A stretch of 64,000 bases of DNA, from the NCBI GenBank assembly GCA_023133415.1, contig JAGLWM010000002.1, positions 24,081 through 88,080 on the forward strand, in the 5' to 3' direction. This document shows, one piece after another, positions 1-64,000 of the stretch. How positions within the stretch are numbered: position 1 is the first letter of the stretch; every line of letters starts with the position of its first letter. Source of the DNA: Candidatus Pacearchaeota archaeon (GTDB lineage Archaea; Nanobdellota; Nanobdellia; Pacearchaeales; GW2011-AR1). A program made the position numbers and the translations under genes. The notes under the pieces are model-generated. The model made no database searches, was not told where the DNA came from, and saw only the letters and a program-made list of their open reading frames with translations.

Positions 1-311
1 GGAAGACCAAGGTTAAGAGTATAGAGGAATACAACAATCAAATTATTGAACTTTTAGATGTTGTTAATACTTTGACGACGCAGGTTGCGGAATTAAGAAA
101 GAAGGCGGGGATCGGTAAAAATATTCCTCTGAAAAAAAAATTAGTTGCTGATAAAACTTTAGGCACAAAGGTAGTTCCTGTTGCGAAGAAAAAAATTCTG
201 AAAAAACAAAAGGTTGTGTCTGAGGAAAGGGATATTGAACTAGAGCCTCGTAAGCCGAAGATTGATAGAAAAAAAGTTAGTGAAGTAAAGCAGCCAGCCG
301 AAGAAGAGTAG
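1..311 (+). CDS. C-terminal part of a lysine-rich coiled-coil protein (5' end outside window)
   Basis: The frame stays open from base 3 through the listed 72..311 ORF. K/E-rich low-complexity sequence. Confidence 0.3.
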   Translation, partial: KTKVKSIEEYNNQIIELLDVVNTLTTQVAELRKKAGIGKNIPLKKKLVADKTLGTKVVPVAKKKILKKQKVVSEERDIELEPRKPKIDRKKVSEVKQPAEEE

Positions 312-325
312 GTCGAAAAAAATGT

Positions 326-3300
326 TTAACTTTTAAGTTTTTCTTTAATCTTTTTTATACGTTCATCTATTAATCGTTCTTTAGGAATTGCTTTTGCTTC
401 TGTAGGAAGTTCTTGTTTTTGTTTTAGGATAGTCAAAATATCGAATTTTTTACGGAGGATGTAGATAACCATTATGAGTACAGCTATCAAAATAATAATT
501 AATATGCATATTGTTATCCAAAACAAATATTTTTTTGTTTCTACGGTGAATATTATATTTTCCAAATCACTTTCAACATCATCTACACATTTATTGGCTT
601 GTTTGAGATTATTTTCTGCATTGATAAAGATTCCTTCTTCAATATCTGCATTTAAAGTAGAAACCATGTTTTCACATTCTTTTAATTTTATTAAAATGCC
701 CCTTTCTTGAGTTTTTATTTTTATGTCTAATATTCGTTTTTGTATATTTTCTATTTCTTTTTGATAATAATTTTTAAAATTCATTACGTTTATTTTAAAT
801 GGCTCTGTGATTGTTATGTTGCCTGTTTTTATTATATAAGCAGATTCTTTTTCTCCGATGAAATCTTTAATAATTAAATTTATTTCGAACTCTTTTATTT
901 CTCCGGGTTTTAGTGTTGATATTATTTGTGGATTTATTAGGTAGTGTGTATCTTCAAGGTTTTGGAGGGTGAGGGTTATGTCTGTTATTTCTTCTTCTCC
1001 GGTATTTTTTATTTTTAGTATTATACTTTTCATGAGATTACTTATAACAGCAATTGTTTTTTCAGAATCATATATTATTAATTTTGGTTCTGTCGTTATT
1101 ATATCTTCTATATCTTCACTAATTGCTCCACCGTTTCCGCCTCCATCTCCTCTACTTGGGCAGATTCCACAATCCGAGGGACATGTTGAGCAGGTTTCAT
1201 CTCCATTACATATTCCATCTCCGCAGAAAATATTTCCTGCCGTTGTGCTAAATATTTTATATGCGCCTGCTCTCTCTGTATCAAGATAATAACCGACGAA
1301 TGTAATTTGCACTTGTCCAACATAATCTGTTGAAGGCTGGATATATTTCGTTATTGGTGCGATTCCTACTGCGAATGTGTCCATTCCTGCATCTAAGATT
1401 TCCTCTGTATCGGTTCTTGTTAGGCTCCATGCTAATGATAAGTCGGTCGGGTTGTTTCCAACATTGTCTGCTGTTACTGAAATATTTAAGTTATTTACAA
1501 CGTTACTAAGTATCTCAATATCGCCGACGTCGAAGAGGGCTCCCACGACTTTCCAGAATTCGTGCGTGTAATATGATATTGATGAAATTGTTGCATTAAT
1601 TATTGTTTCCCATTCTCCTGCCATTGGGGCAGAGCCCACGGAATAAGAATAATTGTAGATGCCAGTTTGTTTTTCTGTCATAGGATTGGTGGGGATGATG
1701 TTGCCTGCCGAGTCATAGATTGTGATTGCGATGGAATCTGGGCTGGTGTATATTCCTGATTGTTTAAAAAATGCTTCTGCATAGTAGGTGCCAGTTGCCT
1801 CTACTTCTGGATAGCCGCTAACCTCAACGGAATAACCGCCTCCGATATCAGATGAGACCTGTAATTCTATGTTGGACGAATTCCACGAGTTTGCGTAGTT
1901 ATCAGTATATGTTATGTTTAGGGAGTATGTTTCTTCTGAGAGAGGAACGGACAAGAACCATATGGTTGTTTTTGTTTGGTCGGCTGTGAAATTTTCCATT
2001 GGCATATTCTGGGGATAGGTGGAGGGAAAAGTAAATCCATCGGGGGTATTGAGATAAGCATAAACATTTTTTAACGGATCTATTGCGGTTAGTTGTCCGG
2101 CTATTTTTATTGTGTGGTATGGTAGTGTTATTGCTGGGGCTGTTTCGTTTTGTGTAGTTGTGTTTGGTTTTGTTACATTAAATTCTTGCCATGCAATCGA
2201 GTTATTAATTTGTTCTAATTTATCTTGCGCGTAAACTTTGAATTTGTATGTTCCGACCATAGGAGCGATAAAGGATGTGTTGAATGAGGTTGTGCTTGTG
2301 TTTGACATTGTTATATTTATTGAAGTATAATTGAAGGATACCCATGCGGTGTCCATGTTTGCATCGGATATTGTTGCCGAGATTATTACCTGTTCGCCTG
2401 ATGTTATATTGGAGTCTATTTGGAGGTTTGTTATTTGAGGTGCTTCATAATCTATTATGCTTTTGACGTCGAAACTTGAGTCTGAAGAATCGGTTGTGAC
2501 TGAACGTGAATCGTTCAAAATTATTGTTAGGTAATATGTGCCATATACTCCTGTGCTGTTCCAAGAGTATGTGCAGTTATTTGTTGTAGCGGTATCTGAA
2601 TCGCTATCGGTGCAATAGTTTGTTAAATTAATGTTTGATGCTATTATATTTGTCGTGGAATTTTGTGATTCTCCATAATAGATGTTTGCTGTGAGAGCGT
2701 TTGAATTGGGGTCAGAGACATTAAATATTATTGGATAGTTTCCCTGAGATTGGTTCACCGTTTCTTCTCCATTTGGCTGAATGATATTTATAATTGGTGG
2801 ATGGTTTGCGTGGAAGTAATTTTCTGAGGATATTGAAGAGCAATTGTTTGCGTCACAGACTGCGACCCAGAAACTTGTTGTTGTGTTGTCTGCTGATATG
2901 ATTGTGTAGGAGCATGTTATGGGATTTGTTTGTGCGAGAGTGGTGCTACAGAATGTTTTATCGGTACATCCTTCTGAGAATGTTATAGTTGAAGAATTGC
3001 ATACGTATGCTTGTGTATCATCTGATTCGAGGTCTGTCCAATCGATTGTGAAAGTTACATCTTCTCCTACTCCTTTTGGGTTTGTTGGGGTTGTATCTGT
3101 TGCTATATTGTCTATTGTCGGGGCTGCGTTTGCAACGTGTTCTATTATTATTTGCGGTCTTTGTGATGATGTTGTTGAATCTGATGAAGAAATTTTTGAG
3201 TAGTTTCCTGCGGAGGTATTTGATGCTATTAAGATAATTCCGTAATTATTTGAAGTGCCGTCGATCCAGTCTCTTGCGAGTTCGGTTATTGTGAAGTTGT

Positions 3301-3793
3301 AGTAGTTTCCTGAGGAGTTGAGAAAGATTTGTGTGTCTATCTCGGTTGAGTCGTAGTCGCCTCCGGCTGATGACCAAAGGGACGAGCTTGTTTTATTATT
3401 CCATGATGTTTTTGATTCAATCCATTCAGATGTTAGTTGATAGGCTTTAATGGTTATATTTGAACTTCCTGCAGTAGTTTCTAAATATACCTGAATTATT
3501 GCATCTGTTATTGTGTCTGTTTGTGGGATTGATGAGAGGTTGAATTGCAGGATGGCACGGAATTCTTTATTGGCAGCCGTTTTTCCTATACTTAGTGTCG
3601 TTGCTGTCGGGAAATTGTTATTTGGAAAATCTTCTCTGATATAGGTGTCTTTGCCTTCTGTCGCGTCTGGTTGAGAATTAAAAACAACATGTCCCACTAG
3701 GCCTTGTGGAATTTGTGTAAAAGATATTATTAAAAATCCTAAAATGAATATTAAAAATCCTAAAATAAGTGTAGTTTTTTTTCTTTTTTCCAT
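326..3793 (-). CDS. Large secreted N/S/T-rich surface protein (putative S-layer or adhesin-like glycoprotein)
   Basis: 1155 aa. N-terminal TM/signal, many N-x-S/T sequons, Cys cluster (CGDGICNGDETCSTCPSDCGICP), C-terminal TM plus coiled coil. Confidence 0.55.
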   Translation of the reverse strand: MEKRKKTTLILGFLIFILGFLIISFTQIPQGLVGHVVFNSQPDATEGKDTYIREDFPNNNFPTATTLSIGKTAANKEFRAILQFNLSSIPQTDTITDAIIQVYLETTAGSSNITIKAYQLTSEWIESKTSWNNKTSSSLWSSAGGDYDSTEIDTQIFLNSSGNYYNFTITELARDWIDGTSNNYGIILIASNTSAGNYSKISSSDSTTSSQRPQIIIEHVANAAPTIDNIATDTTPTNPKGVGEDVTFTIDWTDLESDDTQAYVCNSSTITFSEGCTDKTFCSTTLAQTNPITCSYTIISADNTTTSFWVAVCDANNCSSISSENYFHANHPPIINIIQPNGEETVNQSQGNYPIIFNVSDPNSNALTANIYYGESQNSTTNIIASNINLTNYCTDSDSDTATTNNCTYSWNSTGVYGTYYLTIILNDSRSVTTDSSDSSFDVKSIIDYEAPQITNLQIDSNITSGEQVIISATISDANMDTAWVSFNYTSINITMSNTSTTSFNTSFIAPMVGTYKFKVYAQDKLEQINNSIAWQEFNVTKPNTTTQNETAPAITLPYHTIKIAGQLTAIDPLKNVYAYLNTPDGFTFPSTYPQNMPMENFTADQTKTTIWFLSVPLSEETYSLNITYTDNYANSWNSSNIELQVSSDIGGGYSVEVSGYPEVEATGTYYAEAFFKQSGIYTSPDSIAITIYDSAGNIIPTNPMTEKQTGIYNYSYSVGSAPMAGEWETIINATISSISYYTHEFWKVVGALFDVGDIEILSNVVNNLNISVTADNVGNNPTDLSLAWSLTRTDTEEILDAGMDTFAVGIAPITKYIQPSTDYVGQVQITFVGYYLDTERAGAYKIFSTTAGNIFCGDGICNGDETCSTCPSDCGICPSRGDGGGNGGAISEDIEDIITTEPKLIIYDSEKTIAVISNLMKSIILKIKNTGEEEITDITLTLQNLEDTHYLINPQIISTLKPGEIKEFEINLIIKDFIGEKESAYIIKTGNITITEPFKINVMNFKNYYQKEIENIQKRILDIKIKTQERGILIKLKECENMVSTLNADIEEGIFINAENNLKQANKCVDDVESDLENIIFTVETKKYLFWITICILIIILIAVLIMVIYILRKKFDILTILKQKQELPTEAKAIPKERLIDERIKKIKEKLKS

Positions 3794-3892
3794 CCAGTAT
3801 ATAAGAGAGGAGATATTTTTAAAAGCTTTTACTTCACTATATTACTAATTGCTATAAGTGATATTAGAAGTACTCCGAATAATGCCGTATTT

Positions 3893-4216
3893 CTATTTTA
3901 GTTTTACTGCGGTTCCGTAGGCCAACATTTCGGATGCTCCTTGCATTATCATGGAGGTCGAAAATCTGACTCCGATTATTGCGTCGGCACCCATATCTAT
4001 TGCTTCGTTTATCATTCGGTTGAAGGCTTCTTCTCTTGCTTGGGTTGTCATTTTGGTGTATGTTTTTATTTCTCCGCCCACAATTGTTTTAAGTCCAGCT
4101 AGAATGTCTCGTCCGACATGGCGTGCTCGGATTGTGTTGCCTTTTGCAATTCCTAGAATTTTTGTAACCTTTTTTCTTGGTATTTCTAGTCCCGTTGTTG
4201 TTATTAATTCTTTCAT
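3893..4216 (-). CDS. YbjQ/UPF0145 (DUF74) family protein
   Basis: 107 aa with typical YbjQ-family sequence (GADAIIGVRF...AYGTAVKL). Confidence 0.6.
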   Translation of the reverse strand: MKELITTTGLEIPRKKVTKILGIAKGNTIRARHVGRDILAGLKTIVGGEIKTYTKMTTQAREEAFNRMINEAIDMGADAIIGVRFSTSMIMQGASEMLAYGTAVKLK

Positions 4217-4292
4217 TGATTTCTTTCTTTTTTAGAAAAAAAGAAATTTCTCGCAAGTAGAAAAAACTTCTTTTCCAAAACTATGCTTTGAT
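4217..4292. repeat. Module-A miniature repeat (AT-rich, TTTCTTTTTT-AG-AAAAAAAGAAA hairpin) abutting the start codon of the minus-strand gene
   Basis: Near-identical copies at 6185-6460, 7392-7526, 22356-22476 and 59232-59309. Confidence 0.8.
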
Positions 4293-4466
4293 TCATTTTT
4301 CTTTATCCCTCCTTTTTTCTATTTTGTCTTCTTCTTTGCGGAATAAAATAAGGGTGATTCCAATGAGCGTTGGGATTAGGGCGGGGATTATCGCGGAGGT
4401 TTTTATAAAAATGATTATTCCGAGGATTATCCCGGCAATTCCTAAGAAAATTGATTCTTTTGTCAT
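4293..4466 (-). CDS. Small membrane protein (about 57 aa)
   Basis: Internal Met of ORF 4293..4679. The upstream part of that ORF is a translated module-B repeat. Hydrophobic core. Confidence 0.3.
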   Translation of the reverse strand: MTKESIFLGIAGIILGIIIFIKTSAIIPALIPTLIGITLILFRKEEDKIEKRRDKEK

Positions 4467-4544
4467 GGTTTGGTTTAGTTGTTTTAGTTTATAAGTTTTA
4501 GGTAGGGAAAAACTTTGTTTTTCAGTTGGTAGTTGGTAGTACGC

Positions 4545-4680
4545 TTCGCTTGTGGTGGTTTGTTGCGGTCGCTCGGCACATCCCAAATTGCTTGGCAGTT
4601 CTGCACACCCCAAATTGCGGAGTCTTGGAGCGAGTGTCGGGGCGAATGTGGGGCATGGTTGTTCCGCGTGACTTGGCAAC
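4545..4680. repeat. Module-B GC-rich dispersed repeat (core TTGGCAGTTCTGCACACCCCAAATTGCGGAGTCTTGGGGCGA with CCCCAA/TTGGGG hairpin)
   Basis: Related copies at 8040-8245, 11838-11910, 18340-18410, 20575-20640, 22390-22430, 25210-25310, 56343-56480, 58470-58530 and 6370-6405. Confidence 0.8.
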
Positions 4681-5870
4681 TAAAAAGGTAAGTAAAAAAT
4701 TATTGTGGGTATTAATATTGCGCTCATAAGGAAGCTTCTTCGGGTTTGAAATTCGATGCAGGTAAGGCCGAGTGCTGTTGCGGTTGTTAAGATTATTAGG
4801 CCTTGAATTCCTGTGAAGTAGGTTGTGATTATTATTAGGAAAATTAGGATGATGGTTGATATTTTTGTGTAGGGGATTTTGTGGATTTTTGTCGCGATTA
4901 TTTTTGAAATTTTTAGGGAGAGTGGTATTGTGAGGAGGGATGCCATTATGATTGTTGCTAGAATTGTTACGAGGTTTGTTGTTGTGAGGCTTGTGATTTG
5001 AGAGATTGCGAAGGCTGTTCCTGTTCGGGATTTTTGGAAGAGGTAGAGTGTGACGAATGAGATTGACATAACGAGTGTGTTGATGGAGCCGAGGAGAATT
5101 AAGAATTGTTCGCGGTTTAGTTTTTTTGTTATTGTGGATCCGATGATTGCGGCTTGGCTACTTCCGAGTCCTGGGAAAAATGAACAGATTGGAGAGATTA
5201 AGATTGTTGCTATTGTTGGTTTAATAATTTCTTTTTTGTCGATTTTTAGTTTTTCGATTTTCTGTGGTGGAAGAATTGTTTTGGATTTGATAGAGTGAAT
5301 TATTGTGGAGGTTCCGAAGAGGCCGGTTAGGAGGGGGAGAAGGGGTTGGGATATTCCGAGATTAAAGCTACTCAGCCCGAGGAATCCAGCGAGAGTGAAT
5401 ATGAGGATTGCTTTTATTTTGGATTTTTTTTCGTTATAGATTAGAAAGATTGCGATCCAGATTAGGCTGAATCCCATCATGCGTTGGATGAAAGGGTAGA
5501 GCTTTGGCATAAGGATTATGAAGATTGGGATAATGAGAATGAGGGAGATGATTGCGATGGTTGACCCAAGGAGGGTTAGCTTTAGGGCGTGGTGACCTTT
5601 GCCCTCGAGAAGGAGTTCGTGTCCCGGGAGAGTTCCTAAGCAGGTGTCTTCGTTTGGGGCTCCAAGAAAAATTGCTGGGATGAAGTCGATGAATGTGTGG
5701 GTTATTGCCATTGCGGTTAGGAAGATTAGGAGGGTTGTTGTTGGAAGATTTTGGATGAAGGATATGGCAAGAATGAAGATTGCGATGAGGTTGATGTGGA
5801 TTCCGGGGATGAGGCCGGTGATTGTGCCAGAGAGGATGCCAATTATAAGCGGAATGATTAATTCTATCAT
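4680..5870 (-). CDS. TctA/DUF112-family membrane transporter subunit
   Basis: 396 aa polytopic protein. Motif GAPNEDTCLGTLPGHELLLEGKGHHAL resembles the TctA signature. Confidence 0.5.
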   Translation of the reverse strand: MIELIIPLIIGILSGTITGLIPGIHINLIAIFILAISFIQNLPTTTLLIFLTAMAITHTFIDFIPAIFLGAPNEDTCLGTLPGHELLLEGKGHHALKLTLLGSTIAIISLILIIPIFIILMPKLYPFIQRMMGFSLIWIAIFLIYNEKKSKIKAILIFTLAGFLGLSSFNLGISQPLLPLLTGLFGTSTIIHSIKSKTILPPQKIEKLKIDKKEIIKPTIATILISPICSFFPGLGSSQAAIIGSTITKKLNREQFLILLGSINTLVMSISFVTLYLFQKSRTGTAFAISQITSLTTTNLVTILATIIMASLLTIPLSLKISKIIATKIHKIPYTKISTIILIFLIIITTYFTGIQGLIILTTATALGLTCIEFQTRRSFLMSAILIPTIIFYLPF

Positions 5871-6184
5871 TTATTTTGTGGAAGGATGTTGTTATTAATG
5901 TTGTTGGAGATTTTGGATAATTTGCTAATGATGATTTGTTTTTTGTTTTTGTAGGTATCAGGTTTGCCTTGGAATTTTATCGTGTCGCCTTTTTTGAGGC
6001 TGATGAAGGAAGTATCGAAGAGGATTAGTTCCGTTTTTATATTCTCAAGTTGTATTGTTATTTTGTTGTTTGATGGATTTATGGATTGTATTGTTCCAGT
6101 TTGTGTTGGTTTTGTTTGGGAGAGGAAAATGAGGGTTAGGATTCCGAGGAGGGTTAGAATGAGGGTTAGCTTTTGAAGATTCAT
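5867..6184 (-). CDS. Small secreted/anchored hypothetical protein
   Basis: 105 aa, N-terminal signal anchor. Module-A repeat directly upstream. Confidence 0.4.
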   Translation of the reverse strand: MNLQKLTLILTLLGILTLIFLSQTKPTQTGTIQSINPSNNKITIQLENIKTELILFDTSFISLKKGDTIKFQGKPDTYKNKKQIIISKLSKISNNINNNILPQNK

Positions 6185-6460
6185 TGATTTCTTTCTTTTT
6201 TAGAAAAAAAGAAATTTCTCGCAAGTAGAAAAAACTTCCTTTCCAAAACTTCGTTTTGATTTAATTCCATGATTTCTTTCTTTTTTAGAAAAAAAGAAAT
6301 TTCTCGCAAGTAGAAAAAACTTCCTTTCCAAAACTTCGTTTTGATTTAATTCCATGATTTCTTTCTTTTTAGGCAGTTCTGCAGACCCCTAATGTTTGAA
6401 CTCTGGGGCCAAAAAAGAAATTTCTCGCAAGTAGAAAAACTTAATTTCCAAAAATTTATT
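6185..6460. repeat. Tandem array of three module-A units (about 86 bp each). The third unit has a module-B core inserted in its hairpin loop.
   Basis: Direct tandem copies. No unique spacers, so not a CRISPR array. Confidence 0.85.
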
Positions 6461-6480
6461 TTTATAGTCAATTTTTGCCA

Positions 6481-7458
6481 TTATCTTGTTTGGAATTCTA
6501 TTATGTCTTTGTCTTTTAGTATGTGGTCTAGTCCAATTACTTGACCGCCGAATTTTGATGAGGGTCCCCATACTTTTGCTCGTTTAATTTTTTTTGACAT
6601 TCCTTTTAGGATTTTTTCTGCGGCGTCGTGGAAAGTTGTATCTTTTTTTAGTATCATTGGCTCTTTGCTAGGATCCTTTTTCGGTTCTTTTGTATAGACT
6701 CGGATGATTGGGAATGTTTCGAAGATTTTTTGTTTTAAATGTTTTAGTTGTATTTTAGTTGGAGAGTTTGAAAAGAAAACATAGGAGAGATTCTTGTATT
6801 TTGATTTTAGTGTTGCTTCAATTTTTCGCTTTTCCTTTTCTGAGAGGAGGTCTTCTTTATTGTAAATTATAATTATTTTTGCGTGGGTTCTGTAGATGTG
6901 TTTTTCGGCTTTTTTGATTTGATCGAGGTTGTCGATTATGAGGAGGAGGGTATCTGTTGAGTTGATGAGTGATTTGTCGTGATTTGGAAAAGAGGGTTGG
7001 TCGATGATCTGGATTAATGCGTCTTCGAAATGGAAGGTTCCGAGTTGATGTCGGTGAGTTGTGAAGGGATAGGGGGAGGTTTTAGTTTCTTGGTTTGTTA
7101 GAGTTTTGAAGATTGTTGATTTGCCGGTGTTTGGGAATCCTGCGAGGACGCATTGCATGTCGGCTTTTTTGATTCCGATTTGTGTTGATTTGCCAGATTT
7201 TTTTTGTTTGGCTATGGAGGTTTTTAGTTTTTTGTAACGATTGGTTAGATTTTTTCGCATGTTTTCAGAGGATTTGTGTTTTGGGACTTCTTTCATCATA
7301 ATTTCTAGGTATGCGAGTCTTTCTTCGTCTGTTGTTGCTTCTTGGAATTCCTGCTCGGCTTTTTGGTAGAATGGGGATTGGTTTGTTGATGCTATGATTT
7401 CTTTCTCTTTAGAAAAAATTTCTCTTCCACCCAAAATGGCGTACCTCTGTTGAGGCAA
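6481..7458 (-). CDS. DRG-family GTP-binding protein with C-terminal TGS domain
   Basis: G1 GFPNTGKST, G2 FTT, DQPS motif, TGS-like C-terminus. N-terminal 20 aa overlap a module-A repeat, so the true start may be downstream. Confidence 0.75.
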   Translation of the reverse strand: MPQQRYAILGGREIFSKEKEIIASTNQSPFYQKAEQEFQEATTDEERLAYLEIMMKEVPKHKSSENMRKNLTNRYKKLKTSIAKQKKSGKSTQIGIKKADMQCVLAGFPNTGKSTIFKTLTNQETKTSPYPFTTHRHQLGTFHFEDALIQIIDQPSFPNHDKSLINSTDTLLLIIDNLDQIKKAEKHIYRTHAKIIIIYNKEDLLSEKEKRKIEATLKSKYKNLSYVFFSNSPTKIQLKHLKQKIFETFPIIRVYTKEPKKDPSKEPMILKKDTTFHDAAEKILKGMSKKIKRAKVWGPSSKFGGQVIGLDHILKDKDIIEFQTR

Positions 7459-7607
7459 AGTAGAGAAACTTATTTTCCAAAACTGCGTTTTGATTTAGTT
7501 CCATGATTTCTTTAATACTGGAAGGTTTAAGAGAGTTGTGTCGGCGGCGAGGTGTTTGGGTAATGGGTTTTAGTAAGGTTATTAAATGTGTATGTTTTTA
7601 GAAACTT

Positions 7608-8036
7608 ATGGAGAAGGCGGTTATTTGGTTGAGTGTTTTTATTTTGTTGATTGGGGGAGTTGTAGCGCAGGATGGTTGGGGAGAGATTAATATTGAGGAT
7701 TCGGGGGTTGATGCTCAGATGCCAGGTGAGATGCCAAGTGAGATGCCAGGTGAAATGCCAGGTGAGATGCCAGGTGAGATGCCAGGTGAGATGCCAGGTG
7801 AGATGCCAGGTGAGATGCCAAGTGAGATGCCAGGTGAGGCGGTAGAGGGTGAGGTGCAACAAGAGGTTTTATTGCCTGACGAAAGGGGGGATGGGGAACG
7901 GGTAGCAGTGTCAGGGAATGGGAAATTTTATACTACGGATTTTTATATTGCCTTAGGGATAGGTCTTTTTATTTTAGTTGTAATTGGTATTGTGATTTTC
8001 TTTTTGATTCGAGGACCAAAGAATAAGTGGAAGTAG
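7608..8036 (+). CDS. Secreted acidic repeat protein (MPGE/MPSE x10) with C-terminal TM anchor
   Basis: Signal peptide, 12-nt tandem repeat at 7719-7838, C-terminal TM plus basic tail. Confidence 0.6.
7719..7838 (+). repeat. 12-nt tandem repeat (ATGCCAGGTGAG)x10 inside the CDS
   Basis: Directly visible in sequence. Confidence 0.9.
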
Positions 8037-8039
8037 GGG

Positions 8040-8245
8040 TTCACTTTATGGAAAGGTTCAGCTTTGCTGGAAAGGCTTAATCGCTGTTGCGATTGGAAAA
8101 GCTCATGCTTTGCGTGGGGGCTTGGCTGTTAGTGGTTTAAATGTTGCGGTCGCTTGGCATATTCCTAATTGCTTGGCAGTTCTGCGTACCTCAAATTGCG
8201 GAGTATCGGGGTGAATAAAGGGGTACGGTTTGTCCGCGTTAAGAA
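8040..8245. repeat. Full-length module-B repeat
   Basis: The 5' half matches 25230-25300. The 3' core matches 4560-4680. Confidence 0.8.
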
Positions 8246-8266
8246 AAGATTAGTAAAGTTGTTAAA

Positions 8267-8956
8267 TTGAGGTTTCTTTTTAATCTTATGAAGCTGGGTA
8301 TTTTGTTTAGTGGAGGGAAGGATTCGACTTTGGCAGTTTGGATTGCGAAGAAAGAGGGTTATGAATTAGGATGTTTGATTTCGGTTGTTTCTAGAAATAA
8401 GGAGAGTTTTATGTTTCATGTGCCGTCGATTAAGAGTGTTGTGGCGCAGGCGGATGTTATGGGAGTGCCTTTGATTTTGAAGGAGACCACAGGGGTTAGG
8501 GAGAAAGAGCTAATAGATTTGGATATCGCTATTGAGGAGGCTCGGGATAGATTTGGAATTGAGGGCGTCGTGACGGGGGCTGTTTGTTCAGTTTATCAGG
8601 CTTCGAGAGTTCAGAAGATTTGTAATAAGTTGGGACTAGAATGCTTTAATCCTCTTTGGCAAAAGGATCAGGTTGAGTTGTTGAGGGAGTTGATTGCGGA
8701 AAAATTTGAAGTGATTGTTGTTGGTGTTGCGGCTTATCCTTTGGATGAAAAGTTTTTAGGGAGGGAAGTTGATAGTGAGTTTATTAATGAGATGGTGAGG
8801 CTGAAGGAGAAGTTTGATATTAATCCGGCTGGAGAGGGTGGAGAATTTGAGAGTTTTGTTTTGGATTGTCCTTTGTTTGAGAGGGGATTAGAGGTGAAGA
8901 GTTTTGAGGATTTTGGGGAGGGGAATTCTTGGAGAAGGGAGATTGAGACAGAATGA
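8267..8956 (+). CDS. Dph6/MJ0570-family PP-loop ATPase (diphthine-ammonia ligase-like)
   Basis: SGGKDS PP-loop. EGGEFESFVLDCPLF resembles the GEYHT.VLD.PLF motif. Start probably at Met 8288. Confidence 0.65.
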   Translation: MRFLFNLMKLGILFSGGKDSTLAVWIAKKEGYELGCLISVVSRNKESFMFHVPSIKSVVAQADVMGVPLILKETTGVREKELIDLDIAIEEARDRFGIEGVVTGAVCSVYQASRVQKICNKLGLECFNPLWQKDQVELLRELIAEKFEVIVVGVAAYPLDEKFLGREVDSEFINEMVRLKEKFDINPAGEGGEFESFVLDCPLFERGLEVKSFEDFGEGNSWRREIETE

Positions 8957-9480
8957 TATTGATTGTTAATGTTTGTTCTGAGAAATTGCATTATTATGAG
9001 TTTGTGAAGCCAATCGAGGATATTTTGAAAGAGGACTTTTTTGTGAAGCATTATTCTGAGTTGAATGATAGCGATTTGGTTAGGGCTGACAGGGTGATTA
9101 TTTGTGGAACGAGTTTGGGAGATGATTCGTTTTTGAAGGATTTGGAAAAATTTAATTGGATTAAAAATTTTGATAAGCCGTTGCTTGGGATTTGTGCCGG
9201 GTTTCAGATTTTGGGTTTGGTTTTTGGTGGAGAATTAAAAAAGAAATTAGAGATTGGATTTTTTCGTGAGACTTTTGAGAAAGAGTTTTTAGGATTAGAG
9301 GGAGACGTTGAAGTTTATCATTTGCATAATAATTATGTTGAGTTTGGGGGAGAGTTTGAGATTTTTGCCGGGAAGAGTTTTCCGCAGGCTGTGAGGTTTA
9401 GGGGCAAGGATTTTTATGGGGTTTTGTTTCATCCGGAAGTTAGGCAGAAAGAAATGATTTTGAGGTTTGTTGGAAAATGA
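8953..9480 (+). CDS. Class I glutamine amidotransferase-like protein
   Basis: GICAGFQ nucleophile-elbow motif and FHPE. Overlaps the upstream gene by 4 nt. Confidence 0.55.
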   Translation: MILIVNVCSEKLHYYEFVKPIEDILKEDFFVKHYSELNDSDLVRADRVIICGTSLGDDSFLKDLEKFNWIKNFDKPLLGICAGFQILGLVFGGELKKKLEIGFFRETFEKEFLGLEGDVEVYHLHNNYVEFGGEFEIFAGKSFPQAVRFRGKDFYGVLFHPEVRQKEMILRFVGK

Positions 9481-10199
9481 GTTTGATTGAGAGCGTTAAG
9501 AGGAAGAAGGAGTTTTCTATGTTGCCAGATTCTATCGTGGAGCGAGCGCTGAAGGAATCTGGTGAGGATGTTAAAGAGGCTCGGAAGTTGCTTCGGAAAT
9601 ATTTTGGAGTTTTTTTGACGAATCGAGTTTTGAAGGGAAGGGGAGATTTGTTAGGGATTCATATATCGTCGAAGAAGAGGGATTATGAGGATTTTTATTT
9701 TAGGATTTTTGAAGGTATGGATAAAATTAGGAGTGTTGTTGATTTAGGCTGTGGGGTAAATGGATTTTCGTATGAGTATTTGAGAGATGTTATTGGGGAT
9801 GTTGATTATATTGGGGTTGAAGCTGCGGGGCAGTTGGTTGAATTAATGAATAAATATTTTGAGGAGAATGAGTTTAGTGCCTGGGCGATTAAGGGGGACT
9901 TGTTTGATATTGATGGGGTTGTTAAAATATTGGAGAAGAGCGCTAAGCCGAGGGTTGTTTTTTTGTTTCAGGTTGTTGATGCTTTGGAGAGTATGGAAAG
10001 AAATTTTTCTAAGAAGTTTATTTTGAAAGTGATGGAGGGATGTGAATGGATGGTTATTAGTTTGCCATTGGTGAGTTTGGGTGGGAGGAAGAAATTTGAG
10101 GTGAGCAGGAGGTGGTTGGTTGATTTTTTAGAGGAGGAGTTTATTGTCGAAAAGGATTTTGAGATGTTTGGGGAAAGGATTTTGATTTTTAGGAGGTGA
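9477..10199 (+). CDS. Putative SAM-dependent methyltransferase
   Basis: VVDLGCGVNG matches class-I MTase motif I. Otherwise unassigned. Confidence 0.35.
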   Translation: MSLIESVKRKKEFSMLPDSIVERALKESGEDVKEARKLLRKYFGVFLTNRVLKGRGDLLGIHISSKKRDYEDFYFRIFEGMDKIRSVVDLGCGVNGFSYEYLRDVIGDVDYIGVEAAGQLVELMNKYFEENEFSAWAIKGDLFDIDGVVKILEKSAKPRVVFLFQVVDALESMERNFSKKFILKVMEGCEWMVISLPLVSLGGRKKFEVSRRWLVDFLEEEFIVEKDFEMFGERILIFRR

Positions 10200-10236
10200 T
10201 AGTTAGTTATTTAAATTCGGATATTTTTTTGTTGGT

Positions 10237-11148
10237 ATGGTTATATATGTTATCGGACATAAGAGTCCGGATAGTGATTCGGTTTGTGCGGCCTTGGCTG
10301 TTGCGGATTTGAAGAGGCAGTTGGGGGATGATGTCGAGGCTCGGGTTGCTGGAGAGATTAATTCGGAGAGTCGGTTTATTTTGGAGAAGTTTGGAGTTGG
10401 TGTGCCTGATATTTTGGAGGATGCGAGTGGTAAAGAGATTATTTTGGTCGATCATACGGATTTGTCGCAGGCTGTTGTTGGCATGGAGAACGCGGAGATT
10501 GTGGGGATTGTTGATCATCATAAGCTTGGGGATGTTACTACAAGCAAGCCGCTCGAGATTTTGGTTCGGCCGCTTGGGAGCACTTGCACGATTATCAAGG
10601 GATTGTTTGATTATTATGAGAAGAGGATTTCTAGGGAAATTGCGGGGTTGATGCTTTGTGCGATTTTGAGTGATAGTGTTATTTTTAGGTCGCCGACGAC
10701 TACAGATGAAGATAGGAGGGTTGCTCGTGAGTTGGCGGAGATTGCAGGGATCGAGAATTTGGAAGAGTTGGGGATGGAGATGTTTAGGGTAAAGTCTGAG
10801 GTTGAAGGGGTTTTGGCGAGGGATTTGGTAATGAGAGATTATAAGGATTTTGAGATGGGCGGGAAACGGATAGGTATTGGGCAGTTGGAGTTGGTTGATT
10901 TGGAGTTGGTTGCCGGAATTAGAAATGAGTTATTGGAGGAGATGAGGAAGTTGAAGGATGAAGGGAGGCATGCGGTGTTTTTGATGTTGACGGATATTAT
11001 GAAGGAAGGAACGGAATTGCTTTGTGTTTCGGATGAGGAAGGTTTGAGAGAGAGGGTTTTTGGAGATAGTGAGGATGGATGGCTTGAGGGAATGATGAGT
11101 CGGAAGAAGCAGGTGGTGCCTGAACTTGAAAAATATTTTTCAAGTTAG
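10237..11148 (+). CDS. ppaC: Family II (Mn-dependent, DHH/DHHA2) inorganic pyrophosphatase
   Basis: GHKSPDSDS, VDHH, LTDHT-like and SPTT motifs. Collinear with PpaC. Confidence 0.8.
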   Translation: MVIYVIGHKSPDSDSVCAALAVADLKRQLGDDVEARVAGEINSESRFILEKFGVGVPDILEDASGKEIILVDHTDLSQAVVGMENAEIVGIVDHHKLGDVTTSKPLEILVRPLGSTCTIIKGLFDYYEKRISREIAGLMLCAILSDSVIFRSPTTTDEDRRVARELAEIAGIENLEELGMEMFRVKSEVEGVLARDLVMRDYKDFEMGGKRIGIGQLELVDLELVAGIRNELLEEMRKLKDEGRHAVFLMLTDIMKEGTELLCVSDEEGLRERVFGDSEDGWLEGMMSRKKQVVPELEKYFSS

Positions 11149-11220
11149 GTGTTGGTATTAGGTCGCTTTGTATATATTTATATTAGAAAGTTATTTAAGT
11201 AAGGCTGATAATTTTTTGTT

Positions 11221-12471
11221 ATGGAATTTGAAAAAAGGGTTTTGGCGAATGGGTTGACGGTTTTGTTTGAGAAGCGGGATGTTGATGTGACTAGTGTGAT
11301 GTTGGGCGTGAAGTATGGGTCGGCTTATGATTCTATTGAGGAGAAGGGGATGGCGCATTTTATTGAGCATTTGTGTTTTAAGGGGACGAAGAAGCGGACA
11401 GCGAAGCAGATTGTTGATGAAGTTGAGAAGATTGGAGGGGAGGTGAATGCTTTTACTCATGAAGAGATTACGGCTTATTATGTTAAGTTGTCGTCGGAGC
11501 ATTTGGATGTGGCAATGGATGTGATTTTTGATATTTTTTTTAGTCCTGTTTTTCCTGAGGGGGATGTTGGAAGGGAGGCGAGTGTTATCTGTGAGGAGAT
11601 TAAAATGGTTAGAGATAATCCGATGAGACATGCATTGGAGAAAATTAAGGAAAATTTGTATGAGGAACCATTCGGGTTTTTTGGTGGCGGGAGGGCTGAG
11701 GTTGTTCGGCGAATGACAAGGAATCAATTGAAGGGGAGGCATGATGAGGTTTATCTTCCTGAGAATTCGGTTCTTTGTGTTGTTGGGAATAATGATTTTA
11801 GCGAGATAATTTCCCTTGCAGAGAAACTTACTTTGGGGGTCAGAAGTCAGAGGTCGGAAGTCGGGGCCGCTCGGCACACCCCAAATACTCTGAGTTCTGG
11901 GGCGAGTCAGAAGTTGGAGGTGCCGGAGATTGTTGGGAAGATTGTTAAGAATGATGAAAAGAGGGCGGGTTTGGAGCAAGCGAATGTTGTGCTTGGTTTT
12001 CATTTTCCGATGGCGAGCGATAAGGAGCGTTATGCTGCGGAGGTTTTTTCGGCGATTTTGGGGCAGGGGATGAGTTCAAAGCTTTTTGCAGAGGTCCGAG
12101 AGAAGAGGGGTTTGGTTTATGGGGTAAAAACGGATTTGGATATGGGGAAGAATTATGGCTATATGGTGATTTGGGCTGGGACAGATCCAGTGAAGGTTGA
12201 GGAGGTGAAGAGTATCTGTTTAGAGGAGTTTGGGAAGATGGGGGAGATTACTGAGGCTGAGTTGGAGGAAGCGAAGGCTCAGGTTGTTGGGAATTGGAAG
12301 GTTGAGTCAGAGGGGTCTAGTGAGACGGCTGTGAATTTGATTATGGAGGAGATTGCAGGGGATGCTAGGGAGTATTATGATTATGAGGATAGAATTGGTG
12401 AGGTGACGCTTGAGGATATTAAGAAGTTGGCTGGGAAGACTGAGTTCGCTTCGTTTAGTTTGGGGCCATGA
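11221..12471 (+). CDS. M16-family zinc peptidase (pitrilysin-like) carrying an in-frame module-B repeat insertion
   Basis: HFIEH inverted zinc motif. Repeat-derived segment at about 11838-11910 is translated as GVRSQRSEVGAARHTPNTLSSGAS. Confidence 0.75.
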   Translation: MEFEKRVLANGLTVLFEKRDVDVTSVMLGVKYGSAYDSIEEKGMAHFIEHLCFKGTKKRTAKQIVDEVEKIGGEVNAFTHEEITAYYVKLSSEHLDVAMDVIFDIFFSPVFPEGDVGREASVICEEIKMVRDNPMRHALEKIKENLYEEPFGFFGGGRAEVVRRMTRNQLKGRHDEVYLPENSVLCVVGNNDFSEIISLAEKLTLGVRSQRSEVGAARHTPNTLSSGASQKLEVPEIVGKIVKNDEKRAGLEQANVVLGFHFPMASDKERYAAEVFSAILGQGMSSKLFAEVREKRGLVYGVKTDLDMGKNYGYMVIWAGTDPVKVEEVKSICLEEFGKMGEITEAELEEAKAQVVGNWKVESEGSSETAVNLIMEEIAGDAREYYDYEDRIGEVTLEDIKKLAGKTEFASFSLGP

Positions 12472-12493
12472 TAGTTAATTTTAAAAGTTGTAA

Positions 12494-12940
12494 ATGTTTT
12501 TGAGTGTTATGAATTCTTATCAAATAAGGAGTGCTAAGTTAACCGAATCTAAAAAGATTTATTTAGATATTTTAAAGAGGTCTGGTCGAGAGGCATATAA
12601 TGAGCAACTTATTCGTGATTTAATTAAAGACGATTTCTCTATTTGTTTGGTTGCAAAAAAGGCGGGAGAGATTGTGGGTACACTAGGTGCAAGAAGAGAG
12701 GGATATAGGGCATATTGGTTGTATTTTTTGCACTCCAAGGAAGAGGATGATGGTGAAATTGAGGAGTTATTAATGAAAAATTTTTTGGGGACGGTAAAAA
12801 TAAAAAATGCAAATAAGATTGCTTCTGATACTCCTGAAATTAAATTGCTTAAAAGATTTGGTTTTAATGAAGTTGGGAGAATTCCAAAATGGCAGTCGGA
12901 TGGGAAGGATCAAGTAATAATGTTTAAAGAATTAAAGTGA
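12494..12940 (+). CDS. Possible GNAT-like acetyltransferase
   Basis: Weak fold-level resemblance only. Confidence 0.25.
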   Translation: MFLSVMNSYQIRSAKLTESKKIYLDILKRSGREAYNEQLIRDLIKDDFSICLVAKKAGEIVGTLGARREGYRAYWLYFLHSKEEDDGEIEELLMKNFLGTVKIKNANKIASDTPEIKLLKRFGFNEVGRIPKWQSDGKDQVIMFKELK

Positions 12941-13196
12941 ATTAGTTTTGAGTGCTAATGTATAATTTTAAATTCTGTTTTAATGATTTATTTTATGAAA
13001 ATCTTAGTGTGTCGAGGGTTAATGTTTTAGGGAAGATTGATATTGAGAAAATGGGAGAAAAAGTTTTGGCGGGGATGATAAGATTTATAGAGACATGATT
13101 CATGAAATTGCATCGAGAGTTGAAGTTGTTGTCATAGATAATTCTTTTGTGAAAAGTAAATATTCAATCGACTTAGGATATTTTATTGAATAGTTT

Positions 13197-13889
13197 TTAA
13201 TCTTTTAGAAGTGAGAAAAATCTTTTTATTTTGTCTTCGTTGAGTATTTTTATTTCTTTAAATTCTTTTTCGGTGGTTTTGAAAATATTCTCTAATGATT
13301 TGAATTCTTCTAAGAGGTTTTTTGCGGCGACGGGTCCTATTCCTGGGAAGCCTTCGAGAATGAATTGTTTTTGTTCTTTTGGTGTTTTTAGGGTTTTTGT
13401 TTGGCGGATTGTGTTTTGTGTTTTTGATTTTTCATATCGTTTAGCGAGGAGTATTAGAAAATTCGCGGTGTCTTCTTCGTTTTCTGTATAGATTATTGGA
13501 ATTTGAAAATCTGTTGCGATTGATAATAGCATTCCTCTAATGGCATTTTCATGAATGTTGAATTTAGCGTATTCATAATGGAAGCTTTCGAGGATTAGAA
13601 GTTGTTTAGGATATTTTTTCATTTCTTTTAATTGGGAAGTTAAGCGTTTGTCTATTATAGATGAGATGAAATCTGGGAAGGTTTTTCGTTCGACGATTGT
13701 CTCATTAATAAGATAGTCGCCGATTTCGAGGAGTTCGTGTTTTATATTTGCTTTTTGTTGAATGAGGTTTGCGGTAATGAGTGATTGTTTTTCACGGGTA
13801 TCGACGATGATTGAGATTTTTGGGTTTGGGCAAGATTTGGTTTGAGTGAGTGTTGGGGTGGTCGAGAAAATGTTTTCGATTTGTTTCAT
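13197..13889 (-). CDS. XPF/Hef-type ERCC4 nuclease domain protein with C-terminal HhH2
   Basis: VDTRE...ERK..D nuclease motifs. GFPGIGPVAAKNLL helix-hairpin-helix. Confidence 0.75.
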   Translation of the reverse strand: MKQIENIFSTTPTLTQTKSCPNPKISIIVDTREKQSLITANLIQQKANIKHELLEIGDYLINETIVERKTFPDFISSIIDKRLTSQLKEMKKYPKQLLILESFHYEYAKFNIHENAIRGMLLSIATDFQIPIIYTENEEDTANFLILLAKRYEKSKTQNTIRQTKTLKTPKEQKQFILEGFPGIGPVAAKNLLEEFKSLENIFKTTEKEFKEIKILNEDKIKRFFSLLKD

Positions 13890-14149
13890 ATTTTTTTGTT
13901 GATTTTTGTATATAAATATTTTTTTATACGTAATTTTTTAAACTATTTTTTTGTATTATTTTATAATGGTCGGGAAAATGGGAAGTAGTAGCGGGAGTAT
14001 TAGGATTTTGGAAATTATTACAAATAATGGAAGAAGGGGGAAAATGATTAATCAAAATTTGAAAGTTTTAAGAAAACATTTTTCTAATAAAATTTTGGAA
14101 AATAGTTTAGTACAAGCAATTACAAAAAATAATGCATAAATTTGATTTG

Positions 14150-15700
14150 CTATATAAACAGATTTTTTTGGTTTTCTTTTAAATCGAACTCTTTTTTTAT
14201 TTGTTGAATTGCCGAGTGCATTTGTTTTTCTTTGTGGTGTGCGACGTAGTGGAAAATTTCATCTGCTGTTTTTTTGGTAATTAGGATTTTTAATTTCCCT
14301 TTTGAGAGACGCGCGGTTCTTCCTGCTCGTTGAATTTTTCGGATTGCGGAGGGGATTGGTTCGTAGAATATGACTTCGTTTACTTCTGGAATATCGAGTC
14401 CTTCTTCGGCTATGGATGTTGCAACTAGAACATTTATTTTTCCTGCTTTGAATTTTTCTATTATTTCTTTTTGTTCTTTTTGTTTGAGTCCGGTTGTCTT
14501 GCCTTTGCCATGATTTTTGATTGCTTGGCCAACGAAGTTTTCGGCTTTTATATTTGGGATTGTATTTAGCGTTTCTGATATTGTTCGGACGGTCTCTCTG
14601 AATTGGGCGAAGATTATGATTTTGGAGCTAGGGTTTTTTTGGAATTGGTTTTTTACGATTTTTTTTAGTTCGTAGAGTTTTGGATGTTCTTGATTTAATA
14701 ATTGGGCGAGAGAAAATGCTTTTGTGAACTCTGGCATCGTTGTGAGTCTCTGGACGCTTTTGGATTTTTTTTCTGCGGCTTGTTTGAATAGATCTTTTAG
14801 GTAAGAGATGAATGATGAGATTGTTTGGGTTTCGAGAAGGGTGATTGCGTGGGAGATTTTTAGCGCGGTTGCTGTGGCGGATATTGCGAGCATTTTGTTC
14901 AGATCTTTTTTTCTTTTGATTTCTTGCATAAGACGGGATTGAATTTTTAGGAGCATGGTTTTTGAGGGATAGCTAAAGAGGACTCGTCGGTGTTTTAGTT
15001 CAGATACTTTTCTGTTGTAGATTTTTTCTAAAAGGAGTTTTATTTCTAGGAAGTCGGATGGGAAGTCGACTTCGATTTTTTCGAATTCGAGGTCTTGAAG
15101 GTAGGGTTTGACGTCGGGAGAATCTCGGGTTCTGATTTCGACTGCTTTGATTCCGAGGTTGTTGCAAACTTCTTGGATTGTTTTTTTGTCTCCGCCTGGA
15201 GATGCCGTTAGAGCCAAGACTCGTCGGTTGCTGGATTGTGTTTTGTATTTTTGCGCTACAAAGTTGTAGGCATAGTTTTTGAGGCAGCGGTGGCATTCGT
15301 CGACTACGAGGAGGGATACTTCTTTTAGGTCATATAATTCTTTTTTTAGATCGTTTGATATGCATTGTGGGGTTGAAAAGATGAATTCGGCGGTTTCCCA
15401 TATTTCTTTTCTTTTTGTGGAGGGGGTTTTCCCAGTGAAGAGTTGCATGTCTGCCCAGTCTTCGGGAAGGTTTTTTTTGAATGATTCGAAGTGTTGTTCA
15501 ATTAAAGGTTTGGTTGGAGCGAGAATTAGGATTTTTTGAAGTGGGTATTTTTTGAAACGATTGATTGTGAGCATTAGTGCGAGGAGTGTTTTTCCTGTTC
15601 CGGTTGGTAGAATTACTAAGCAATCTTTTTCTTCGCAGGTTTTGTAAATTGCGGACTGGTATTCTCTGGGTTGGATATTTTTTAGTAATTTGTGTGGCAT
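14150..15700 (-). CDS. Hef/FANCM-like SF2 helicase (DECH box)
   Basis: PTGTGKT Walker A, VVDECH, helicase C motifs. Directly upstream of the ERCC4 nuclease gene, so Hef is split. Confidence 0.8.
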   Translation of the reverse strand: MPHKLLKNIQPREYQSAIYKTCEEKDCLVILPTGTGKTLLALMLTINRFKKYPLQKILILAPTKPLIEQHFESFKKNLPEDWADMQLFTGKTPSTKRKEIWETAEFIFSTPQCISNDLKKELYDLKEVSLLVVDECHRCLKNYAYNFVAQKYKTQSSNRRVLALTASPGGDKKTIQEVCNNLGIKAVEIRTRDSPDVKPYLQDLEFEKIEVDFPSDFLEIKLLLEKIYNRKVSELKHRRVLFSYPSKTMLLKIQSRLMQEIKRKKDLNKMLAISATATALKISHAITLLETQTISSFISYLKDLFKQAAEKKSKSVQRLTTMPEFTKAFSLAQLLNQEHPKLYELKKIVKNQFQKNPSSKIIIFAQFRETVRTISETLNTIPNIKAENFVGQAIKNHGKGKTTGLKQKEQKEIIEKFKAGKINVLVATSIAEEGLDIPEVNEVIFYEPIPSAIRKIQRAGRTARLSKGKLKILITKKTADEIFHYVAHHKEKQMHSAIQQIKKEFDLKENQKNLFI

Positions 15701-15788
15701 AGAAAAAATAAATTGGGAGGGTATTTATAGGTTGCGAGATTGTCGGGTTTATTTTAATAAAGATGTAATAGTATTATTTTTTACTCGA

Positions 15789-17276
15789 TTATTTCTTTTG
15801 AATTTTGAAATAAATAAAAGTTGGGATTTTCATTTGTTTCTCATTTATTTTAATATTTATAAAAATTTTTCTTCCTTCGTGGAAAGCTATGATGTTAAAA
15901 TTTTTTAGCAAGAATGGACTTAAATAATTAGAAAAAGTATGTGAAGGTTCTTGCACTATCAATTGTCCGTCAAATATCGGCAAATTTACAATTTCTTGCG
16001 TATGATAATTATTTTCTTTTTTATATGATAAAAGCATAAGGGGATGAGCTACAATTATCCCTGCTGTCCCATTTTTTTTCAAAACCCTATAAATTTCTTT
16101 AAAGGCAGTTGTCGGATTTTTTGCATAATGAATCGCACAATTACTTATTATAATATCAAATGAATTATTTTGAAAAGGCAAATTATTAAAATTTGCAATT
16201 TGCATATATTTTTTTAAATGAGGATACTTGTTTATCCCTTCCTGTATCATGTTTTTTGAAGAATCAATTCCTATAACTTCTGCACCCCGTAGATAGCAAT
16301 AATTCAAATCATCACCAATGCCACATCCAATATCGAGAATTTTTTTATTTTCTATATTCCCTAATTCTTTTTTTAATAAGTTTATATGTTCCGCATTATT
16401 AATTTCAAACCTTTTTCCTTTGTGGAGATAATCTTGATATTTTTTGTCATATTGTGTTTCATATCTTTTACTACACCTAACAATAATATTATACATACCA
16501 CCTTTGATAAAATTTATAAAAAAATCAACTTTCTTGTTTGGTCTGGCAATAATTTTTTCATCAATTTGAAGTCCGCATTTGTTAAGCCATTCTTCTGCGG
16601 CTTTTTCCGTTTTCCATTCGTAATAATGAAATTTCTTACTAAATGAATCAATTTTGCAAATAGGAATAGATAAAATGAAATTTGATTTATCAGGAGATTT
16701 TTTGACAAGTTGTGATAGATATAATGTAGGGTCTTTAGTGTGCTCAATTGAATCCATAAACAAATATGTATCAAAATTTCCGGGATACTTTTGATTATCC
16801 ATATTATCAATTTTGAAATTAATTTGTTTTTCCCACGAAGGGACTTTGTAGTTTAAGATAATTTTAGCAAAGTTTATTGTCGAGGAATCCATATCAATTA
16901 AAGTCAATTTTTTATTGTCTTGTAATACATATTCAAAAACATATTTAGAGGGTGTTCCAAAACCAATTTCTGCAATTGATTCAGGATTTATTTTATTAAG
17001 AAATTTTATTACAGCATCTTGTCTTATTTGATGATAAGAATTCTTTACTAAATTTAATAAATGGAGTGTTAGATTCATTTCTTTTGTTGAATAAATTTTA
17101 TTATTATATTTTTGCTCAACTGCACACATATCATAATCAATTGCCTTTTCTATAATTTTTTTTTCAGATGAGTTTATGGCTTTAATGAGAAATTTAAATT
17201 CTTGTTTATAGGCAGGATTATTTATTACGAATTTGGTTCTTTGTATTGTTTTTTGTCTTAATTTTATTTTATCCAT
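15789..17276 (-). CDS. Two-domain class I SAM-dependent methyltransferase
   Basis: ILDIGCGIGDD motif I in C-terminal half. Second EIGFG motif in N-terminal half. A-rich composition unlike neighbours. Confidence 0.55.
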   Translation of the reverse strand: MDKIKLRQKTIQRTKFVINNPAYKQEFKFLIKAINSSEKKIIEKAIDYDMCAVEQKYNNKIYSTKEMNLTLHLLNLVKNSYHQIRQDAVIKFLNKINPESIAEIGFGTPSKYVFEYVLQDNKKLTLIDMDSSTINFAKIILNYKVPSWEKQINFKIDNMDNQKYPGNFDTYLFMDSIEHTKDPTLYLSQLVKKSPDKSNFILSIPICKIDSFSKKFHYYEWKTEKAAEEWLNKCGLQIDEKIIARPNKKVDFFINFIKGGMYNIIVRCSKRYETQYDKKYQDYLHKGKRFEINNAEHINLLKKELGNIENKKILDIGCGIGDDLNYCYLRGAEVIGIDSSKNMIQEGINKYPHLKKYMQIANFNNLPFQNNSFDIIISNCAIHYAKNPTTAFKEIYRVLKKNGTAGIIVAHPLMLLSYKKENNYHTQEIVNLPIFDGQLIVQEPSHTFSNYLSPFLLKNFNIIAFHEGRKIFINIKINEKQMKIPTFIYFKIQKK

Positions 17277-17283
17277 TTTGAAT

Positions 17284-17898
17284 TTATATAACTGTTAGTG
17301 CTAATGCTAAAAACAGCATCGCGATTGTGAATACGACGGTCCACAGTGCTCGGCTTGCGTAGAAAATTTTTGATCCGTCGAGTCGGCTGAATGGGATTAC
17401 GGACCATGCGATGAAGTAGATTGAAAGTTTTGCGAATAATTCGAATCCTGCGATGTAGGCGGTTATTGCCAAGATTAGGTTCGTGATTATTCCCCAAATT
17501 GCAATCCATGCCATGTGCCATTCTGTTACTTCGCTAAATCTATATAATCCGTGTCTTCGGGTTGCTCGTTCCGGTTTTGCCTTGACATCGAATTCTAATA
17601 CTCCGAGCCAGAGGAAGAATCCTTTTGAGAAGAGAGTTAGGAGAAGTGGGAGCCAAATCATTGGGATAGGTTTGTTAAAGTGCATATCTTTTCTGAAGCC
17701 ATATTGGTAAAGTGTCCAAAATTTTGTTTTGATGTCGGTTTCGAATTTGTAGGCGACGATTTTTTTTGCGAGGATGTTTGCGGTTATTATTATTAGAAAG
17801 CTTAGAGTTGCGGCATATAGGATGTCGGTGTTTTTGAAGGAGACGGCTAGGGCCAGGACAATTGCGGTTATGATAACTACGAAAGGTTCTTTGTTCAT
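17284..17898 (-). CDS. Polytopic membrane protein (possible degenerate S2P/M50-like; LDG motif but no HExxH)
   Basis: SRLDGSKIF near C-terminus. No catalytic HExxH. Confidence 0.3.
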   Translation of the reverse strand: MNKEPFVVIITAIVLALAVSFKNTDILYAATLSFLIIITANILAKKIVAYKFETDIKTKFWTLYQYGFRKDMHFNKPIPMIWLPLLLTLFSKGFFLWLGVLEFDVKAKPERATRRHGLYRFSEVTEWHMAWIAIWGIITNLILAITAYIAGFELFAKLSIYFIAWSVIPFSRLDGSKIFYASRALWTVVFTIAMLFLALALTVI

Positions 17899-18040
17899 AG
17901 TAAAAGAAGTTTATTATTTTTTATAAAGCTTTTCAAATTAAACATTTTTTGTTAAGGGAGTGTTGAAATATAGATTTAATGCTAGGTTATATGTTTTTGA
18001 ACATAGAAATGTATTTAAATGAAAAGTTTGTTGGTGTTTC

Positions 18041-18337
18041 ATGTTGAAGATAAAAAGACTTAGTGAAGTTATTGGAAGGCGAGTTTATACTGATTCGGGA
18101 GACTTGTTTGGAGTGATTGAGGAAGTTAACTTGGTTGATAATCGGATTGATGGTTGGAGGATTGTTGTTTCGAGGGAGTCTGGAATGATTGAGATTTTGG
18201 GTGGAGCTCGAGGGGTTATTGTTCCGCACCAGTTTATTAAGGCGATTGGAGATATTATTATTATTAATAAGAATGCAGTTCCGGTTAGGCAGGAAGAAGA
18301 GGATGGGGATCTTGGCTTTGATTCTGAAGAAGAGTAA
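18041..18337 (+). CDS. PRC-barrel domain protein
   Basis: 98 aa, GRRVYTDSGDLFGVIEEVNLV pattern. Acidic tail. Confidence 0.55.
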   Translation: MLKIKRLSEVIGRRVYTDSGDLFGVIEEVNLVDNRIDGWRIVVSRESGMIEILGGARGVIVPHQFIKAIGDIIIINKNAVPVRQEEEDGDLGFDSEEE

Positions 18338-18436
18338 TTTTAATTTTTAGCGCAAATTTTGTCGTGGTAGTTCTGCGTACCCACTAATTTGCTTGGCAGT
18401 GATACACCAAGATAAAGAATTGAGGGTAAGAATTGT

Positions 18437-18793
18437 TTAATCTTTACAATATCTTTCTAAATCATCTATTCCTCTTTGATAAGCGCCTTTTTTAGAAAAC
18501 TGTGCATTAGTGTAATATTTTTTGAACAAATCGTAAGCATGTTCAGAAGATTGAACTGGAATTTCAGGATTTATAAGAGGGTTTGTTAAAGATCTAAGTT
18601 TTGTTATATCAATTATCGGCAAATCCTGTCTCCACATCGCACTACCATTTTGGAAAGTTAAAGAAGCATCTAAAAAAGTGCGTGTTTCATTTACTCTATT
18701 ATCAAGTAATTTTTGAGTCCTAGAAACAAAACTAGATTTATAAGTGTGATCTATTCTATCAGACATTGCTTGTAATTGCTCGCCAATTGACAT
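18437..18793 (-). CDS. Hypothetical protein
   Basis: ORF only. A-rich. Confidence 0.3.
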   Translation of the reverse strand: MSIGEQLQAMSDRIDHTYKSSFVSRTQKLLDNRVNETRTFLDASLTFQNGSAMWRQDLPIIDITKLRSLTNPLINPEIPVQSSEHAYDLFKKYYTNAQFSKKGAYQRGIDDLERYCKD

Positions 18794-19032
18794 TTTATTC
18801 TCCTTATAAAGGAGGGTAGGATATATAAAACTTTCGGTTCATTGGTCTTTTGGAAGTAGTAACAATTCTTACTCATTCTCAAATTAGGCGATTGTGGAAA
18901 TTGAGATTAATATGCAATTATCGTTTTTAAAAGTTTATGGGTTTCAGATTTTTTGCATGGTTTGTAAATATGTTCTAAGTTTATAATCTTAACTTCAGAT
19001 AAATTTATATAAGATTTTAGTTTGGGAAATGT

Positions 19033-19515
19033 ATGATATTTGACAATCCATTTTTTACGGAAATGTTGTTGCCTTTTTTATTAGTGTTCGTTGTAGTGTT
19101 TGCGATTTTGCAGAAGTCGAAAATTTTGGGAGAGGGGAAGGCGCAGGTTGATGCGATGGTTGCATTGGTCGTTGGTTTGATTTTGATTGGGGTTCCAGGT
19201 CCGCGAGATATTTTGGTTGGAATTATGCCCTGGATGGCGGTTGGTGTTGCGGTGATTTTAGTATTTTTGATTTTGTATGGTTTTGTTGCTGGGGATTTGA
19301 GTGGGGCGGGCACGCCTGCTTGGTTGAAGAATGTATTTATGGGTTTGGCGACATTGTTTACTTTAGGTGTTGTTTTATTTGTGAGTGGCTTGGGATCGAA
19401 GCTATGGGATTCGTTTGGAGGGAGTAGCGATGTTTGGATGAACGTTATTATGATTGTTTTGGTTCTTGGGGCAATGGCGGTTGCGATTTTTGGTGCGAAG
19501 AAGAAAAAAGATTAA
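19033..19515 (+). CDS. Paralogous small membrane protein 1 of 3
   Basis: Shares N-terminal motif FAIL(Q/K)K(S/T)xILGE with the next two genes. Confidence 0.55.
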   Translation: MIFDNPFFTEMLLPFLLVFVVVFAILQKSKILGEGKAQVDAMVALVVGLILIGVPGPRDILVGIMPWMAVGVAVILVFLILYGFVAGDLSGAGTPAWLKNVFMGLATLFTLGVVLFVSGLGSKLWDSFGGSSDVWMNVIMIVLVLGAMAVAIFGAKKKKD

Positions 19516-19538
19516 CTGGAAAGATATATAAATAAGAT

Positions 19539-20036
19539 TTGTTTGTAGAAACCATGGTTACGACTATTACTGATGTTTTGAATATCTGGAATGAGATAGG
19601 TGTGTTTTCTTATGTGATTCCGTTTCTGTTGATTTTTGCGGTTGTGTTTGCGATTTTGAAGAAGACGGGAATTTTGGGAGATGAGAATGACGGGATTTTG
19701 GCTATTATTGCGGTTGCGTTGGGATTGTTGTCGTTGCAATTTGATTTTGTGTCGGAGTTTTTTGCGGTAATTTTTCCGAGGTTTGGGATTGGGTTGAGTA
19801 TATTTTTGGTATTGATTATTTTGGCTGGGTTTTTCTTTCCTAAGGCTACAGGTGAAAAGGTTCCTGGTGGTTGGATTGGGATGGCTGTTGGGATTGGGGT
19901 TGTGCTCTGGGCGTTGAGTTCGTGGGATAGGTGGACTAGTTCTATTGGTTTTGGGGGATGGTTTACTGAGAATTTTTGGGCATTAATTGTATTGGGGATT
20001 ATTATTGCTGTTATCGTGATTGTGACTAAGAAGTGA
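19539..20036 (+). CDS. Paralogous small membrane protein 2 of 3
   Basis: Tandem paralogue. Confidence 0.55.
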   Translation: MFVETMVTTITDVLNIWNEIGVFSYVIPFLLIFAVVFAILKKTGILGDENDGILAIIAVALGLLSLQFDFVSEFFAVIFPRFGIGLSIFLVLIILAGFFFPKATGEKVPGGWIGMAVGIGVVLWALSSWDRWTSSIGFGGWFTENFWALIVLGIIIAVIVIVTKK

Positions 20037-20094
20037 TGGAGTAAAATCTTTTGGGGTTGCAAATATTTATAAATATCTTTTTGGTTAATGTAAT

Positions 20095-20571
20095 ATGGTA
20101 GAAGCTTCGGTTTCAGCGATTGGGTATTTTATGCCTATTTTTGCATTTATGTTAGTGTTTATTGTAATTTATACTTTATTAAAGAGTACGAAGATTTTGG
20201 GTGAGAGTGAGGCTGTTATGCTTTTTATTTCGTTTATATTGTCGTCCTTTTTTATTGTAGAGGCGAGTTTGGTTGAGTTTGTGCAAGTTGGTGGTGCTTG
20301 GATGGCGGTTTTTGTCTTTGTTGTGTTTTTTTTGTTAGTGATTGTCGCGTTTATTCCTGGGATTGATTTGGCTAAGTTTTTTGGTGCAAAGAATTGGTTT
20401 GCTTGGGTTTTGTTGGGTTTGATGGTTGGGTTTTTTATCATTAGTTCGGCTTATATTTTTAATTGGGTTGTGAGCTGGGGGATGGTTAGGAGTTGGTTTG
20501 ATACGGAATGGTTTGGGATGATTTTACTGTTGGTTATAGCTGGGGTTGTTTCTTGGAAGATTAAAGCTTGA
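20095..20571 (+). CDS. Paralogous small membrane protein 3 of 3
   Basis: Tandem paralogue. Confidence 0.55.
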   Translation: MVEASVSAIGYFMPIFAFMLVFIVIYTLLKSTKILGESEAVMLFISFILSSFFIVEASLVEFVQVGGAWMAVFVFVVFFLLVIVAFIPGIDLAKFFGAKNWFAWVLLGLMVGFFIISSAYIFNWVVSWGMVRSWFDTEWFGMILLLVIAGVVSWKIKA

Positions 20572-20779
20572 TTTTTAGCGAAAATTTTGTCGTGATAATT
20601 TTTTTATGTGCGCATGCACACTGCAAAAATTCTAACTTAAAAATTTCCTGCTAAAAATCAAGCTTGTTTGAGATGTTATTTGCGAATGTCGCGCTTCATA
20701 AAGTGCTGAAAAATGTTGTTAACTTGTTCGCGCGGGAAAAGTAAAATTTATAAATAACATTAACAATAGTTTATTTATT

Positions 20780-21283
20780 ATGGTGAGTTTAAAAATAGAG
20801 GTGAAGAAGAAGGATGTTACTTGGGCAGTTTTTTTGGTTGTTATGTTGGCTGTCGGTGTTGTTTATGCTTATGGGACTTCTAATCCGTCGGTGATGGGGC
20901 ATAGTTGGAGAGAGATTAATTTTGATGATGATTTTTGTAAGTATGTGACTGGCAGCAATTGTGTCGGGGGAGGAGCTTGCGTAGATACTTCATGGTCTCC
21001 TAATAGTAATACAATTTGTAGTGGTGATAGTTTTACTCAGACAAGTAATTGTGGCAACACTCGGACTACTGTCGGGACGATGAGCTGTGCGCCTTCATGT
21101 GTTCCTGATGGTCAATTAGCTGAAGTAGGTCCTGCTCCATATCAAAATTGTCAAGGTGGAACATATCCAAGAACTAGTATTCAGTATAATACAGAGGCAT
21201 GGACGAATTGTTGCAGTGGAACAATTTCAAGGTTATGTGCTGTACCTGGATATAGTACCCAGAATACTATTATGTGTGCATAG
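20780..21283 (+). CDS. Secreted cysteine-rich protein
   Basis: N-terminal signal anchor. About 16 Cys in the mature part. Confidence 0.5.
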   Translation: MVSLKIEVKKKDVTWAVFLVVMLAVGVVYAYGTSNPSVMGHSWREINFDDDFCKYVTGSNCVGGGACVDTSWSPNSNTICSGDSFTQTSNCGNTRTTVGTMSCAPSCVPDGQLAEVGPAPYQNCQGGTYPRTSIQYNTEAWTNCCSGTISRLCAVPGYSTQNTIMCA

Positions 21284-21671
21284 CTATTGGTATATAATCT
21301 TTAAAGAAAAGCACAAGATATGAAATGCCTTGTGTCGTATTGTTTTTATTTTGCCGAATATTCCGTGTCTTGCCGTGGAGATGAAATTTGAGAAAACTCC
21401 TATATTTTCTTGTTGATTTTCTTTAGAATTTTCAAGATAATTTTAGAATAATTTCATTTAATTGCGTCAGCATCTCTTTTCTAAATCTTGATTTCCAGAA
21501 TATTCTATCTATTGTTATTATTTCAGATAGGTGTGTATTTTACATAAGTTTTTTCTTAGTTCAAAATTTGAAGTTCTATTATGGCAGGCAATAGATTTTT
21601 ATTATATAATATACTTTTTTTCATAAGATAATTTGACATGTTAGTTTGTTAATATATAGTTTAAATTAAAA

Positions 21672-22355
21672 TTATTTTTTACTTATCTTTTTCATTTCGT
21701 TAATATTATCGATTAGAGGGTTCATTAGTTTCGCGACGGTTCCGTGGAGATTGTCTAGATCTTTGTGTATCATTGCGGAAGATTCTCCGAATTCCCCTAT
21801 TTTTCCTAGAACTGCTTGTTGGAGTTGCTGAATTGAATTTTCTATTCTTTTTAGTCGGTCATCGATGTCATCAACTTTATTTTGTATTTGATTTTTGAAT
21901 GAGACAATGTCTCCGATTTTTGATTTGTAGTTTTCTAGTTTTTCGGTTGCTATTTGTTCGGCTATTTCAGATATTGTTCCGGCGTCAAAAGATCCCTGTG
22001 GTGCATAGTAGTCTTGTTCGGGATAGGCTTGCGGTGTTTCTTGATAGTATGCTTCTTGAGGTGGCAAGGGTTGAGGTGGCGAGATTTCTGGAGCTTGAGG
22101 CTGTGGCGTTGGGGGTATTTCTTGGGCTGGAGCTTGAGGCTGTGGAGATGGCTGTGGCATTGGTATTATTGAAGGTTGCATCCCTTCGGGAGTTGTTTGA
22201 GTTTCCGGGGGAGCCACAGCATTTTTGATCTTGGCCTGATTTAGGGAATCGTTTATTTCTGAAGGAGAGATTCCTTCATTTTGAAGCTGTGCCATTATTT
22301 CGGTATCAGATTTATTTTGTTGTTGCATTTCTATTACTCGATCAAGTGTTGCCAT
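21672..22355 (-). CDS. P/Q-rich protein with C-terminal coiled coil
   Basis: Start set at Met of MATLDRV. The upstream 17 codons of the track ORF are a translated module-A/B repeat. Confidence 0.5.
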   Translation of the reverse strand: MATLDRVIEMQQQNKSDTEIMAQLQNEGISPSEINDSLNQAKIKNAVAPPETQTTPEGMQPSIIPMPQPSPQPQAPAQEIPPTPQPQAPEISPPQPLPPQEAYYQETPQAYPEQDYYAPQGSFDAGTISEIAEQIATEKLENYKSKIGDIVSFKNQIQNKVDDIDDRLKRIENSIQQLQQAVLGKIGEFGESSAMIHKDLDNLHGTVAKLMNPLIDNINEMKKISKK

Positions 22356-22476
22356 GATTTCTTTCTCTTTAGAAAAGAGAAATTTCTCTCGCGCCGTTCG
22401 GCACACCCCAAATTGCGGAATGCTGGGGCGAGTAGAGAAACTTTCTTTCCAAAACTTCGTTTTGATTTAATTCCAT
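22356..22476. repeat. Composite module-A repeat with embedded module-B core
   Basis: A-left + B-core + A-right arrangement. Confidence 0.8.
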
Positions 22477-22477
22477 C

Positions 22478-22858
22478 TTATTCTTTAGGTTTTGTAGTTT
22501 TTATTTCTTTGTTAATTAATTTTTCGACATCTTTTTTCCGCATAAATTCTAATGGTTGAAAGTCTTTTAGCATTCTTTCAATGACAGCCATTTCTTCTCG
22601 TTTTACGAATTTGTTGAATTCGGTTAGCAGGGAGTTTGTGGTTTTTTTGATTTTTTCTAGGTCTTGTTTTATTTCTTGGTTGTTTTGTTTTAGTTCTTTT
22701 AGTTCATTGTCTGTGTCTTGTCTTGAGGATATTAGGTTTTTTCCTAAGAGGAGGACTCTTTCTCGAATTAGTTTGTTTCGTTCGTCTAGGTCTCGGAGTC
22801 TAGTATTAAAGTCGGAGAGGAGGAATTTTATTTGGCTGTCTTGTGGTAGGTCGACCAT
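22478..22858 (-). CDS. Coiled-coil hypothetical protein
   Basis: 126 aa, heptad-rich. Confidence 0.4.
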   Translation of the reverse strand: MVDLPQDSQIKFLLSDFNTRLRDLDERNKLIRERVLLLGKNLISSRQDTDNELKELKQNNQEIKQDLEKIKKTTNSLLTEFNKFVKREEMAVIERMLKDFQPLEFMRKKDVEKLINKEIKTTKPKE

Positions 22859-22928
22859 ATTGGTGATTAGTTTGAGAAGTTTATAATTGTTTAGTATAGA
22901 TATATTTTAATATTGTTTTACTTTTGTT

Positions 22929-25199
22929 TTGCTTATGATGTTTAAGGACGATGCACCGCTTTATTCTTATGAGGTTGTGCGTGAAAGTGGCGAGAATGTG
23001 ATGTATGTGAATTATTTAGGGGCGATGATTGTTCCTTCGCTGATGGATTCGGCGGAGGTTTTTGGGAGAACGATTGATGATTTGAGGGAGGAGTCGAATA
23101 TTGCACGGATTGTTTTTGTGCAGCAGAGGAATTATTCTTATGATTTTGTACAGGTTAGGATGTTGATTGGGGTCGCAAATTTGTTTAATTTTTTGACTAA
23201 ACAGGAAAAGATTGTTTCGCCGGAGAAGTTGTCGCATTTGGGGGAGAATTATCATGATGCTTATATTTTTTTGAATCGTATTGTGAATGAGTTATTGTCT
23301 ATGGATCCGATTTTGGCCTATCGTGAATTGAGAGATAATCTTTTTAGTCAGCGAGCTAAGCTGGGAGTCGATAATGATGAATATGTTCGGGTTCTAGAAA
23401 GAGTTGTTGATTTTTTTGATGAGTTGGAATTGATTAAGAAGTTGAAGGGTTTTTTTGATTCGTATTCTGTTGGAGATCGGGCGATTTATGGTGAAGTTTT
23501 TCGGGCAGATATTATGCCGAATTTTACTTTTACGCGGATGATTGCGAAGTTGCCAGCTGATGCTGAGATTGTGAAGCAGTATAGGATAGCGGAGGGGAGT
23601 GATGAGAGTTTGGTTAGTATTTTTCGTCGGCCAAATAAGGCGAAGTTGATTTATCATTTGTCGCCGCCGGAATATTTGTTGGATGAGGATCATCATATGT
23701 TGCTTAATTTGGCTCGTAATGTTTTGATTGAACATAGGCCGACTTCGGAGGAGTTTGGTGATCCAGAAAGGATGAGGCAGATTTTTTTTAATGTTGCTCG
23801 GGATCTTTTGAGTGATTTGGCTTTGAGCAAAAATATTGTTTTGAGTTATCAGGATTTGAAGAAGTTGGCGAATATTTTGGTTAGGCATACGATTGGGTTT
23901 GGGATTTTGGAGGTGTTGCTGCGGGATGAGGAGCTGCAGGACATTATGGTTAATGCGCCGGTTAGTTTGTCTAATATCTTTGTGAGGCATAATGAGTTTG
24001 GGGAGTGTATTTCTAATTTGGTTCCTTCTAAGGAGGATGCGGATTCTTGGGCTGCTAAGTTTAGGATGACATCGGGTCGGGCTTTGGACGAGGCGAATCC
24101 GATTTTGGATACGAATTTGGATTTGGCAGATATTAGTGCGAGGGTTGCGATTATTCAGCAGCCGCTTTCGGCAGGGGGTCTGGCTTATACTTTGAGAAGA
24201 CATCGAACTTCTCCTTGGACATTGCCTTTGTTTGTGAAAAATAAAATGATTGATTCTTTGGGCGCGGGGCTTCTTAGTTTTATGATTGATGGGGCTCGGA
24301 CGATGTTGGTTGCGGGAACTAGGAGTTCAGGAAAGACGTCGCTTCTTGGTAGTTTGCTTTTGGAGATTATGCCAAATAAGAGGATTATTACGGTTGAGGA
24401 TACTCTTGAGTTGCCCGTTTCGAGTATGAGGAAGTTGGATTATGATATTTTGTCGATGAAGGTTAGGTCGGCTTTGATGGGTGAGTCGACGGAGGTTTCT
24501 GCTGAGGAGGGGATTAGAGCTAGTTTGCGTTTAGGGGATTCGTCGTTGATTGTTGGGGAAATTCGTTCGGAGGAGGCGAGGGCATTGTATGAGGCTATGA
24601 GGGTTGGGGCTTTGGCGAATGTTGTTGCAGGCACTATTCATGGCGGGACTCCTTATTCTGTTTTTGATAGGGTTTGTAATGATTTGGGTGTTCCGATTAC
24701 GAGTTTTAAGGCAACGGATTTGGTTGTGGTTGCTAATCCGATTAAGTCGGCTGATGGGTTACACTCTTGGAGACGGGTTTTGCAGATTACGGAGGTTCGG
24801 AAGCATTGGACGAAGGATCCGGAGGTTGAAGGAGGTTTTGTTGATTTGATGAAGTATGATGTGAAGGAGGATAAGATGAAGCCGACGGATGATTTGATGA
24901 ATGGAGATTCGGAGATTATGAAGGATATTGCGTCGAATGTTAAGGGTTGGGCTGGTGATTGGGATGCGGTTTGGGATAATGTTGTTTTGAGGTCGAAGAT
25001 TAAACAGGAGAGTGTTGATTTTGCGGAGAGGATGAAGATGCCGGAGATTTTGGAGAGTGAGTTTGTGGTGAAGTCAAATAATGCGTTTCATCAAATTTCG
25101 GATGAGATTGTTCAAGATGTTGGATTGCCGGTGGGTGATCAGGTTTTTCCGAAGTGGAAGAGATGGCTGGAAAGAGAGTCTAAAAAATTAAATCTTTGA
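22929..25199 (+). CDS. FlaI/VirB11/GspE-family secretion ATPase with long N-terminal extension
   Basis: Walker A GTRSSGKTSLLGSLL, Walker B region TVEDTLEL. 756 aa. Confidence 0.75.
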   Translation: MLMMFKDDAPLYSYEVVRESGENVMYVNYLGAMIVPSLMDSAEVFGRTIDDLREESNIARIVFVQQRNYSYDFVQVRMLIGVANLFNFLTKQEKIVSPEKLSHLGENYHDAYIFLNRIVNELLSMDPILAYRELRDNLFSQRAKLGVDNDEYVRVLERVVDFFDELELIKKLKGFFDSYSVGDRAIYGEVFRADIMPNFTFTRMIAKLPADAEIVKQYRIAEGSDESLVSIFRRPNKAKLIYHLSPPEYLLDEDHHMLLNLARNVLIEHRPTSEEFGDPERMRQIFFNVARDLLSDLALSKNIVLSYQDLKKLANILVRHTIGFGILEVLLRDEELQDIMVNAPVSLSNIFVRHNEFGECISNLVPSKEDADSWAAKFRMTSGRALDEANPILDTNLDLADISARVAIIQQPLSAGGLAYTLRRHRTSPWTLPLFVKNKMIDSLGAGLLSFMIDGARTMLVAGTRSSGKTSLLGSLLLEIMPNKRIITVEDTLELPVSSMRKLDYDILSMKVRSALMGESTEVSAEEGIRASLRLGDSSLIVGEIRSEEARALYEAMRVGALANVVAGTIHGGTPYSVFDRVCNDLGVPITSFKATDLVVVANPIKSADGLHSWRRVLQITEVRKHWTKDPEVEGGFVDLMKYDVKEDKMKPTDDLMNGDSEIMKDIASNVKGWAGDWDAVWDNVVLRSKIKQESVDFAERMKMPEILESEFVVKSNNAFHQISDEIVQDVGLPVGDQVFPKWKRWLERESKKLNL

Positions 25200-25414
25200 T
25201 TTGATTTTTTTGGAGAGGTTTTCTGTACGGATAAATTCAGCTTTGCTGGAAAGGTTCACCTCATGGAGAAGTTCATGCTTCGCATGGAGGCTTGGTTGGT
25301 TGAAAAGATTTTTGAATGAAAGAGTTTTTGCGTTTTTATGAGAAAATTGTTTTGGGTTGTAATTGGTGCTGAGCAGGAAGGCTTTGTGTATAAAGTAGCC
25401 TCTGTGTATAAAGT

Positions 25415-25858
25415 CTAGAACTGTAAATTAGCTCCCATATGCTTTGTAACTTCCAAAACTATCTTATCAAAGGTTTTTCCTAAATTAAATTCACCAATAA
25501 ATCTATCAACATCTCCATTTATATGTTCTTTGAATAACCTTGTTGGGGCATCAACTCTTAGTATATCTTTAACAAGTTTTTTTGCCTTATCATTAATCAT
25601 TTCAGCATCAATAGGCAATCTATTTATCTGATTATATGTTCCATGGGGACTAGTAATGGGTATAGCAGTGAAATACTTTTCTCTTTTTATTTTTTCTTTG
25701 TCTGAGAGAACTAGAAATGGATGTCTACTTTTTGTACCCGTATTTAATCCATCAATATTTTTATATTTTCCATCTGTTTGAATATTAACCTTCCTCCCCT
25801 CTAGACAACAATTAAACATTAATACCATTCCCCGTTCTATATTTGGAAAAAGTGGCAT
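25415..25858 (-). CDS. PemK/MazF-like toxin-fold protein
   Basis: RHPFLVLSD...AIPITS resembles the MazF/Kid core. Confidence 0.4.
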   Translation of the reverse strand: MPLFPNIERGMVLMFNCCLEGRKVNIQTDGKYKNIDGLNTGTKSRHPFLVLSDKEKIKREKYFTAIPITSPHGTYNQINRLPIDAEMINDKAKKLVKDILRVDAPTRLFKEHINGDVDRFIGEFNLGKTFDKIVLEVTKHMGANLQF

Positions 25859-25859
25859 A

Positions 25860-26090
25860 TTAAAATATTAAGAATTTTAATTCATTCGGAGATTCTTCTA
25901 TTACATTCCTTGTAACCTTACAGATAGAGGCACCAGAAATAAAAGAATCCATAATCATTGTAGTAAGTGCAAAGGAAGGATATTCTCCAGTCTCTTTATC
26001 TAAAAACTCTTTCATCTTATCGAATAATTCTTTTTCATTTATTTGTTCTTTTTTTTCTATTAACAAAACTTCTTCAAGATACTCACACAT
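25860..26090 (-). CDS. Small hypothetical protein (possible toxin partner)
   Basis: 76 aa. Overlaps the upstream Panacea gene by 8 nt. Confidence 0.3.
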   Translation of the reverse strand: MCEYLEEVLLIEKKEQINEKELFDKMKEFLDKETGEYPSFALTTMIMDSFISGASICKVTRNVIEESPNELKFLIF

Positions 26091-26541
26091 CTAAATACTC
26101 TCCACTTTTTAATTCTTCTAATATCTCTTTTATTTGAGTCTCTTTATCTGAAAAATCTGTATGCTTTTCTTTGATTATTCTTATTATTTCATCTTCGGAA
26201 CAATTTAACTTTTTAAGGTAGTGAATTGAAGCCACAACTTCCAACCAAAAATTTTCTTTCCCATTGATAAAATTTAAAAAATTATTAAATTTATTCTCCA
26301 TAGATTCATCTTCAAATTTTATCTTATCCAAAGATTCAAAATCTACATTAAAACCATCTTTTGTAAGCTGGATTGAATATGGTCCATAATGATACCAATT
26401 AAATTCATATCCGATATTTAAATCAAACATACTCTGAAGTATATATGTGAACTTTTGTAATTTTAATCTGTTTTCAAAAGAAAACATATCAAAAGAATCA
26501 TATTTCCTATTTATTAATCCCGCTATAATATTTGGATTCAT
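26083..26541 (-). CDS. Panacea (DUF4065, SocA/GepA-like) domain protein
   Basis: LKLQKFTYILQ...WYHYGPY matches the Panacea antitoxin domain signature. Confidence 0.55.
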   Translation of the reverse strand: MNPNIIAGLINRKYDSFDMFSFENRLKLQKFTYILQSMFDLNIGYEFNWYHYGPYSIQLTKDGFNVDFESLDKIKFEDESMENKFNNFLNFINGKENFWLEVVASIHYLKKLNCSEDEIIRIIKEKHTDFSDKETQIKEILEELKSGEYLDV

Positions 26542-26655
26542 ATTAAAATTACTTTTATCACCCTTTATAAAATATAATGTATTCTAATGTTTATAAATAT
26601 AATGTATTTTTTCAGGTACCTAAATCTTTAAGTAGTTCAGGAACCTGAATTTACT

Positions 26656-26820
26656 ATGAAGATTCGTAAAGTCTTAGACAAAAAAGTTGGTGAAACGGAA
26701 TACTCAAAGTATCTTGTTACACTCCCAAAGAATATAGTTTTAGAATCAAAACTTTTAGGAGAAGACGTTGAAGTAGTTCTAAAAAACGATAAAATAATTC
26801 TTCAGAAAAAGAAAATCTAG
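26656..26820 (+). CDS. AbrB/MazE (SpoVT-AbrB swapped-hairpin) small DNA-binding protein, 54 aa
   Basis: Not in the ORF track (below 60 aa). LVTLPKNIVLESKLLGEDVEVVLKNDKIIL. Flanked by TTCAGGTACCTGAA-type palindromes. Confidence 0.5.
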   Translation: MKIRKVLDKKVGETEYSKYLVTLPKNIVLESKLLGEDVEVVLKNDKIILQKKKI

Positions 26821-26923
26821 TCTAATTTCTAATTTAAGCATTAAATAAATTCAGGTACCGAAACATTTATATATCTAGCATTTGCTATTCAGGTACCTGA
26901 TATTACTCGGGAATTAAGACAAA

Positions 26924-28165
26924 ATGGAACAAGTATTAAAAACAAAATGGAAGCAAATGAATAGAGAGGAGCGAGGCAGACTACTCTACAACACCGTTAA
27001 AATAGTTAAAACTTCTACAGGTTGGAAAGTCCCTTCTCAAACACGAGGTGGCTCTGGAGACAGATACACTGTTAGATTTAATGGACATAAGCCTAAGTGT
27101 AATTGTCCAGATTGTTATATGAGAAAGAAAAAATGTAAACATATCTATGCAGTAGAGTTTTATATTAAACAAGAAATAAACAAAGAAGGTAGATTAAAAC
27201 AAACAAAGGGAATAAGAGTAACTTACGGGCAAAAATGGAATGCCTATGACAAATCACAAACTAACGAAAAATTAGTTTTTATGAAACTCCTAAAAGATTT
27301 AACAACTTTCGTTGAGCAACCTAAATATAAATTCGGTCGTCCAACTTTACCAATGTCCGAAATGGTTTTTAATTCGGTTATGAAAATCTATTCAACTTTC
27401 TCTCTTAGAAGATTCATGTCAGATAGCAAGATTGCGAAAGAATTTGGCTTGATTAATTTTGTGCCTTGTTATTCTTCAATTGGGCATTTTTTACAAAAAA
27501 AGGGATTGACTCCTGTTTTGATTAACCTAATTAAAACTAGTGCTTCTCCATTAAAAGACGTTGAAACTGATTTTGCTTGTGATGCTTCTGGTTTTTCGAC
27601 TTCAAGATTTGCCAGGTGGTTTGATACAAAATGGGGTAAAGAAAAGAAATATAGAATTTGGTTAAAAGCACACATTTGTTCTGGAGTGAAAACGAATATT
27701 ATAACTTCTGTAGAAATTACAGAGGGTCACGCAAATGATAGTCCTCAGCTTTCTTCATTAGTTCGGCAAACTGTCGAGCGGTTTGAGGTGAGGGAAGTTA
27801 GCTGTGACCGAGCATATAGTTCTAAGCAGAACTTACAGCTCATCGCAGATGAGGGGGCAACCCCCTTCATCCCCTTTAAATCAAATGTAAAAGGAAAACG
27901 TACTGGCGGTGGTGCTTGGAAAAAGATGTATCATTATTTTATGTATAAACATGAAGAATTTCTAAAGCATTATCACAAGCGTTCAAATGTCGAGACTTGT
28001 TTTCATATGATTAAAACTAAATTTAGGGACAATCTCCGAAGTAAAACCCAGACTGCTCAAGTTAATGAATTGCTTTGTAAAATTTTAGCACATAATATTT
28101 GTGTTGTGATTCAGGAAGTTAATGAGCTTGGACTTAGTGGGGAGTTTGTTGTGGAGGAAAAATGA
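26924..28165 (+). CDS. IS4/IS5-like DDE transposase with N-terminal SWIM zinc finger
   Basis: CNCPDCYMRKKKCKH zinc finger. YHKRSNVETCFHMIK fits the Y(2)R(3)E(6)K signature. Acidic DDE residues. Confidence 0.65.
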   Translation: MEQVLKTKWKQMNREERGRLLYNTVKIVKTSTGWKVPSQTRGGSGDRYTVRFNGHKPKCNCPDCYMRKKKCKHIYAVEFYIKQEINKEGRLKQTKGIRVTYGQKWNAYDKSQTNEKLVFMKLLKDLTTFVEQPKYKFGRPTLPMSEMVFNSVMKIYSTFSLRRFMSDSKIAKEFGLINFVPCYSSIGHFLQKKGLTPVLINLIKTSASPLKDVETDFACDASGFSTSRFARWFDTKWGKEKKYRIWLKAHICSGVKTNIITSVEITEGHANDSPQLSSLVRQTVERFEVREVSCDRAYSSKQNLQLIADEGATPFIPFKSNVKGKRTGGGAWKKMYHYFMYKHEEFLKHYHKRSNVETCFHMIKTKFRDNLRSKTQTAQVNELLCKILAHNICVVIQEVNELGLSGEFVVEEK

Positions 28166-29661
28166 TTAAAATCCATATTAATTGATTTGTCCTTAATGAT
28201 CCTCTCAGTTACTTCCCTTAATAATTTTCTTAATTGAAATATTTCTATATTTAGTTGGAATATTCCAATATCTTTATTTTTTTCATATTCTTTTTCCAAG
28301 TAATTATCTAAAGATAAATCTGCACTTCGATCAATTTTATTATAATATAATTTAGAAATTTCTTTCTGTTTTTCTTTTGAAAAATTAGGAATCAAAAATT
28401 TAACTAAAATATCAGGAGTTATCGCTGGGACTGTTCCCTTACATACGTATTTTTTTATAAGTTTTTGAAAAATCTGACTTGAAAAATAACAAAGAACAAA
28501 AATTTTAGTATGTATTTCACCATCAATGAATATCCCAGATGTACTTTGATTAATATATGTTTTTCCGAGAACTTTTTCATCGTAGAAAAATATATCCCCC
28601 ACACTTCCCCTAGATCCAAATATTAAATCTCCATCTTTTAGGGTATTATTCATCTTAGTATGCACCCATAATTCTTTTTGTAATATATTTTTATGGATGT
28701 TTTTTGGACTTAACCACAAATAAGATTCTTGGGACATATTATCTTTCGGATAATAGTAATCTTTTGGGGTTTGTCCAGTTTTAATATCCTCTAATGAAAT
28801 ATGAAAATACCCGCCACTATAATTTCTAATTAAGCTATTAATTTCCTTAAACTCTTCTCCATATAATCCAGTATCCAACCTACCCTCTTTTTTAATTTGT
28901 GAGATTTTTGGATAGTTAAATTTTGAATCATTTTTAATCTGATTTTTAATCAGTTCTTGTTTAATCTCTTGTTCAATTAAATCATTTTTTATTTTAATCT
29001 GATTTTCTTTGTCAATAATATTTTGAACCATGAACGAAACATATTCTTCTATTTTTTTGGGATAGGGGTGATTTTTTTTAGTAGGATAAGGAATATTTAT
29101 ATTTAAGAATCTTTTACCACCACGCCTCATAAGTCCAGCTCTTGGAACCTCTAAGTCACAAGCCTCTTGACCATATATATCCTTTAATAATGCAAATAAA
29201 TAAAATTTATTTATTCCAGGTTTCAATTCTAACTTAAACATATGGCTACTAAAATTATGATTAAGTTTATTTTTAGCTAATGCACATGCACCAATACTTT
29301 TATTGCTTCCAGTAGAAGTATAAATAATATCAAATTTTTGAATGTTTCTAAATTTATTTATTTTGAATGATTTATTCTTTTCGGGATTAATATATTCAAA
29401 ACAATTTGGACATTCAGAGTCTAATAAAAATTGCTCTCCAGTTAGAGATGCAGTTTTTAAATATTTAGAACTTGTATCAAAATCAACAAATTCCTCCTCA
29501 CTCATATCATTACCCTTTCCCACGTCAACCAATAAATCACTAAGTAATCTCATATTGGTATTCTTTAAAATAGTTTTGAAATCGGAAGCACTTAGGGAAC
29601 TCTCTTTATTAAATATTGTAGAAATTTTTACACTTTTCTGATCACTTACATAGCTTTCCAT
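28111..29661 (-). CDS. R-M specificity subunit (HsdS/BcgI-B-like, two TRDs)
   Basis: TRD-terminal motif ITPDILVKFLIPNFSKEKQKEI, central coiled coil. Sits immediately downstream of the MTase gene. Confidence 0.6.
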   Translation of the reverse strand: MESYVSDQKSVKISTIFNKESSLSASDFKTILKNTNMRLLSDLLVDVGKGNDMSEEEFVDFDTSSKYLKTASLTGEQFLLDSECPNCFEYINPEKNKSFKINKFRNIQKFDIIYTSTGSNKSIGACALAKNKLNHNFSSHMFKLELKPGINKFYLFALLKDIYGQEACDLEVPRAGLMRRGGKRFLNINIPYPTKKNHPYPKKIEEYVSFMVQNIIDKENQIKIKNDLIEQEIKQELIKNQIKNDSKFNYPKISQIKKEGRLDTGLYGEEFKEINSLIRNYSGGYFHISLEDIKTGQTPKDYYYPKDNMSQESYLWLSPKNIHKNILQKELWVHTKMNNTLKDGDLIFGSRGSVGDIFFYDEKVLGKTYINQSTSGIFIDGEIHTKIFVLCYFSSQIFQKLIKKYVCKGTVPAITPDILVKFLIPNFSKEKQKEISKLYYNKIDRSADLSLDNYLEKEYEKNKDIGIFQLNIEIFQLRKLLREVTERIIKDKSINMDFNHFSSTTNSPLSPSSLTS

Positions 29662-29663
29662 TT

Positions 29664-31853
29664 TTAATTAATTTTATTTAAATGGAAAGCATTTTTAATT
29701 TCTTCCTCTTGTCTCTTCAAAAATTCTTTAAAATCTTCTCTCAAGCTTGTAAAATCTTCATTACGATTACTAGTTTTTTCGAAAGTATTTTGATCAATTA
29801 TAAATGTTGGACTAAACTGTACAACCCTATTTTTAGTCTTAACCTCATAGCCAATATTTTTAACCTCTTTAGTGAAAACTTCATAATCTGATTTAAGAAT
29901 TTTTTTTATTTCATTAGGTTTAGGCTTATAGGCGATAATTACTGTTGTTGCAACACCTGTTTCTCCAAAGGTGTTTCCAGGCAGATCAAATAGTGCCACA
30001 ATTCGCATTCGGTTGATTATCCATCTTCGGATATTTTTCCATTCTTTTATGGAAGCAATTGAATTAGATAGAACAATCCCCATTCTTCCGCCTTCTTCAA
30101 GTAATTTGTAAGAATTTTCTAAAAATAATACTCCCATATCCATAGACTTCGGTAAATTGCCTGGCTTCCCATCTTTCTTCTTATCTGGTTTTTCTTTATA
30201 TGTTTGATAAAGTTCAATTGTTTCTTTTGGTAAATCCCATTTCCCTTTAGCTCCTGTTTTTAAATCCCTACCCTTACCAAATGGAGGGTTGGTTGCAATA
30301 ACTTTATATTTTTTAATCTCAATATTATTATCACTTAAATTCTCCCAAGTTTCTGGATTAAAATTTTTAGTAGTAAAATATCCTGCTTTCATAATTTTTC
30401 CATTTTCTAATAATTTTTGAGAGAGGGAATCCATTTGTTCAAGAGTTGCTCCTCCATCTCCATTTAGCACCAAGTTTAGTTCTGCAAGTTTTAAGTTACT
30501 GCCCTCTATATCAAAACCATAGAAATGGCTTGCATTATCTGGAAAATCCTTCTCTTTCCTATAAGAATGTCTAAATGCCATCGCTGGGAAATCTGCGATT
30601 CCACAACAGGGATCACAAAGTTCTTCTCCAGGAATAGGATTTAATAATTTGATTATATTTTGCACGACAGGAATAGGGGTAAAAAATTGTCCCTTGTCAG
30701 CTTTTTGTTTTTCATCCCCGAAATTATTAAAAATAATTTGATTAAAACTCTCGCTTTTAGCTTTTAAGATTGCTCTTTGTTGAAACGCTTCAATTAATGC
30801 TATTAAGAATTTTTCATCGTTTGAGTCACTAGATTTAAAATCCTTACTATAATTAAATGAGGGTTTAGATAAAACATTTCCATATTCCCTTTTTGCATCT
30901 TTATATAGTTGATTTATTCTTTCCTTAAAACTTTTCTCTGCTAATCCATCAACTCTTTTTTCTGAAGGTAAAATATAGAATTGTAAATTAGACTTATTTT
31001 TTATACTTCTTTTTTCATCAAAGACTTTCAATGTTAAAAACTCTACTATTAAACTTCTCACAGGACTCTTTGGTTTAATTTTATCATTTTCTCTTTTTAA
31101 AACATGCATCAAGTCTGTAAAGGTACTTTCATCAATAACATCTAAGGAGTCAAATTTTAATTTTGCCAGATTAGAAATACTCTCATTGTTCTCAATAAAG
31201 TCTTTCTGGCAAGGTAGATTAATCAACAAATCTCTATTTTGGATATTTATATCATGTAGCCCTTCCTCTTGCAATTCTCTGTCCTCATAGAATCTTCGCA
31301 AATCAGAATTACCCAACTTTTTTAATATAATTACTTCTTCCTTGTCATCAAAATAAATACCAAAAATCCTATCTTTTGAGGTATTCTTTTCCATCATTGA
31401 GTGCAATTGATTCTCTATAACTGATTGAACATTATCCCCTTGCTTTTTTTTAGCCTCAAAAACAACCAACATCATTTTATTCATTTCTCTGAAATCTTTG
31501 TTTTGTTTTGCTTTTTCATAAGTCTTTAACCATTCTTTCTCTTTGAACACTACTATATCTGCCCTAAGTGGAGTCTTTGTATTTCCTTTTGGCTGGCTAA
31601 ATTCTACACAGATATATTCCTTGTTATATGTCCCAGAATTAACCATGCTCCAAGTCATTCTTGCCCGAAACCATTCTTCAGAAAAATTTCCTTTAGCGTC
31701 TTTTGTTTTTGCCTTTGAGCAAAATGCACTAATATTAAGTTCTTTTTCGTACCAATCTTTATCAATTAAATCTAGTTTTGAATACTTTGACTCAAACTTT
31801 CTAAAATAATCCTGGAATTTTTCATCACTCATCTTCTTCCTCCCAGCAAACAT
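29664..31853 (-). CDS. BcgI-A-like Type IIB R-M subunit: N-terminal PD-(D/E)xK endonuclease (HSDR_N-like) fused to gamma-class N6-adenine methyltransferase
   Basis: RADIVVF...VVFEAKKK (D/ExK). MTase motif I DPCCGIADF and motif IV NPPFG. 729 aa. Confidence 0.65.
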   Translation of the reverse strand: MFAGRKKMSDEKFQDYFRKFESKYSKLDLIDKDWYEKELNISAFCSKAKTKDAKGNFSEEWFRARMTWSMVNSGTYNKEYICVEFSQPKGNTKTPLRADIVVFKEKEWLKTYEKAKQNKDFREMNKMMLVVFEAKKKQGDNVQSVIENQLHSMMEKNTSKDRIFGIYFDDKEEVIILKKLGNSDLRRFYEDRELQEEGLHDINIQNRDLLINLPCQKDFIENNESISNLAKLKFDSLDVIDESTFTDLMHVLKRENDKIKPKSPVRSLIVEFLTLKVFDEKRSIKNKSNLQFYILPSEKRVDGLAEKSFKERINQLYKDAKREYGNVLSKPSFNYSKDFKSSDSNDEKFLIALIEAFQQRAILKAKSESFNQIIFNNFGDEKQKADKGQFFTPIPVVQNIIKLLNPIPGEELCDPCCGIADFPAMAFRHSYRKEKDFPDNASHFYGFDIEGSNLKLAELNLVLNGDGGATLEQMDSLSQKLLENGKIMKAGYFTTKNFNPETWENLSDNNIEIKKYKVIATNPPFGKGRDLKTGAKGKWDLPKETIELYQTYKEKPDKKKDGKPGNLPKSMDMGVLFLENSYKLLEEGGRMGIVLSNSIASIKEWKNIRRWIINRMRIVALFDLPGNTFGETGVATTVIIAYKPKPNEIKKILKSDYEVFTKEVKNIGYEVKTKNRVVQFSPTFIIDQNTFEKTSNRNEDFTSLREDFKEFLKRQEEEIKNAFHLNKIN

Positions 31854-31998
31854 AAACTTTTTTCCCAGCTAAATTCTCAGGTAAATATATTTTAGATGCA
31901 GAATTGCCATTTTTGCTTGGAGCTTTCTCTAAACATCTATTAAAATTAATTTTCTTAAGAACAATTTCACCTTTTATAATTTTTATTTCGCTTTCCAT
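31825..31998 (-). CDS. Small AbrB-like protein (57 aa), possible controller of the R-M operon
   Basis: Not in the ORF track. MESEIKIIKGEIVLKK...KIYLPENLAGKKVYV. Overlaps the start of the A-subunit gene. Confidence 0.35.
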   Translation of the reverse strand: MESEIKIIKGEIVLKKINFNRCLEKAPSKNGNSASKIYLPENLAGKKVYVCWEEEDE

Positions 31999-32090
31999 TG
32001 TAGCTACTAATAGCTTTTAATAGCTACCAACCTTTATAAACATTGTTCAGGTACCGAAACATTTATAAGTTTAAACTACAATAAGTAGCC

Positions 32091-32600
32091 ATGATAAACA
32101 AAGTAAGAAAAATAGCAGAAGATGTCTTTAGCTCACTTGGAAGCGGATATGCCGAAGAGGTCTACGAGAAAGCAATGGAAGTAGGTTTGAGGCTGGAAAA
32201 GATTCCTTACGAAAACCAAAGAGTTCTACCAGTATTTTACAAAAACTTCGCTGTGGGTATGTCTAAGCCTGATTTAATAATCAAAGATACCGAAGGAGGA
32301 GAAAAAATTATTTTAGAACTTAAAGCCACACCATCCGCAACTGGAATGAAAGAAGAGGTTCAATTACAGAAATATCTTCAAACTCTAAAAATGAAAAAAG
32401 GAATTATTATTAATTTCCCTCAAACTAACAAAGATGGTCCAGGTGCAGAGATTGAATTTAAGGAAGTTAGCGATGAGTTAAATAAGTGTGATAAATGTGG
32501 AAAAATTCTTTGTCATGGAGCTGAGTGTGAAACATGTGTTAAGGAAGAAGCTAAAAGATTGAAGGAAGCTGAGAAGAAAGAGAAGGCTGTGGATGAATGA
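32091..32600 (+). CDS. GxxExxY-family (PD-(D/E)xK-like) protein with C-terminal CxxC zinc ribbon
   Basis: LGSGYAEEVYEKAM...IILELKA. Two CxxC pairs. Confidence 0.6.
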   Translation: MINKVRKIAEDVFSSLGSGYAEEVYEKAMEVGLRLEKIPYENQRVLPVFYKNFAVGMSKPDLIIKDTEGGEKIILELKATPSATGMKEEVQLQKYLQTLKMKKGIIINFPQTNKDGPGAEIEFKEVSDELNKCDKCGKILCHGAECETCVKEEAKRLKEAEKKEKAVDE

Positions 32601-32920
32601 ATCAAGTGGACGAATTTTATGGAATTGTTAGAATAATTTTCCTCGTACTAGGTGGTATTCTTATAGGGTTTCTTCTTTGGCACCCTAGTCAGAATGATTA
32701 TGTTAGTAAAATAGATTATAATTTACTTTATCAAGATTATCAAGAATTACAGCAAGAAAATCAAGAGATAAAAGAGGATATTGGAAAGTTATTGATTGAA
32801 TATTATGGGAAACCTATCGTGTGGGATATTATTGGAATTACTAAATATAAAAAAGGTTTGTGTGCTTTAAAAATAGTATTAAAGGAAGAGATTCCATTAA
32901 TAAATAAGTTACCTTGTTAA
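32597..32920 (+). CDS. Small membrane protein
   Basis: Single TM plus coiled region. Inside the mobile element. Confidence 0.35.
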   Translation: MNQVDEFYGIVRIIFLVLGGILIGFLLWHPSQNDYVSKIDYNLLYQDYQELQQENQEIKEDIGKLLIEYYGKPIVWDIIGITKYKKGLCALKIVLKEEIPLINKLPC

Positions 32921-32923
32921 AGA

Positions 32924-33208
32924 ATGAGTATAAATTTAATTGTCTTAGGATTAAGTCTTGATTTTTTCGGAGTTGCTATATTAATATTAGTAACTCTCTT
33001 TGGAACTTGGCATCAAAAAGTTCACACAGCAAAGTGGAGCAAAAAATATTATTGGGAGGGGAGAATATTTGATTTTAGAAAATTTCCTCCAAGATTGAGG
33101 AAAGTTTTGAAATATGGATTCATTCCTCCTAAGCATATGTGGAATTCAGTCGGCTTCTTATTAATTGGTTTAGGCTTCTTGCTTCAAATAATAGGAAATC
33201 TTAGATAA
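32924..33208 (+). CDS. Small membrane protein (2 TM)
   Basis: Inside the mobile element, just before the right TIR. Confidence 0.35.
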   Translation: MSINLIVLGLSLDFFGVAILILVTLFGTWHQKVHTAKWSKKYYWEGRIFDFRKFPPRLRKVLKYGFIPPKHMWNSVGFLLIGLGFLLQIIGNLR

Positions 33209-33300
33209 GTTTCTGTGTATAAAGTAAGCTCTTATTTAGACTTTATACACAAAGCTGAGCAGGAAGATAATTTTATAAAGATTGGACTGTTTAAAACGAT

Positions 33301-33699
33301 ATGATTAAGTTTAGAGATGATAGTCCTAATGCTCGGGCGAAGGAGCTTGAGGGCAAGGTGGAGAGTCTTCTTGCTGATAATAAATGGAAGGAAGGTCAGA
33401 GAATTATGAAGGTAGCTATAAAGACTGCTGAGAGGGGGGATTCTCTTGTTTATGTTAGAGAGTTGAAAGACAAGTATGACTCGATTAAATCAAGTAAAAA
33501 TCCTTATACTGGGGGATTTAGGGATATTCGGTATTTGTTGTTTGGGGTTTTTGTTGTTGGTCTTTTATTTTTGTTTAATAGCATTACTGGCAATGTTGTT
33601 GGTGGCTTAGGGAGAGATAGTGTAGGTTTGGTTGGTTTTATTCTGATGGGTTTGTGTGTCGGTGGGTATTTTTTAGTTAAAAAGGGTAACGGCTTTTGA
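33301..33699 (+). CDS. Hypothetical protein with C-terminal TM pair
   Basis: ORF only. Confidence 0.35.
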   Translation: MIKFRDDSPNARAKELEGKVESLLADNKWKEGQRIMKVAIKTAERGDSLVYVRELKDKYDSIKSSKNPYTGGFRDIRYLLFGVFVVGLLFLFNSITGNVVGGLGRDSVGLVGFILMGLCVGGYFLVKKGNGF

Positions 33700-33780
33700 T
33701 TGATATTTTTATTGGAGTTGTTTTTTTATTTTGGGAGGTGGAGGAAAGTTTAAGAGTATTGTTATTTTGATTTTAGTGAG

Positions 33781-35952
33781 GTGATTATGGTTAGTACTGA
33801 AGATATTTTGAAGAAGTATGGGTCGAAGATAGAGAGGCAGATGAGGGGATATGATGCTTCGAGTGGGAAGCGGAGTTTTAGTAAGAGTTATGAAAAGTTT
33901 CGGGTTTCGATGTTACCAGAGTTTTCACGGTATGAGAGGTGGTGTAAGTCGATGGGGAATTTGTTTGCTATTAAGGTTGGGGAGAAAGATAAGAGGAGGA
34001 TTGACCGGGCGATTGAGATTGCGCATTTGAATGTTTCTACTAGTGAGGTTGTTGTTTTCTCTACGATGTTGTTATTTTTGACTTTGTTTGGGGGAATTTT
34101 GTTATTTACTGCAATTTGGTTATTAACTGGAGTTTTTTCTTTTATGTTTTTATTTTTTATTTTTATTTTTTCAATTTTTTCATTTTTCTATTCATCGAAG
34201 GCTCCGGAGAGATTGGCGGTGAAGTGGCGGCTGAAGGCTTCGAGTCAGATGGTTCCGGCGATTTTGTATATTGTGATTTATATGAAGCATACGAGTAATT
34301 TTGAGAAGGCTGTGGCTTTTGCGGCTGAGCATTTGCAACCACCATTGAGTTTGGATTTTAAGAAGATTTTTTGGGATGTTGAAGTTGGGAAGTTTTCGAC
34401 CATTAAAGATTCGGTTGATAATTATTTGCTCGGTTGGAGGGATTATAGTTTGGAGTTTATTGGAGCGTTTCATTTGATTGAGTCAAGTTTGTATGAGCCA
34501 AGTGAGGATCGGAGAGTGCAGGTTTTGGAGAAGAGTTTGCAGGTTATTCTGGATGGTGTTTATGATAAGATGTTGAAATATACGCATGATGCGAAGGCGC
34601 CGCTGACGAATGTTTATATGTTAGGGATTGTTTTGCCGACGCTGGCTTTGGCTATTTTACCGCTTGCTTCGACGATGCTTGGGGGCGCGATTGCTTGGTA
34701 TCATGTGTTTTTGATTTTTAATGTGTTGGTGCCGTTTATGGTAATTTATATGACGAATGATGTTATGATGAGGAGGCCTGGTGGCTATGGGGAGTCTAGT
34801 TTGCTTGAGAGGAATCCACTTTATTCGAAGTATAAGAGTAGCGTTGGATATTGGAAAGGGTTTTTTTGTGCGTTGCCTTTCTTTTTGATTGGGCTGATTC
34901 CTTTTTTGTGGAGATATACTGATGCGCCACTTTTGATTGGGACGACGCGGGATTATTCTTGGTCGCAATTGGGTTTGGGTTTTTTGGGGGGTGGTGGAGT
35001 TTTTGGAATTTTGACTGATTCTGCTGGGAACTTATCTGGGCCTTTTGGTTCGGGTGCTTTGCTTTTGAGTTTGGGGATTCCGGCTGCTGTTGCCATTGTT
35101 TTTATTGTTGCGTTTAGAGAGAAGACAGAGGAGATTTTGGTTACGAGAAATAAGTATAAGGAAGTTGAGAGCGAGTTTACGTCGTCGCTATTTCAGTTGG
35201 GAAATAGAATTGGGGATGGGTCGCCTGCGGAAATTGCTTTTTTGAAGGTTTCGAGTTCTGTTAAGGGAACTGCGACTGAGGGGTTTTTTAGGATAGTGAA
35301 TGAGAATATTGGGCAGTTGGGGATGAGTTTGGAGAGGGCTCTTTTTGATCCGAAGAGGGGCGCGGTTGTTTTTTATCCTTCGCAGTTGATTGCTACTTCG
35401 ATGAAGATTTTGGTTGAGTCGGTGAAGAAGGGGTTGCAGGTTGCGGCGCGGAGCTTGATGTCGATTAGTGATTATGTTAAAAATATCAAGAAGATTAATG
35501 ATAGGTTGAATGATTTGTTGGCGGATATTATTTCGGACATGAAGTCGAATATGACTTTTTTGGCGCCGTTGTTGTCTGGGATTATTGTTGGGTTGGCTGG
35601 AATGATTACGACGATTCTTGGAACTCTGCATGAGATGTTTTCTTCTGGCGTTTTGACTGGGGAGGGGATTTTAGCCGCTGGAGGTGTTGCTGGAATTTTA
35701 TCGATTTTTGATGTGACGAAGATGATTCCGACTTATTGGTTGCAGATTGCCGTTGGGATTTATTTGATTGAGGTTGTTTTTATTTTGACGTCGACTCTTG
35801 TTACAATTAAGAGTGGGAGGGATCCTTTGCAGGCGACGGCGGAGACTGGGAAAAATTTGAAGGTTTCGATGATTCTATATTTGGTTGTTGCGATGGGGAG
35901 TATAATAGGTTTGACTGTTATTGGGGCTGTTGCTTTGGCTGGGCTTACTTAG
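33781..35952 (+). CDS. FlaJ/TadC-like polytopic membrane platform protein of a type IV pilus/archaellum-like system
   Basis: 723 aa, many TM segments and two cytoplasmic domains. Locus context with ATPase, pilins and peptidase. Confidence 0.5.
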   Translation: MIMVSTEDILKKYGSKIERQMRGYDASSGKRSFSKSYEKFRVSMLPEFSRYERWCKSMGNLFAIKVGEKDKRRIDRAIEIAHLNVSTSEVVVFSTMLLFLTLFGGILLFTAIWLLTGVFSFMFLFFIFIFSIFSFFYSSKAPERLAVKWRLKASSQMVPAILYIVIYMKHTSNFEKAVAFAAEHLQPPLSLDFKKIFWDVEVGKFSTIKDSVDNYLLGWRDYSLEFIGAFHLIESSLYEPSEDRRVQVLEKSLQVILDGVYDKMLKYTHDAKAPLTNVYMLGIVLPTLALAILPLASTMLGGAIAWYHVFLIFNVLVPFMVIYMTNDVMMRRPGGYGESSLLERNPLYSKYKSSVGYWKGFFCALPFFLIGLIPFLWRYTDAPLLIGTTRDYSWSQLGLGFLGGGGVFGILTDSAGNLSGPFGSGALLLSLGIPAAVAIVFIVAFREKTEEILVTRNKYKEVESEFTSSLFQLGNRIGDGSPAEIAFLKVSSSVKGTATEGFFRIVNENIGQLGMSLERALFDPKRGAVVFYPSQLIATSMKILVESVKKGLQVAARSLMSISDYVKNIKKINDRLNDLLADIISDMKSNMTFLAPLLSGIIVGLAGMITTILGTLHEMFSSGVLTGEGILAAGGVAGILSIFDVTKMIPTYWLQIAVGIYLIEVVFILTSTLVTIKSGRDPLQATAETGKNLKVSMILYLVVAMGSIIGLTVIGAVALAGLT

Positions 35953-36019
35953 GCAATGGTTGGATAGGCAATGGTTGGATAGGCAATGGTTGGATAGGCA
36001 ATGGTTGGATAGGCAATGG
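35951..36019 (+). repeat. 15-bp minisatellite (AGGCAATGGTTGGAT)x4.6, followed by GC hairpin GCGCTC-TGTG-GAGCGC
   Basis: Directly visible. Confidence 0.9.
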
Positions 36020-36089
36020 GCTTGTTGCGCTCTGTGGAGCGCGACTTGTTTGGCTTGGAAGGTTCTATATTGTTGATTATTGTTGAATT

Positions 36090-36461
36090 TTGATGGTGAG
36101 GGATTTTCGGGATTTGGACGTTTGGAAGAGGGCGTTTTTGTTTGGTAAGGAAATTTATAAGGTGACTTCTGGGTTTCCAAAAAGTGAAGTTTATGGGTTA
36201 ACTTCGCAGCTGAGAAGGGCGGCGGTCAGTATTTCGTCTAATATTGCTGAAGGATGCGGAAGGAGGACAAGTAAGGACTTTGTTTCGTTTTTACATAATG
36301 CGATGGGGAGTATTCGGGAGGTTGAAAATCAGGTTATGCTGGCTGGTGAGGTTGGGTATTTGGAGAAAGTGAAGGCTGAGGAGTTGGTGAAGGAATTGAA
36401 TAATATGGGGAGAATGTTGAATAGGTTTATTGGGCATGTTTCTGGATTGGAGATAGAATAA
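36090..36461 (+). CDS. Four-helix-bundle protein (23S rRNA intervening-sequence protein / Avd-like family)
   Basis: DLDVWKRA...GLTSQLRRAAVSISSNIAEG matches the TIGR02436-type signature. Confidence 0.7.
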   Translation: MMVRDFRDLDVWKRAFLFGKEIYKVTSGFPKSEVYGLTSQLRRAAVSISSNIAEGCGRRTSKDFVSFLHNAMGSIREVENQVMLAGEVGYLEKVKAEELVKELNNMGRMLNRFIGHVSGLEIE

Positions 36462-36499
36462 GAAAGTTTTATAAATAAAAGAGTTGTGGTTGTTTTAAG

Positions 36500-36850
36500 A
36501 TGGTGAATAAGAAGGGGCAGCAGATGACGCTTGGGACGATTATCGCGATTGTTTTGGGGATTGCTGTTTTGGTGTTTTTGATTTTTGGATTTTCGACTGG
36601 ATGGACTAATTTGTGGGATAGGATTACGGCTTTTGGTGGGGGTGAAGCAAATGTCGATACAATCGTTCAGGCTTGTGCTTTGAAGTGTGCGACGCAAGAT
36701 GTATATGGGTTTTGTATTGCGAATCAGACTTTGAAAATTGGAAAGGGTGAGGATGATATTAAGGAATCTTGTAATATTTTGGCGACTAATGACAAGTATA
36801 AGAAGTATGGGATTAAGAGTTGTCCTGGGATTGCTTGCCCTGGGCCCTAA
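36500..36850 (+). CDS. Type IV pilin-like protein (class III signal peptide)
   Basis: KKGQQMTLGTIIAIVLGIAVLVF prepilin-like N-terminus. Cys-containing globular part. Confidence 0.55.
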   Translation: MVNKKGQQMTLGTIIAIVLGIAVLVFLIFGFSTGWTNLWDRITAFGGGEANVDTIVQACALKCATQDVYGFCIANQTLKIGKGEDDIKESCNILATNDKYKKYGIKSCPGIACPGP

Positions 36851-37124
36851 TTTGTTTTAGGAATCTTTATTAATTAGTTTAGTGTTTTATTCTTATGGAA
36901 ATGTAAGCTTATATAAGCTTTCGATTTCATTTTATGAAGGAAGATAAAAATGGAAATGGAGGAGATTGTTAAGATTTTGATTTTTGTGGTTGTGCTGATT
37001 ATAATGATTGGGGGTTTTATTTTGCTTAGTGGTAAGGGTGGGGATTTGATTGAGGGGATTAGGAGTGCTTTGAGGTTTGGACGATGAGCAAAATCGAAGA
37101 TTTTGCAGGTCGCAGGGGTGAAGA

Positions 37125-38414
37125 ATGATTTGTGAAAATAAGGTTGGGGCTGTAAATTGGACTATTGGTAAGTTATTGAATGTTGTTTTGTTGGTTATTG
37201 TTTTGGTTTTGATTATTTATGGGATAACGACTGGGGGATTAAAGCCGTTGATTGATAGTCTTGAGGTGAAGTTTGACGAGGTGCAGATTTTGTTGGGATT
37301 TAAGGAGGCTTTGTATAGTGGTTGTTATAAAACTAAAATTGTGGATTTGGGAGGAGGTGAGGAGTTTTTGGTTAGTTTGGGGATTGTTGGGCGGGATGCT
37401 GTTTTGGAGATTTGTAGAGATGGGGTGTGTAGTATTAATGAGAGTGAGATTGGTGCGTATCGTATTGTTAAGGGAGTTGTTGAGAAATTTGATGATGGGG
37501 AGTGGAGTGTGTGTGGTTTAGTATTTGGTGATAGATTAAGTTCTGTGAAATTTAATTGGGAAATGTATCATAAGGGGGTTGATGTTTTGGAGAATGCTGG
37601 TGTGAAAGATTTGTATAATAGGGGGTTTACTCGGCAGTTTATTTTGTATGGGGATGGGGATGTCTACGCGATTTGGCAGAATGGATATTGGAGAGTTACG
37701 GGGGGGGGTAAAATATCTAATGCTGAGAATTGGGTTAAAGAAGGGGAAAATTGGGTTCTTAAAGATTGGTGTGGTAAAATAATAAAAAAAGTCAAAAATT
37801 ATTATAGTGGAACTGATGATGATGAAGCTATTGATGTGTTTGCCGAAGAGGTTAGAAGGGGATATGATGATAAGGTTTATTGGCAGGAGACGATTCCAAC
37901 AAAACCTGATGTAGAATATATTAGTGGTTTCGGTCATGGAGAAATTATTGGGACGCTTGTAGGTGATATAGGGTGGTTCTTTGATAAGTTGGATGATGAT
38001 GAAGAAGTTGAAAAATTAAAGTTGGAATTTAAGAAAAGAAAAAAAATGTATTTGAACGAGGCGAGACTTTCTGATGACGATGTTAAGAGATTGGGGGATG
38101 CCATTAAGGGTAAAAAGATTAATGTTACGGGTAAAGAATTTGAAGTAGGGGCGGAAGGGACTAGAGAGTTTCCAATTGTTAGTTTTTCTGGAGATGAGAA
38201 GTTTGGGTTAAGACATAGTTTTAATGCTAAAATGAATAGTGACTTTATTCCGGGTGTTAAGTTGAGATATTTCCCAGTTAATCTCGTTAAATGGGGTGAA
38301 TCTGCGTGGAGTGATGTTGGCAATGAAGAATATTATAGATTATATGAAAGAAACTTTAAGGAGGTCTATGAGGCTACTTTGATTAGTCAGTTTTTGAGAG
38401 AGAAATGCAAATAA
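37125..38414 (+). CDS. Large secreted/pilin-like protein with N-terminal TM
   Basis: 429 aa, N-terminal hydrophobic helix. Conserved AGGTCGCAGG motif upstream. Confidence 0.4.
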   Translation: MICENKVGAVNWTIGKLLNVVLLVIVLVLIIYGITTGGLKPLIDSLEVKFDEVQILLGFKEALYSGCYKTKIVDLGGGEEFLVSLGIVGRDAVLEICRDGVCSINESEIGAYRIVKGVVEKFDDGEWSVCGLVFGDRLSSVKFNWEMYHKGVDVLENAGVKDLYNRGFTRQFILYGDGDVYAIWQNGYWRVTGGGKISNAENWVKEGENWVLKDWCGKIIKKVKNYYSGTDDDEAIDVFAEEVRRGYDDKVYWQETIPTKPDVEYISGFGHGEIIGTLVGDIGWFFDKLDDDEEVEKLKLEFKKRKKMYLNEARLSDDDVKRLGDAIKGKKINVTGKEFEVGAEGTREFPIVSFSGDEKFGLRHSFNAKMNSDFIPGVKLRYFPVNLVKWGESAWSDVGNEEYYRLYERNFKEVYEATLISQFLREKCK

Positions 38415-38896
38415 TAAATAAGAGAGGTGCGTTGTTGAGTGAAGGGAGTGTAAAAGTTATCATAGCGGTTGCGGTTGTTGTGGGAATGGTTTATTTATTG
38501 GTCAGTTTATTCTCTCCCGTTTTTGATGAGGCTGATGAGACGGCGAAATCTTATTTTGAGACATTGGAAAGGGCGATTGAGGATGTGGGTGGAGGAAGTA
38601 GTTTTTTTATGTTGGATAATGGGGATGATGATTTGAATTTTTATTTGGTTTATTTTGGGAATACTGTTGAGTTTAGGGAGGATGGGAAAGTGTTTACGCA
38701 TAAGAGAGGCAAGGGGGAATATGTTCTTTGTGTTTGCTCTGAAAATAAGAAGGTTGTAGTTTGTAAATATTGTGAGGAGATGAAGTTGCCTGTGAGGCTG
38801 GAGGGTGGGGGTGATGAATGGATTGTTGGAGAAGGAAAAAGAATGAGTTTATATAAAACGACGGAGGTTTATGATGTATCTGTTAAAGTTGAATAG
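38405..38896 (+). CDS. Pilin-like protein (class III signal)
   Basis: NKRGALLSEGSVKVIIAVAVVVGMV. Confidence 0.5.
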   Translation: MQIINKRGALLSEGSVKVIIAVAVVVGMVYLLVSLFSPVFDEADETAKSYFETLERAIEDVGGGSSFFMLDNGDDDLNFYLVYFGNTVEFREDGKVFTHKRGKGEYVLCVCSENKKVVVCKYCEEMKLPVRLEGGGDEWIVGEGKRMSLYKTTEVYDVSVKVE

Positions 38897-39023
38897 GAAG
38901 GGGGCGATTGTTTCGGATGAGACGATCAAGTGGATTGGGTATCTTGGGCTTCTGGCTGCGGTGAGTTTTGCAATTTGGAAGATTGTTTCGAAGGTGATGG
39001 GTTAATTTTATTAAGTTGTTTTT

Positions 39024-40049
39024 ATGGGTATGTGTATGGATGAAAAGAGTGTGTTTTGTGAAGTGACAGGGGTATCATGTGGTTCGTCCGTGTTGGGAAA
39101 TAAAAAAGGGGACTATAAGTGGGGAATTATGTTGTCGTTGATTTTGGGTCTGATGGTTTTGAGTTTGAGTTTGTATTTTATTTTTCATGAGCTTTGGACC
39201 GAGGAAGATACGGAGAGGCAGATTTGTAGGCAGAGTATTCAGTTGAGGTCGTTGTTGCCAGATGCGACGATTGCGGGTTTTAATGTAGACTCGTTTAAGG
39301 ATGAATATCCGTTAAAGTGTAGGACGCATGTTGTGGAGATTAGTGAGAGGGAGATTAGAGAGGGTGAGGCTGGAAAGATTATTGCTGAGACTATGGCGGA
39401 GTGTTGGGCGCTTTATGATAATGGGGATGCTAGTGCCTTTCCTGCCAAGTTTTTTAAGTCGAGTACGTGTGTTCCTTGTGCTAGGATTCATTTGACGGTT
39501 GAGGCAAAAAAGGAGTTGGGAAGTAAGAAGATTGATATTCGGAAGGCTTTGGATTTGCCGATGGGTAAGGATTATTCGTATTATCTTTATTTGCGAGATT
39601 CAGGGAAAAAGTTTTCGGCGTTTGATTTTGGGAATGAAGTGCCGTTTGATTTAGAAGGTGACGGGTTTTATATTGGGAGTGATCTTACGTTTTGGGAGAA
39701 TGTTATTTTAAAAAATAAGCTTAATAATGGGGAGTTTACGGCGAGGATGAGAACTCTTGATATTTCATTGCCCAGAGTTTTTGATGCTACGAAAGGAGAC
39801 TTGCTGATTAATTATGGGATTGTTACTATTCAAGATGAAGACTTTGGTGATTATATTCCTTATTTGTTTTATTTTCAGACTGAGCAAGGAAATCCGTTTA
39901 ATGAAGTAAGTAAGGATTTTATTTTTAATTTTTGGGATTTGCTTCCGAAGGCTTTGAGTTCTCTTTGGAATGTTCCAGAAAAAGGATTGGATGCGTTTAT
40001 TAAAAGGGATATTGGTTTTTGTGAAGAGTGGGAGGGAATTCCTGCATGA
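39024..40049 (+). CDS. Secreted protein with N-terminal anchor
   Basis: NKKGDYKWGIMLSLILGLMVL. 341 aa. Confidence 0.4.
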   Translation: MGMCMDEKSVFCEVTGVSCGSSVLGNKKGDYKWGIMLSLILGLMVLSLSLYFIFHELWTEEDTERQICRQSIQLRSLLPDATIAGFNVDSFKDEYPLKCRTHVVEISEREIREGEAGKIIAETMAECWALYDNGDASAFPAKFFKSSTCVPCARIHLTVEAKKELGSKKIDIRKALDLPMGKDYSYYLYLRDSGKKFSAFDFGNEVPFDLEGDGFYIGSDLTFWENVILKNKLNNGEFTARMRTLDISLPRVFDATKGDLLINYGIVTIQDEDFGDYIPYLFYFQTEQGNPFNEVSKDFIFNFWDLLPKALSSLWNVPEKGLDAFIKRDIGFCEEWEGIPA

Positions 40050-40402
40050 TGAATAAGAGAGGTTCTCTTTTGAATGAGGTTATAATCCATGTGATTTTGA
40101 TTAGTTTGGTTTTTGCGATTTTTCTGTTTGCGATGGCGGGGCGAATTGATGGACGGGATGTTAAGCAACAGGTTTTGGAGAAGCAAATTGCGTTGTTGAT
40201 TGATTCGGCGGAGGCTGGGATGAGTTTCGAGATTAGTAAGATAAATGTAAATGGGGTTGTTGGAGAGCTTGAAATTCGGGATGGTCGGGTTTTTGTTGGG
40301 ATAGGTGGGTTTCGTTCGGTTAAGGGGTATCCTTATTTTTCTAAGTATTCAGTTGATGTTGATGAAGAGAAAGATAAATTTGTGGTGAGGGTCGAAAAAT
40401 GA
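40028..40402 (+). CDS. Pilin-like protein (class III signal)
   Basis: NKRGSLLNEVIIHVILISLVFAIF. Confidence 0.5.
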   Translation: MGGNSCMMNKRGSLLNEVIIHVILISLVFAIFLFAMAGRIDGRDVKQQVLEKQIALLIDSAEAGMSFEISKINVNGVVGELEIRDGRVFVGIGGFRSVKGYPYFSKYSVDVDEEKDKFVVRVEK

Positions 40403-41025
40403 GATTTTTCGAGGTCGCAGGTTGTAGGTCGGCCTCAAATGGGCATGACTCTACTGACTCTCAGGTCGCAGGTGGGAGGGAGAAGGGAAGAGGTGTTGGG
40501 AGGGAGTTTGGGAAGAAGGGGCAGATGGCAGAGGGGATTCATATGATATATCGGTTAATGATGGTTTCGTTGGTTGCATTTGTTGTATTTGGGGCTGGAT
40601 CATTTGTGTATACTTATTATATTGATGTTCGGGATGTTGAGGCTCGGATTTTGGCGAGAGAGGTTGTGGAGTGTTTGGTTGAGGATGGAGTTTTGGATTT
40701 GCGTGGAGATGTTGAGGGGAAGATTGAAGATTGTGGTATTGCTAGTGATGAGAGGATTTATGTTGGGGTTGAGGTTGTTGATGGGGATGGAAAAAATATA
40801 GCAAAGTTTAGCGAGGGGGATAGTGGGGCGCTTTGGATTAGGGATTTATTTGGAAAGGCTATAGTGACTGGGAATGCGGTGATGGGTCATGAGAATATTG
40901 AGGGGATTGCTATGTATAAGCCTGGGTATTACGAGGGGAATTATTCTGTTTTTGTTTTGGATGATGATGATAAATTTGAAGGGGTGATGATGATGGAGGT
41001 TTTGGTGAATTATGGGGACGAGTAG
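40399..41025 (+). CDS. Pilin-like protein
   Basis: The N-terminus of the track ORF is translated hexamer repeat. KKGQMAEGIHMIYRLMMVSLVAF is the likely real signal. Confidence 0.45.
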   Translation: MRFFEVAGCRSASNGHDSTDSQVAGGREKGRGVGREFGKKGQMAEGIHMIYRLMMVSLVAFVVFGAGSFVYTYYIDVRDVEARILAREVVECLVEDGVLDLRGDVEGKIEDCGIASDERIYVGVEVVDGDGKNIAKFSEGDSGALWIRDLFGKAIVTGNAVMGHENIEGIAMYKPGYYEGNYSVFVLDDDDKFEGVMMMEVLVNYGDE

Positions 41026-41377
41026 TTTCGGTAGTCGGTGGCACCCTTACAAATTCAAAGCAAAAATTGGTTGGGGCAGTCCCTCGGTAGTCGGTAGTCG
41101 TGGGGTGGGGAAACGGGGAGTGGTTGCGAATTTTATTGTATTTTTTGGGGCGACGATTGCGATTGTTTTGATTTTGGTTGTGTATATGATTGGGGGCGGG
41201 ATTATTAAGAAGTTGAATAAATCTGCTGCAGATATTGCGATTTATGATGAGAGTGATATTGAAATTGATAATATTTTTGATTATTCGGATCGGTATGTTT
41301 TGTTGAGTGAAGCGAAGTTTTTGGTTGCTGGAGGAAAGGGCTTGGATGATTCGTTGTTGGAGGTTGGTTATGGATAG
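41012..41377 (+). CDS. Pilin-like protein
   Basis: GKRGVVANFIVFFGATIAIVLIL. Confidence 0.45.
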   Translation: MGTSSFGSRWHPYKFKAKIGWGSPSVVGSRGVGKRGVVANFIVFFGATIAIVLILVVYMIGGGIIKKLNKSAADIAIYDESDIEIDNIFDYSDRYVLLSEAKFLVAGGKGLDDSLLEVGYG

Positions 41378-41444
41378 GGGTAGGGTGCAGGTCGGAGGTC
41401 GCAGGTCGCAGGTCGCAGGTCGGAGGTCGCAAAGAAGAGGAGAG

Positions 41445-42002
41445 ATGGGAAAACGTGGGCAGTTTTTTTCTTTTCTTTTGGTTTTGATAACTTTGGCAAT
41501 GTGTGGAACTTCTGTTGGGATTTATATGATTCAGCAAGAGGGGGTGCAGAGTTCTTTGGTTTCGCCGTTAGTTGTTTTAGAGGTTCGGGATGCTAAGGAT
41601 GTTTTTGAGATGAGGGAGGTTGAGTTGATTGAGATGAGTTTGAGGAATATGCAGAGTGAGTTTGGGACGGACGAGTTTTTGGATGAGTTTAGAGGTGTGT
41701 TTATTTCTGGGATTAGTGATGAAATGAAGAATTTTATTTTTTCGAATTTGACTTGGAAGGGTGAGGTTGTAAAGAGGGAGGATATTGAGGATGTTTTTTT
41801 GGAGAATGTTGTTTATAATGAAGGATTGAGCCGTGTCGATTCTAATGAAATGGTTTTTGGACGGGGGAAGATTGGGAAGAGTTTTGAGTTGAGGGCGTTG
41901 GATATTACTAAGACGAATTTTGCAGTTGATTTTAATTTTGAATTTGATAGAGAATATTTGATAACGAGAGAGGGTAGGGGTTTTAGGGTGGAGGCATCGT
42001 GA
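41445..42002 (+). CDS. Pilin-like protein (start moved to the Met preceded by GAGGAG)
   Basis: MGKRGQFFSFLLVLITLAM. Upstream part of the track ORF is (AGGTCGC)n repeat. Confidence 0.5.
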   Translation: MGKRGQFFSFLLVLITLAMCGTSVGIYMIQQEGVQSSLVSPLVVLEVRDAKDVFEMREVELIEMSLRNMQSEFGTDEFLDEFRGVFISGISDEMKNFIFSNLTWKGEVVKREDIEDVFLENVVYNEGLSRVDSNEMVFGRGKIGKSFELRALDITKTNFAVDFNFEFDREYLITREGRGFRVEAS

Positions 42003-42134
42003 GAATGAAATATGAAACGTCGGTGGTTGATGACACTCTCACGAATTTAAAACAAAAATCAGTTGGGGCAGACCCTCGGTGGTTGGATACGGCTGGATTT
42101 GATTTGTGTAGAAAAAAAATAAGGGAGGTGGAAG

Positions 42135-42311
42135 ATGGATTACGGAGGAGTTGATAGGCGGAAGACGAAGAAAGATTTGAAGAGGAAGCGGTTGGTTCGG
42201 GGATATAAGAGGGGTGGGAAGTTTAGGTCGGCTAATGTTGACGAGAAGAGTGGGGAGAAGAGGGACAAGATGGGGAAGGTTGTTGTGGGAAAGAAGAAAA
42301 GGAAGGTTTAA
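42135..42311 (+). CDS. Small highly basic protein (58 aa)
   Basis: Not in the ORF track. AGGGAGGTG SD-like sequence upstream. K/R-rich. Confidence 0.3.
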   Translation: MDYGGVDRRKTKKDLKRKRLVRGYKRGGKFRSANVDEKSGEKRDKMGKVVVGKKKRKV

Positions 42312-42624
42312 ATAAATTGGAAAGATTGAAGTTGTATGAGTAAAAAGGTGTTGCGGTGGTTGAATTATTTAGCTGTTGGCGTTGGGTTGACTGCATTGGG
42401 GTTTTTGATTTTTGGGATAATTAGAGCTTTGTTGGAGCTATGATGAATAAATATTTTTTAGACTGGTTGGGTAATATGATTAATTATTCTATTTTGTTAT
42501 TGATTTTTTTACGAAGTTTTAATTCGGGTTATTTTAGTTTGCTTGATATGTCATTGTCTGCTTTTGGGCTTGTTGCTTCGGTAATTATTTTTACTGTGCA
42601 TTTGATTAATGAGGAGAATTTAAA

Positions 42625-43479
42625 ATGATAGAATTTGGTTTTTTATTTTGGTTGTTTTTGGGTGGGATTATTGTTGCTGGTCTACAGGATTTGAAACGAC
42701 GCGAGGTTGATAATTGGTTGTGTTTGTTTTTGATGGTTAGTGGATTTGTGTTTGTTTTTTATGGAGCGATTTTGTCTGGAGATTCGGATGTTATTTTTCA
42801 TGCTGGGTTTTTGTTGGTTGTGATGTTTGTTATTATGAATTTGTTTTATTATGCGAGGGTTTTTGCCGGGGGAGATGCGAAACTGTTGGTTTCTATGACG
42901 GTGTTTTTTTTGGGTGCGAGTTTTTTTGGATCGATGGTTAAGGTTGGAATTTTTCTTTTGCTTTTAATGATTAGTGGTTCTGCTTATGGTTTAATTTATT
43001 CTTTAGTTTTGTATTTTAAAGATTTTAAGAAGGTGAATGCGAAGATGGGGAAATTGGCAGTTGGTAATTGGTGGTCGATGGTTGTTCTTGGTGTGGGTGT
43101 AGTTTTGATGTTGTTTGGATTTTGGAATTGGATTTTTTTTATGTTTGGGATTTTGATTTTTATTTTTCCGTTGCTCTATATTTTTGCGAGGGGGTTAGAG
43201 AATGTTTCAATGATTCGTGAGGTTTCGGGGCGGGAGCTTCAGGAGGGGGATTGGCTGGTCGAGGATGTAATTGCCAGAAATCGGGAGGTGATTAAAGCTG
43301 ATTGGGATGGTTTGAGTTTGAGTGATATTGAATTGTTGAAAAATAAAAGGAAGATTTTGATTAAAGACGGATTGCCATTTGTGCCGGCGTTTTTGATTGC
43401 GTTTTTGGGGTATGCAATATTTTTGGAAAAAATATTGGTGTATTTCGGGTTGGATATTGGGCTTTTGGTTGGAGGATAA
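42625..43479 (+). CDS. A24-family prepilin/preflagellin peptidase (FlaK/PibD-like)
   Basis: First catalytic Asp in DLKRREVDNWL after TM1. Second in the GGDAKLL motif. Confidence 0.7.
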   Translation: MIEFGFLFWLFLGGIIVAGLQDLKRREVDNWLCLFLMVSGFVFVFYGAILSGDSDVIFHAGFLLVVMFVIMNLFYYARVFAGGDAKLLVSMTVFFLGASFFGSMVKVGIFLLLLMISGSAYGLIYSLVLYFKDFKKVNAKMGKLAVGNWWSMVVLGVGVVLMLFGFWNWIFFMFGILIFIFPLLYIFARGLENVSMIREVSGRELQEGDWLVEDVIARNREVIKADWDGLSLSDIELLKNKRKILIKDGLPFVPAFLIAFLGYAIFLEKILVYFGLDIGLLVGG

Positions 43480-43480
43480 T

Positions 43481-44071
43481 TTAAGGTATTCTTGGTGGGA
43501 GGATTGGGATTTCTTCTATTTTGGGTTCTTTTGGTTTTTCTGGAATTTCTATATCCTTGGCCTTTAGTATTTCTTTTTGGAGAGATTCTAATTCTTCTTC
43601 AGAGGCTTGTTTCTTTTGGGTTTCGTCACCGTAGATTGGGATGATTTCTAAAAGTGCATGGTTCATGATTTTTAGTTCGTTGATTTTGATTTCGTTTGGA
43701 GAGAATTTGTCTTGGAGTTTTTTGCTGACTTCTTGTGTAATGAGCTTTGAGGATTCCGGAATTTTGTCGAGATGTTCTTTTGGGATAATTAGAGAGTGGC
43801 CTTTGCTTAAGGGGTTTAGTTCTAGGATTGCGATATAATTTTTGTCTTCGGCAATTTTGTAGGATGGGGTTTTGTTTGCGGCGATTGAGCAGAATATGCA
43901 TTGTCCGCCGAGGTGGGTTAGATTGTTTTGTTTGATGAAGGTCTCGATTTGTTCGTTGGTCATGGAGTTGATTTGGTCGGCTATTTGTGAACGTTTGTCT
44001 TCTGGAAAGTTGTCTAATTGGGTCAGAAGGTGTTCTTTGATTTTGGATGCTTCTTCGTTTGTAATTGGCAT
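43481..44071 (-). CDS. HIT-like family protein
   Basis: GGQCIFCSI...GHSLIIPKEHL resembles the HIT core. Confidence 0.45.
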   Translation of the reverse strand: MPITNEEASKIKEHLLTQLDNFPEDKRSQIADQINSMTNEQIETFIKQNNLTHLGGQCIFCSIAANKTPSYKIAEDKNYIAILELNPLSKGHSLIIPKEHLDKIPESSKLITQEVSKKLQDKFSPNEIKINELKIMNHALLEIIPIYGDETQKKQASEEELESLQKEILKAKDIEIPEKPKEPKIEEIPILPPRIP

Positions 44072-44237
44072 AGTTTATAAAAGGTGAAGGGGGTTATAAG
44101 TTTTGGGTTATTAAGTTTAAGTGAAGTTTTTTCTGAAACATAATGAAAGAAGAATTTGCTCGAGGGACTGAGGGTCAGTAATTCTCTATAAATTTTAGCC
44201 ATGAGGTAGGAATATTTATAAAAATTTATTTTTCAAT

Positions 44238-44567
44238 ATGTATATGAGACAGGTAGTTTTGGATATCGAAAAAGAGGCGCCAATTGGAATTGTTGGTGGG
44301 AAAGCAAGAGGAATGTTTATTTTGAAGTCTCTTGAAGAGAAATTAAACGAAGAAGTAGATGATGGAGAAAAAGTAATTATTCCTAGATTTTTTGTAGTTC
44401 CATCTTCGCTAAGTCTTTCAAATAATCATAAGAGACTTTTAGCTACAGCAGATTCATTATTTTATGGAGGCAAAGAATATGGGGAGAGATATCCTATTGA
44501 AACAGGTGAAAAGGTTAGAGTAGTAAGTGATGGAGAAAAAGGACTTGTGTTCAATCTGTCAAGATAG
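44238..44567 (+). CDS. Hypothetical protein
   Basis: ORF only. Confidence 0.3.
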   Translation: MYMRQVVLDIEKEAPIGIVGGKARGMFILKSLEEKLNEEVDDGEKVIIPRFFVVPSSLSLSNNHKRLLATADSLFYGGKEYGERYPIETGEKVRVVSDGEKGLVFNLSR

Positions 44568-44709
44568 TGGTTTTTGTGAAGTGCGAGATAAGGGCTTTCG
44601 ATTTGTTTTTTAAGAGAAATGAAAATTTGATTTCGACTAACATGAGATTATCAATGGTTTGTTATTAAAATCAAAGAGAGAATTAGAAATAAGAATTATC
44701 AGAATATTT

Positions 44710-44988
44710 TTATCCGACGACTCTTCTGTAGTCGATGAGCTCGACGGAAGAGACTCCTGGAATTTTGCTTAGTGCGTTTTCTACTTTGTCGGATTGTTCA
44801 TCTTCAGAAAGTGCAATTGTTATGATTAATGCCTTTAGTCCGAATGCGATTGGTTCTTCTTTTGCTTCATTGAAGATTCCAGACTCGAAGGATTCTACTG
44901 TTTTTTTTATTTTTGTTCTAAGTTCTTCTAGATTTATGTCTATGTTTTCAGGCATTATTTTAAATTGTATTCCTACTGTGGCCGCCAT
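44710..44988 (-). CDS. ef1b: Elongation factor 1-beta (aEF-1beta)
   Basis: IMPE...EEPIAFGLKAL...GVSSVELID matches the aEF1B family. 92 aa. Confidence 0.85.
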   Translation of the reverse strand: MAATVGIQFKIMPENIDINLEELRTKIKKTVESFESGIFNEAKEEPIAFGLKALIITIALSEDEQSDKVENALSKIPGVSSVELIDYRRVVG

Positions 44989-45065
44989 TCGTATGTGAAC
45001 CTAACGGTTTTCCTGACAAATCATTTTTCTCTTGAGGGTGATTGTTTTGCAATATTTATTTTTCA

Positions 45066-45212
45066 TCATGGGCCTTTGTATCCACATTTTGGACATTTAT
45101 ATTCGATTGAAAGACTTCTGCATTTGTCGCATCGCAGGATTTCGTTGCCGCATTTTGGGCAGGGGAATCTTACTATTTTTGATGTTTCTTTTGTACAGCT
45201 TGTGCATTTCAT
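45066..45212 (-). CDS. Zn-ribbon protein (48 aa, four CxxC)
   Basis: Not in the ORF track. MKCTSCTKE...CPKCGNE...CDKC...CPKCGY. Lies just upstream of ef1b. Confidence 0.5.
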   Translation of the reverse strand: MKCTSCTKETSKIVRFPCPKCGNEILRCDKCRSLSIEYKCPKCGYKGP

Positions 45213-45337
45213 ATTCAGTTATCTTGTTTTTGGTTTATAAGTTTTGCTGTGGCAGAAAGTTGATGGTTAAGGATTAATGATTTACAAGTGCGATGTATCC
45301 CAATAATACTTAAATAGTGAGGATGGGTTTTTGAAAT

Positions 45338-46303
45338 ATGAAAAATTATGATTTATTGGTTGATCGGATTGCCAAGTCTGCTAATTTGGAAAGGGAGGAG
45401 ATTGAGCGGAAGGTTGAGGCGAAAAAGGCGAAGTTGTCGGGGCTGATTTCAAAGGAAGGTGCGGCGCAGATTATTGCGGCTGAGTTGGGGATTAATTTTG
45501 AGGATGAGGATTTGAAGATTGCGGAGTTGATTGGTGGGCTTCGGAAGGTGAATGTTGTTGGGAAGATTATGAATATTTTTCCTGTTCGTGAGTTTGAAAA
45601 GAATGACAGGAAGGGAAAGGTTGCGAATTTTATTTTGGCGGATGATAGTGGAAGTACGAGGGTTGTTCTGTGGGATGTTAATCATATTGTGTTGATTGAG
45701 AATAAGGAGATTGAGGTGGGGGATGTTGTTGAGATTAGAAATGGGTCGACTCGGGATTCGGAGATTCATCTTTCGAGTTTTGGTGAGTTGAAGAAGAGTG
45801 AGGTTGTCATGGATGAAGTTAAGAATGCGCCGGCTGTGAGCGAGGTGAGTTTAGATGAGGTTAGGCAGGGTATGAATGTTAGGGCTCGAGGTGTTGTTGT
45901 TCAGGTTTTTCAGCCGAGATTTTATTCGGTTTGTCCGACTTGTAATAAGAAGGTGGTTAAGTCGGCAGTCGGGGATGAGAAGGGGAAGGAGGAATATAGG
46001 TGTGCTGAGCATGGAGTTGTTGAGAAGGTGGATCGTGCGATTTTGAATTTTGTTTTAGATGATGGGACAGAGAGTATGAGGGTTGTGATGTTTTCGGATC
46101 AGATTAAGCAATTGATTCCTGAAGAAGATTTAAAAGATGAGATGAAGGCTGCGGCGTTTCGGGATGATTTTTTGGGAACGGAAATTTATTTATCTGGTAG
46201 AATTAATCGTAATCAATTGTTTAATAATTTGGAAATTGTTGCCAATAATATTGAGAGGGTTGATGTGGAAAAGTTGATTGTTGAGTTAGATGATAAAAAG
46301 TAG
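45338..46303 (+). CDS. rpa: Replication protein A (ssDNA-binding, OB folds plus zinc ribbon)
   Basis: RPA-like N-terminal OB fold. CPTCNKK...CAEHG zinc motif. Confidence 0.7.
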   Translation: MKNYDLLVDRIAKSANLEREEIERKVEAKKAKLSGLISKEGAAQIIAAELGINFEDEDLKIAELIGGLRKVNVVGKIMNIFPVREFEKNDRKGKVANFILADDSGSTRVVLWDVNHIVLIENKEIEVGDVVEIRNGSTRDSEIHLSSFGELKKSEVVMDEVKNAPAVSEVSLDEVRQGMNVRARGVVVQVFQPRFYSVCPTCNKKVVKSAVGDEKGKEEYRCAEHGVVEKVDRAILNFVLDDGTESMRVVMFSDQIKQLIPEEDLKDEMKAAAFRDDFLGTEIYLSGRINRNQLFNNLEIVANNIERVDVEKLIVELDDKK

Positions 46304-46338
46304 TTGTTTTGTTATAGCTTTTTAGATGGGTTTTTAAT

Positions 46339-46818
46339 TTGAATTTTGTTTCATTGAGGATGTTATTCAGAACGCATATTGTATTTTCGCTGGCGGTTTA
46401 TTTTTTGCTTGCTTATTTTTTGGAGATGCCATTTTTTGTTTTGGGATTTGTTTTGTTTGCGATGGCGTTCGTTGATATTGATATTAAAAATAGCAAGTTT
46501 GGAAACCATTGGTATTTTCGACCATTGCAGTGGATGACGAAGCATCGGGGTGTTTTGCATAGTCTGGTTGCTTGCGTGTTTTTGAGTTTGGCTGTTGGGG
46601 CAATTAGTTTATGGGGCGGATTTGGTTTTTTTGTGGGATATGTTTCGCATTTGTTTTTAGATTGTTTGACTAGGAGTGGGGTTAAATTGTTTTGGCCGTT
46701 TAATTGGAAGGTTCGGGGTTTTGTGAAGAGTGGGGGAATTGTGGAGGAGGTTATTTTTGTTTTGTTTTTGCTGGGGGATATAGGGTTATTCGTCTGGGGA
46801 ATTATTGAGATTGTTTAG
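46339..46818 (+). CDS. Membrane-bound metal-dependent hydrolase (YdjM/DUF457-like)
   Basis: HSLVACVF...SHLFLDCLT pattern. Confidence 0.45.
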   Translation: MNFVSLRMLFRTHIVFSLAVYFLLAYFLEMPFFVLGFVLFAMAFVDIDIKNSKFGNHWYFRPLQWMTKHRGVLHSLVACVFLSLAVGAISLWGGFGFFVGYVSHLFLDCLTRSGVKLFWPFNWKVRGFVKSGGIVEEVIFVLFLLGDIGLFVWGIIEIV

Positions 46819-47003
46819 AAGTGGATGACATATCTGTTTTTGTCAAAAGTGAACGCTACATTTTTTTTGGGCTTGCGTTTTTTATTGTTTCCGTGTCTTT
46901 AATTTTTATTATTTTTTGTATTATAATAATTTAGATAGTGTATTTTATCTTGAAGTGTTAATTATTCAACAAAATTTATATAAGAGTTTCGGTGTTGATT
47001 GTG

Positions 47004-47105
47004 ATGAATAAAGAGGGGATTTCTGCTGTTGTTGCTACGGTGTTGATTATTTTGGTTACGGTTATTCTAATTTTGGACAGGGGATTATTTTGGATGATGT
47101 TATAA
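47004..47105 (+). pseudogene. Truncated archaeal pilin N-terminal fragment
   Basis: MNKEGISAVVATVLIILVTVIL then premature stop. Coordinates approximate (plus or minus 2). Confidence 0.4.
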
Positions 47106-47281
47106 TTTGGAATAAGGTTCTTGATGAGAGGGAGATTAAAAATATTTATAGGATTCAGAAATAGAAATTTAATAAATTTTTTTGATTTATGGAAGTGAAT
47201 AGTTCTTTAAATGAAGAGTTAAATCCTTGAACAATAGGTCTTTAGATTAAGGATTATTATAGGGTATTATGACGGTGTTAA

Positions 47282-48340
47282 TTGGTTCTTTTTGATGATA
47301 TAAATTCTTATAAAGGATTGGTTGTATTTTGTTGTATGGATGATGATGATAGTAAGAAAGTAAAAAAGGTTTCTAAGAAAAAGGAAGAAAAGGGGCCGCA
47401 GTTGATTGATTTGCCTGGTGTCGGGCCTGGTGCTGTTGCGAAATTGGAAGCTGCTGGGATTTATGAATTGATGGGGTTGGCTGTTTTGACTCCGGCGCAG
47501 TTGAGTGAGACTGCCGGGATGAGTGAGTCGGTTGCGCGGAAGGCGATTCAGGCTGCGCGAAAGATGATGGACATGGGTTTTGTTGATGGATTGGAGCATG
47601 AGGAGAAGAGGAAAGAATTGTTTCATATTACTACTGGATCTAAAAATTTAGATAATTTGCTTGGGGGAAAAGGGCTTGAGACGAAGTCGATCACCGAGGC
47701 CTTCGGGGCTTTTGGGTCGGGGAAAACACAATTGGCTTTGTCTCTTGCTGTTGGTGTTCAGTTGCCGATTGAGAATGGTGGCGCAAATGGGAAGGCGGTT
47801 TATATCGATACGGAGGGGACGTTTCGGCCGGAAAGGGTTAGGCAGTTTGCGGAAGGGATTGGCGCGAATCCGGAAAAGGTGTTGAAGAATATTTTAGTTG
47901 CACGGGCTTTTAATTCGGATCATCAGATGTTGTTGCTTGATAGGGTTGCAGAGTTGATTAAGGATGGTGAGCCGATTAGGTTGATGATTATTGATTCTTT
48001 GACGGCGCATTTTAGGGCGGAGTTCAGTGGTCGGGGTCAGTTGGCGGATAGACAGCAGAGATTGAATAGGTATTTGCATAATTTAATGAAGGTGGCTGAG
48101 CAGAATAATATTGCGGTTTATGTGACGAATCAGGTTATGTCGGACCCGGCGCAGTTGTTTGGAGATCCTACGAAGGCGATTGGTGGGAATATTGTTGGGC
48201 ATGCTTGTACATATCGGATGTATTTGAGGCGAGGGAAGAAAGATTCGAGAGTTTGTAAGTTGATTGATAGTCCGAATTTGCCGGATAATGAGACTGTGTT
48301 TATGATTGAGACGGATGGTTTACGAGACATCGACATTTAA
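47282..48340 (+). CDS. radA: RadA recombinase
   Basis: N-terminal HhH (LIDLPGVGPGAVAKLEAAG), Walker A GAFGSGKTQ. Alternative start at MDDDD. Confidence 0.9.
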   Translation: MVLFDDINSYKGLVVFCCMDDDDSKKVKKVSKKKEEKGPQLIDLPGVGPGAVAKLEAAGIYELMGLAVLTPAQLSETAGMSESVARKAIQAARKMMDMGFVDGLEHEEKRKELFHITTGSKNLDNLLGGKGLETKSITEAFGAFGSGKTQLALSLAVGVQLPIENGGANGKAVYIDTEGTFRPERVRQFAEGIGANPEKVLKNILVARAFNSDHQMLLLDRVAELIKDGEPIRLMIIDSLTAHFRAEFSGRGQLADRQQRLNRYLHNLMKVAEQNNIAVYVTNQVMSDPAQLFGDPTKAIGGNIVGHACTYRMYLRRGKKDSRVCKLIDSPNLPDNETVFMIETDGLRDIDI

Positions 48341-48441
48341 TTTTAATTCTTAGCGACTTATACTTCGTTGAACGAACCCTCACGTACTCTTGTACGCTAC
48401 GGAACCGTTCGCCTTGCCTAAGTCTGCTAAGAATTAAAATT
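48339..48441. repeat. 103-bp element flanked by perfect 16-bp inverted repeat AATTTTAATTCTTAGC / GCTAAGAATTAAAATT with internal CGTAC-TCTT-GTACG hairpin
   Basis: Directly visible. TAAGTCTGCTA recurs at about 48505. Confidence 0.6.
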
Positions 48442-48930
48442 GTTGTTTTGGGATGTATGTATTTTTTGTAAAAGGTGGCTTTTGTGTACCGTCCGTCTTA
48501 TCTAAGTCTGCTACCTGAAATTTGAAGAGTATTCCGAATTATTATATAATTACTGGGAAAGAATTAAAATTGATTGGAGGGGTGAGATATAGGATTTTTG
48601 GAAAAGTATCGAAGACCGAGGAAAGTTGGCAGGGTAAAAGGTTTTGTTAATGAGATTAAAATGTATTTTAAGGTGAGGAGTATAATTAGTTCTGCAAAAG
48701 TTTATCCAGAGAGTGCGGAGAAAGATGCTAAGGATTTGTTTAAAATTTTTTTAAGATGATGATTTCAATGGATAAAGATGGGGAGAACTCAGAACTCAGA
48801 TGATGGAAAGGGAATGGGCGGGAGCTATAGGAAGATGAGGGGATTATTAGTGGTGGAGTGGTTAAGGATTTTTAGTTGTGGTAGTGTTAAGATTTTGCAG
48901 AAGTTTTATAAAGTATTTGTTTTATAGTAT

Positions 48931-51900
48931 TTGAAGATGGTGGTGAAATTTGGGAGATTTTCTTTGCTGGGAATTTTTTTGGTCGTCGGTGTTTTGATGG
49001 GGTTGGGGCTTGTTTCTGCGTGGGTTGATTGTATGAGTTTTGAGGAGATGAATGGGGGGACGGCTGATTCTTGTTATGCTGCTGAAGGTTGCGTTGTAAC
49101 TTCTGATGATGGAACTGTTTTTGGTTTTAATTCTAGTAATGTTGTTGTGGATCCTTTTTGTAGTTCTGATTATTCTAATTATTGTTGTTTGCCAAAGATG
49201 TGTTGGCAATGGGATGCGACTGATCAATCAACTTGTGAAACAAATGATAATACTTTGAATTGTACTTGGAATGGTTTTTCCGAAACATTCTATTTAATGA
49301 ATGGTTCTGAATATACTGTTAATGGAACTTGTCATGGGAATTGGGACGCTATGGGGGATGATAGTTGGGGAGGTGTTAGTGATGGTTGTTGGCAAAATGA
49401 TGGGAATAAGCAAGTATGTATGAATAGTGAGAATCAGCAGAAATGTTCTTGGAAGGAAAATGATCAGAATCAAAATCCTTGGTGTGGGGTAAAGACTTTG
49501 GGTGATGCTTTGATGAAGAATTCTGGGGCTACTAGTATTGATATAGGATGTTGTGAGCAGAAGGGTTGTTGGAGTTATGATGGTAATGAATCTCAGTGTA
49601 TGAGTGATGGAACTTTTTCAGGACTTTGTACTTATGTGAATAAAACTGATGATCCTTGGTGTCCTAATCCGGAGGGTTGCTGTTATGCTAAGTCGTGTTA
49701 TGAGATCGGTGATAATGAGACGCTTTGTAATAGCTTGAAAATGGATATGATGATGCCCTGTGTTTTTAATGAGAGTAATTCTGGTATCTGTGAGGATATG
49801 GGTGGTGGTGGATTTATGTTTTTTGAGGATAGTGATTCGTGTTTTAATCAGGGTGGGTGGTATAATTCTACAGGTGATTGTGTGATGCCTAGTGGTGATT
49901 TCGGTGCTGGTGCTGGTGGTTTTATGTTTGGTGGAGGAGCTCACTGTTGGTTTGCGGATAATCAGCCATTGGTTTGTGGGAATATAACTGGTTGTGCTTA
50001 TTGTGTTGAAGGTGATGGTCCGAATGGAGTAGATAATTCTTCTAATAATATTTGTAGTGGTGTTCAGGTTGGATGGTGTGAAGGACACGTGGCTGGAGAT
50101 ATAACTTATGATAATGCAGATAATAGTGATGATTTGGCTTGTTCACATATACAAATTAAGTCTGCTTGTAATTACGGGCCTTTGCCTAATTGTGTTTGGA
50201 ATTCTTCCGCGAATTTGACCGGTGCTTTTTGTGCACCTGGAGCGAGTTCTGTGGTAAAGTCTGCGCCTCCTGTTGGTTTTTGTGAGCATCCGGATTCTAA
50301 GAATAATTATACTTTATGTACGCAGTTGATTGAGGAGTTTATGATGCCGTGTGTCTGGGATAATAGTTCTACGATTGTGAAGAATTGTACATTTAATCCC
50401 GGGGCGGTGTTTGGTTCGGGAGGGGAAACTGATTTGGGGATGGTTGGTAGTGATACGGCTTGTACTGCTGCTGGAGGGACTTGGCAGACAGAGTATTATC
50501 TTGAGGACGATATTTTGAAACAGGATTCGTGGTGTGAGATGACTGGATTTTTTAGTGTTGATAATGGTGCTGGCGAGGGCAATAAAGGGAATTGTGATAC
50601 TTCGTGTTGGGCTTGTGAGTTTAAGTATGATGGCAGTGATTGGGAAAATGGGACAGTTGCGCAGAGTGCTTGTGTCGGTTCGGCTTTAGGATATTGCGCT
50701 TGGACAAATGATAGTAATTCATTTAACGGAAAGGGATGGTGTGATTATCCTACCGAGATGGAGAGTGGCGGGGCTAAAGATTGTAATTTTGAGTGTGAAG
50801 GGTGTAATTTTATGAATAATCCTGAGAGTGCTTGCTTAGGTAGTGTTGTTGATTGTAAGTGGGTTGATGATGACCAGTCAGCTATTAATGGTTCTTGTGT
50901 TGATACATCAAAGAAGGTTTGCGATAGTGATTGTTTCTCATGTTATGATTCTGATAATTGCTATAATAGTAATGTTAGTTGTTCGTGGGATAATGATTTC
51001 GCATTATGTAAGCCGATGGGATATGAGGGGGAGGTTTGTTTTAATGGGGTAGATGATGATGGAGATGGGATGGTTGATTGCGGAGATCCTGATTGTGGTT
51101 TTGATAATTTCTGTGGGGGTTCGGTATTTGGGGGAGATTGTTTTGCCCAGATTAATGAGGGAGATTGTAACACAACATTTGCATTTGAATTAGGAGGGGA
51201 TGATTTGAATTGCACTTGGGTGACTAATGATTGGGATAGTGAGGGACATTGTGATATGCCCGGTTCTAATTGTTGGCAGTATGATAGTGATTTGGTTGCT
51301 TGCGGGGCTATTCCTGGATGTACGAATGATTCTAGTAATATGATGATGGGCGGAAATTCTATGTGTGATATTAATATGACTAAAGTGGATGCATCTAATT
51401 GTTGGGGTAATAATAATGAGAGTGTTTGTTCTGGAGATTGTCAGTGGGTTAATGATAGTTGGTGTGAGACAGAGGAAGCAGCTGGAAATGAGTGGTGTAA
51501 TAGTACTGGTGGATGGTGTGATTTTAAACCGTTTGCGACTTGTATGAGTTTGAATTCAACTAGTTGTGGAGCTAATTCTAATTGCACTTGGCATAATGAT
51601 GGTTTTTCTATGACAGCTGGAGAGGAGGATGGCTGGTGCGATGTGGCTTGTTTTAATCCGGATTGGCTGGTTGATGAGTGTGAAAATGTTAGTTTAGGAG
51701 GGCTTTGTGAATATAGAAATATGAGTGAGACTTGTCAGCCGGAGATCTTTATGATGATGGGAATGGGGGGTGGAGGGAAATCCGGATGTTGGCAATATGA
51801 TGGGAACGAAACAGGGTGTGGATTGAATAGTTTTAATTGCCAGTATAAAAATGATAGTTATGCTAATAATAATAAATCTGTTACGGAGCCTGCGGGATGG

Positions 51901-53643
51901 TGTATGGATAAAGCAGAGTTTGAGCATTTTGGAGATATGAAAGGGGATGTTATTGAGTTAGCTATGGATGCTGGGAATAGTTTTGGACAGAATGGTCCAG
52001 AGAATGAATCTGGTGTTAGTGGGGAGGTCGATTTGATTGGAATGGGAATGAGGGTGACTGATAATGGGTTTAATTTTGGTGCTGGGGTTTATAATATTAG
52101 TAGTGCTTTAGTGTGTAATGGATATATGGTTGGAGCTGGAATGAGCTTTGATGGGAGTGTAAATGAGGGGGATTTGGGTGAAGGGGATGCTACGACGAAG
52201 TTTTATTGGTATTTGGATACAAATGGTAATGAGTCTGATGGGTGTATTGCTTATGGCGGAAGTAATAGTAGTGGTTATGAATTTATGATTAGTTATATTT
52301 CAAGTAATGAAACTGGGAGTATTGTGGAGACCAAGAAGCTTATGAAATGTGGTGATGATGGATGGGTGTCTACTAATGTAATGATTACTACAAGTAAACA
52401 GATGAGTTGCGGAGAGATTGGTGGCGTGATGGTTGCTGTAGAGAAACAGGGTTTAGAATCGTTTGCGGAGTATGATAAGACTGCGAATATGAGAATTTTT
52501 ATGGCAAGTTCTAATGGTAGTGATTCTAGAACGGATCCTTCAGATTATATTGGTCCGGGATATTATACTCCGGGTATGATTGATTTTGGTTTTGTGGATT
52601 GTTCTAATCCTAATACTAAAGATCCGAAGTGTAAGAATATGCAGAAGTTTGGGTTTAATGTTTTTGAGGAGTGTATGAACGGCGTTGATGATGATGAGAA
52701 TGGTTTGGTTGATTGTTATGATCCCATGTGTTTGTTTACACCTAAGTGTGCGGAACTTTTAGGATTGGATGCATTCGCATTCGCGATAGTAGATGGTGAT
52801 AAGACCGCTCCGACGGTGATGTTTAGTGAAGTTGATGTTTTGTCAGATGCGGCGTTTATGAAGATTGATACCAATGAACCGTCTAGCTTAAATGTAACCT
52901 TTTACCATAATGATTCTACCTGTAGCGTTGAAGACACTGTTTTGAGTGATGTGGGAGATGATGCGTATCAGGCTTATGCAAAGTTTAAACCGTTCCATTC
53001 TGTTGATTTGATGGATGATAATTTAAACAATTCTTTAGAAAATGGAACTACTTATTATTATAAAATTAAGGTTTGTGACCCTTCGGATAATTGTGCGGTT
53101 TCTGCTTGTTCTAATTTTACGACGGAATCTAGTGATGTAGCCAAACAATTTATTTTTAAGCTTGATTTGCCTGATGGGTATACTGTTGATATTCCTGCTC
53201 TGAATGAGACGAGCTATAATTTTACTAAGGAGTTCGGAGGGGTGGTTTATGATGTGGGTATTAAGACGAATACTTCGGTCACTAAGAATATGAATTTTAC
53301 TGTGCACAGTAATTGTGGTAGTGGTATGAGTATTGGGTTTTATGGTGTGAATATTTTTGAACCTACAAAAATTGATTTGTCTAACGCGTTTATTTGTGAT
53401 GAGGATACGAATATGATGGGAATGAATTCAAGTCTTAAAAAATGGGATACCTTAATTGACGAGATGCATCTTGGAGGGGCTAGTGATTATATCCAGATAG
53501 AGATGCCAGTTGCATATAATTCCGCTAATACTTTTAATTTTGTGGATGATGGTGGGCTTAATCCTCAGGATGTTGATGATTATGTAAATTGTTCGGGGAC
53601 GACTACAACGGTTTGTAAGGTTCCTGTGTCATTGGGATTTTAA
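48931..53643 (+). CDS. Giant (1570 aa) secreted cysteine-rich repeat protein
   Basis: Signal/TM N-terminus. Recurring CWQ(Y/N)DGNE motifs. Two NGVDDDGDGxVDCxDPxC motifs resembling MopE-like metal-binding repeats. Confidence 0.6.
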   Translation: MKMVVKFGRFSLLGIFLVVGVLMGLGLVSAWVDCMSFEEMNGGTADSCYAAEGCVVTSDDGTVFGFNSSNVVVDPFCSSDYSNYCCLPKMCWQWDATDQSTCETNDNTLNCTWNGFSETFYLMNGSEYTVNGTCHGNWDAMGDDSWGGVSDGCWQNDGNKQVCMNSENQQKCSWKENDQNQNPWCGVKTLGDALMKNSGATSIDIGCCEQKGCWSYDGNESQCMSDGTFSGLCTYVNKTDDPWCPNPEGCCYAKSCYEIGDNETLCNSLKMDMMMPCVFNESNSGICEDMGGGGFMFFEDSDSCFNQGGWYNSTGDCVMPSGDFGAGAGGFMFGGGAHCWFADNQPLVCGNITGCAYCVEGDGPNGVDNSSNNICSGVQVGWCEGHVAGDITYDNADNSDDLACSHIQIKSACNYGPLPNCVWNSSANLTGAFCAPGASSVVKSAPPVGFCEHPDSKNNYTLCTQLIEEFMMPCVWDNSSTIVKNCTFNPGAVFGSGGETDLGMVGSDTACTAAGGTWQTEYYLEDDILKQDSWCEMTGFFSVDNGAGEGNKGNCDTSCWACEFKYDGSDWENGTVAQSACVGSALGYCAWTNDSNSFNGKGWCDYPTEMESGGAKDCNFECEGCNFMNNPESACLGSVVDCKWVDDDQSAINGSCVDTSKKVCDSDCFSCYDSDNCYNSNVSCSWDNDFALCKPMGYEGEVCFNGVDDDGDGMVDCGDPDCGFDNFCGGSVFGGDCFAQINEGDCNTTFAFELGGDDLNCTWVTNDWDSEGHCDMPGSNCWQYDSDLVACGAIPGCTNDSSNMMMGGNSMCDINMTKVDASNCWGNNNESVCSGDCQWVNDSWCETEEAAGNEWCNSTGGWCDFKPFATCMSLNSTSCGANSNCTWHNDGFSMTAGEEDGWCDVACFNPDWLVDECENVSLGGLCEYRNMSETCQPEIFMMMGMGGGGKSGCWQYDGNETGCGLNSFNCQYKNDSYANNNKSVTEPAGWCMDKAEFEHFGDMKGDVIELAMDAGNSFGQNGPENESGVSGEVDLIGMGMRVTDNGFNFGAGVYNISSALVCNGYMVGAGMSFDGSVNEGDLGEGDATTKFYWYLDTNGNESDGCIAYGGSNSSGYEFMISYISSNETGSIVETKKLMKCGDDGWVSTNVMITTSKQMSCGEIGGVMVAVEKQGLESFAEYDKTANMRIFMASSNGSDSRTDPSDYIGPGYYTPGMIDFGFVDCSNPNTKDPKCKNMQKFGFNVFEECMNGVDDDENGLVDCYDPMCLFTPKCAELLGLDAFAFAIVDGDKTAPTVMFSEVDVLSDAAFMKIDTNEPSSLNVTFYHNDSTCSVEDTVLSDVGDDAYQAYAKFKPFHSVDLMDDNLNNSLENGTTYYYKIKVCDPSDNCAVSACSNFTTESSDVAKQFIFKLDLPDGYTVDIPALNETSYNFTKEFGGVVYDVGIKTNTSVTKNMNFTVHSNCGSGMSIGFYGVNIFEPTKIDLSNAFICDEDTNMMGMNSSLKKWDTLIDEMHLGGASDYIQIEMPVAYNSANTFNFVDDGGLNPQDVDDYVNCSGTTTTVCKVPVSLGF

Positions 53644-53644
53644 G

Positions 53645-54007
53645 ATGGAAATGAAAAAAATTGAGTGTTTTGTGGGAATATTTTTGGTTGGGTTTATAAT
53701 GTTTGGTTTAGTTTCTGGTGCAGGTTATAATATCGTTGTGCCTTCTGCTACACCTGATGGTAATGATGGTTCAGGCGGAAGTGGTGGGGGCGGTGCTACT
53801 ACTAATGTTACAGATAATGAAACAGTTTCTAGTGATGAAGCGAGTGAGGAAGGGAGTGCTGAAAAAGATGTTTCTGAGGGGGATGAATCAGTTGGTGAAG
53901 GGGTTATAGAGGATATTAAAGATGGTAGTTTGGGCGTATGGGTTTTGATTATCGCGGTTATTATAATTGTTGCTGGGGTTGTTTTTTGGAAGAAGCGGAT
54001 TAATTAG
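53645..54007 (+). CDS. Small acidic G/S-rich secreted protein with C-terminal TM anchor
   Basis: Signal peptide, GSGGSGGGG stretch, TM plus KKRIN tail. Confidence 0.5.
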   Translation: MEMKKIECFVGIFLVGFIMFGLVSGAGYNIVVPSATPDGNDGSGGSGGGGATTNVTDNETVSSDEASEEGSAEKDVSEGDESVGEGVIEDIKDGSLGVWVLIIAVIIIVAGVVFWKKRIN

Positions 54008-54155
54008 TGGTAGTAGTTAGTTGTTCTATAAAAAATAATGATGAGCCAAATTAGAATTAGATTTAAGAAAAATGGTTTTAGTTTTTGATTTTATTTGGAA
54101 AGATTTTTTAGAAAGGTTATAACTATACAAATTTTTAAAAAGGGACATTTCGTTT

Positions 54156-55634
54156 TTGTGTATGGTAGATGTTTTGGAAAAAGCTGGCGAGGAAGGATTG
54201 GCTTTGACTTTTGATGATGTTCTTTTGGTTCCTGCGTATAGCGACGTTGTTCCGGCGAATGTTGACCTGAATACGAATCTTACTTCTGATATTTCTTTGA
54301 AGATTCCGTTGATTAGTGCGGATATGGATACCGTTAGTGGTGCGGATATGGCGAGGGCTATGGCACTTCAGGGAGGGATTGGTTTTCTTTGGAAGTCAAG
54401 TCTGGAGGAGCAGGTTTTTGCTGTTGAGGATGTTAAGAATACTTTAAATAGGAAAATTGATAAGCCGATTAGTGTCGGGTCTAATAAGACCAAGAGGGAT
54501 GTTCTTAAGATTTTGGAGCGTTATCAGAATCGATTTTCTTCGTTGGTTGTTGTTGATGAAGATAGGCGTGTGGTTGGGTTGGTTACGGGGGATAAGACGC
54601 GGTTTGCTAAGGATGAGAGTTTGGTTAGGGATTTTATGGTAGAGGACGTGATTGTTTCTGGTGAGGATACGAGTGTTTTGGGGGCTTATAATTTAATGAA
54701 GAAATCTATGGTTCCGAAATTGATTTTGACGGATTCGGAAGGGAGATTAGCTGGGATGTATTGTTTTGGAGATGTGAAGAGTATTATTGAAGGGGATAGA
54801 AATTTGTATAATGTGGACGCGCGGGGGCAGTTGAGGGTTGGTGCGAATATTGGTGTTAATGATTTGGAGCGGGCGGAGAGGTTGTTGAGGAAGGGTTGTG
54901 ATGTGTTGTTGATTGGGACAGCGCATGGGTATTCAAAGAATGTGATTGAAACAGTGAAGGCTGTTAGGGATAATTTTAAGGGGAAATATGATTTTGGTTT
55001 GGTTGCTGGGAATGTTGCAACCTATGAAGGGGCGAGGGCTTTGTTTGAGGCTGGTGCTGATGCTGTGAAGGTTGGGATTGGTCCGGGTTCGATTTGCACA
55101 ACGAGGGTTGTTGCTGGGGCGGGTGTTCCTCAGATGACGGCGATTTACGAAGTGGTTAGGGCTGCAAAAGAATTTGGGAGATATGTTATTGCTGATGGTG
55201 GGATTAGGTATAGTGGAGATATTGTTAAGGCTATGGGTGCTGGGGCTTCGTGTGTTATGATGGGGAGTGTTTTTGCTGGCGCGGAGGAAGCTCCTGGTGA
55301 GTCAATGAAGGTGGGCGGTCAGAAGTTTAAGAGTTATCGGGGGATGGGTTCGCAGGGGGCAATGAAAGATAATTTGAGTTCTTTAGAAAGATATTCTCAG
55401 AAGACCGGGAAAATGGTTCCTGAAGGTGTTGAAGGGATGGTGCCGTATAAAGGGAAGGTTTGTGAGATTATTTTTCAGTATCTTGGTGGGCTTAGATCGG
55501 GGATGGGGTATGTTGGTGCGAAGAATATTTTGGAGTTACAGAAAGCGAAATTTAATCGAGTTACGAATGCGGGGCAAGTTGAAGCTAGGCCGCATGATGT
55601 GGAGATAATCAAAAAATCTTCCAACTATAAATAA
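54156..55634 (+). CDS. guaB: IMP dehydrogenase with CBS pair
   Basis: [11 protein letters not shown] active-site loop, [11 protein letters not shown] insert. Confidence 0.9.
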
Positions 55635-55688
55635 ATTAAAATTGTTGATTGAGTGAATGTTTATTAAGTTTAAATTTTTTATTGAGTT

Positions 55689-56342
55689 ATGGAATCAAAT
55701 AAGAAGTCCTCGGAATTTAATTTTTATGAGGCGGCATTGGTTAAGCGGACTGAGTTGTTTAAGGATTGTACTAATATTGTTGTGGGTGGTGGGGATTTGA
55801 ACGCGGATATTTTATTTGTTGGGGAGGCGCCGGGGCGGAACGAGGATTTGACTGGTGTTCCTTTCTGTGGGGCGGCTGGTAAGAATTTAGACAAGTTGTT
55901 GGATAGTGTGGGATTGAAGAGGAGCGATATTTATATTGCGAATATTTTGAAATGCCGACCGCCGTTGAATCGGGATCCGTTGCCTGAGGAGATTAGAGCA
56001 CATACTCCGTGGTTATTGAAGCAGATTAAAGATATGAAGCCAAAGGTGGTTTGTTCGCTTGGGAATTATGCGACGAAGTTTTTTTTGGCGTTAGGCGATG
56101 TTGAGAATATGAATGGTCAGCCGGGGATTACACAGGTTCATGGGCAAGTTCGGGAAATTGAGATTCGGTATTCGGGATTGGGTATTCGGGATTCGGAGGG
56201 GCAGGGGGCAGGGGCGGTTTTGAAGTTTAAACTAATTCCGCTATTTCATCCTGCGGCGATTATTTATAATAGAACGAAGTTGACTCCGTTGTGGGAAACG
56301 GATATGGAAATAGTTAAGAGAGAGACGAGAGTTAGGGATTAG
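55689..56342 (+). CDS. udg: Family 4 uracil-DNA glycosylase
   Basis: GEAPGRNEDLTGVPFCGAAGKNLD and HPAA motifs. Confidence 0.8.
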   Translation: MESNKKSSEFNFYEAALVKRTELFKDCTNIVVGGGDLNADILFVGEAPGRNEDLTGVPFCGAAGKNLDKLLDSVGLKRSDIYIANILKCRPPLNRDPLPEEIRAHTPWLLKQIKDMKPKVVCSLGNYATKFFLALGDVENMNGQPGITQVHGQVREIEIRYSGLGIRDSEGQGAGAVLKFKLIPLFHPAAIIYNRTKLTPLWETDMEIVKRETRVRD

Positions 56343-56480
56343 GTATTAGGCCGCTCAGCATATTCCTAATATTTGGCAGTTCTGCATACCCGTTGGATTG
56401 GGCACTAGAATCTGCAAGTAGGCATCCCAAATTGCTTGGCAGTTCTGCACACCCTAAATTGCGAAGTCTTGGGGCGAATT
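56343..56480. repeat. Two tandem module-B cores
   Basis: GGCAGTTCTGCA(T/C)ACCC...TTGG(G)GCGA twice. Confidence 0.8.
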
Positions 56481-56617
56481 TTAGGGTAGGATTTGGGATT
56501 TGGTATTTGGAAGGGAACGGGGTATCGGGATATTTTTTCTTTTGTCAAATAAAAGAAATGCTCACATATTTTTTAAAGAAAAGGAAGTAAAAAATATGCA
56601 ATTTCCAGAAGTTTTTA

Positions 56618-56911
56618 TTAAATAACTTCTTCAACTTTCTTTCCTGATTCTTCCTTAAACTTAATTCCTTTTTCTTTTAAGGCAGATTTCATATTCTCGC
56701 CAAATTTTCCTGCAATTGCGAAATTAACTTTTTTATCAGCTAACATATATGCTACAGAAAAACCAGCTCCGCCGCCTCCTGTTGCGAAAGGGTTCTTCAC
56801 TGATTCTATTAACTTTTTATCTTGAAAAATAAGATAATAAGGTGCTCTTCCGCCTCTTTGACTTATTTCTGAAGTTTTATTTTTTCCTTCTGATGCTACA
56901 GCTATTTTCAT
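56618..56911 (-). CDS. NifX/NafY-like dinitrogenase FeMo-cofactor-binding domain protein
   Basis: KIAVASEG...GGGGAG...AIAGKFGENM pattern. Confidence 0.6.
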   Translation of the reverse strand: MKIAVASEGKNKTSEISQRGGRAPYYLIFQDKKLIESVKNPFATGGGGAGFSVAYMLADKKVNFAIAGKFGENMKSALKEKGIKFKEESGKKVEEVI

Positions 56912-57420
56912 TTTTTAACCTCCATTAATTTATTTATTAATATTCCTTGGATAATAGATGCGATTATCATAACAAAAGATAAAATCAAAATGTATTTCCA
57001 TCCAAAATAGAAAATAGCAATTGGCAATAAAGGAATTTTAATTGCTCTATTGTATAAAAAACAAGCAATGAGTCCGTAACTTAAACCTTTATTTTTTAAA
57101 TCTGCCAGAAGCGGATACCACATATAGATTGGTCCTGTGGACAATATGCCTCCAATAATAGTAAAAAACCATTTTTTAATTCCTTTTTCTCTAAGATGTT
57201 TCATTACAAATTTTGGAGTTATAAAATAGTTACTTAAACTCATTAAAACGAAAACAAGAATAAATATGGGAATTATTTTCAGAAGAATATTATAAAAAAA
57301 GTTCATGCTTGAAGAAAATAAATCTTTCCTAAAGATAAATAACAAAAGATAAATTAATAATATAGTTATTAGAAAGTACCAAGATCCCGAAATCTGTTTT
57401 AATTTATTTTTTATATCCAT
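56908..57420 (-). CDS. Predicted permease subunit (possibly split DUF318-like)
   Basis: Polytopic. Overlaps neighbours by 4 nt. Confidence 0.3.
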   Translation of the reverse strand: MDIKNKLKQISGSWYFLITILLIYLLLFIFRKDLFSSSMNFFYNILLKIIPIFILVFVLMSLSNYFITPKFVMKHLREKGIKKWFFTIIGGILSTGPIYMWYPLLADLKNKGLSYGLIACFLYNRAIKIPLLPIAIFYFGWKYILILSFVMIIASIIQGILINKLMEVKK

Positions 57421-57421
57421 A

Positions 57422-57832
57422 TTAAAATATCTCCAAAATTAGTATTGTAATTATAGCCACGACAATAGCTAAAATAAATGCTGTGATGTTTCTTAACAAA
57501 GCAAATTTTTTTCCTAAGATTGTTGATTCTGCTGGCAGTTGTATTAATCCAACTGTTACCCATGCAACTAAAAAAGCAGTAACAGCCAACAGGCTAATGC
57601 CTTGAGTTAAAAGTTCGCCTCCAAAAATATAACTTGTTATGGGATTTCCTGCGGATATACTGCCAACTAAACTTCCAATGATAGAATCTGAAAATATGTT
57701 TTTAGTGAATACGGTTGTGTAAAATGATTTTGGGATTAAAATGGAAATTAAACTTATAAGTAAAATGGTTCCAAATATCATAGGAAATGCTTTCCATAAT
57801 CCTTTCCCGGCCTTTATTATGGCTTTCTTCAT
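57422..57832 (-). CDS. Predicted permease subunit
   Basis: Polytopic. Operon context. Confidence 0.3.
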   Translation of the reverse strand: MKKAIIKAGKGLWKAFPMIFGTILLISLISILIPKSFYTTVFTKNIFSDSIIGSLVGSISAGNPITSYIFGGELLTQGISLLAVTAFLVAWVTVGLIQLPAESTILGKKFALLRNITAFILAIVVAIITILILEIF

Positions 57833-57833
57833 A

Positions 57834-58172
57834 TCAATGATTGCAGTTCGAATTTAATTTTTTGAGATTATTTATGTTTTCAATAACTCCTTTCACGGTT
57901 TCGTAATTGCCTGTTCTAAGCTTCACTCCTTTTTTGTTAAATAATACTATTGCTCTTTGTCCTATACCTAATGAGAATACAATATCGGGTCTAAATTCCA
58001 TAATTTGGTCAACAGGAGTTATATCAAGGTTTGAGTGTTCCAGTTTATTCTTTATTATTGTAATTTCTTTTGTGCCTGTTTCATAAATCGCGAAATGAGA
58101 ACAATGACCAAAATGTTCACTGAGTTTGGAATTAAGTCCTTTGTTTTCATCTATTGCTATTAATAATTTCAT
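57834..58172 (-). CDS. NifX/NafY-like FeMo-cofactor-binding domain protein
   Basis: KLLIAID...HFGHCSHFAIYE...GIGQRA pattern. Confidence 0.55.
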   Translation of the reverse strand: MKLLIAIDENKGLNSKLSEHFGHCSHFAIYETGTKEITIIKNKLEHSNLDITPVDQIMEFRPDIVFSLGIGQRAIVLFNKKGVKLRTGNYETVKGVIENINNLKKLNSNCNH

Positions 58173-58314
58173 TTCTTCTTTTAGAGCACTTGGTTTTAGT
58201 TATGAATACATAGTCATTATATTATTTAAATATTTCGTCCTGCATAAATGTTTGCCTGAAGGATTGCATTCTTCTTTTAAAAATAATTGAGTTTAATATG
58301 AGATTATTGATTAA

Positions 58315-58530
58315 TTATCTTCTTCTAAGAGGGGCTGATCGAGGAGGTGCGTCACGGATTTGAGTGAATTTATAGTGAACCGATTTTGTTTTCAAATTGC
58401 ACTTTTTACACTCGTCTTGCATAGTATATATTTTGCATTTTGGGCATTTTTTGAGTTTTGTACCGCTCAGTGTACCCCTAATCTTTTGGCAGTTCTGCAC
58501 ACTCCAAATTGTGGAATTTTGGGGCGTCAT
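58315..58530 (-). CDS. nop10: H/ACA RNP subunit Nop10 with repeat-derived N-terminal extension
   Basis: LKKCPKCKIYTMQDECKKCNLKT matches the Nop10 zinc ribbon. First 23 codons come from module-B sequence. Start overlaps the aIF2alpha stop (ATGA). Confidence 0.7.
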   Translation of the reverse strand: MTPQNSTIWSVQNCQKIRGTLSGTKLKKCPKCKIYTMQDECKKCNLKTKSVHYKFTQIRDAPPRSAPLRRR

Positions 58531-59231
58531 TTTTCTTCAGTTGCAAAAAATTCGCAGTTGTTTTCTTTTGCTCGTTTTTCTAGTTTTTCTAGAATTTTTG
58601 TCATTTCTTTTTTGCCTTGTTTGAAATCTTCTACTGTTAGTTTTAGGGAGAGTTTTCCTGCCGAGATATAGGTTACTTTTAGATTGTCGTTTTTTAGGTC
58701 GAAGATTTTTTTTATTCGTGTTATTCCATCATTTTCTAGGCATTTGATTTTTATATTTTGGCGAAGCTGTTCTTTCTTTCGTTTTTTGTTGATGATTTTT
58801 TTGATTGCTTCTTGATTTTCTTTTGGAATGTATTTTTGAAGTAGTTCGGGGTTTATTTTTGTTGCTCTTGTAAACTCGGATAGGTCTTTAAAGTCGTTTA
58901 GTATTTTTTCTTTAATTTCTTTTTCTTTTTCTTTTAGGATTTGTTTGAATGCGACGTTGATTGCTTGTGATTGTTTGAATTTTTGCATTACCTCTTTTTT
59001 TTCTTTTAAGGTTACTCTTCTTAGGGATAGATGGGCATGGTCGCCTTCGATTCTTAGGATTTTGCAGACGATTTGTTTGTTTGGGACGACATATTGTCGC
59101 ATGAGTTTGATTCGGCCGGCGGCGATTTCGGAAGAAATTATTGTTCCTTCGTGGCCGTTTGGCATTTCTACGAATGTGATTGTGTTTGTCACTTTCTTGA
59201 CCTTACAGGGTATTAAGTCTCCCTCTTTCAT
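58527..59231 (-). CDS. eif2a: Translation initiation factor 2 alpha subunit (aIF-2alpha)
   Basis: S1 domain, HLSLRRV signature. Module-A repeat directly upstream. Confidence 0.8.
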   Translation of the reverse strand: MKEGDLIPCKVKKVTNTITFVEMPNGHEGTIISSEIAAGRIKLMRQYVVPNKQIVCKILRIEGDHAHLSLRRVTLKEKKEVMQKFKQSQAINVAFKQILKEKEKEIKEKILNDFKDLSEFTRATKINPELLQKYIPKENQEAIKKIINKKRKKEQLRQNIKIKCLENDGITRIKKIFDLKNDNLKVTYISAGKLSLKLTVEDFKQGKKEMTKILEKLEKRAKENNCEFFATEEK

Positions 59232-59309
59232 TGATTTCTTTCTTTTTTAGAAAAAAAGAAATTTCTCGCAAGTAGAAAAAACTTCTTTTCCAAAACTGTG
59301 TTTTGATTT
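59232..59309. repeat. Module-A repeat
   Basis: Identical to the 4217-4292 copy. Confidence 0.8.
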
Positions 59310-59388
59310 AGTTCCATTGTTGTTTTTAGGAAATTTGTTTATTTAAATTTTTCACCCTCGCATACAATTAAGTTATGCTGGGATAGAT

Positions 59389-59559
59389 TCACAAGACTTC
59401 TTCGACTTTGGCTCGGATTTTTGCTTTGCCTGCAGATGGTAGAGCCAGGATTGCATTGCAACCTAGGCATCGAACTTTTGTAGAGGCCTTTCCGAAGATG
59501 GTTTGAGTCTCTTTGCATTTTGAGCATTTTACTCTTATGAATTTTCCGTTTTGTTTCAT
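59389..59559 (-). CDS. rps27e: Ribosomal protein S27e
   Basis: Not in the ORF track (56 aa). MKQNGKFIRVKCSKCKETQTIFGKASTKVRCLGCNAILALPSAGKAKI with C4 zinc finger. Track ORF 59339..59527 is the wrong frame. Confidence 0.75.
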   Translation of the reverse strand: MKQNGKFIRVKCSKCKETQTIFGKASTKVRCLGCNAILALPSAGKAKIRAKVEEVL

Positions 59560-59650
59560 GGGTTTTGATGACGATTTTGGTTTTTAAGGTTTGGGGTTTC
59601 TTAGGCTTTGTGTATAAAGTCTGAATAAGGACTTACTTTTTACACAGGAA

Positions 59651-59941
59651 TTAACTTGTCGAAAAGTGAGAAAAAACCCATAATAAGACCATTGAAACAA
59701 AAACTATTCCCATACCCCAGTTTTGTAGTAATTTTATTAATTCCTTATCTTTTATCTCCAATAAGTTTGAGAATCCCGAGGAAGCTATCATAATTATTCC
59801 TCCAAACATCAACAACATAAGAAGACTTCCCAAGCTACCAATATATTCACTCATAATGTTTCTAAAAAAAGAATAGCTTTCTAAAATAAATGCTACAATA
59901 AAAGAGAGTAAAATTGTTTGTTTAATGTCTTTTTTGTTCAT
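59651..59941 (-). CDS. Small membrane protein (3 TM)
   Basis: Last gene of the tight operon. 4-nt overlap. Confidence 0.4.
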   Translation of the reverse strand: MNKKDIKQTILLSFIVAFILESYSFFRNIMSEYIGSLGSLLMLLMFGGIIMIASSGFSNLLEIKDKELIKLLQNWGMGIVFVSMVLLWVFSHFSTS

Positions 59942-61116
59942 TCCTCAACATCCTTCCGTTTAGCCAGACTAAACCTAAAACCTTTAACTACCTCAACACA
60001 TCCACAAACATCCTTATCAGAAACATCTCCTTTAAGAATATGAGAGCCAAGCCTCACGCCACAAAGCATCGAGTAAGTATCATAAAGCCCCTTCTTTTTT
60101 AATATCCCAATAAGTTTCTCTTTATCTTCAGGCATTAAACATTTATCAAACTCTTTCACTTTGGCAATCTTATTTGAACCAAAGATAGAATCGACATCAA
60201 GCTGCTTAGCGTAATCAATCAATTTTCCTTCCAGTTCTCCCTTTCTCTCTTTTAATTCTCCTAATTGCATCTTAACTTTAGAATATTCATCAACAAGCTT
60301 AACCCCATCATCTTTCTTAAATTCCTCAACAGATTTTTCTTCAAGTTCTACTTCATGTTTGAAACTTGGGCATATACCTTTGTAAACACAATAATTACAT
60401 AATCCTGTTTGATTTCTTGGGAACTCTGTCGTAGATTCAATCTCTTTAATTTTATCACAAACATCTTGTTGTAATTTTTCTAATTGCTCATCACTCCTTT
60501 CTGAAACTGCATCCTTATTAAAAGCCAACATGTGCCAAACTAACTTAACAGATTTTGCATCTTTGAATTTATCTTTAACCCAAATAGAATAAAGGGCTAG
60601 TTGTCTGTCAGCATCTGCTTCTTCTTGGTCTTTCATCCGAGCATTTGTTTTATAATCGCAGACATAATAATTTCCTTCGTTATCACAAGCCAATTTATCA
60701 ATTCTAACGTGCCATTGATTTCCGTCAGGTAGAGTCATTCGGTCAGTTGTTTCTAGTCCCAAAATTGTTAATTGGTCGAACGGCTTATATTTATCATAAT
60801 AGTCAGCGATATATTGGAGCCCCATTTTTTTGTAATTCTCAGCAGTTATTCCCTGGTCTGCTTTTGCTACTAAAATATCATCAGAGTATTCTTTTTCCCA
60901 TAGGTCTTTGTAAAATTTTAGAAGCATTGCTTTGGAAACTCTTTTTTTGAATCTCTTATCTTTGTAGAGTTTCTCAAGGGTCTGATGAACTAAATCCCCC
61001 ATAAAACATTCAATTGTCGTTGGAGTATCTACTTTAATTCTATCAATATATTTTAGTTTATACTGATAAGGACATGTTTCAAAGGTTGAGATACGGGAGT
61101 GTGAGTAGGCTGTCAT
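59938..61116 (-). CDS. Cas4/RecB-like PD-(D/E)xK nuclease with Fe-S cysteine cluster and C-terminal coiled-coil extension
   Basis: N-terminal ETCPYQYKLKY, DYKT motif, QLALY, C-x2-C-x5-C (CNYCVYKGIC). Confidence 0.6.
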   Translation of the reverse strand: MTAYSHSRISTFETCPYQYKLKYIDRIKVDTPTTIECFMGDLVHQTLEKLYKDKRFKKRVSKAMLLKFYKDLWEKEYSDDILVAKADQGITAENYKKMGLQYIADYYDKYKPFDQLTILGLETTDRMTLPDGNQWHVRIDKLACDNEGNYYVCDYKTNARMKDQEEADADRQLALYSIWVKDKFKDAKSVKLVWHMLAFNKDAVSERSDEQLEKLQQDVCDKIKEIESTTEFPRNQTGLCNYCVYKGICPSFKHEVELEEKSVEEFKKDDGVKLVDEYSKVKMQLGELKERKGELEGKLIDYAKQLDVDSIFGSNKIAKVKEFDKCLMPEDKEKLIGILKKKGLYDTYSMLCGVRLGSHILKGDVSDKDVCGCVEVVKGFRFSLAKRKDVEE

Positions 61117-61118
61117 AT

Positions 61119-62057
61119 TTAATTTTCCAATGCTTTAGAATATTTCAGCGATTTAATATAATTTTTCATAAATTCCCAATCAGGTCTTTCTTTTGAATTT
61201 ATAGGTAGCATTATTTTTGATTTTTCCATTCTTTCTTGATGCCATTTTCTACCGTAGTTAAAACGATATTTTTCTTTCTTTATCATAACTATAAGAAACA
61301 TCGCTATATATGGATTGAGTTTAAATCGTGGATATAAAACATTTACACTATCTAACGCCCAAAAAGATTCTGGTTGGTAATATGTTTCTCCAACACTGCC
61401 ATCATAATTAACCGTTATTGTATTACCCTTCTGATTGGGCGCTATGCCAAGAAATGCACTAACCCCATTATTTTTATCTATAGAAGAAACGAAGGGGCAG
61501 TCTCCCCTATCTTTTAATTTAGAAAGCACAATTCTTTTACCCTTCTTTATCTCAAATATTTCTGTATAATCAAAATATTTAAATTTTTTACTTCTTAATT
61601 CAATTTTCTCCTCTATAGCAGATTCCGACACAGCTACATAATCTTTAATGTCATTTTTTTCAGCCCATACAGGAATTTTTTCTGGGATTTTTATATTTCC
61701 TATCCTATCTGGAGTAACCTGTCTACCATAAACAAATCTAAATTTTTGCTTTCTCAATATTAAAACAAAATAAAAAAATTCCTCCAAACTCATTTCTTTT
61801 TTAGGAGTCAATACTAAACAATTATCATCGATACAGCATGACTCTCCTTGATAAAAAGCTTGACATATTGTTCCTGTATTGGGAAGAGATATAACATTCT
61901 TATATTTTGGATTTATGTCAAAATATCCATAAATTCCCCTATTCTTCCCTTTTGATGAAATTAAGGGTGTACCATTATCCCTTTTTTTTAAATCTCTTTT
62001 GGAATGATATTCTCTTTGTCCATAGTCAATATTAAAAAAGTCATATATTGTTGTCAT
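61119..62057 (-). CDS. R-M specificity (HsdS/BcgI-B-like) subunit
   Basis: Internal duplication with TRD-terminal motifs (IGNIKIPEKIP / IMLPINSKERPDWEFMKNYIKSL). Confidence 0.45.
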   Translation of the reverse strand: MTTIYDFFNIDYGQREYHSKRDLKKRDNGTPLISSKGKNRGIYGYFDINPKYKNVISLPNTGTICQAFYQGESCCIDDNCLVLTPKKEMSLEEFFYFVLILRKQKFRFVYGRQVTPDRIGNIKIPEKIPVWAEKNDIKDYVAVSESAIEEKIELRSKKFKYFDYTEIFEIKKGKRIVLSKLKDRGDCPFVSSIDKNNGVSAFLGIAPNQKGNTITVNYDGSVGETYYQPESFWALDSVNVLYPRFKLNPYIAMFLIVMIKKEKYRFNYGRKWHQERMEKSKIMLPINSKERPDWEFMKNYIKSLKYSKALEN

Positions 62058-62058
62058 T

Positions 62059-63903
62059 TTAATTCTTTAATTCTTTGTAAAGAATGTATTTTTTTATTTC
62101 CAACTCAAAAAGTTCTTTATTTAACTCCTCATAATTTGTTTCTAGATAAGCCTCTGCGCACCATTCATTCTCTGCATTCACACATTTCTTAATACTATGT
62201 TCCTTAATTTCTTTTTTGTTTTTATAATTATATATCCATTTATCCTTTATCTGGTTCCACGTACCATGATAATCTACTCTACCTAGATTTTTCACCTTGA
62301 TAAATCCATCATCTTTCCAATGACCAAAATAAGTTTCAAAATCTTTTTGATGTGGTGAATGTGCCTTAAATACTAGAATGGAAGTAACTGTACTAGCAGA
62401 GGGGTTGAATAACTCATCTGGCATAGAAAATACCGCTTCAAGAGTATGTTTTTCAAGTAATTTTTTCTTCCATTCGTAATCTTTCCCAGTTTGTGATAGA
62501 ACACAGCTAATTGGAATAATCGCGACACAAAGACCGTTTTTATCTAGGCAATCTAGATTATGATAAATAAACTCTAATTCTGAAATTGAAGTTGAATATG
62601 GGGGATTTAAAAAACCTATTGTCGGATGGTGTTTTTTAACTTTTTCTTTCATTCCATTACTAAGTGAATCCCCTTGATAAATATTAGATTTTCCATCTCC
62701 CCTCATCATCATATTAGAACAAGCATATGTAAACATATCACTTCTCTGCTCAACGCCAATAAGTTGATTTTCTTTAATATTCTTTTTCTTCTCTTCTTTA
62801 TTCCCAGCTAAGTCTAAAAGTTTTTTCATACCTTTAATTAAAAATCCAGCAGTTCCACAACAACTATCATAAATAACGTCATCAACATCGGGGTTTGCAA
62901 TTTCTACAAAAAGGTCCGTAATATGTTGTGGAGTTAAAACTAACCCAAGTTTTTTATCCCCATAAACGTACCTTATAAACTCAGAATAAAATTGTCCAAG
63001 AATATCATATCCAATATGTTCATATTCCGTAAAGGGAAATACCTTTTTATCTAATTCAAATATTAAATCTCTTAATAATGTGTTTCTTTCGTCCTCTCCA
63101 GTTTCTTTATTTCTTATTTTTTTAGCTATCGAAAGATTATTTGATTGGGATATTTTATTATATTCTCCAAGCAAAACCTTTATCTTTTCATCACCTAATT
63201 TTTTACCCCTCAGCACTCTTTCAATAGCTTTCAATAAGTCCTCTACTAGCTCCTGTGGAGTTTTCTCTAAAGGATAAGACTTTCTAAAATCTTTATTTTG
63301 TAATGCTGTTAAAATCCCACTAACTATTGTCGCCCTTTCATTTTCAGGAACAGAGTAATTATATAAAAAATCATTTAATTCCGAGGCAAAAATCAATATA
63401 TTTTCATCTTTCAATTTTTCAGCAGTTTCTTTTTTCTCAAAAATATTTAAGTAATCATAGATACTTAATAATTCTTTATCGCTTAGTTCCCTTGCATCCG
63501 AAGATTCTTTATTTATTAAGAAGTTTGATATTGTTAATTTATCTTTATTTTCTCCGCTTACTGCAATTGCGATTACATTAAAATCTTTTTTTAGAAATTC
63601 TGCATAATGCAATACTCCGTCAACGGCATATTTTTCTGGATTTTTTCCCTCGCTATCCTTTCTTTGATGGTTTTTTATATCAGCCTTACATTCTACTATT
63701 ATCGCATAATCGATGACTGAAGGAAAAGTAATTATAAATTCTGGATAACCTGCTTTGCCACTTAATGTTTTAGAAGATTTTCCTAATAATTCTTTTATAA
63801 ATTTATTTTTTGTTCTTTGTTCTTCAAATTTTATATTTCTAAATAATCCATCTGTTTTAAAATGCGTTCTAACAAAATCCTCTGTTATTCTTTCGTTTAC
63901 CAT
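62059..63903 (-). CDS. BcgI-A-like fusion: PD-ExK endonuclease domain plus gamma-class N6-adenine methyltransferase
   Basis: YPEFIITF...IIVECKAD. Motif I DSCCGTAGFL, motif IV NPPYS. Confidence 0.6.
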   Translation of the reverse strand: MVNERITEDFVRTHFKTDGLFRNIKFEEQRTKNKFIKELLGKSSKTLSGKAGYPEFIITFPSVIDYAIIVECKADIKNHQRKDSEGKNPEKYAVDGVLHYAEFLKKDFNVIAIAVSGENKDKLTISNFLINKESSDARELSDKELLSIYDYLNIFEKKETAEKLKDENILIFASELNDFLYNYSVPENERATIVSGILTALQNKDFRKSYPLEKTPQELVEDLLKAIERVLRGKKLGDEKIKVLLGEYNKISQSNNLSIAKKIRNKETGEDERNTLLRDLIFELDKKVFPFTEYEHIGYDILGQFYSEFIRYVYGDKKLGLVLTPQHITDLFVEIANPDVDDVIYDSCCGTAGFLIKGMKKLLDLAGNKEEKKKNIKENQLIGVEQRSDMFTYACSNMMMRGDGKSNIYQGDSLSNGMKEKVKKHHPTIGFLNPPYSTSISELEFIYHNLDCLDKNGLCVAIIPISCVLSQTGKDYEWKKKLLEKHTLEAVFSMPDELFNPSASTVTSILVFKAHSPHQKDFETYFGHWKDDGFIKVKNLGRVDYHGTWNQIKDKWIYNYKNKKEIKEHSIKKCVNAENEWCAEAYLETNYEELNKELFELEIKKYILYKELKN

Positions 63904-64000
63904 TATATAATTTAAGAAATGCGACTATTTAAATTGTGCGGTGATTTTGTAGTAACTTCCCAATAGTCCTAGCAATTCTCAACAACAAATTGACTACTAA

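Follow-up and report, generated by a model that had tools for sequence, protein, structure and literature searches.

Module A, a hairpin-forming repeat in the 64-kb stretch of DNA analysed here (the window), appears from its sequence context to be an insertional leader cassette: a relay upstream open reading frame (uORF) carried by the element would hand ribosomes to the downstream gene by termination–reinitiation, a reading that we hold with slightly better than even confidence. The cassette would be a small, non-autonomous element of Nanoarchaeota-type DPANN archaea, producing the layout native promoter or upstream stop, original start codon, element, new ATG and gene. It may bring its host a benefit, e.g. 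joint tuning of translation-machinery genes, or may be a well-tolerated passenger.

Copies, placement and fold of module A

The window contains exactly seven copies of module A at five loci, all on the minus strand (Table 1). An unfiltered covariance-model scan of the window scored these seven at 55–103 bits, the next best match reaching 18.9 bits, and a 25-nt core of the element occurs five times in the window as compared to none in 100 shuffles. Each window copy closes with ...GAAAGAAATC(A), flush against a gene start, and the 3′ end quoted in an earlier note on this DNA (...GAAATTTCTTTTTTTCTAAAAAAGAAAGAAATCA-ATG) is exact for the window subtype. The genes behind the copies encode YbjQ (YbjQ_1, 3e-36 in Pfam), a small secreted protein (preceded by three tandem units), DRG (MMR_HSR1 plus TGS), a P/Q-rich protein and aIF2alpha (EIF_2_alpha plus S1). 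The DRG gene starts with ATA (7393–7395), its orthologues with ATG. The earlier note had described the three-unit array at the secreted protein gene and a module-B core within a hairpin loop of its third unit; both are present, with the extents given in Table 1, and the middle and proximal units are identical across the overlapping segments of families D3 (53 nt) and D4 (48 nt). The replicon is strongly skewed, and all five loci share a single strand of it.

Table 1. Copies of modules A, B and C in the window, with their associated start codons, uORFs and promoter element
Feature	Position	Strand	Remarks
Module A, YbjQ_1 copy	4217–4296	−	Type III, 5′ part 6 nt shorter; gene ATG 4214–4216
YbjQ_1 copy, 5′ ATG	4294–4296	−	Overlaps stop (ATGA) of upstream small membrane-protein ORF
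YbjQ_1 copy, uORF		−	27 codons; TGA 4213–4215 overlaps gene ATG
Module B, stand-alone copy	4561–4642	+	One of eight B copies
Module A, gene-proximal tandem unit	6185–6270	−	Type III; small secreted protein gene ATG 6182–6184
Proximal tandem unit, uORF		−	From 6268–6270 to TGA 6181–6183; ATGA overlap with gene ATG
Module A, middle tandem unit	6271–6355	−	85 nt; 3′ ATG is next unit's 5′ ATG
Module A, distal tandem unit	6356–6481	−	Type I-like, degenerate hairpin 1
Distal tandem unit, 5′ ATG	6479–6481	−	Overlaps DRG stop (TAATG)
Module-B core within distal unit	6368–6409	+	In hairpin-3 loop
Module A, DRG copy	7396–7504	−	5′ ATG 7502–7504; orthologues L001, L075
DRG copy, uORF		−	31 codons; TAA 7409–7411, 13 nt before gene start
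Module C	within 7396–7504		Net 27-nt insert (TTGCCTCAACAGAGGTACGCC...) in hairpin-2 loop of DRG copy
Module A, P/Q-rich protein copy	22356–22476	−	Type II; gene ATG 22353–22355
P/Q-rich copy, insert	22388–22429		39-nt, B-like core, hairpin-2 loop
P/Q-rich copy, 5′ ATG	22474–22476	−	1 nt past upstream gene's stop
P/Q-rich copy, uORF		−	35 codons; TAA 22369–22371, 13 nt before gene ATG
Module A, aIF2alpha copy	59232–59317	−	Type III, 86 nt from 5′ ATG to gene ATG; 5′ ATG 59315–59317
aIF2alpha copy, uORF		−	29 codons; TGA 59228–59230 overlaps gene ATG 59229–59231 (ATGA)
Native TATA box (TTTAAATAA)	59339–59347	−	−30 to −22 from 5′ ATG of aIF2alpha copy
Other module B copies	8142–8223, ~11860–11912, ~56350–56400, 56405–56486, 58455–58536	+	

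Collection scans added ∼50 further copies, from Nanoarchaeota, Pacearchaeota and Woesearchaeota MAGs and from metagenomes. Measured from 5′ ATG to gene ATG, the basic form is 82 nt long and the window subtype 85–86 nt. All 57 copies examined adjoin a gene ATG or the next tandem unit in the sense orientation, with the spacing of element to gene ATG constant to within 1 nt; tandem arrays occur in the window and at loci L029, L040 and L080. None of the 57 is antisense, intragenic or placed at an isolated 3′ end, and no copy was found at any of many non-start ATGs in intergenic DNA. The repeated cassette locked to start codons of unrelated genes that the earlier note proposed is thus borne out, and the equal abundance at 3′ ends or inside genes that it had named as the contrary outcome is not what the 57 copies display. 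The downstream genes are mostly ribosomal-protein, translation and transcription genes, with enrichment for S3Ae, S24e, S27ae, L44e, L10e, L11, aIF2alpha, aEF1beta and SRP54, and also for Spt4, RpoP, aCPSF1, FtsZ and DRG.

At gathering thresholds, Rfam 15 (riboswitches, ribozymes and leaders included) gave no match across the whole window, and at E ≤ 10 it gave only chance-level matches (at most 22 bits, against thresholds of 47–72). No tRNA or tmRNA was found, and neither the RNA family library nor the literature searched has anything comparable to module A.

The copies share three hairpins, with 99.3% of cells paired; hairpin 1 begins 12 nt from the 5′ ATG, and the last, hairpin 3, stops 6–7 nt short of the gene ATG. 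Covariation comprises very few events, namely a compensatory UA-to-CG change in hairpin 3 and a U-G/C-G alternation in hairpin 2 that pairs in the sense strand only, and fold energies are barely better than those of shuffles (z −0.5 to −2.4). We conclude that the three hairpins are real and favor the sense strand. They may be insertion signals, or may modulate uORF translation, the stability of the mRNA or reinitiation.

Minimum-free-energy folds also produce a long hairpin, mutually exclusive with the three-hairpin form. It would suit a cis-regulatory leader RNA (riboswitch-like, protein-binding or an attenuator) that co-regulates translation and transcription genes through a two-fold switch, in which the long hairpin could free the A-rich stretch before the AUG and oligo-U could bring about premature termination. 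The downstream gene enrichment agrees with such a switch, as do the T5–T7 runs of types I and III, the higher conservation of the element than of the adjoining CDS and the presence of the element at the same genes in different MAGs. We nonetheless consider it unlikely, since orthologous genes often lack the element, both loops tolerate inserts of 24–63 nt, type II copies lack long T runs, the alternative fold keeps no consistent register across types and has weak z-scores, and Rfam offers no match. A leader RNA is moreover compatible with the uORF relay, to which it would add a regulatory layer.

Promoters and insertion at start codons

In ordinary genes (n = 197), TATA-like hexamers peak at −28 (76 genes, against a background of ∼3 per position), the promoter motif is TTTAWAAA at −29 to −22 from the ATG (a full archaeal promoter would add an A-rich BRE at −34 to −32), and a Shine-Dalgarno signal is absent; by these marks the genomes that bear module A look essentially leaderless. 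For module A-bearing genes the TATA peak falls at −30 to −27 from the element's own 5′ ATG. Scored up to that 5′ ATG, the native promoter matrix exceeds 5 bits in 39% of copies, as compared to 42% of ordinary genes. Scored up to the gene ATG, the element has a median of −2.7 bits with 0% above 5 bits, where the medians are 4.0 bits for ordinary genes and −4.0 bits for random positions. At −29 to −22 from the gene ATG the element reads AATTTCTT, and none of the 101 ordinary-gene promoters in which a TATA hexamer is clear has its C at −24. Because nothing in the element resembles a promoter at the register set by the gene ATG, it is better described as a leader than as a promoter, and is very probably part of the 5′ leader. 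At aIF2alpha, the TATA box listed in Table 1 is presumably the promoter of the transcript. Among the 44 distinct copies with enough upstream sequence, 23 have an upstream ORF stop within −2 to +4 nt of the element's 5′ start, including 8 ATGA overlaps and 5 one-nucleotide TAATG-type overlaps.

The earlier note had spoken of a mobile promoter/leader cassette with a TATA-like stretch ∼30 nt upstream of the start. The leader part very probably stands, and insertion is supported by filled and empty orthologues (see below); the promoter part finds no support, with a random-level matrix score and AATTTCTT where native promoters have TTTAWAAA. We regard as decidedly improbable a promoter whose BRE/TATA the element itself would supply, within hairpin 2 and the 5′ arm of hairpin 3, for a leaderless transcript from the gene ATG. 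It would explain the fixed spacing as a TATA-to-start distance, and it has in its favor a purine-rich AGAAA followed by a T-rich run at about −32 to −18, a pyrimidine-A step at the ATG, the 20 of 44 copies that sit directly behind an upstream ORF without a strict TATA box upstream, and the L11 gene of L005, where a normal TATA box is followed by no more of the element than its final 24 nt. Yet beyond the −24 C and the matrix score, the sole TATA-like stretch (TCTAAAAA) lies ∼11 nt too near the ATG, a canonical TATA box precedes the element's 5′ ATG, inserts in the hairpin-3 loop (L075, L094, L077:2081 and window 6356–6481) would wreck the geometry while the genes are intact, and conservation of the uORF frame is left without explanation.

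Filled and empty orthologous sites were found for 11 genes (RpoP, FtsZ, L11, aEF1beta, S24e, S27ae, SRP54, L44e, YbjQ, the secreted protein and the MAIGY gene). In both states one and the same promoter keeps its spacing to the start; the occurrence of filled and empty orthologues shows precise insertion at the start codon. The element is MITE-like in being small (82–86 nt), multicopy (7 in 64 kb and 57 overall), free of a transposase and variably present. Only the start codon is repeated at both element ends, the fourth base being mismatched in most copies, and the S24e copy has GTG as its 5′ codon and ATG as its 3′ codon. Terminal inverted repeats are absent (the terminal 28 nt score 4 against the reverse-complemented other end, with a shuffle mean of 5.4); the two ends share a direct repeat, GAAnnAAATCA, and lack complementarity. 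At orthologous filled loci the element is 89–98% identical and the adjoining CDS 69–81%. Subtypes follow the gene and not the genome, a pattern suggestive of prolonged vertical retention under constraint. A Pfam scan of 20 window ORFs found no HUH/Y1 transposase, the sole transposase among them being DDE_Tnp_1 (26924–28165).

Several of these traits fit a purely selfish hairpin transposon, mobilized as single-stranded DNA by an HUH enzyme and inserting 3′ of ...ATG without host function, for which the uORF geometry would be the mere price of toleration: presence and absence at orthologous sites, ends without inverted repeats or clear target duplication, subterminal hairpins in strict orientation, tandem arrays (as though the 3′ ATG of one unit served as target for the next), same-insert subfamilies at different genes, the confinement of the window loci to one strand and the existence of degenerate copies. 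We judge it improbable, as the scanned ORFs offer DDE_Tnp_1 alone, intergenic non-start ATGs carry no copy, old orthologous copies keep their high identity and subtypes track genes. An RNA-processing cassette, in which a ribozyme or host nuclease cuts the leader before the gene AUG and restores a leaderless mRNA, is very improbable. Apparent reliance on leaderless initiation, an element ending exactly at the AUG and tandem units that could be released one by one speak for it; but no Rfam ribozyme or other RNA family matches even at E ≤ 10, tRNA-like structure is lacking, and the kept uORF frame goes unexplained. Bulge-helix-bulge introns fit no better: the element ends, unpaired in all folds, are non-complementary, which precludes a splice motif between them, and promoter-proximal copies would leave an upstream exon of no more than 3 nt.

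As a proposed insertional leader cassette, module A can be set beside the Rickettsia palindromic elements, small non-autonomous hairpin repeats in the reduced genomes of host-dependent organisms that persist in translated sequence by keeping the reading frame (PMC10969869). It likewise is small, hairpin-forming, non-autonomous and frame-keeping. However, those elements form in-frame fusions at many protein positions, while module A occurs only at the start codon, where it closes its reading frame at a stop codon and provides a new ATG, leaving the host protein unchanged. Correia elements of Neisseria are short multicopy repeats, usually sited immediately before genes and transcribed as part of their 5′ leaders, that form hairpins and alter expression (PMC10969869). 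With these and other promoter- or leader-forming MITEs, module A has in common that it is short, multicopy, gene-upstream and hairpin-forming. Correia elements have terminal inverted repeats, a TA target duplication, both orientations, variable distance to start codons and sigma-70 promoters, whereas module A lacks both inverted ends and a native-type promoter, occurs in one orientation only and directly adjoins the ATG. IS200/IS605-derived, REP/RAYT and IS91/Helitron elements lack inverted ends and a clear target duplication, bear subterminal hairpins and insert in an orientation set by a short target, and IS91/Helitron elements form tandem multimers. Module A resembles such HUH-type elements in its ends, hairpins, orientation and tandem units, but the likeness is one of resemblance only: its hairpins 1 and 3 are dissimilar, and a 3–4-nt target alone cannot explain restriction to start codons. 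With all copies co-oriented with their target ATG, selection would yield the same picture of subterminal hairpins and orientation.

A proposed relay uORF

In the proposed relay, to go by motif positions, the native promoter would start transcription such that the mRNA opens with the element's 5′ AUG; in operon copies that AUG would instead overlap or abut an upstream stop codon. Frame conservation suggests that ribosomes would start there as on the uninterrupted gene and would translate the 22-codon uORF across hairpins 1 and 2 and the 5′ arm of hairpin 3. Termination would follow at UAA in the hairpin-3 loop, 13 nt before the gene AUG, or in type III at a UGA overlapping the gene AUG (AUGA), and by analogy with published distance data the gene would be reinitiated through termination–reinitiation coupling.

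Among 49 distinct copies tabulated, 43 have a recognizable 5′ start codon; from this ATG the uORF runs to a stop 13 nt before the gene ATG in 28, 14 nt before it in 2 and in a 4-nt overlap (the ATGA of the window subtype) in 7, so that 37 of 43 end at +13, +14 or −4 nt, within reinitiation range. The basic 22-codon uORF encodes MELNQNxVLExKF[F/L]YLREIS[F/L]F; the peptide is probably not selected, given that types differ by frameshifts and that variable codons freely change amino acids. The relay is broken in the distal tandem unit of the window (6356–6481), whose uORF meets a stop within the insert, 33 nt short of the next ATG; by early stops in L001:1915–2081 and L070; by ATA in place of the 5′ ATG in L011 and L064:9718; and by stops 10–11 nt inside the gene in L029 and L019.

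These stop-to-start geometries match experimentally working termination–reinitiation pairs of Haloferax volcanii and E. coli, which have a 4-nt overlap or a gap of at most 13–14 nt (PMC6728339; PMC10666635). The known pairs are real genes; the upstream partner in module A is a 22–29-codon frame on a repeat element. Reinitiation in H. volcanii is 40–60% at a 13/14-nt gap and near zero at 22–23 nt (PMC10666635). By these figures a 13-nt gap would roughly halve reinitiation in Haloferax, which is odd for highly expressed ribosomal-protein genes. In mycobacterial leaderless short-ORF attenuators the transcript opens with a short ORF's AUG, and translation of that ORF governs the downstream gene (10.1101/834739; PMC4633059), an opening like that proposed for module A. 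The mycobacterial uORFs are, however, gene-specific and sequence-diverse, the polycysteine ones sensing an amino acid, whereas module A is one conserved cassette at many unrelated genes.

We more tentatively suggest, as an unlikely extension, that module A is an element homing to start codons, which would recognize where transcription or translation of leaderless genes starts, and that it was co-opted as a shared translational throttle; homing might act on the single-stranded DNA of open promoters, or involve an RNA intermediate that joins at the 5′ AUG of an mRNA. If so, expression of ribosomal proteins and translation factors would rest on reinitiation downstream of a shared relay uORF, a prokaryotic counterpart, in host-dependent archaea, of uORF-based global control.

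Inserts in the hairpin loops keep the uORF frame, their lengths (24–63 nt) all being multiples of three; stop codons are scarce in all their frames, which leaves the lengths as the only informative feature, and several may share ancestry, which reduces the number of independent events. ATG-to-ATG spacing accordingly shifts from 82 nt to 85, 106, 109, 112 (three different variants), 121 or 145, and from 86 nt to 83 or 80, every difference being a multiple of three with the same stop kept. Subfamilies with one common insert occur at different genes. All eight module B copies of the window lie on the plus strand, two of them as cores inside A units; two of eight in A loops is an enrichment, while elsewhere unrelated inserts fill the same two loops, and selection for frame-keeping insertions confined to loops would give the picture that the earlier note took to suggest that B targets A hairpins. 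As in the Rickettsia elements, module B is also found in frame within an ORF, here one for a Peptidase_M16.

Module A in the window and in related genomes

The earlier note described a repeat abutting the start codons of unrelated genes, and this is borne out: repeat finding and alignment delimit seven copies of module A (a hairpin-rich element of ∼82–86 nt), and an unfiltered covariance model (CM) retrieves exactly seven in the whole window, at 55–103 bits and all on the minus strand, with no degenerate copies elsewhere in the window (next best match, 18.9 bits). The 25-nt core occurs five times in the window, as compared to none in 100 shuffles. On the gene strand every window copy ends in ...AAAGAAAGAAATC(A), flush with the start codon (Table). 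Alignment also confirms the three-unit tandem array reported before the secreted protein gene; two of its units are identical, and the distal one (6356–6481) carries the core of a second repeat, module B, in its third-hairpin loop. The P/Q copy has a B-like core within its second-hairpin loop, and in the DRG copy that loop holds a different insert, module C.

Table. Genes behind module A, and copies of module B, in the window
Feature	Position	Strand	Context	Pfam
YbjQ_1 gene	ATG 4214–4216	−	preceded by module A	label confirmed
Small secreted OB-like protein gene	ATG 6182–6184	−	preceded by three tandem module A units	no significant match
DRG-type GTPase gene	start 7393–7395, reads ATA in this genome	−	preceded by module A	label confirmed
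P/Q-rich protein gene	ATG 22353–22355	−	preceded by module A	no significant match
aIF2alpha gene	ATG 59229–59231	−	preceded by module A	label confirmed
Module B	4561–4642	+		
Module B	8142–8223	+		
Module B	∼11860–11912	+	in frame in Peptidase_M16 ORF	
Module B	∼56350–56400	+		
Module B	56405–56486	+		
Module B	58455–58536	+		
Module B core	6368–6409	+	inside a module A unit	
Module B core	22388–22429	+	inside a module A unit	

The annotated N-terminus of the DRG-type GTPase, which had been seen to overlap module A, is an ORF extended into the element: ORF callers give this “extended N-terminus” because of an in-frame TTG (7456–7458) inside module A. The start codon itself is ATG in the L001 and L075 orthologues (L numbers denote related loci from DPANN MAGs and metagenomes), and the next in-frame ATG lies >30 codons downstream of the ATA. 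All five window loci are minus-strand genes, though about half of the genes are plus-strand, and across 41 related loci the sense strand of module A is C-rich at 30. Both patterns could reflect an orientation bias relative to replication, though operon structure confounds them.

With one genome per species, an exact-pattern scan returned 13 copies from approximately nine Nanoarchaeota, Pacearchaeota, and Woesearchaeota MAGs, and a looser anchored pattern, whose chance matches served as controls, found many more in metagenome contigs. The CM gives 55 matches of at least 31.8 bits, all at DPANN-like loci, and nothing above 24 bits in ∼400 kb of unrelated contigs; a viral-contig scan yielded chance matches only. 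Each copy ends at the ATG of a real gene or of the next tandem unit. The genes concerned encode ribosomal proteins (S3Ae, S24e, S27ae, L44e, L10e, and L11), aIF2alpha, aEF-1beta, SRP54, Spt4, RpoP, aCPSF1, FtsZ, DRG, thioredoxin, and a few membrane and unknown proteins. At one locus a unit precedes each of the three genes of the conserved Spt4–S24e–S27ae cluster, and tandem arrays also occur in L029, L040, and L080. For copy-number polymorphism of the window array, the secreted protein was not on record in other assemblies of the same population. The only other contig with YbjQ, an independent assembly of this population (L110; Logan contig SRR13892600_12632), terminates within module A, 22 nt upstream of the ATG of YbjQ, and so the repeat breaks up assemblies.

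Insertion sites and promoter position

Orthologues of many genes that bear module A (“filled”) are without it (“empty”) in other genomes. Module A precedes RpoP in L004, L042, and L077 but not in L005, L070, or L003; FtsZ in L002 but not in L071 or L012; and L11 in L004 but not in L071, L077, or L070. For aEF-1beta, L073 is filled, L009 is empty, and the window copy of the gene lacks module A; S24e and S27ae each have the element in L064 and are without it in L058. Both states also occur for SRP54, L44e, YbjQ, the secreted protein, and the MAIGY gene. The empty-site layout is TATA-(∼21 nt)-ATG-gene; filled sites have the same promoter at the same distance to an ATG, followed by module A, a second ATG, and the gene. 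For S24e, the empty allele starts with GTG overlapping the Spt4 stop codon (GTGA), and the filled allele keeps the GTGA at the 5′ end of module A, with a new ATG at the 3′ end. Judging from these alleles, module A seems to supply the 3′ ATG itself and to sit directly behind the native start codon. It has no terminal inverted repeats, and beyond the start codon the copies show no consistent target-site duplication.

At L11 in L005 (1340–1440) only the last 24 nt of module A are present, behind a normally spaced TATA box, and the same span holds other small hairpin modules (CACCAGATCACCTACTGG); this remnant may reflect a way for a gene to become leaderless again once module A has inserted. In the window, aEF-1beta (44710–44988, minus strand) is preceded by a spacer of ∼80 nt (44989–45070) after the stop codon of an upstream Zn-ribbon gene. 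The spacer has no detectable similarity to module A, which stands there in L073; in L009 the Zn-ribbon stop is directly followed by the ATG.

Module A had been taken for a mobile promoter/leader cassette with a TATA-like stretch ∼30 nt upstream of the gene ATG. The filled and empty sites uphold a mobile cassette, very probably part of the 5′ leader, and the promoter part does not survive comparison with 197 ordinary genes (ORFs from these loci, each 120 codons or longer). In this set TATA-like hexamers peak at −29 to −27 from the ATG (76 genes at −28 versus ∼3 per position elsewhere), the consensus comprises an A-rich BRE (−34 to −32), TTTAWAAA (−29 to −22), and T at −1, and the Shine-Dalgarno signal is absent (n = 197). 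By motif position, these genomes therefore look almost entirely leaderless. At genes with module A, the TATA-like peak lies at −30 to −27 from the 5′ ATG, the start codon at the upstream end of the element. A promoter matrix built from the ordinary genes scores a median of 4.0 bits at their starts (42% above 5 bits) and −4.0 bits at random positions (1%), as compared to 1.3 bits for the span ending at the 5′ ATG (39%) and −2.7 bits for the span inside module A ending at the gene ATG (0%). The sole TATA-like stretch in the element, TCTAAAAA, is ∼11 nt too near the gene ATG, and genes are still intact behind copies in which inserts in the loop of the third hairpin (H3) lengthen the ATG-to-ATG spacing by 24–63 nt. 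Module A is therefore not a promoter of the native type but sits downstream of one. A Shine-Dalgarno role for GAAAGAAATC was also rejected, with no such signal at any gene of these genomes and a poor match to the usual anti-Shine-Dalgarno sequence.

The upstream frame, the hairpins, and their inserts

From the 5′ start codon a reading frame (uORF) continues through module A. Among 49 distinct copies tabulated, it ends at a TAA in the H3 loop 13 nt before the gene ATG in 28, 14 nt before it in two, at a TGA overlapping it (ATGA) in seven, and at another position in six; the remaining six have no recognisable 5′ start codon. The 13-nt class has 22 codons, MELNQNxVLExKF[F/L]YLREIS[F/L]F. The ATGA class includes the window copies at 4217, 6185, and 59232, which belong to type III, the main window subtype (85–86 nt from ATG to ATG). 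The basic spacing is 82 nt; lengthened forms have 85 (5′ MKK variant), 106, 109, and 112 (three different insert variants), 121 (the B-bearing window copy), and 145 nt (L077:2081), and 86-nt type III copies are also shortened, to 83 and 80 nt. All these differences are multiples of three and each form keeps the same stop beside the gene ATG, which has a chance probability of ∼1e-3 to 5e-5, taking at least six to nine independent events. Single-base differences shift the frame to the ATGA geometry, for example in type III (which has three more bases inside the element and, at 86 nt, an additional A ahead of the ATG) and in two +1 variants, L039 and L064:9208.

The setting of the 5′ start codon resembles that of an ordinary start: in ∼12 copies a TATA box stands at leaderless distance from it, and in 23 of the 44 copies whose upstream sequence is long enough an upstream ORF stops −2 to +4 nt from it (8 ATGA overlaps and 5 one-nucleotide overlaps of the TAATG type among them). 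In Haloferax volcanii reporters, reinitiation reaches 40–60% at a 13/14-nt gap and is about zero at 22–23 nt (PMC10666635); both module A geometries are therefore inside the working range. An insertional leader with a relay uORF would link the native start to the new gene ATG by termination-reinitiation. We lean slightly towards this full mechanism and are more confident of the narrower claim, a start-codon insertion that is transcribed as a leader. Exceptions to the relay are the distal array unit (the B insert contains the stop, leaving 33 nt to the following ATG), L001:1915 (premature stop), L011 and L064:9718 (ATA in place of ATG), L070, L029:2000, and L019. A conserved functional uORF peptide was rejected, as types differ in frame and the variable codons change the amino acid. 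The 51-aa ORF of the array shares no words with any database protein.

Folding of 33 uninterrupted copies with RNAalifold, together with an explicit count of pairs, supports three hairpins: H1, CAAAAC-nnn-GUUUUG; H2, UUU(U/C)UC-UACUUGC-GAGAAA; and H3, UUUCU(U/C)UUU-loop-AAA(A/G)AGAAA. Across them 99.3% of cells are paired. One H3 pair changes from UA to CG on both sides (20 versus 13 sequences), H1 has one two-sided switch in a single sequence, and in H2 U-G and C-G pairs alternate. On the opposite strand the U-G pairs would become C-A mismatches, so it is the sense strand that folds. This support comes from very similar sequences with few evolutionary events, and fold energies barely beat shuffles (z −0.5 to −2.4). 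Minimum-energy folds contain a competing long hairpin, in which the H1 3′ arm and junction pair with the H3 5′ arm in a register that varies by subtype. Pairing of the H2 5′ arm with the H3 3′ arm, tried for the linked T/C variants, works only in type II; descent more likely accounts for these variants.

Inserts, in whichever copy they are seen, always occupy the H2 or H3 loop. Those in L001, L009, L075, L077, L094, L099, L101, and the window (7396–7504) share a small hairpin motif, TTGCC-stem-loop-stem-GGTAC, with stems CCTC/GAGG, CCC/GGG, or CCTTC/GAAGG, and look like a separate family of structured modules. Module B (GGCAGTTCTGCACACCCCAAATTGCGGAGTCTTGGGGCG) is more GC-rich than A and restricted to this genome (it was not found in 40 related loci). 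Its eight copies all lie on the plus strand, irrespective of how the neighbouring genes are oriented. Apart from the two in A loops and one within the Peptidase_M16 ORF, they are intergenic. Two of eight copies in ∼1% of the sequence is an enrichment, and both lie exactly in loops, as would follow if B targeted A hairpins; other genomes have unrelated inserts in the same loops with the uORF frame kept, and selection therefore explains the pattern as well as targeting does. The short B core in the Peptidase_M16 gene (ORF 11221–12471, ∼residues 213–230) lies in frame there in the manner of Rickettsia palindromic elements.

Possible spread, known systems, and window composition

At orthologous filled loci module A is 89–98% identical, as compared to 69–81% for the first 240 nt of the adjoining CDS. 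Subtype tends to follow gene (type II at the P/Q gene and most S3Ae genes, type I at most MAIGY genes), which suggests long retention. Type III is confined to a few genomes, at genes that elsewhere are empty or carry a different subtype, and the C insert found at the DRG gene recurs at the P/Q-rich, MAIGY, and presenilin-like genes; S3Ae in L099 has a diverged, C-like insert. This distribution, the common C insert, and the identical array units suggest ongoing spread or conversion. Either selection for a host function or selection for tolerance combined with mobility signals may lie behind these patterns.

Module A has no match in Rfam at gathering or permissive thresholds, full-text literature searches returned nothing matching it, and a recent MITE review makes no mention of start codons, uORFs, or leaderless genes. 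No tRNA or tmRNA was found, and a bulge-helix-bulge intron, tRNA-like processing, or a known ribozyme had no supporting structure or match. In kind, module A comes nearest to Rickettsia palindromic elements, which persist by reading-frame retention; to Correia-type MITEs, which form leaders and promoters; to hairpin-dependent single-strand transposons, which share with it the lack of inverted ends and a fixed orientation; and to mycobacterial leaderless uORF attenuators and termination-reinitiation gene pairs. Module A lacks the terminal inverted repeats that define MITEs and does not score as an archaeal promoter, and its geometry is that of a reinitiation uORF. Small repeats of these kinds are known; the insertion logic and translational design are not described in the sources searched.

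If the model holds, an almost wholly leaderless genome can gain 5′ leaders through a small insertion at the start codon, and the gene survives because the repeat relays ribosomes along a short frame that it carries. The loci would then form a natural, many-times-replicated test system for archaeal termination-reinitiation and leaderless initiation, with dozens of filled/empty allele pairs, geometries of +13, +14, and −4 nt, and broken variants. Coordinated control of the translation machinery may be involved; literature searches returned no such regulatory RNA element for these organisms. In practical terms, module A is a source of misannotated N-termini (e.g. the DRG ORF) and of assembly breaks in DPANN metagenome bins.

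Synonymous sites are extremely strand-asymmetric across the whole window (e.g. 8267–12471, plus; 4680–7395, minus). At third codon positions, outside the no-skew blocks, most genes of the plus strand have a GC skew between +0.66 and +0.92 and most of those on the minus strand one between −0.55 and −0.82, and AT skew runs in the opposite direction; the plus strand is therefore rich in G and T for genes of either direction. Low-GC blocks without skew (15789–17276, 26924–31853, 56908–57420, and 59938–63903; GC 0.24–0.35, above 0.31 only in 26924–28165) hold a methyltransferase, a DDE_Tnp_1 transposase (26924–28165), an N6_Mtase/Eco57I gene, and a type I restriction-modification set (PDDEXK, Methylase_S, and N6_Mtase), and are probably recently acquired islands. 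At 7693–7860, ∼12 copies of a 12-nt tandem repeat, GAGATGCCAGGT, encode an EMPG repeat in ORF 7608–8036.

Follow-up and report, generated by a model that had tools for sequence, protein, structure and literature searches.

Results

A repeat unit in the linker of an M16 peptidase gene

The 64,000-nucleotide stretch analysed here (the window) belongs to a member of the Pacearchaeota, a DPANN archaeon, and carries a dispersed GC-rich repeat of 38-39 nt, module B. One copy lies within a peptidase gene, in the following arrangement:

11221..12471 (+), M16 (insulinase/pitrilysin) peptidase gene, 416 aa, Pfam PF00675 and PF05193
11839..11862 (+), heptamer array GTCAGAA x3.4 (TRF), in the M16 linker
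11863..11907 (+), module-B insert, net 45 nt in frame (G215-S229), in the inter-domain linker

The M16 product is 100% identical to the NCBI entry 'insulinase family protein [Candidatus Pacearchaeota archaeon]' and keeps 81 of the 81 invariant columns of an 84-sequence alignment, including the HxxEH motif (H46-H50). The module-B covariance model matches 11863-11908 with 54.4 bits (E 1.7e-12), and the 39-nt core at 11866-11904 is bordered by GGG and AGT. The net length of the insert was obtained by codon alignment against P0011/L032 and SMBSF31/L026, the nearest linkers being short of exactly those 15 codons (LGVRGQKSEV-EELKVPEI in P0011, SGENESRVKVELPEI in SMBSF31). None of 119 M16 orthologues, mostly of 396-398 aa, contains the GAARHTPNTLSSGAS segment. 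A first-pass annotation had placed the repeat between the two peptidase halves without a break of the frame, which the codon alignment bears out; the roughly 25 residues credited to it are in fact 15-16 (45-48 nt), since the rest of 11838-11862 is heptamer array that relatives also possess.

The array resumes past the insert (GTCAGAA GTTGGAG), and the heptamer-encoded motifs VRGQKSEV and VAGRRSQ recur in many M16 orthologues that have no module B; the array predates the insertion. A 9-nt motif around the copy, GTCAGAAGT, was considered as a target duplication and discarded, its two occurrences being spaced 67 nt apart, out of frame, and part of the pre-existing array. The predicted translation of the insert includes SEVGAAR/HTPNTLSSGASQK. 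In the AF2 model (mean pLDDT 93.6), residues 212-229, which hold the insert, are the only segment below 50, and the protein outside the insert is modelled at pLDDT >90. Elsewhere, the same linker has been lengthened repeatedly by unrelated repeats (P0006, P0030, P0040, P0112 and P0113). The P0112 insert ('GMTPQ...') was examined as an antisense module B and rejected; the covariance model finds no match in L023, and the insert is a different GC-rich repeat.

A second genic copy at the start of the Nop10 gene

The other genic copy is found in the conserved S27e-aIF2alpha-Nop10 operon:

58315..58530 (-), Nop10 gene, 71 aa as against the usual 48-49
58460..58525 (+), module-B insertion of 66 nt (27-nt head plus 39-nt full unit), read antisense as Nop10 codons 2-23
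58527..59231 (-), aIF2-alpha gene, PF07541, with its TGA stop overlapping the Nop10 ATG

The Pfam Nop10p profile is matched by residues 25-52 with 27.4 bits (cut-off 27.2), and the covariance model matches 58486-58530 with 57.6 bits. The insert follows directly upon the ATGA start/stop overlap with aIF2-alpha. Relatives encode Nop10 proteins of 48-49 aa, and L031 starts the gene at the same overlap without the 66 nt, so that an empty site (ATGAACTCCCTAAAAAAATGC in L029-L031) can be set against the filled one (ATGAC[66 nt]AAAACTCAAAAAATGC in the window). In alignments with fifty Nop10 homologues (40-55 aa), the match begins at query residue 24/25, opposite residue 2-3 of the homologue. The repeat had been credited with the first 23 codons of this gene; it provides codons 2-23, the insertion lying behind the start codon. 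Its predicted peptide includes TPQNSTIWSVQNCQK. The sequence offers no ATG, GTG or TTG downstream of the insert before the first CxxC, so that an intact Nop10 requires translation of at least some of the insert.

As orthologues have neither segment and relatives show empty sites, we conclude that the repeat was inserted into these genes and did not derive from them. The opposite origin, which the first-pass annotation had tied to orthologues carrying the same peptide segment, is not borne out for either gene. That the repeat stems from an ancestral gene segment, or that the inserts are an assembly artefact or chimera, has hardly any probability in our estimate. Metagenome scaffolds can be joined through repeats, and in L027 module A appears to be the link between the GTPase region and aIF2alpha, but both inserts are in frame within genes that are collinear elsewhere; four assemblies (the window and the independent ENA/Logan contigs L027, L033 and L034) carry the identical Nop10 insert, and the M16 gene with its insert is present in a second assembly. 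An extra module-B copy in L027 was considered as a polymorphic insertion and dismissed, as it is the copy at 6372 placed beside aIF2alpha by that scaffold join.

Both insertions are lineage-specific, keep the reading frame and lie in a disordered loop (M16) or at the N-terminus (Nop10). One or both peptides, or a hairpin that the aIF2alpha-Nop10 junction forms as DNA or RNA, might have acquired a function by now, for example in tuning linker length or in translational coupling or regulation. The repeated lengthening of M16 linkers by unrelated repeats in other lineages would fit this idea, as would the independent hit of the aIF2alpha-Nop10 junction by module A in SMBSF31. However, a merely permissive site would give the same recurrence, each insert is limited to one lineage, with sequence and length varying between lineages, and the M16 insert is modelled as disordered; we therefore regard such an exaptation as quite improbable.

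Sequence, copies and distribution of module B

The consensus of module B reads GCMGYTCKGC-ACA-CCCCAAAT-N10-TGGGGCGA, that is, a 10-bp palindrome (GCMG-YT-CKGC) followed by ACA and CCCCAAAT, which a loop of about 10 nt separates from TGGGGCGA. In the window, its core TCKGCACACCCCAAAT has 9 matches against 1.04 expected, nhmmer E-values range from 1e-13 to 1e-16, and the covariance model recovers seven full copies, each on the + strand (E <= 2e-11, range 1e-11 to 1e-15). Repeat units occupy seven loci (4565-4636, 6370-6414, 8149-8217, 11863-11908, 22390-22434, 56347-56480 and 58460-58530), about one copy per 9 kb, and number about 13 once 27-nt head units are counted; the earlier description of a dispersed GC-rich repeat therefore holds, whereas its count of more than 10 sites does not. 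Besides the two genic copies, these loci are:

4565..4660 (+), composite intergenic module B made of 2 heads and 3 GGGGCGA-like tails, flanked by the TctA stop (4680) and the start of a small membrane protein (4466)
6370..6414 (+), module B inside a module-A repeat at TTTTTAG|AAAAAAG, exact 38-nt insert, no target duplication
8149..8240 (+), composite intergenic module B, 2 heads and 2 tails, between two + strand genes
22390..22434 (+), module B inside a module-A repeat at TCTCGC|AGTAG, 38 nt
56347..56480 (+), module-B cluster, 3-4 heads and one full unit, directly after the UDG stop codon, with flanking heptamer arrays

Adjoining units follow a 27-nt period with no spacers, and copies are otherwise dispersed; those at 6372 and 8175 have diverged. 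The gene 21672..22355 (-) has its ATG at 22355, and the copy at 22390..22434 lies 38-76 nt upstream of it. Single non-genic copies measure 38-39 nt, the genic ones 45 and 66 nt.

The repeat at 4545-4680 had also been thought to extend a small ORF. The SMBSF31 orthologue of the small membrane protein has 56 aa and starts at the methionine of MTKES, which corresponds to window position 4466; because this start lies downstream of the repeat, the copy is intergenic, and the ORF 4293..4679 is 'extended' only mechanically.

A scan of contigs from other genomes yielded L005 (SMBSF31), L018 and L019 as the only true relatives, the other 19 matches being attributable to chance. The census is accordingly small, with seven loci in the window and five copies in these three contigs, and two of the 12 known copies (two of the seven loci in the window) are genic. 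The viral contigs scanned gave no match, Rfam had none in the window at gathering thresholds or, at E <= 1, within 4400-4720, and tRNA genes were not found in the window. A search of the concatenated six-frame translation against 5.8e9 protein sequences returned nothing at E <= 10, at a query length whose short local matches cannot reach significance. The consensus is free of stop codons in all six frames, as are 15% of its shuffles, so that this openness is not rare at the base composition of module B.

Empty sites and strand polarity

Filled and empty module-A copies could be paired at three positions, and both filled ones in the window (6372 and 22393) are exact 38-nt inserts; the empty copies at 6185 and 6270 adjoin the filled site at 6370. 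Over 21 kb of synteny, SMBSF31 has no intact module B where the window has five, and keeps one decayed remnant (L026) at the site orthologous to 22393. The gap orthologous to the composite at 4565..4660 measures 40 nt in SMBSF31 as against 213 nt in the window, and that orthologous to 8149..8240 measures 42 nt as against 231 nt. No target-site duplication was seen at the filled and empty module-A sites, and at most a 2-nt AC at the Nop10 site. Terminal inverted repeats are likewise lacking, the ends GCMG... and ...GGGGCGA not being complementary.

All 12-13 copies point the same way with respect to the G-rich strand, across the four contigs on which this observation rests. The top strand of module B lies on the G-rich strand in the window (+0.35), in L005 (+0.52), in L018 (+0.26) and in L019 (-0.22, with three copies on the - strand). 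The G-rich strand is presumably the leading strand, replication direction being judged from GC skew alone.

Such uniformity raises the question whether module B could be a strand-polar chromosomal signal that benefits the host, following the logic of KOPS, Chi or architecture-imparting sequences, or a protein-binding site, with the genic copies as collateral. The density of about one copy per 9 kb would agree with this, and the conserved 10-bp palindrome with its compensatory change might mark the site of a dimeric protein. We nevertheless hold this explanation to be rather unlikely: SMBSF31, a close relative, manages without intact copies over the 21 syntenic kb, copies decay (those at 6372 and 8175 have diverged, and L026 retains only a remnant), the nested and tandem pile-ups are typical of selfish repeats, and a 38-nt signal within Nop10 and M16 would be costly.

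The search for a candidate mobilising enzyme was negative: among the approximately 60 ORFs of the 64-kb window compared with Pfam, there is no Y1/HUH transposase and no RAYT gene. The sole transposase in the window is DDE_Tnp_1 (26924..28165); its insertion sequence was considered as a parent of module B and rejected, as the two share no sequence and no module B occurs at or near the ends of the element.

Palindrome and folding

The repeat had been described as a CCCCAA...TTGGGG hairpin. The inverted repeat is there, with a CCCC/GGGG stem of 4-6 bp, but a strongly palindromic nature was not confirmed: module B folds about as well as shuffled sequence (z from -0.6 to +1.2, as DNA and as RNA), and fold energies no better than those of shuffles lend no support to a hairpin-recognising mechanism. 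Columns 6 and 11 of the 10-bp palindrome covary without exception (A-T in seven copies, C-G in five), a single pair that could reflect one subfamily founder event.

Folding also bears on whether the inserts might be removed before translation, for instance as bulge-helix-bulge mini-introns cut by the archaeal splicing endonuclease, which would leave proteins of normal length. Archaeal mRNA introns of this kind do occur, in cbf5 of Crenarchaeota. Here, however, RNA folds around both copies equal those of shuffles and the minimum-free-energy structures contain no helix-bulge-helix, M16 contains the element in sense and Nop10 in antisense orientation, and the genic lengths of 45 and 66 nt are multiples of three where the canonical copy has 38 nt, a filter that would be needless if the inserts were spliced. 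The chance that splicing is involved appears very small.

Discussion

Module B as a probable selfish repeat

We consider it likely that module B is a tiny non-autonomous selfish repeat which multiplies in one lineage of Pacearchaeota, and that its survivors within genes are passenger peptides. New copies are exact insertions without terminal inverted repeats or target-site duplication, often at the centres of other palindromes or within an existing copy, which generates the arrays of 27-nt period. Insertion would be trans-acting and strand-specific, using single-strand DNA or the replication fork. Given the stop-free consensus, a genic copy can survive selection provided that it adds a number of nucleotides divisible by three and that additional residues are tolerated where it lands. 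This applies to both genic copies, to the 45 nt in the disordered inter-domain linker of M16 and to the 66 nt that separate the start codon of Nop10 from the part encoding the zinc ribbon. The integrity of both genes and the lack of an alternative start codon suggest that the inserts are translated as passenger peptides, which are probably neutral.

More tentatively, Archaea (DPANN) may have in module B a first case of a strand-polar mini-element that colonises coding sequence: a 38-nt unit without transposon ends that might integrate into single-stranded fork DNA, prefer the loops of hairpins, its own among them, or the centres of palindromes, and depend on an enzyme outside current profiles. 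Alongside module A and the heptamer arrays, module B might actively remodel intergenic regions, promoters and protein linkers of an otherwise streamlined genome.

Comparison with known repeat families

The closest parallel in behaviour, and the one proposed by the first-pass annotation, is offered by the Rickettsia palindromic elements (RPEs), which are described in summary as about 100-150 bp long, with a conserved peptide of their own and restricted to Rickettsia (Ogata et al., 2000, summarised in PMC10969869). Both are dispersed selfish repeats of a small reduced genome, found between genes as well as in frame within unrelated conserved genes whose orthologues are without inserts (here M16 and Nop10), at positions compatible with the fold (the inter-domain loop of M16 and the region N-terminal to the zinc ribbon of Nop10), and neither has an evident transposase or classical transposon ends. 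Compared with the RPEs as described, module B differs in length (38-39 nt for one unit and 66 nt for a double one, in place of 100-150 bp), in its archaeal host, in a hairpin no more stable than chance, in the small share of genic copies (two of 12) and in its uniform strand polarity. For RPEs, we know of no report of such polarity.

REP, BIME and REPIN elements are mobilised by RAYTs, which are Y1 transposases of IS200/IS605-like type. They resemble module B in having 20-40 nt, in being GC-rich relative to the genome, in their short inverted repeats and mosaic arrays and in the lack of terminal inverted repeats and target-site duplications, and the polarity of module B would follow from a chemistry that acts strand-specifically on single-stranded DNA. 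REPs, however, are extragenic, form stable stem-loops, usually in inverted pairs, and have a 5' GTAG/GGAG that is conserved, whereas the module-B loci comprise two genic ones out of seven, every copy is a direct repeat on the + strand, the tetranucleotide is lacking, and no RAYT gene is present in the 64 kb. As to the stem-loop itself, size agrees, and there are a 10-bp palindrome with one covarying pair and a short CCCC/GGGG stem, but the fold energy is no better than that of shuffles.

Prokaryotic MITEs include archaeal ones of Sulfolobus, Halobacterium and Haloquadratum (PMC10969869). Like module B, MITEs are short, non-autonomous and multicopy and can give in-frame fusions when intragenic; unlike it, they have a parent IS, terminal inverted repeats at their ends and target-site duplications. 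The ERIC and RU elements of enterobacteria (Delihas, 2007, PMC2759123) are also small intergenic repeats with open frames and are occasionally intragenic, but they are bacterial, 100-170 bp long and resemble MITEs with terminal inverted repeats. A CRISPR array was discarded because adjoining units follow one another every 27 nt, lacking unique spacers, and the copies are dispersed; readings as origin-recognition box, CRISPR repeat or C/D box were dropped for a misfit in dyad/G-string arrangement, spacing and box motifs. In our reading, module B is RPE-like in its colonisation of genes in frame, and its membership of the RPE, REP or MITE families is not supported.

Implications

To our knowledge, the in-frame colonisation of genes by selfish repeats has been a textbook curiosity, essentially of Rickettsia and a few other bacteria, and our literature search found no description of it for archaea or DPANN. 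If our interpretation is true, the same evolutionary outcome arose independently in another lineage with reduced genomes, and a second system would be at hand to study how new peptide segments enter conserved proteins. The combination of strand polarity with the lack of terminal inverted repeats and target-site duplications points to an insertion mechanism other than those known. Gene annotation is affected as well: two automatic gene calls overlooked Nop10 at its locus, and mechanical ORFs read through intergenic module-B copies at 4293..4679 and in L018.

Module B Is a Small Dispersed Repeat Family

The module-B repeat is a real family. Its 16-nt core TCKGCACACCCCAAAT, with at most three mismatches, was matched nine times against 1.04 expected from shuffles, and an nhmmer profile found seven full copies (E 1e-13 to 1e-16). 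A covariance model trained on 12 copies and run without filters on both strands of the window recovered the same seven (E <= 2e-11), together with weaker partial units, and gave no significant match on the minus strand. The first-pass annotation had counted more than 10 sites, of which this model leaves seven loci.

Module-B copies in the window (covariance model)
4592-4636, +, full copy
6370-6414, +, full copy
8173-8217, +, full copy
11863-11908, +, full copy
22390-22434, +, full copy
56436-56480, +, full copy
58486-58530, +, full copy
56373, 56347 and 4565, weaker partial units

The unit of 38-39 nt consists of a 10-bp palindrome (GCMG-YT-CKGC), ACA, CCCCAAAT, a loop of about 10 nt and TGGGGCGA. 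Extra 27-nt "heads" precede the full unit at four loci and GGGGCGA-like "tails" follow it at 4565 and 8149; it looks as if new copies had inserted into the loops of existing ones. The CCCCAA...TTGGGG hairpin described previously is present as an inverted repeat, but it is weakly palindromic and folds no better than shuffled sequence (z-scores -0.6 to +1.2 against dinucleotide shuffles, for eight copies as DNA and six longer contexts as RNA). In the 12-copy alignment the small palindrome is retained in 98% of cells and its third pair covaries with zero exceptions (A-T in seven copies, C-G in five); variation in the CCCC/GGGG stem comprises C-to-T changes on one side only. A dyad-symmetric site or mini-hairpin is probably under constraint, and the single compensatory event may be a simple marker of two subfamilies.

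Only two of the 12 known copies are genic; those on the contigs L018 and L019 of other relatives are intergenic or lie upstream of a probable start. The copy at 4545-4680, thought to extend a small ORF, is likewise intergenic: a mechanical ORF (4293..4679) passes through it, but the orthologue in the close relative SMBSF31 is a 56-aa membrane protein whose start, MTKES, corresponds to window position 4466, and the gap holding the repeat measures 213 nt in the window vs 40 nt in SMBSF31. Heptamer arrays flank module-B copies at 4524, 11839, 56332 and 56489.

An In-Frame Insert in the Linker of the M16 Peptidase

The M16 ORF (11221..12471, +) is 100% identical to the NCBI entry [quoted passage not shown] on a 90,437-bp contig, and the 416-aa gene also occurs on a separate ENA scaffold. 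Among the 120 best matches of a protein search most orthologues have 396-398 aa, and the segment GAARHTPNTLSSGAS(Q) between the two M16 domains is found in the query alone. The outcome that the first-pass annotation had named as refuting, the same segment in repeat-free orthologues, was not seen. The nearest linker at codon level, that of orthologue P0011 (locus L032), reads ...GGT CAG AAG TCA GAA GTT / GAA GAG TTG AAG GTG CCA GAG, and that of the window ...AGT CAG AGG TCG GAA GTC (45 nt) CAG AAG TTG GAG GTG CCG GAG. SMBSF31 M16 (77% identical) lacks the insert.

Inserts in the two conserved genes
11863-11907, +, M16 net insert, 45 nt: GGG, 39-nt module-B core (11866-11904), AGT
58460-58525, +, Nop10 insert, 66 nt: one 27-nt head and one 39-nt full unit

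The true M16 insert comprises 15-16 residues and not about 25 as had been proposed, because positions 11839-11862, the 24 nt just before it, form a GTCAGAA heptamer array (x3.4) whose encoded motifs VRGQKSEV or VAGRRSQ are common to many orthologues without module B. Apart from the insert the gene is intact: it keeps every column that is invariant among 84 aligned sequences, including the zinc-binding HxxEH. In the AlphaFold2 model (mean pLDDT 93.6, pTM 0.90) the insert, residues 212-229, is the sole segment with pLDDT below 50 and lies in the loop between the N- and C-terminal domains.

Other lineages have unrelated, lineage-specific inserts in this linker, 9-37 residues long (L024 10610-10735 in P0040, L023 1782-1871 in P0112, also P0113, P0030 and P0006); the linker is a recurrent landing site for repeats. 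The L024 insert combines (CAGAACT)n heptamers with a 36-nt repeat that is also intergenic at L024 2954-2989. The UDG gene (55689..56342, +) is a third conserved gene with a lineage-specific in-frame insert (56162-56214), 16 residues, RYSGLGIRDSEGQGAG, from the heptamer arrays GATTCGG x5 and GGGGCAG x2.4; it is absent from the orthologues in L028 and L031.

A Predicted Repeat-Encoded N-Terminus of Nop10

The ORF 58315..58530 (-) reaches the Pfam cut-off for Nop10p (27.4 bits, residues 25-52). Searched in full with HMMER, 1.8 billion representatives yielded Nop10 proteins of 40-55 aa, which align from their residue 2-3 onward with query residue 24/25 onward. In three related loci (L029-L031; aIF2alpha 84% identical, Nop10 of 49 aa) the Nop10 ATG overlaps the aIF2alpha TGA stop as ATGA, ...GACAAATGAACTCCCTAAAAAAATGCCC; the window has the same ATGA followed by 66 extra nt ahead of ...AAAACTCAAAAAATGCCC, which bears out the claim that the repeat supplies the N-terminal codons. 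The antisense reading of module B gives TPQNSTIWSVQNCQKIRGTLSG, and the insert recurs unchanged in three further assemblies (L027, L033, L034). From the end of the insert to the first zinc-ribbon CxxC the sequence offers no ATG, GTG or TTG, and the sole alternative start, a GTG at codon 11, is inside the insert, so that an intact Nop10, judged from the sequence, would have to contain repeat-encoded residues. In SMBSF31 the aIF2alpha/Nop10 junction holds a different repeat, an 84-nt copy of module A, which separates the aIF2alpha stop from the Nop10 ATG.

The insert evidently confuses annotation: automatic gene calling left Nop10 uncalled in L027 and L033 and called a spurious 98-aa antisense ORF at the locus in L033. 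At L027 620-1012 the GTPase/module-A/module-B region (window about 6.2-6.5 kb) is fused to aIF2alpha (59.2 kb) via a module-A copy; comparison with window 6185-6480 and 59232-59620 is compatible either with an assembly chimera across the repeat or with real recombination between module-A copies.

Mobility and Mode of Insertion

The syntenic 21 kb of SMBSF31 (L026) hold no intact module-B copy vs five in the window, and one decayed remnant orthologous to the 22393 site, so the family predates the split of the two lineages and continued to insert after it. Naturally occurring pairs of filled and empty sites are found among the module-A repeats.

Insertions of module B in module A (slash, insertion point)
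TTTTTAG/AAAAAAG, window 6372 and two L019 copies
TCTCGC/AGTAG, window 22393
CCCTGG/, L019

Compared with empty module-A copies, the two window insertions add exactly 38 nt and show no target duplication; the termini of module B are not inverted repeats. Palindrome centres recur as targets (the module-A CTTTTTTAG/AAAAAAG site, the loop of another module-B copy, an AT-rich palindrome in SMBSF31 locus L005), a tentative lead from several cases.

Single copies outside genes measure 38-39 nt; inside genes the added length is 45 nt (M16) or 66 nt (Nop10). The consensus is free of stop codons in six of six frames, as are 15% of composition-matched shuffles and 2% of window 39-mers. Together with the insertion evidence, lengths and open frames bear the signature of random insertion, after which selection keeps copies with a tolerated frame and site. 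We consider it likely that module B is a selfish mini-repeat of 38 nt, with in-frame, stop-free copies persisting in a disordered linker and at an N-terminus. The central observation and interpretation of the first-pass annotation are upheld; its details need trimming as to the number of sites, the length of the insert, the strength of the hairpin and the ORF at the third site.

Strand Polarity

The strand polarity and the lack of transposon ends are the most intriguing points of module B. All window copies lie on the + strand irrespective of the orientation of neighbouring genes: the M16 copy is in sense orientation and the Nop10 copy in antisense, and elsewhere the repeat lies between genes of either strand. 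The top strand is also the G-rich strand in three other contigs, the L026 remnant agrees, and module A behaves in the same way.

Polarity and GC skew in other contigs
L005, one + copy, skew +0.52
L018, one + copy, skew +0.26
L019, three - copies, skew -0.22

In bacteria the replication strand can be read from GC skew. If the same holds here, uniform polarity would reflect either replication-strand-specific insertion or a polar function of the repeat; we favour strand-specific insertion over the polar function.

Relation to Known Elements

Rickettsia palindromic elements (RPE) are selfish repeats of a reduced genome that occur in-frame in unrelated conserved genes, at positions compatible with the fold (PMC10969869). 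The parallel drawn previously holds for behaviour, since module B also sits in-frame at fold-compatible spots of conserved genes, but not for family membership: module B has 38 nt vs about 100-150 nt, no stable hairpin, an archaeal host and no demonstrated RPE homology. REP elements are similar in size and likewise without TIR and TSD; however, module-B copies are direct, not inverted, two lie within genes, and the 64 kb yielded no RAYT gene. Both features that define MITEs, TIR and TSD, are missing. A literature search for RPE-like or repeat elements in Pacearchaeota/DPANN returned nothing relevant.

Module A and Genomic Setting

The module-A repeat, about 85 nt long (ATG-to-ATG period), contains the palindromes AGAGAAATTTCTCT and CTTTTTTAGAAAAAAG. 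Every copy directly adjoins the start codon of a C-rich-strand gene and all copies have identical polarity; the repeat resembles a promoter or leader cassette that is portable. Some copies occupy orthologous sites in SMBSF31; others are newly inserted, between a formerly overlapping GTPase and the next ORF and at the SMBSF31 aIF2alpha/Nop10 junction.

Module-A copies
4217-4298, window
6185-6353, window, tandem x2.2
6411-6462, window
7395-7502, window
22355-22474, window, split by module B
59232-59315, window
L026 6412-6492, L026 19966-20076 and L028 3709-3789, relatives

The window has 36.5% G+C, and its + strand shows an extreme positive GC skew (2-kb windows reach +0.64; T > A) that stays positive over some - strand genes, like a strong bacterial-type replication skew, except in low-GC stretches at 26-32 kb and 56-64 kb. 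It holds no tRNA genes and no Rfam families at gathering score. Among about 60 ORFs compared with Pfam are housekeeping genes ordinary for DPANN (GTPase, diphthamide synthase, DHH phosphoesterase, ERCC4, RadA, RPA, IMPDH, UDG, the S27e-aIF2alpha-Nop10 operon), alongside two restriction-modification loci and one DDE_Tnp_1 transposase; a second DDE_Tnp_1 lies just past the window end (L033 4058-5263).

Mobile and restriction-modification features
26000-32000, low-GC island, 27-31% G+C, reversed skew
26924..28165, DDE_Tnp_1 transposase, inside the island
29664..31853, N6_Mtase/Eco57I-like gene, inside the island
59.9-63.9 kb, type I R-M locus (M, S, PD-(D/E)XK nuclease)

A perfect tandem repeat, TAGGCAATGGTTGGA (15 nt x4.7, 35950-36461 region), closes a 723-aa ORF without Pfam match and is followed by a 23S_rRNA_IVP / bAvd-like four-helix-bundle ORF (36090..36461), with no reverse transcriptase seen nearby. 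The 12-nt repeat AGATGCCAGGTG (x10.2, 94% identity, 7717-7838) lies within a 142-aa ORF (7608..8036, +), also without Pfam match. Contigs of related Pacearchaeota encode a bacterial-type DnaE (PHP, DNA_pol3_alpha, finger, HHH_6; L024 1-1271, L025/L026 1-2699) that adjoins YbjQ and, on a 396-kb contig, is surrounded by archaeal genes; its position is taken in the window by a 1155-aa protein with a Disaggr_repeat domain (326..3793, -).

Follow-up and report, generated by a model that had tools for sequence, protein, structure and literature searches.

A 7.9-kb IS903-related transposon with restriction-modification cargo in Candidatus Pacearchaeota and its archaeal relatives inserted next to promoters

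In a 64,000-nucleotide stretch of Candidatus Pacearchaeota (DPANN) DNA, here called the window, a 7.9-kb segment carrying restriction-modification (R-M) genes is enclosed by inverted and direct repeats, which raises the questions of whether the segment is a mobile element, by what enzyme it moves and how its position is chosen. A first-pass annotation had described it as a complete transposon with terminal inverted repeats (TIRs), a target duplication and R-M cargo, a description that is borne out here, also by an element-free allele. The segment is a real transposon and has been mobile recently. The best overall explanation, to which we assign a probability of roughly 0.85, is a unit transposon, autonomous and active in the recent past, of an archaeal family that inserts upstream of promoters.

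The suggested search for an empty site was positive. A 1.4-kb metagenome contig (L004) holds a single copy of the target between both flanks, and aligns gaplessly to the flanks joined with one duplication copy (1,251 of 1,258 nucleotides identical, 99.4%). Because this element-free allele exists, insertion is proven; filled alleles were found in other samples (L001-L003). The empty allele documents a polymorphism, not a rate of transposition, and its flanks differ from those of the filled allele by only 0.6%.

The 16-mer GCTTTGTGTATAAAGT occurs exactly at 25381-25396 (+) and 33240-33255 (-), as originally described; when up to two mismatches are allowed, the window contains four matches, whereas shuffled sequences predict 0.11. 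Abutting both repeats is the 11-mer TGAGCAGGAAG, exact in the window only at 25370-25380 and 33256-33266. The identity of these flanking 11-mers stands, but their interpretation as an 11-bp target-site duplication probably does not, as family comparison favours 9 bp. An extra T (25370/33256) and an extra G (25380/33266) are the same on both sides, so that the window fits a 9-bp duplication next to TIRs matching at 16 of 17 positions equally well, and the empty site too is compatible with either reading. The 9-bp duplication with a 17-bp TIR is most likely, because 73 related elements show a 9-bp duplication and a 17-bp repeat beginning (G/A)GCTT: among 78 loci (73 distinct sites) with RGCTT termini and a TIR match of at least 12/17, 77 have an exact 9-bp duplication. 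Alternatively, this copy could truly have made an 11-bp duplication beside 16-bp TIRs, with a stagger that varies within the family, and among the first 23 elements examined, 12 do have a longest exact flanking repeat of 10-12 bp. Such lengths are, however, expected from chance matches of the terminal G/C to the adjacent host base (about 1/4 per side), and IS903 relatives give 9-bp duplications; we consider a variable stagger improbable. On the 9-bp reading, the element spans 7,877 bp (25380-33256) and encodes a transposase and 10 further ORFs (Table 1).

Table 1. Features of the transposon, its target and the second element (window coordinates; limits of duplications and TIRs follow the 9-bp reading considered most likely)
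Feature	Position	Strand	Remarks
Left target-site duplication, GAGCAGGAA	25371..25379	.	Single copy in empty allele L004
Left TIR, GGCTTTGTGTATAAAGT	25380..25396	+	17 bp; contains terminal 12-mer repeat 1 at 25385-25396
Left subterminal 12-mer repeat 2, TGTGTATAAAGT	25403..25414	+	Direct; from element position 24
147-aa ORF	25415..25858	-	Last of three-gene operon; possible MazF/PemK-like toxin (weak)
76-aa ORF	25860..26090	-	Middle of three-gene operon; no family match
152-aa ORF	26083..26541	-	First in three-gene operon; partial DarG-antitoxin-like / PDC-M19A-like
54-aa AbrB/MazE-fold protein	26656..26820	+	Directly upstream of transposase gene; Pfam MazE_antitoxin 2.3e-4, below cut-off
BRE/TATA-like promoter repeat, TTCAGGTACCGAAACATTTATA	26850..26871	+	22 nt; upstream of transposase gene
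Transposase, 413 aa	26924..28165	+	DDE_Tnp_1; annotated from 26957 as 402 aa
516-aa specificity (S) subunit	28111..29661	-	Specificity_I, MAD5-like; two target-recognition domains
729-aa fused R-M protein	29664..31853	-	N-terminal PD-(D/E)XK nuclease + gamma-class N6-adenine methyltransferase
57-aa DUF2080-family protein	31825..31998	-	NF033496; heads R-M operon
169-aa GxxExxY / PDDEXK_3 protein	32091..32600	+	Second 22-nt promoter repeat copy upstream
107-aa ORF	32597..32920	+	One hydrophobic segment; no family match
94-aa small hydrophobic protein	32924..33208	+	No family match
Right subterminal 12-mer, TGTGTATAAAGT	33214..33225	+	Opposite to right terminal copy; position 32 from right tip
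Right TIR	33240..33256	-	16/17 match to left; terminal A replaces G on repeat strand
Right target-site duplication, GAGCAGGAA	33257..33265	.	
Host BRE/TATA-like promoter and start of 132-aa gene	33266..33303	+	TTTTATAAA at 33271-33279; ATG at 33301
Target duplication of second element, GGTTTCTTA	59595..59603	.	Directly upstream of S27e gene BRE/TATA + ATG
Second element	59604..64000	-	Inverted relative to first; cut by window end; 6,400 bp in full (L005 7901-14300)

The predicted SWIM-DDE transposase proved to be a DDE_Tnp_1/IS5-type enzyme with a SWIM-type CxC..CxH motif. It matches Pfam DDE_Tnp_1 (PF01609) at E 1.3e-21, and its best NCBIfam match, NF033579 (transpos_IS5_2; 1.2e-37, 130 bits), narrowly misses the cut-off of 140, in keeping with a divergent subgroup. 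The DDE core comprises D220, D295 and E357, with Y350-R353-E357-K364 as the Y(2)R(3)E(6)K motif, and the zinc motif C59xC61..C71xH73 (residues 56-81; Pfam SWIM E 0.005, 16.7 bits, below the threshold of 19.6) lies on its N-terminal side; across 32 homologues, neither the triad nor the Y-R-E-K residues nor CxC..CxH vary. The ORF is full-length and encodes an intact DDE enzyme. The usual home of SWIM domains in transposases is the Mutator-like/IS256 superfamily. We rejected that assignment: DDE_Tnp_1 alone was matched, with no MULE or Transposase_mut match in Pfam, and the SWIM-type motif is N-terminal, not C-terminal, of the core. The closest plasmid relatives are annotated as IS5-family or IS5-like transposases. 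For the structural model of the protein, which is of moderate quality (mean pLDDT 69), the best full-length fold match was Tn5 transposase (TM 0.40), all fold matches having E > 0.001.

Among the closest known systems is IS903 of the IS5 family, whose transposase shares the DDE_Tnp_1 core, the D-D-E and Y-R-E-K residues and 23% identity over about 300 aa (E 3e-12). The termini GGCTTTGT of the element equal the first 8 nucleotides of the IS903 inverted repeat GGCTTTGTTGAATAAATC, as taken from an annotated plasmid copy; IS903-group TIRs start GGC and those of the element and its family (G/A)GCTTTG. The 9-bp duplication is also common to both (for IS903, PMC2577343, Table 1). In contrast, the 7,877-bp element does not match the compact IS5/IS903-type insertion sequence (about 1-1.5 kb, transposase only, simple TIRs), of which IS903, with 1.06 kb, one gene and simple 18-bp inverted repeats, is a case. 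What the archaeal family has beyond IS903 is an N-terminal SWIM-type module of roughly 100 aa, asymmetric ends with two to three 12-mer repeats each and 2-10 kb of cargo, and its hosts are mainly archaea, whereas IS903 is bacterial.

The proposed search for further copies and termini delimited 73 distinct relatives and a second element in the same window. The relatives measure 1.8-11.4 kb (median 5.6 kb), only one of the 73 being below 2.5 kb and thus IS-sized, and come from DPANN, methanogen-related and other archaeal metagenome-assembled genomes, along with a few contigs binned as bacteria. Conservation is confined to the transposase (about 410 aa) and the ends, which throughout the family combine RGCTTTG termini, asymmetric 12-bp subterminal repeats and the 9-bp duplication. 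The copies of TGTGTATAAAGT noted earlier near each end of the first element, both on the plus strand, belong to this pattern. At the left end, 12-mers occupy positions 6, 24 and 44 in 72, 65 and 28 of 72 elements, the one or two extra copies having the orientation of the terminal copy; at the right end, they occupy positions 6, 32 and 52 in 72, 64 and 31 of 72, the inner two inverted relative to the terminal copy. All subterminal copies therefore point one way along the element. A DNA methyltransferase, usually with a nuclease, was detected by tblastn in at least 46 of the 73 relatives; the remainder include N6_N4, D12 and MT-A70 methylases and MunI, BglII and Mrr nucleases, and among the first 23 elements, a DNA methyltransferase or an R-M module is present in 20. 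This is, apparently, a large and undescribed family of IS903-related, R-M-carrying archaeal transposons.

These data bear on another origin of the locus. An 11-bp direct repeat around foreign DNA also resembles an att core, and the segment might be a genomic island acquired by site-specific recombination, the repeats being attL and attR and the inverted repeats incidental or regulatory. Yet its ORFs, searched against Pfam, NCBIfam and PADLOC, include no Cas1 (casposase), integrase, or tyrosine or serine recombinase, and do include an intact DDE transposase. Moreover, the flanking repeats of the 73 relatives vary in sequence, measure 9 bp and abut the RGCTT termini, and are therefore target duplications, not a conserved att site. 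We regard an island of this kind as extremely improbable.

The TIR reported at 59605 is real, and is not a stray copy: a related second element of 6.4 kb begins at 59604, and positions 59605-59650 are 89% identical over 46 nucleotides to the reverse complement of 33210-33255. It encodes a 96-aa membrane protein, a 392-aa PDDEXK_1 nuclease, a 312-aa S subunit and a 614-aa N6 methyltransferase, an R-M module different from that of the first element. Its own 401-aa transposase, beyond the window, is 85% identical to that of the first.

Whether the first element can still move is a separate matter. In the collections searched, we found a single insertion site for the exact element and no excision product, as might be seen if it were now an immobile relic, or one moved only in trans, and the polymorphism reflected an old insertion or a deletion. 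Against this stand the full-length transposase with all invariant residues kept, the 16/17 TIR match and perfect duplication, the closeness of filled and empty flanks and the presence of a relative with so similar a transposase 26 kb away. Loss of mobility is thus unlikely, and we retain the autonomous, recently active transposon as the preferred reading.

Most of the cargo predicted in the first-pass annotation was recovered by profile searches. The announced Type IIB A+B pair corresponds to a nuclease-methyltransferase polypeptide and a separate HsdS-like subunit with two target-recognition domains. The former matches Pfam N6_Mtase (1.4e-25), Eco57I (5.3e-13) and, weakly, HSDR_N_2 (0.0037), as well as PADLOC MTase_II and REase_MTase_IIG, and its translation contains RADIVVF..VVFEAKK (D..ExK), DPCCG and NPPFG motifs; the latter matches PADLOC Specificity_I over residues 31-195 and 288-445 and a MAD5-like NCBIfam model (5.6e-14). 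By architecture, the pair appears BcgI/Type IIB-like, an architecture that equally fits other Type IIG-plus-S arrangements. The GxxExxY protein is likewise confirmed (Pfam PDDEXK_3 2.4e-25; TIGR04256 9.9e-23), with homologues in four of 23 family elements. The two small AbrB-like proteins are present, one with a weak MazE/AbrB match and the other matching NF033496, 'DUF2080 family transposase-associated protein' (2e-5; 24.1 bits, where the cut-off is 22). The former is likely a regulator; in other family members, the same slot holds a small RHH, Zn-ribbon, wHTH or AbrB-like gene. Further copies of TTCAGGTACCGAAACATTTATA lie at 32046-32067 (identical) and 26611-26632 (77%). The labels given to the three-gene operon found no support. 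For the supposed Panacea protein of 152 aa, there was no Panacea/DUF4065 match in Pfam even at E<=1, and PADLOC returned a partial, 40-residue DarG-like stretch (2.3e-8, residues 22-61 only) and a weak PDC-M19A match (6.6e-5). The MazF-like label comes down to one PemK_toxin match in Pfam, to the 147-aa ORF, at E 0.0023 and 18.6 bits, below the cut-off of 23.1.

The position of the insertions was unexpected: they lie directly upstream of a BRE/TATA-like promoter, on one side only. In both window elements, an outward ATG stands at +35, exactly 35 nucleotides past the duplication; for the first element it is that of the 132-aa gene, and for the second that of the gene for ribosomal protein S27e (59389-59559, - strand). 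Across the family, a half-site, T.T.TAAAG.TTTC, adjoins the duplication; at least 7 of 10 consensus positions are matched at 84% of sites and at 3.5% of intergenic control positions, the consensus being derived from the same sites that it scored. The test on ATG distance is independent of it: an outward ATG-initiated ORF begins 34-36 nucleotides past the duplication at 19 of 73 sites, compared with a background of 2.4% over all positions (p = 7e-15), and among 31 high-scoring half-sites with such an ORF within 90 nucleotides, 16 have it at 34-36 nucleotides and 11 at exactly 35. The duplication thus spans about -36 to -44 relative to a leaderless start codon. The motif is one-sided, the opposite side being at background composition, and is independent of the end-repeat subfamily; the promoter is left intact and points away from the element, which occurs in both orientations. 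IS903, in contrast, prefers a symmetric palindrome, WTTYA-N9-TRAAW (PMC2577343, Table 1); the archaeal half-site resembles a BRE/TATA promoter.

All the sites analysed are natural insertions that have already passed through selection, and survivorship may account for some of the association with promoters. Indeed, ORFs of 80 aa or more (measured from stop to stop) cover about 87% of the positions in the host flanks, and most random insertions would therefore disrupt genes. The whole pattern might then reflect post-insertion selection combined with a preference for A+T-rich DNA instead of active target choice, other insertions being lethal in tiny, gene-dense genomes and lost. Selection would, however, tolerate any promoter-sparing intergenic position, yet the spacing is fixed to about 1 nucleotide, few intergenic controls reach the motif score of the sites, and the pattern is constant across hosts and end-repeat subfamilies. 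As a full account, selection has little probability, and we favour promoter-upstream insertion by the transposon itself.

By analogy with known systems, the N-terminal domain of the transposase may bind the 12-mer repeats, and the DDE core would cut the termini and join them to a target opened with a 9-bp stagger, probably through a cut-and-paste route as in IS903 and other IS4/IS5-type elements. Promoters could be recognized either by direct reading of BRE/TATA or by sensing of bent DNA bound by TBP/TFB. The space between the ends would accommodate exchangeable cargo, here the BcgI-like R-M pair, the GxxExxY nuclease-like protein, a possible three-gene toxin-antitoxin module and two small membrane proteins, which probably defend the host and stabilize the element via post-segregational killing. 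We tentatively suggest, with less than even confidence, that this apparently undescribed archaeal transposon family consists of dedicated R-M/defence shuttles that choose their sites by sensing TBP/TFB-bound or bent BRE/TATA DNA, not plain sequence. If so, they would be to prokaryotes what promoter-targeting retroelements are to eukaryotes, and would provide a ready-made tool, consisting of a single protein, for inserting DNA close to promoters in DPANN and methanogen-related archaea.

Other known systems offer partial parallels. Tn7-like transposons carry defence cargo (Benler et al. 2021, PMC8649781) and resemble the archaeal family in the dominance of defence genes in variable cargo, in asymmetric ends with several transposase-binding repeats and in the use of 'safe' sites near conserved features. 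Tn7, however, is a multi-protein machine (TnsA/B/C and a target selector) that makes 5-bp duplications downstream of specific genes, whereas the archaeal family has a lone conserved IS5-type transposase, a 9-bp duplication and generic promoter architecture as its target. Transposon-like R-M units with inverted repeats and 8-bp duplications were reported without an identified transposase, from a screen that discarded R-M systems associated with mobility genes at the outset and that, by its own account, retained none from archaea (Furuta, Abe & Kobayashi 2010, PMC2853133). Those units are similar in their R-M genes, including Type IIG-plus-S, their TIR boundaries, short target duplications and empty sites in related genomes; the archaeal family differs in having the transposase on board and in being defined across dozens of archaeal lineages. 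Some eukaryotic elements, such as the yeast LTR retrotransposons Ty3 and Ty1, target RNA polymerase promoters, their integrase contacting Pol III factors. Like them, the archaeal elements insert at a fixed short distance from the core promoter, in either orientation, sparing coding sequence, and unlike them they are DNA transposons.

Two further observations concern the surroundings of the first element. The pilus-like locus was described as split, with the ATPase gene on one side of the element and the genes that follow on the other; this is so physically, but the locus is probably not split functionally, because the insertion point is intergenic and the downstream 132-aa gene keeps both its BRE/TATA box and its start. 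The reported shift in base composition is also evident, the G+C content being 0.26-0.35 within the element but about 0.36-0.46 on either side of it, and the GC skew switching sign inside the element.

Element 1 is, at a probability of about 0.95, a mobile DDE transposon. The first-pass annotation had described a transposon-like element with perfect 16-bp terminal inverted repeats (TIRs), repeats within each end and restriction-modification (R-M) and toxin-antitoxin cargo; its overall interpretation was essentially right, and the finding is real. Both TIRs are exact, and the 16-mer GCTTTGTGTATAAAGT, allowed up to two mismatches, has four matches in the window compared with 0.11 expected from shuffles. 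The 11-mer TGAGCAGGAAG occurs in exactly two copies, each abutting the outer side of a TIR, and the subterminal TGTGTATAAAGT is indeed present inside either end. In the interior of the element, G+C falls to 0.26-0.35 and the GC skew flips sign. There are no tRNA genes and no Rfam families anywhere in the 64-kb window, so that element 1 is not tRNA-targeted.

Empty sites, which the first-pass annotation had suggested as a check, were sought with the exact product of the 132-aa host gene to the right of element 1 as the look-up query. This query retrieved three contigs with the filled allele and, from a sister sample, the 1,383-bp contig L004, where 215 bp with a single copy of TGAGCAGGAAG separate the end of the ATPase gene from the 132-aa gene. 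The flanks of element 1, joined via one copy of the duplication, align with L004 without gaps over 1,258 nt, of which 1,251 are identical, and this contig represents the element-free allele.

The transposase that had been annotated as a SWIM-DDE enzyme bears out that description in its DDE_Tnp_1 match, invariant catalytic residues and SWIM-type motif. Among NCBIfam models, IS5_2 scores highest, with 130 bits (cut-off 140), and the deposited gene begins 11 codons downstream, encoding a 402-aa form of the 413-aa protein. D220, D295 and E357 do not vary among 32 aligned homologues, nor do Y350-R353-E357-K364 and C59xC61..C71xH73; the latter reads as a SWIM-type motif, and the Pfam SWIM model matches the transposase weakly (E 0.005) and is precomputed for several close homologues. 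The structure prediction, of moderate quality (mean pLDDT 69), shows an RNase-H-like core preceded by a small N-terminal module of beta-sheet plus helix. The Tn5 transposase is the top full-length fold match (TM 0.40); every Foldseek match is weak (E > 0.001) and confirms only the RNase-H-like transposase fold, and a sequence search of the PDB with the transposase profile gave no match.

Several features connect this enzyme to IS903, which is bounded by GGCTTTGTTGAATAAATC in annotated plasmid copies. The first eight bases of these ends and the 9-bp duplication of IS903 recur in the archaeal elements, residues 105-391 of the transposase align with that of IS903 (23% identity, E 3e-12), and the closest plasmid-borne relatives are annotated as IS5-family or IS5-like transposases. 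Because of this alignment, the shared ends and duplication, and the predicted structure, we regard the enzyme as an IS903-type core to which a zinc module has been added at the N-terminus. Unlike members of the IS903 group, the archaeal element as a whole is not a compact IS, and its target is not symmetric.

Relatives of the transposase number in the thousands, the best 120 having identities of 64-100% and lengths near 410 aa. More than 430 were confirmed in each of two scans, one of a single genome per species and the other of JGI metagenomes, and a subset of 80 loci was fetched per scan. The main hosts are Pacearchaeota, Woesearchaeota, Nanoarchaeota and Aenigmatarchaeota; metagenome-assembled genomes with the labels Methanosarcinales, Methanoperedens and Hadarchaeota are also represented, as are a few contigs from bacterial bins. 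Complete elements were delimited at 78 loci by a boundary finder whose only criteria were RGCTT..AAGCY termini, a TIR with 12 or more matches out of 17 and a flanking repeat of 9 bp. The repeat is exact at 77 of these loci; together with one manual addition, the loci yield 73 distinct sites. The elements at these sites span 1,802-11,371 bp (median 5,627), and a single member is IS-sized. At the left end, uniformly oriented 12-mers occupy positions 6, 24 and often 44; at the right end, the terminal 12-mer lies at 6, and the copies at 32 and often 52 are inverted relative to it. The smallest member, on contig L036, is a bare IS-like unit of transposase and ends only. Contig L025 holds a 9.6-kb extreme with an eight-gene cargo run that includes glycosyltransferases, not defence genes. 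Seven predicted viral contigs from IMG/VR (L172-L178) encode clear transposase relatives (44-64% identity), and four more matches are restricted to the transposase N-terminus; viruses could, judging from such contigs, serve as vehicles from cell to cell.

The family also bears on the target duplication, for which the first-pass annotation gave 11 bp. The flanking direct repeat is present, but its length is better read as 9 bp. The family rule, a 17-bp TIR that starts at G/A plus a 9-bp duplication, fits element 1 with the duplication GAGCAGGAA and a TIR of 16/17, and the extra T and G behind the apparent 11-bp repeat would be terminal bases that coincide with host sequence. The element-free allele is compatible with both readings; given the family evidence, we consider 9 bp highly likely.

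Coordinates of the transposons and other features (positions in the window unless a contig is named)
Feature	Location	Strand	Remarks
Element 1	25380-33256		7,877 bp
TIR 16-mer, left	25381-25396	+	exact
TIR 16-mer, right	33240-33255	-	exact
Subterminal repeat, left	25403	+	
Subterminal repeat, right	33214	+	
Transposase gene, element 1	26924-28165	+	Pfam DDE_Tnp_1, 1.3e-21
Element 2, full length	L005 7901-14300		6,400 bp
Smallest family member	L036 7596-9397		1,802 bp
Member with eight-gene cargo run	L025 9686-19278		
~40-nt motif	4590-4631, 6368-6409, 8171-8212, 22388-22429, 56434-56475, 58484-58525		GGCAGTTCTGCACACCCCAAATTGCGGAGTCTTGGGGCG
~118-nt repeat	4200-4317, 6168-6370, 7392-7513, 22352-22485, 59215-59332		
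In-frame tandem repeat	7693-7860		ten 12-nt units, AGATGCCAGGTG
In-frame tandem repeat	35929-36018		four 15-nt units, GTTGGATAGGCAATG
122-aa gene	~36093-36461 (L001 12793-13161)		L001, filled-allele contig
Low-G+C block	56618-58172	-	G+C 0.29-0.31

The reappearance of the TIR at 59605, also noted in the first-pass annotation, marks the end of a second full element with a transposase of its own. The sequence at 59605-59650 matches the right end of element 1 in reverse complement (89% over 46 nt), and element 2, which runs past the window, was recovered at full length on a longer contig. Its transposase is 85% identical to that of element 1, and its R-M set is a different one: the methyltransferase has 614 aa, the S subunit 312 aa and the PDDEXK_1 nuclease 392 aa. 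Element 2 encodes a small membrane protein as well, and its duplication is TAAGAAACC. In a search for the empty site of element 2, the sole additional contig retrieved via the eIF2-alpha neighbour, L010, stops just short of the junction.

The R-M operon of element 1 lies on the minus strand and encodes, in order, a 57-aa DUF2080 protein, a 729-aa PD-(D/E)XK nuclease fused with an N6-adenine methyltransferase, and a 516-aa specificity subunit with two recognition domains. The latter pair has a BcgI-like architecture, and its earlier assignment as a Type IIB A+B pair stands as far as gene content goes. For the GxxExxY/PDDEXK_3 protein, Pfam and NCBIfam give good support. Among the annotated AbrB-like regulators, a 54-aa AbrB/MazE-fold protein is encoded 5' of the transposase gene, but the match is weak. 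A supposed Panacea/MazF-like cluster, the three-gene operon of the left arm, gave a sub-threshold PemK match and a partial DarG-like match and nothing stronger; because no Panacea domain was matched among the element 1 proteins (Pfam, PADLOC), the toxin-antitoxin label for this operon stays a guess.

Among the first 23 delimited elements, the transposase is the sole gene common to all, and there is no conserved accessory gene. The small gene upstream of the transposase was considered as a conserved partner and rejected because its DNA-binding fold (RHH, Zn-ribbon, AbrB-like or wHTH) differs between members. R-M components dominate a census of 89 cargo proteins from these 23 elements (Pfam and PADLOC): N6_Mtase 15, Eco57I 11, MmeI_Mtase 7, Methylase_S 5, PDDEXK_1 5, HSDR_N_2 5, C5 methylase 2 and D12 2, as well as ResIII with N6_N4, GmrSD and HNH. 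A DNA methyltransferase is present in 20 of the 23. By tblastn, at least 46/73 elements carry a methyltransferase homologue, and at least four classes are represented; members thus exchange cargo while the chassis stays constant. In the rest of the 73, Pfam matches N6_N4_Mtase in 11 proteins, D12 in three and MT-A70 in one, and identifies nucleases of the MunI, BglII and Mrr types as well as a ThsB-like TIR protein.

R-M systems are known to move, although the vehicles are rarely identified, and this archaeal transposon family supplies one. Bacterial R-M units that resemble transposons, with their inverted repeats and duplications of 8 bp, have already been reported from a screen that first discarded R-M systems linked to mobility genes and in which no archaeal cases survived (PMC2853133), and Tn7-like elements are well known for defence cargo (PMC8649781). 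The recent surveys of archaeal mobile elements that were consulted make no mention of this family, SWIM, IS903 or passenger genes. In the full-text literature searched, we found no description of the family, of a DUF2080 association with transposases or of promoter-targeting archaeal ISs; some family member may already have a name.

Reconstructed empty sites of the family yielded a target motif that adjoins the duplication. Read towards the duplication, it is T.T.TAAAG.TTTC; read outwards, it is GAAA..TTTAAA, which resembles the BRE-TATA arrangement of archaeal promoters. On one side, at least 7/10 consensus positions are matched at 84% of sites, against 3.5% of intergenic positions drawn at random from these loci, a comparison that is partly circular because the consensus was built from the scored sites. 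The motif lies to the left of the element in 29 cases and to the right in 25. IS903 prefers a symmetric target, WTTYA-N9-TRAAW (PMC2577343, Table 1), whereas that of the archaeal elements is one-sided and promoter-like; a symmetric IS903-like target was rejected since the second flank is at background. Targeting of sites that resemble the element's own end was likewise rejected: the 12-mer cores of the end-repeat subfamilies differ (TGTGTA, TGTTTA, TGTAAA, TGCCCA, TGTTGC), and the target motif remains constant across them.

The starts of outward ATG-initiated ORFs of at least 50 codons provided an independent test. Such an ATG lies 34-36 nt beyond the duplication at 19/73 sites, compared with 2.4% of all positions (p = 7e-15), and at exactly 35 nt in 11 high-scoring half-sites. 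Both elements of the window have it at 35 nt, in the 132-aa gene (33301) and in the S27e gene. In many genes of the window, a TATA-like hexamer precedes the ATG by 27-33 nt, a spacing that fits leaderless transcripts. From the motif and the ATG spacing, therefore, the elements sit directly upstream of core promoters and leave these intact. A mechanistic, promoter-linked target choice is probable in our view; that the element senses the initiation complex (TBP/TFB) rather than sequence is a tentative idea that we do not favor. An IS903-related DDE transposon has turned into a cargo-carrying, promoter-adjacent element in archaea. Its fixed position beside BRE/TATA is a mode of target choice of which the literature searched gave us no description for archaeal transposons, and raises a testable question: does a DDE transposase read promoter DNA, or bound transcription initiation factors?

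On two contigs binned as Ktedonobacteraceae and Chloroflexota, L083 and L084, the insertion sites score 2 and 3 of 10 and are without the BRE/TATA-like motif, which is what a dependence of targeting on archaeal promoters would predict; this sample is tiny, and the bacterial binning is provisional. The site on L047, labelled as bacterial (Acidiferrales), scores 7/10.

DPANN archaea have tiny genomes and, to our knowledge, no genetic tools. A single-protein transposon that has defined ends, is naturally polymorphic and has hundreds of relatives is a candidate for such a tool.

The plus strand of the window, which encodes nearly all host genes, displays an extreme sustained excess of G over C (+0.5 to +0.7 in 1-kb windows, for example at 9001-12000 and 37001-43000; +0.3 to +0.7 overall). 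The skew collapses or reverses only in the two transposons and in a block at 56.6-58.2 kb, so that skew alone could detect foreign DNA in this genome. This block of reversed skew, between the UDG and eIF2-alpha genes, carries four genes on the minus strand, which encode two Nitro_FeMo-Co proteins (dinitrogenase cofactor-binding-like) and two membrane proteins that are permease-like, one of these ArsP_1; it is without transposon ends and may be another foreign insert.

Two intergenic repeats were also observed. The ~40-nt motif, conserved in at least six places and without an Rfam match, has a predicted hairpin CCCCAAAT..TTGGGG, in which two changes are compensatory and a few are one-sided; the motif could act as a terminator, as a small RNA or as a site for protein binding. 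The ~118-nt repeat, with AAAAAAGAAATTTCTCGCAAGTAGAAAAAACTTC..TTCCAAAACT..GTTTTGATTTA and at least five copies of 77-100% identity, often adjoins this motif and precedes gene starts. In-frame tandem repeats occur within one host gene and at the end of the 723-aa gene downstream of the insertion. Directly after the gene for the 721-aa membrane protein lies a 122-aa gene with a precomputed Pfam match to 23S_rRNA_IVP and a weak one to bAvd, the accessory protein of diversity-generating retroelements.
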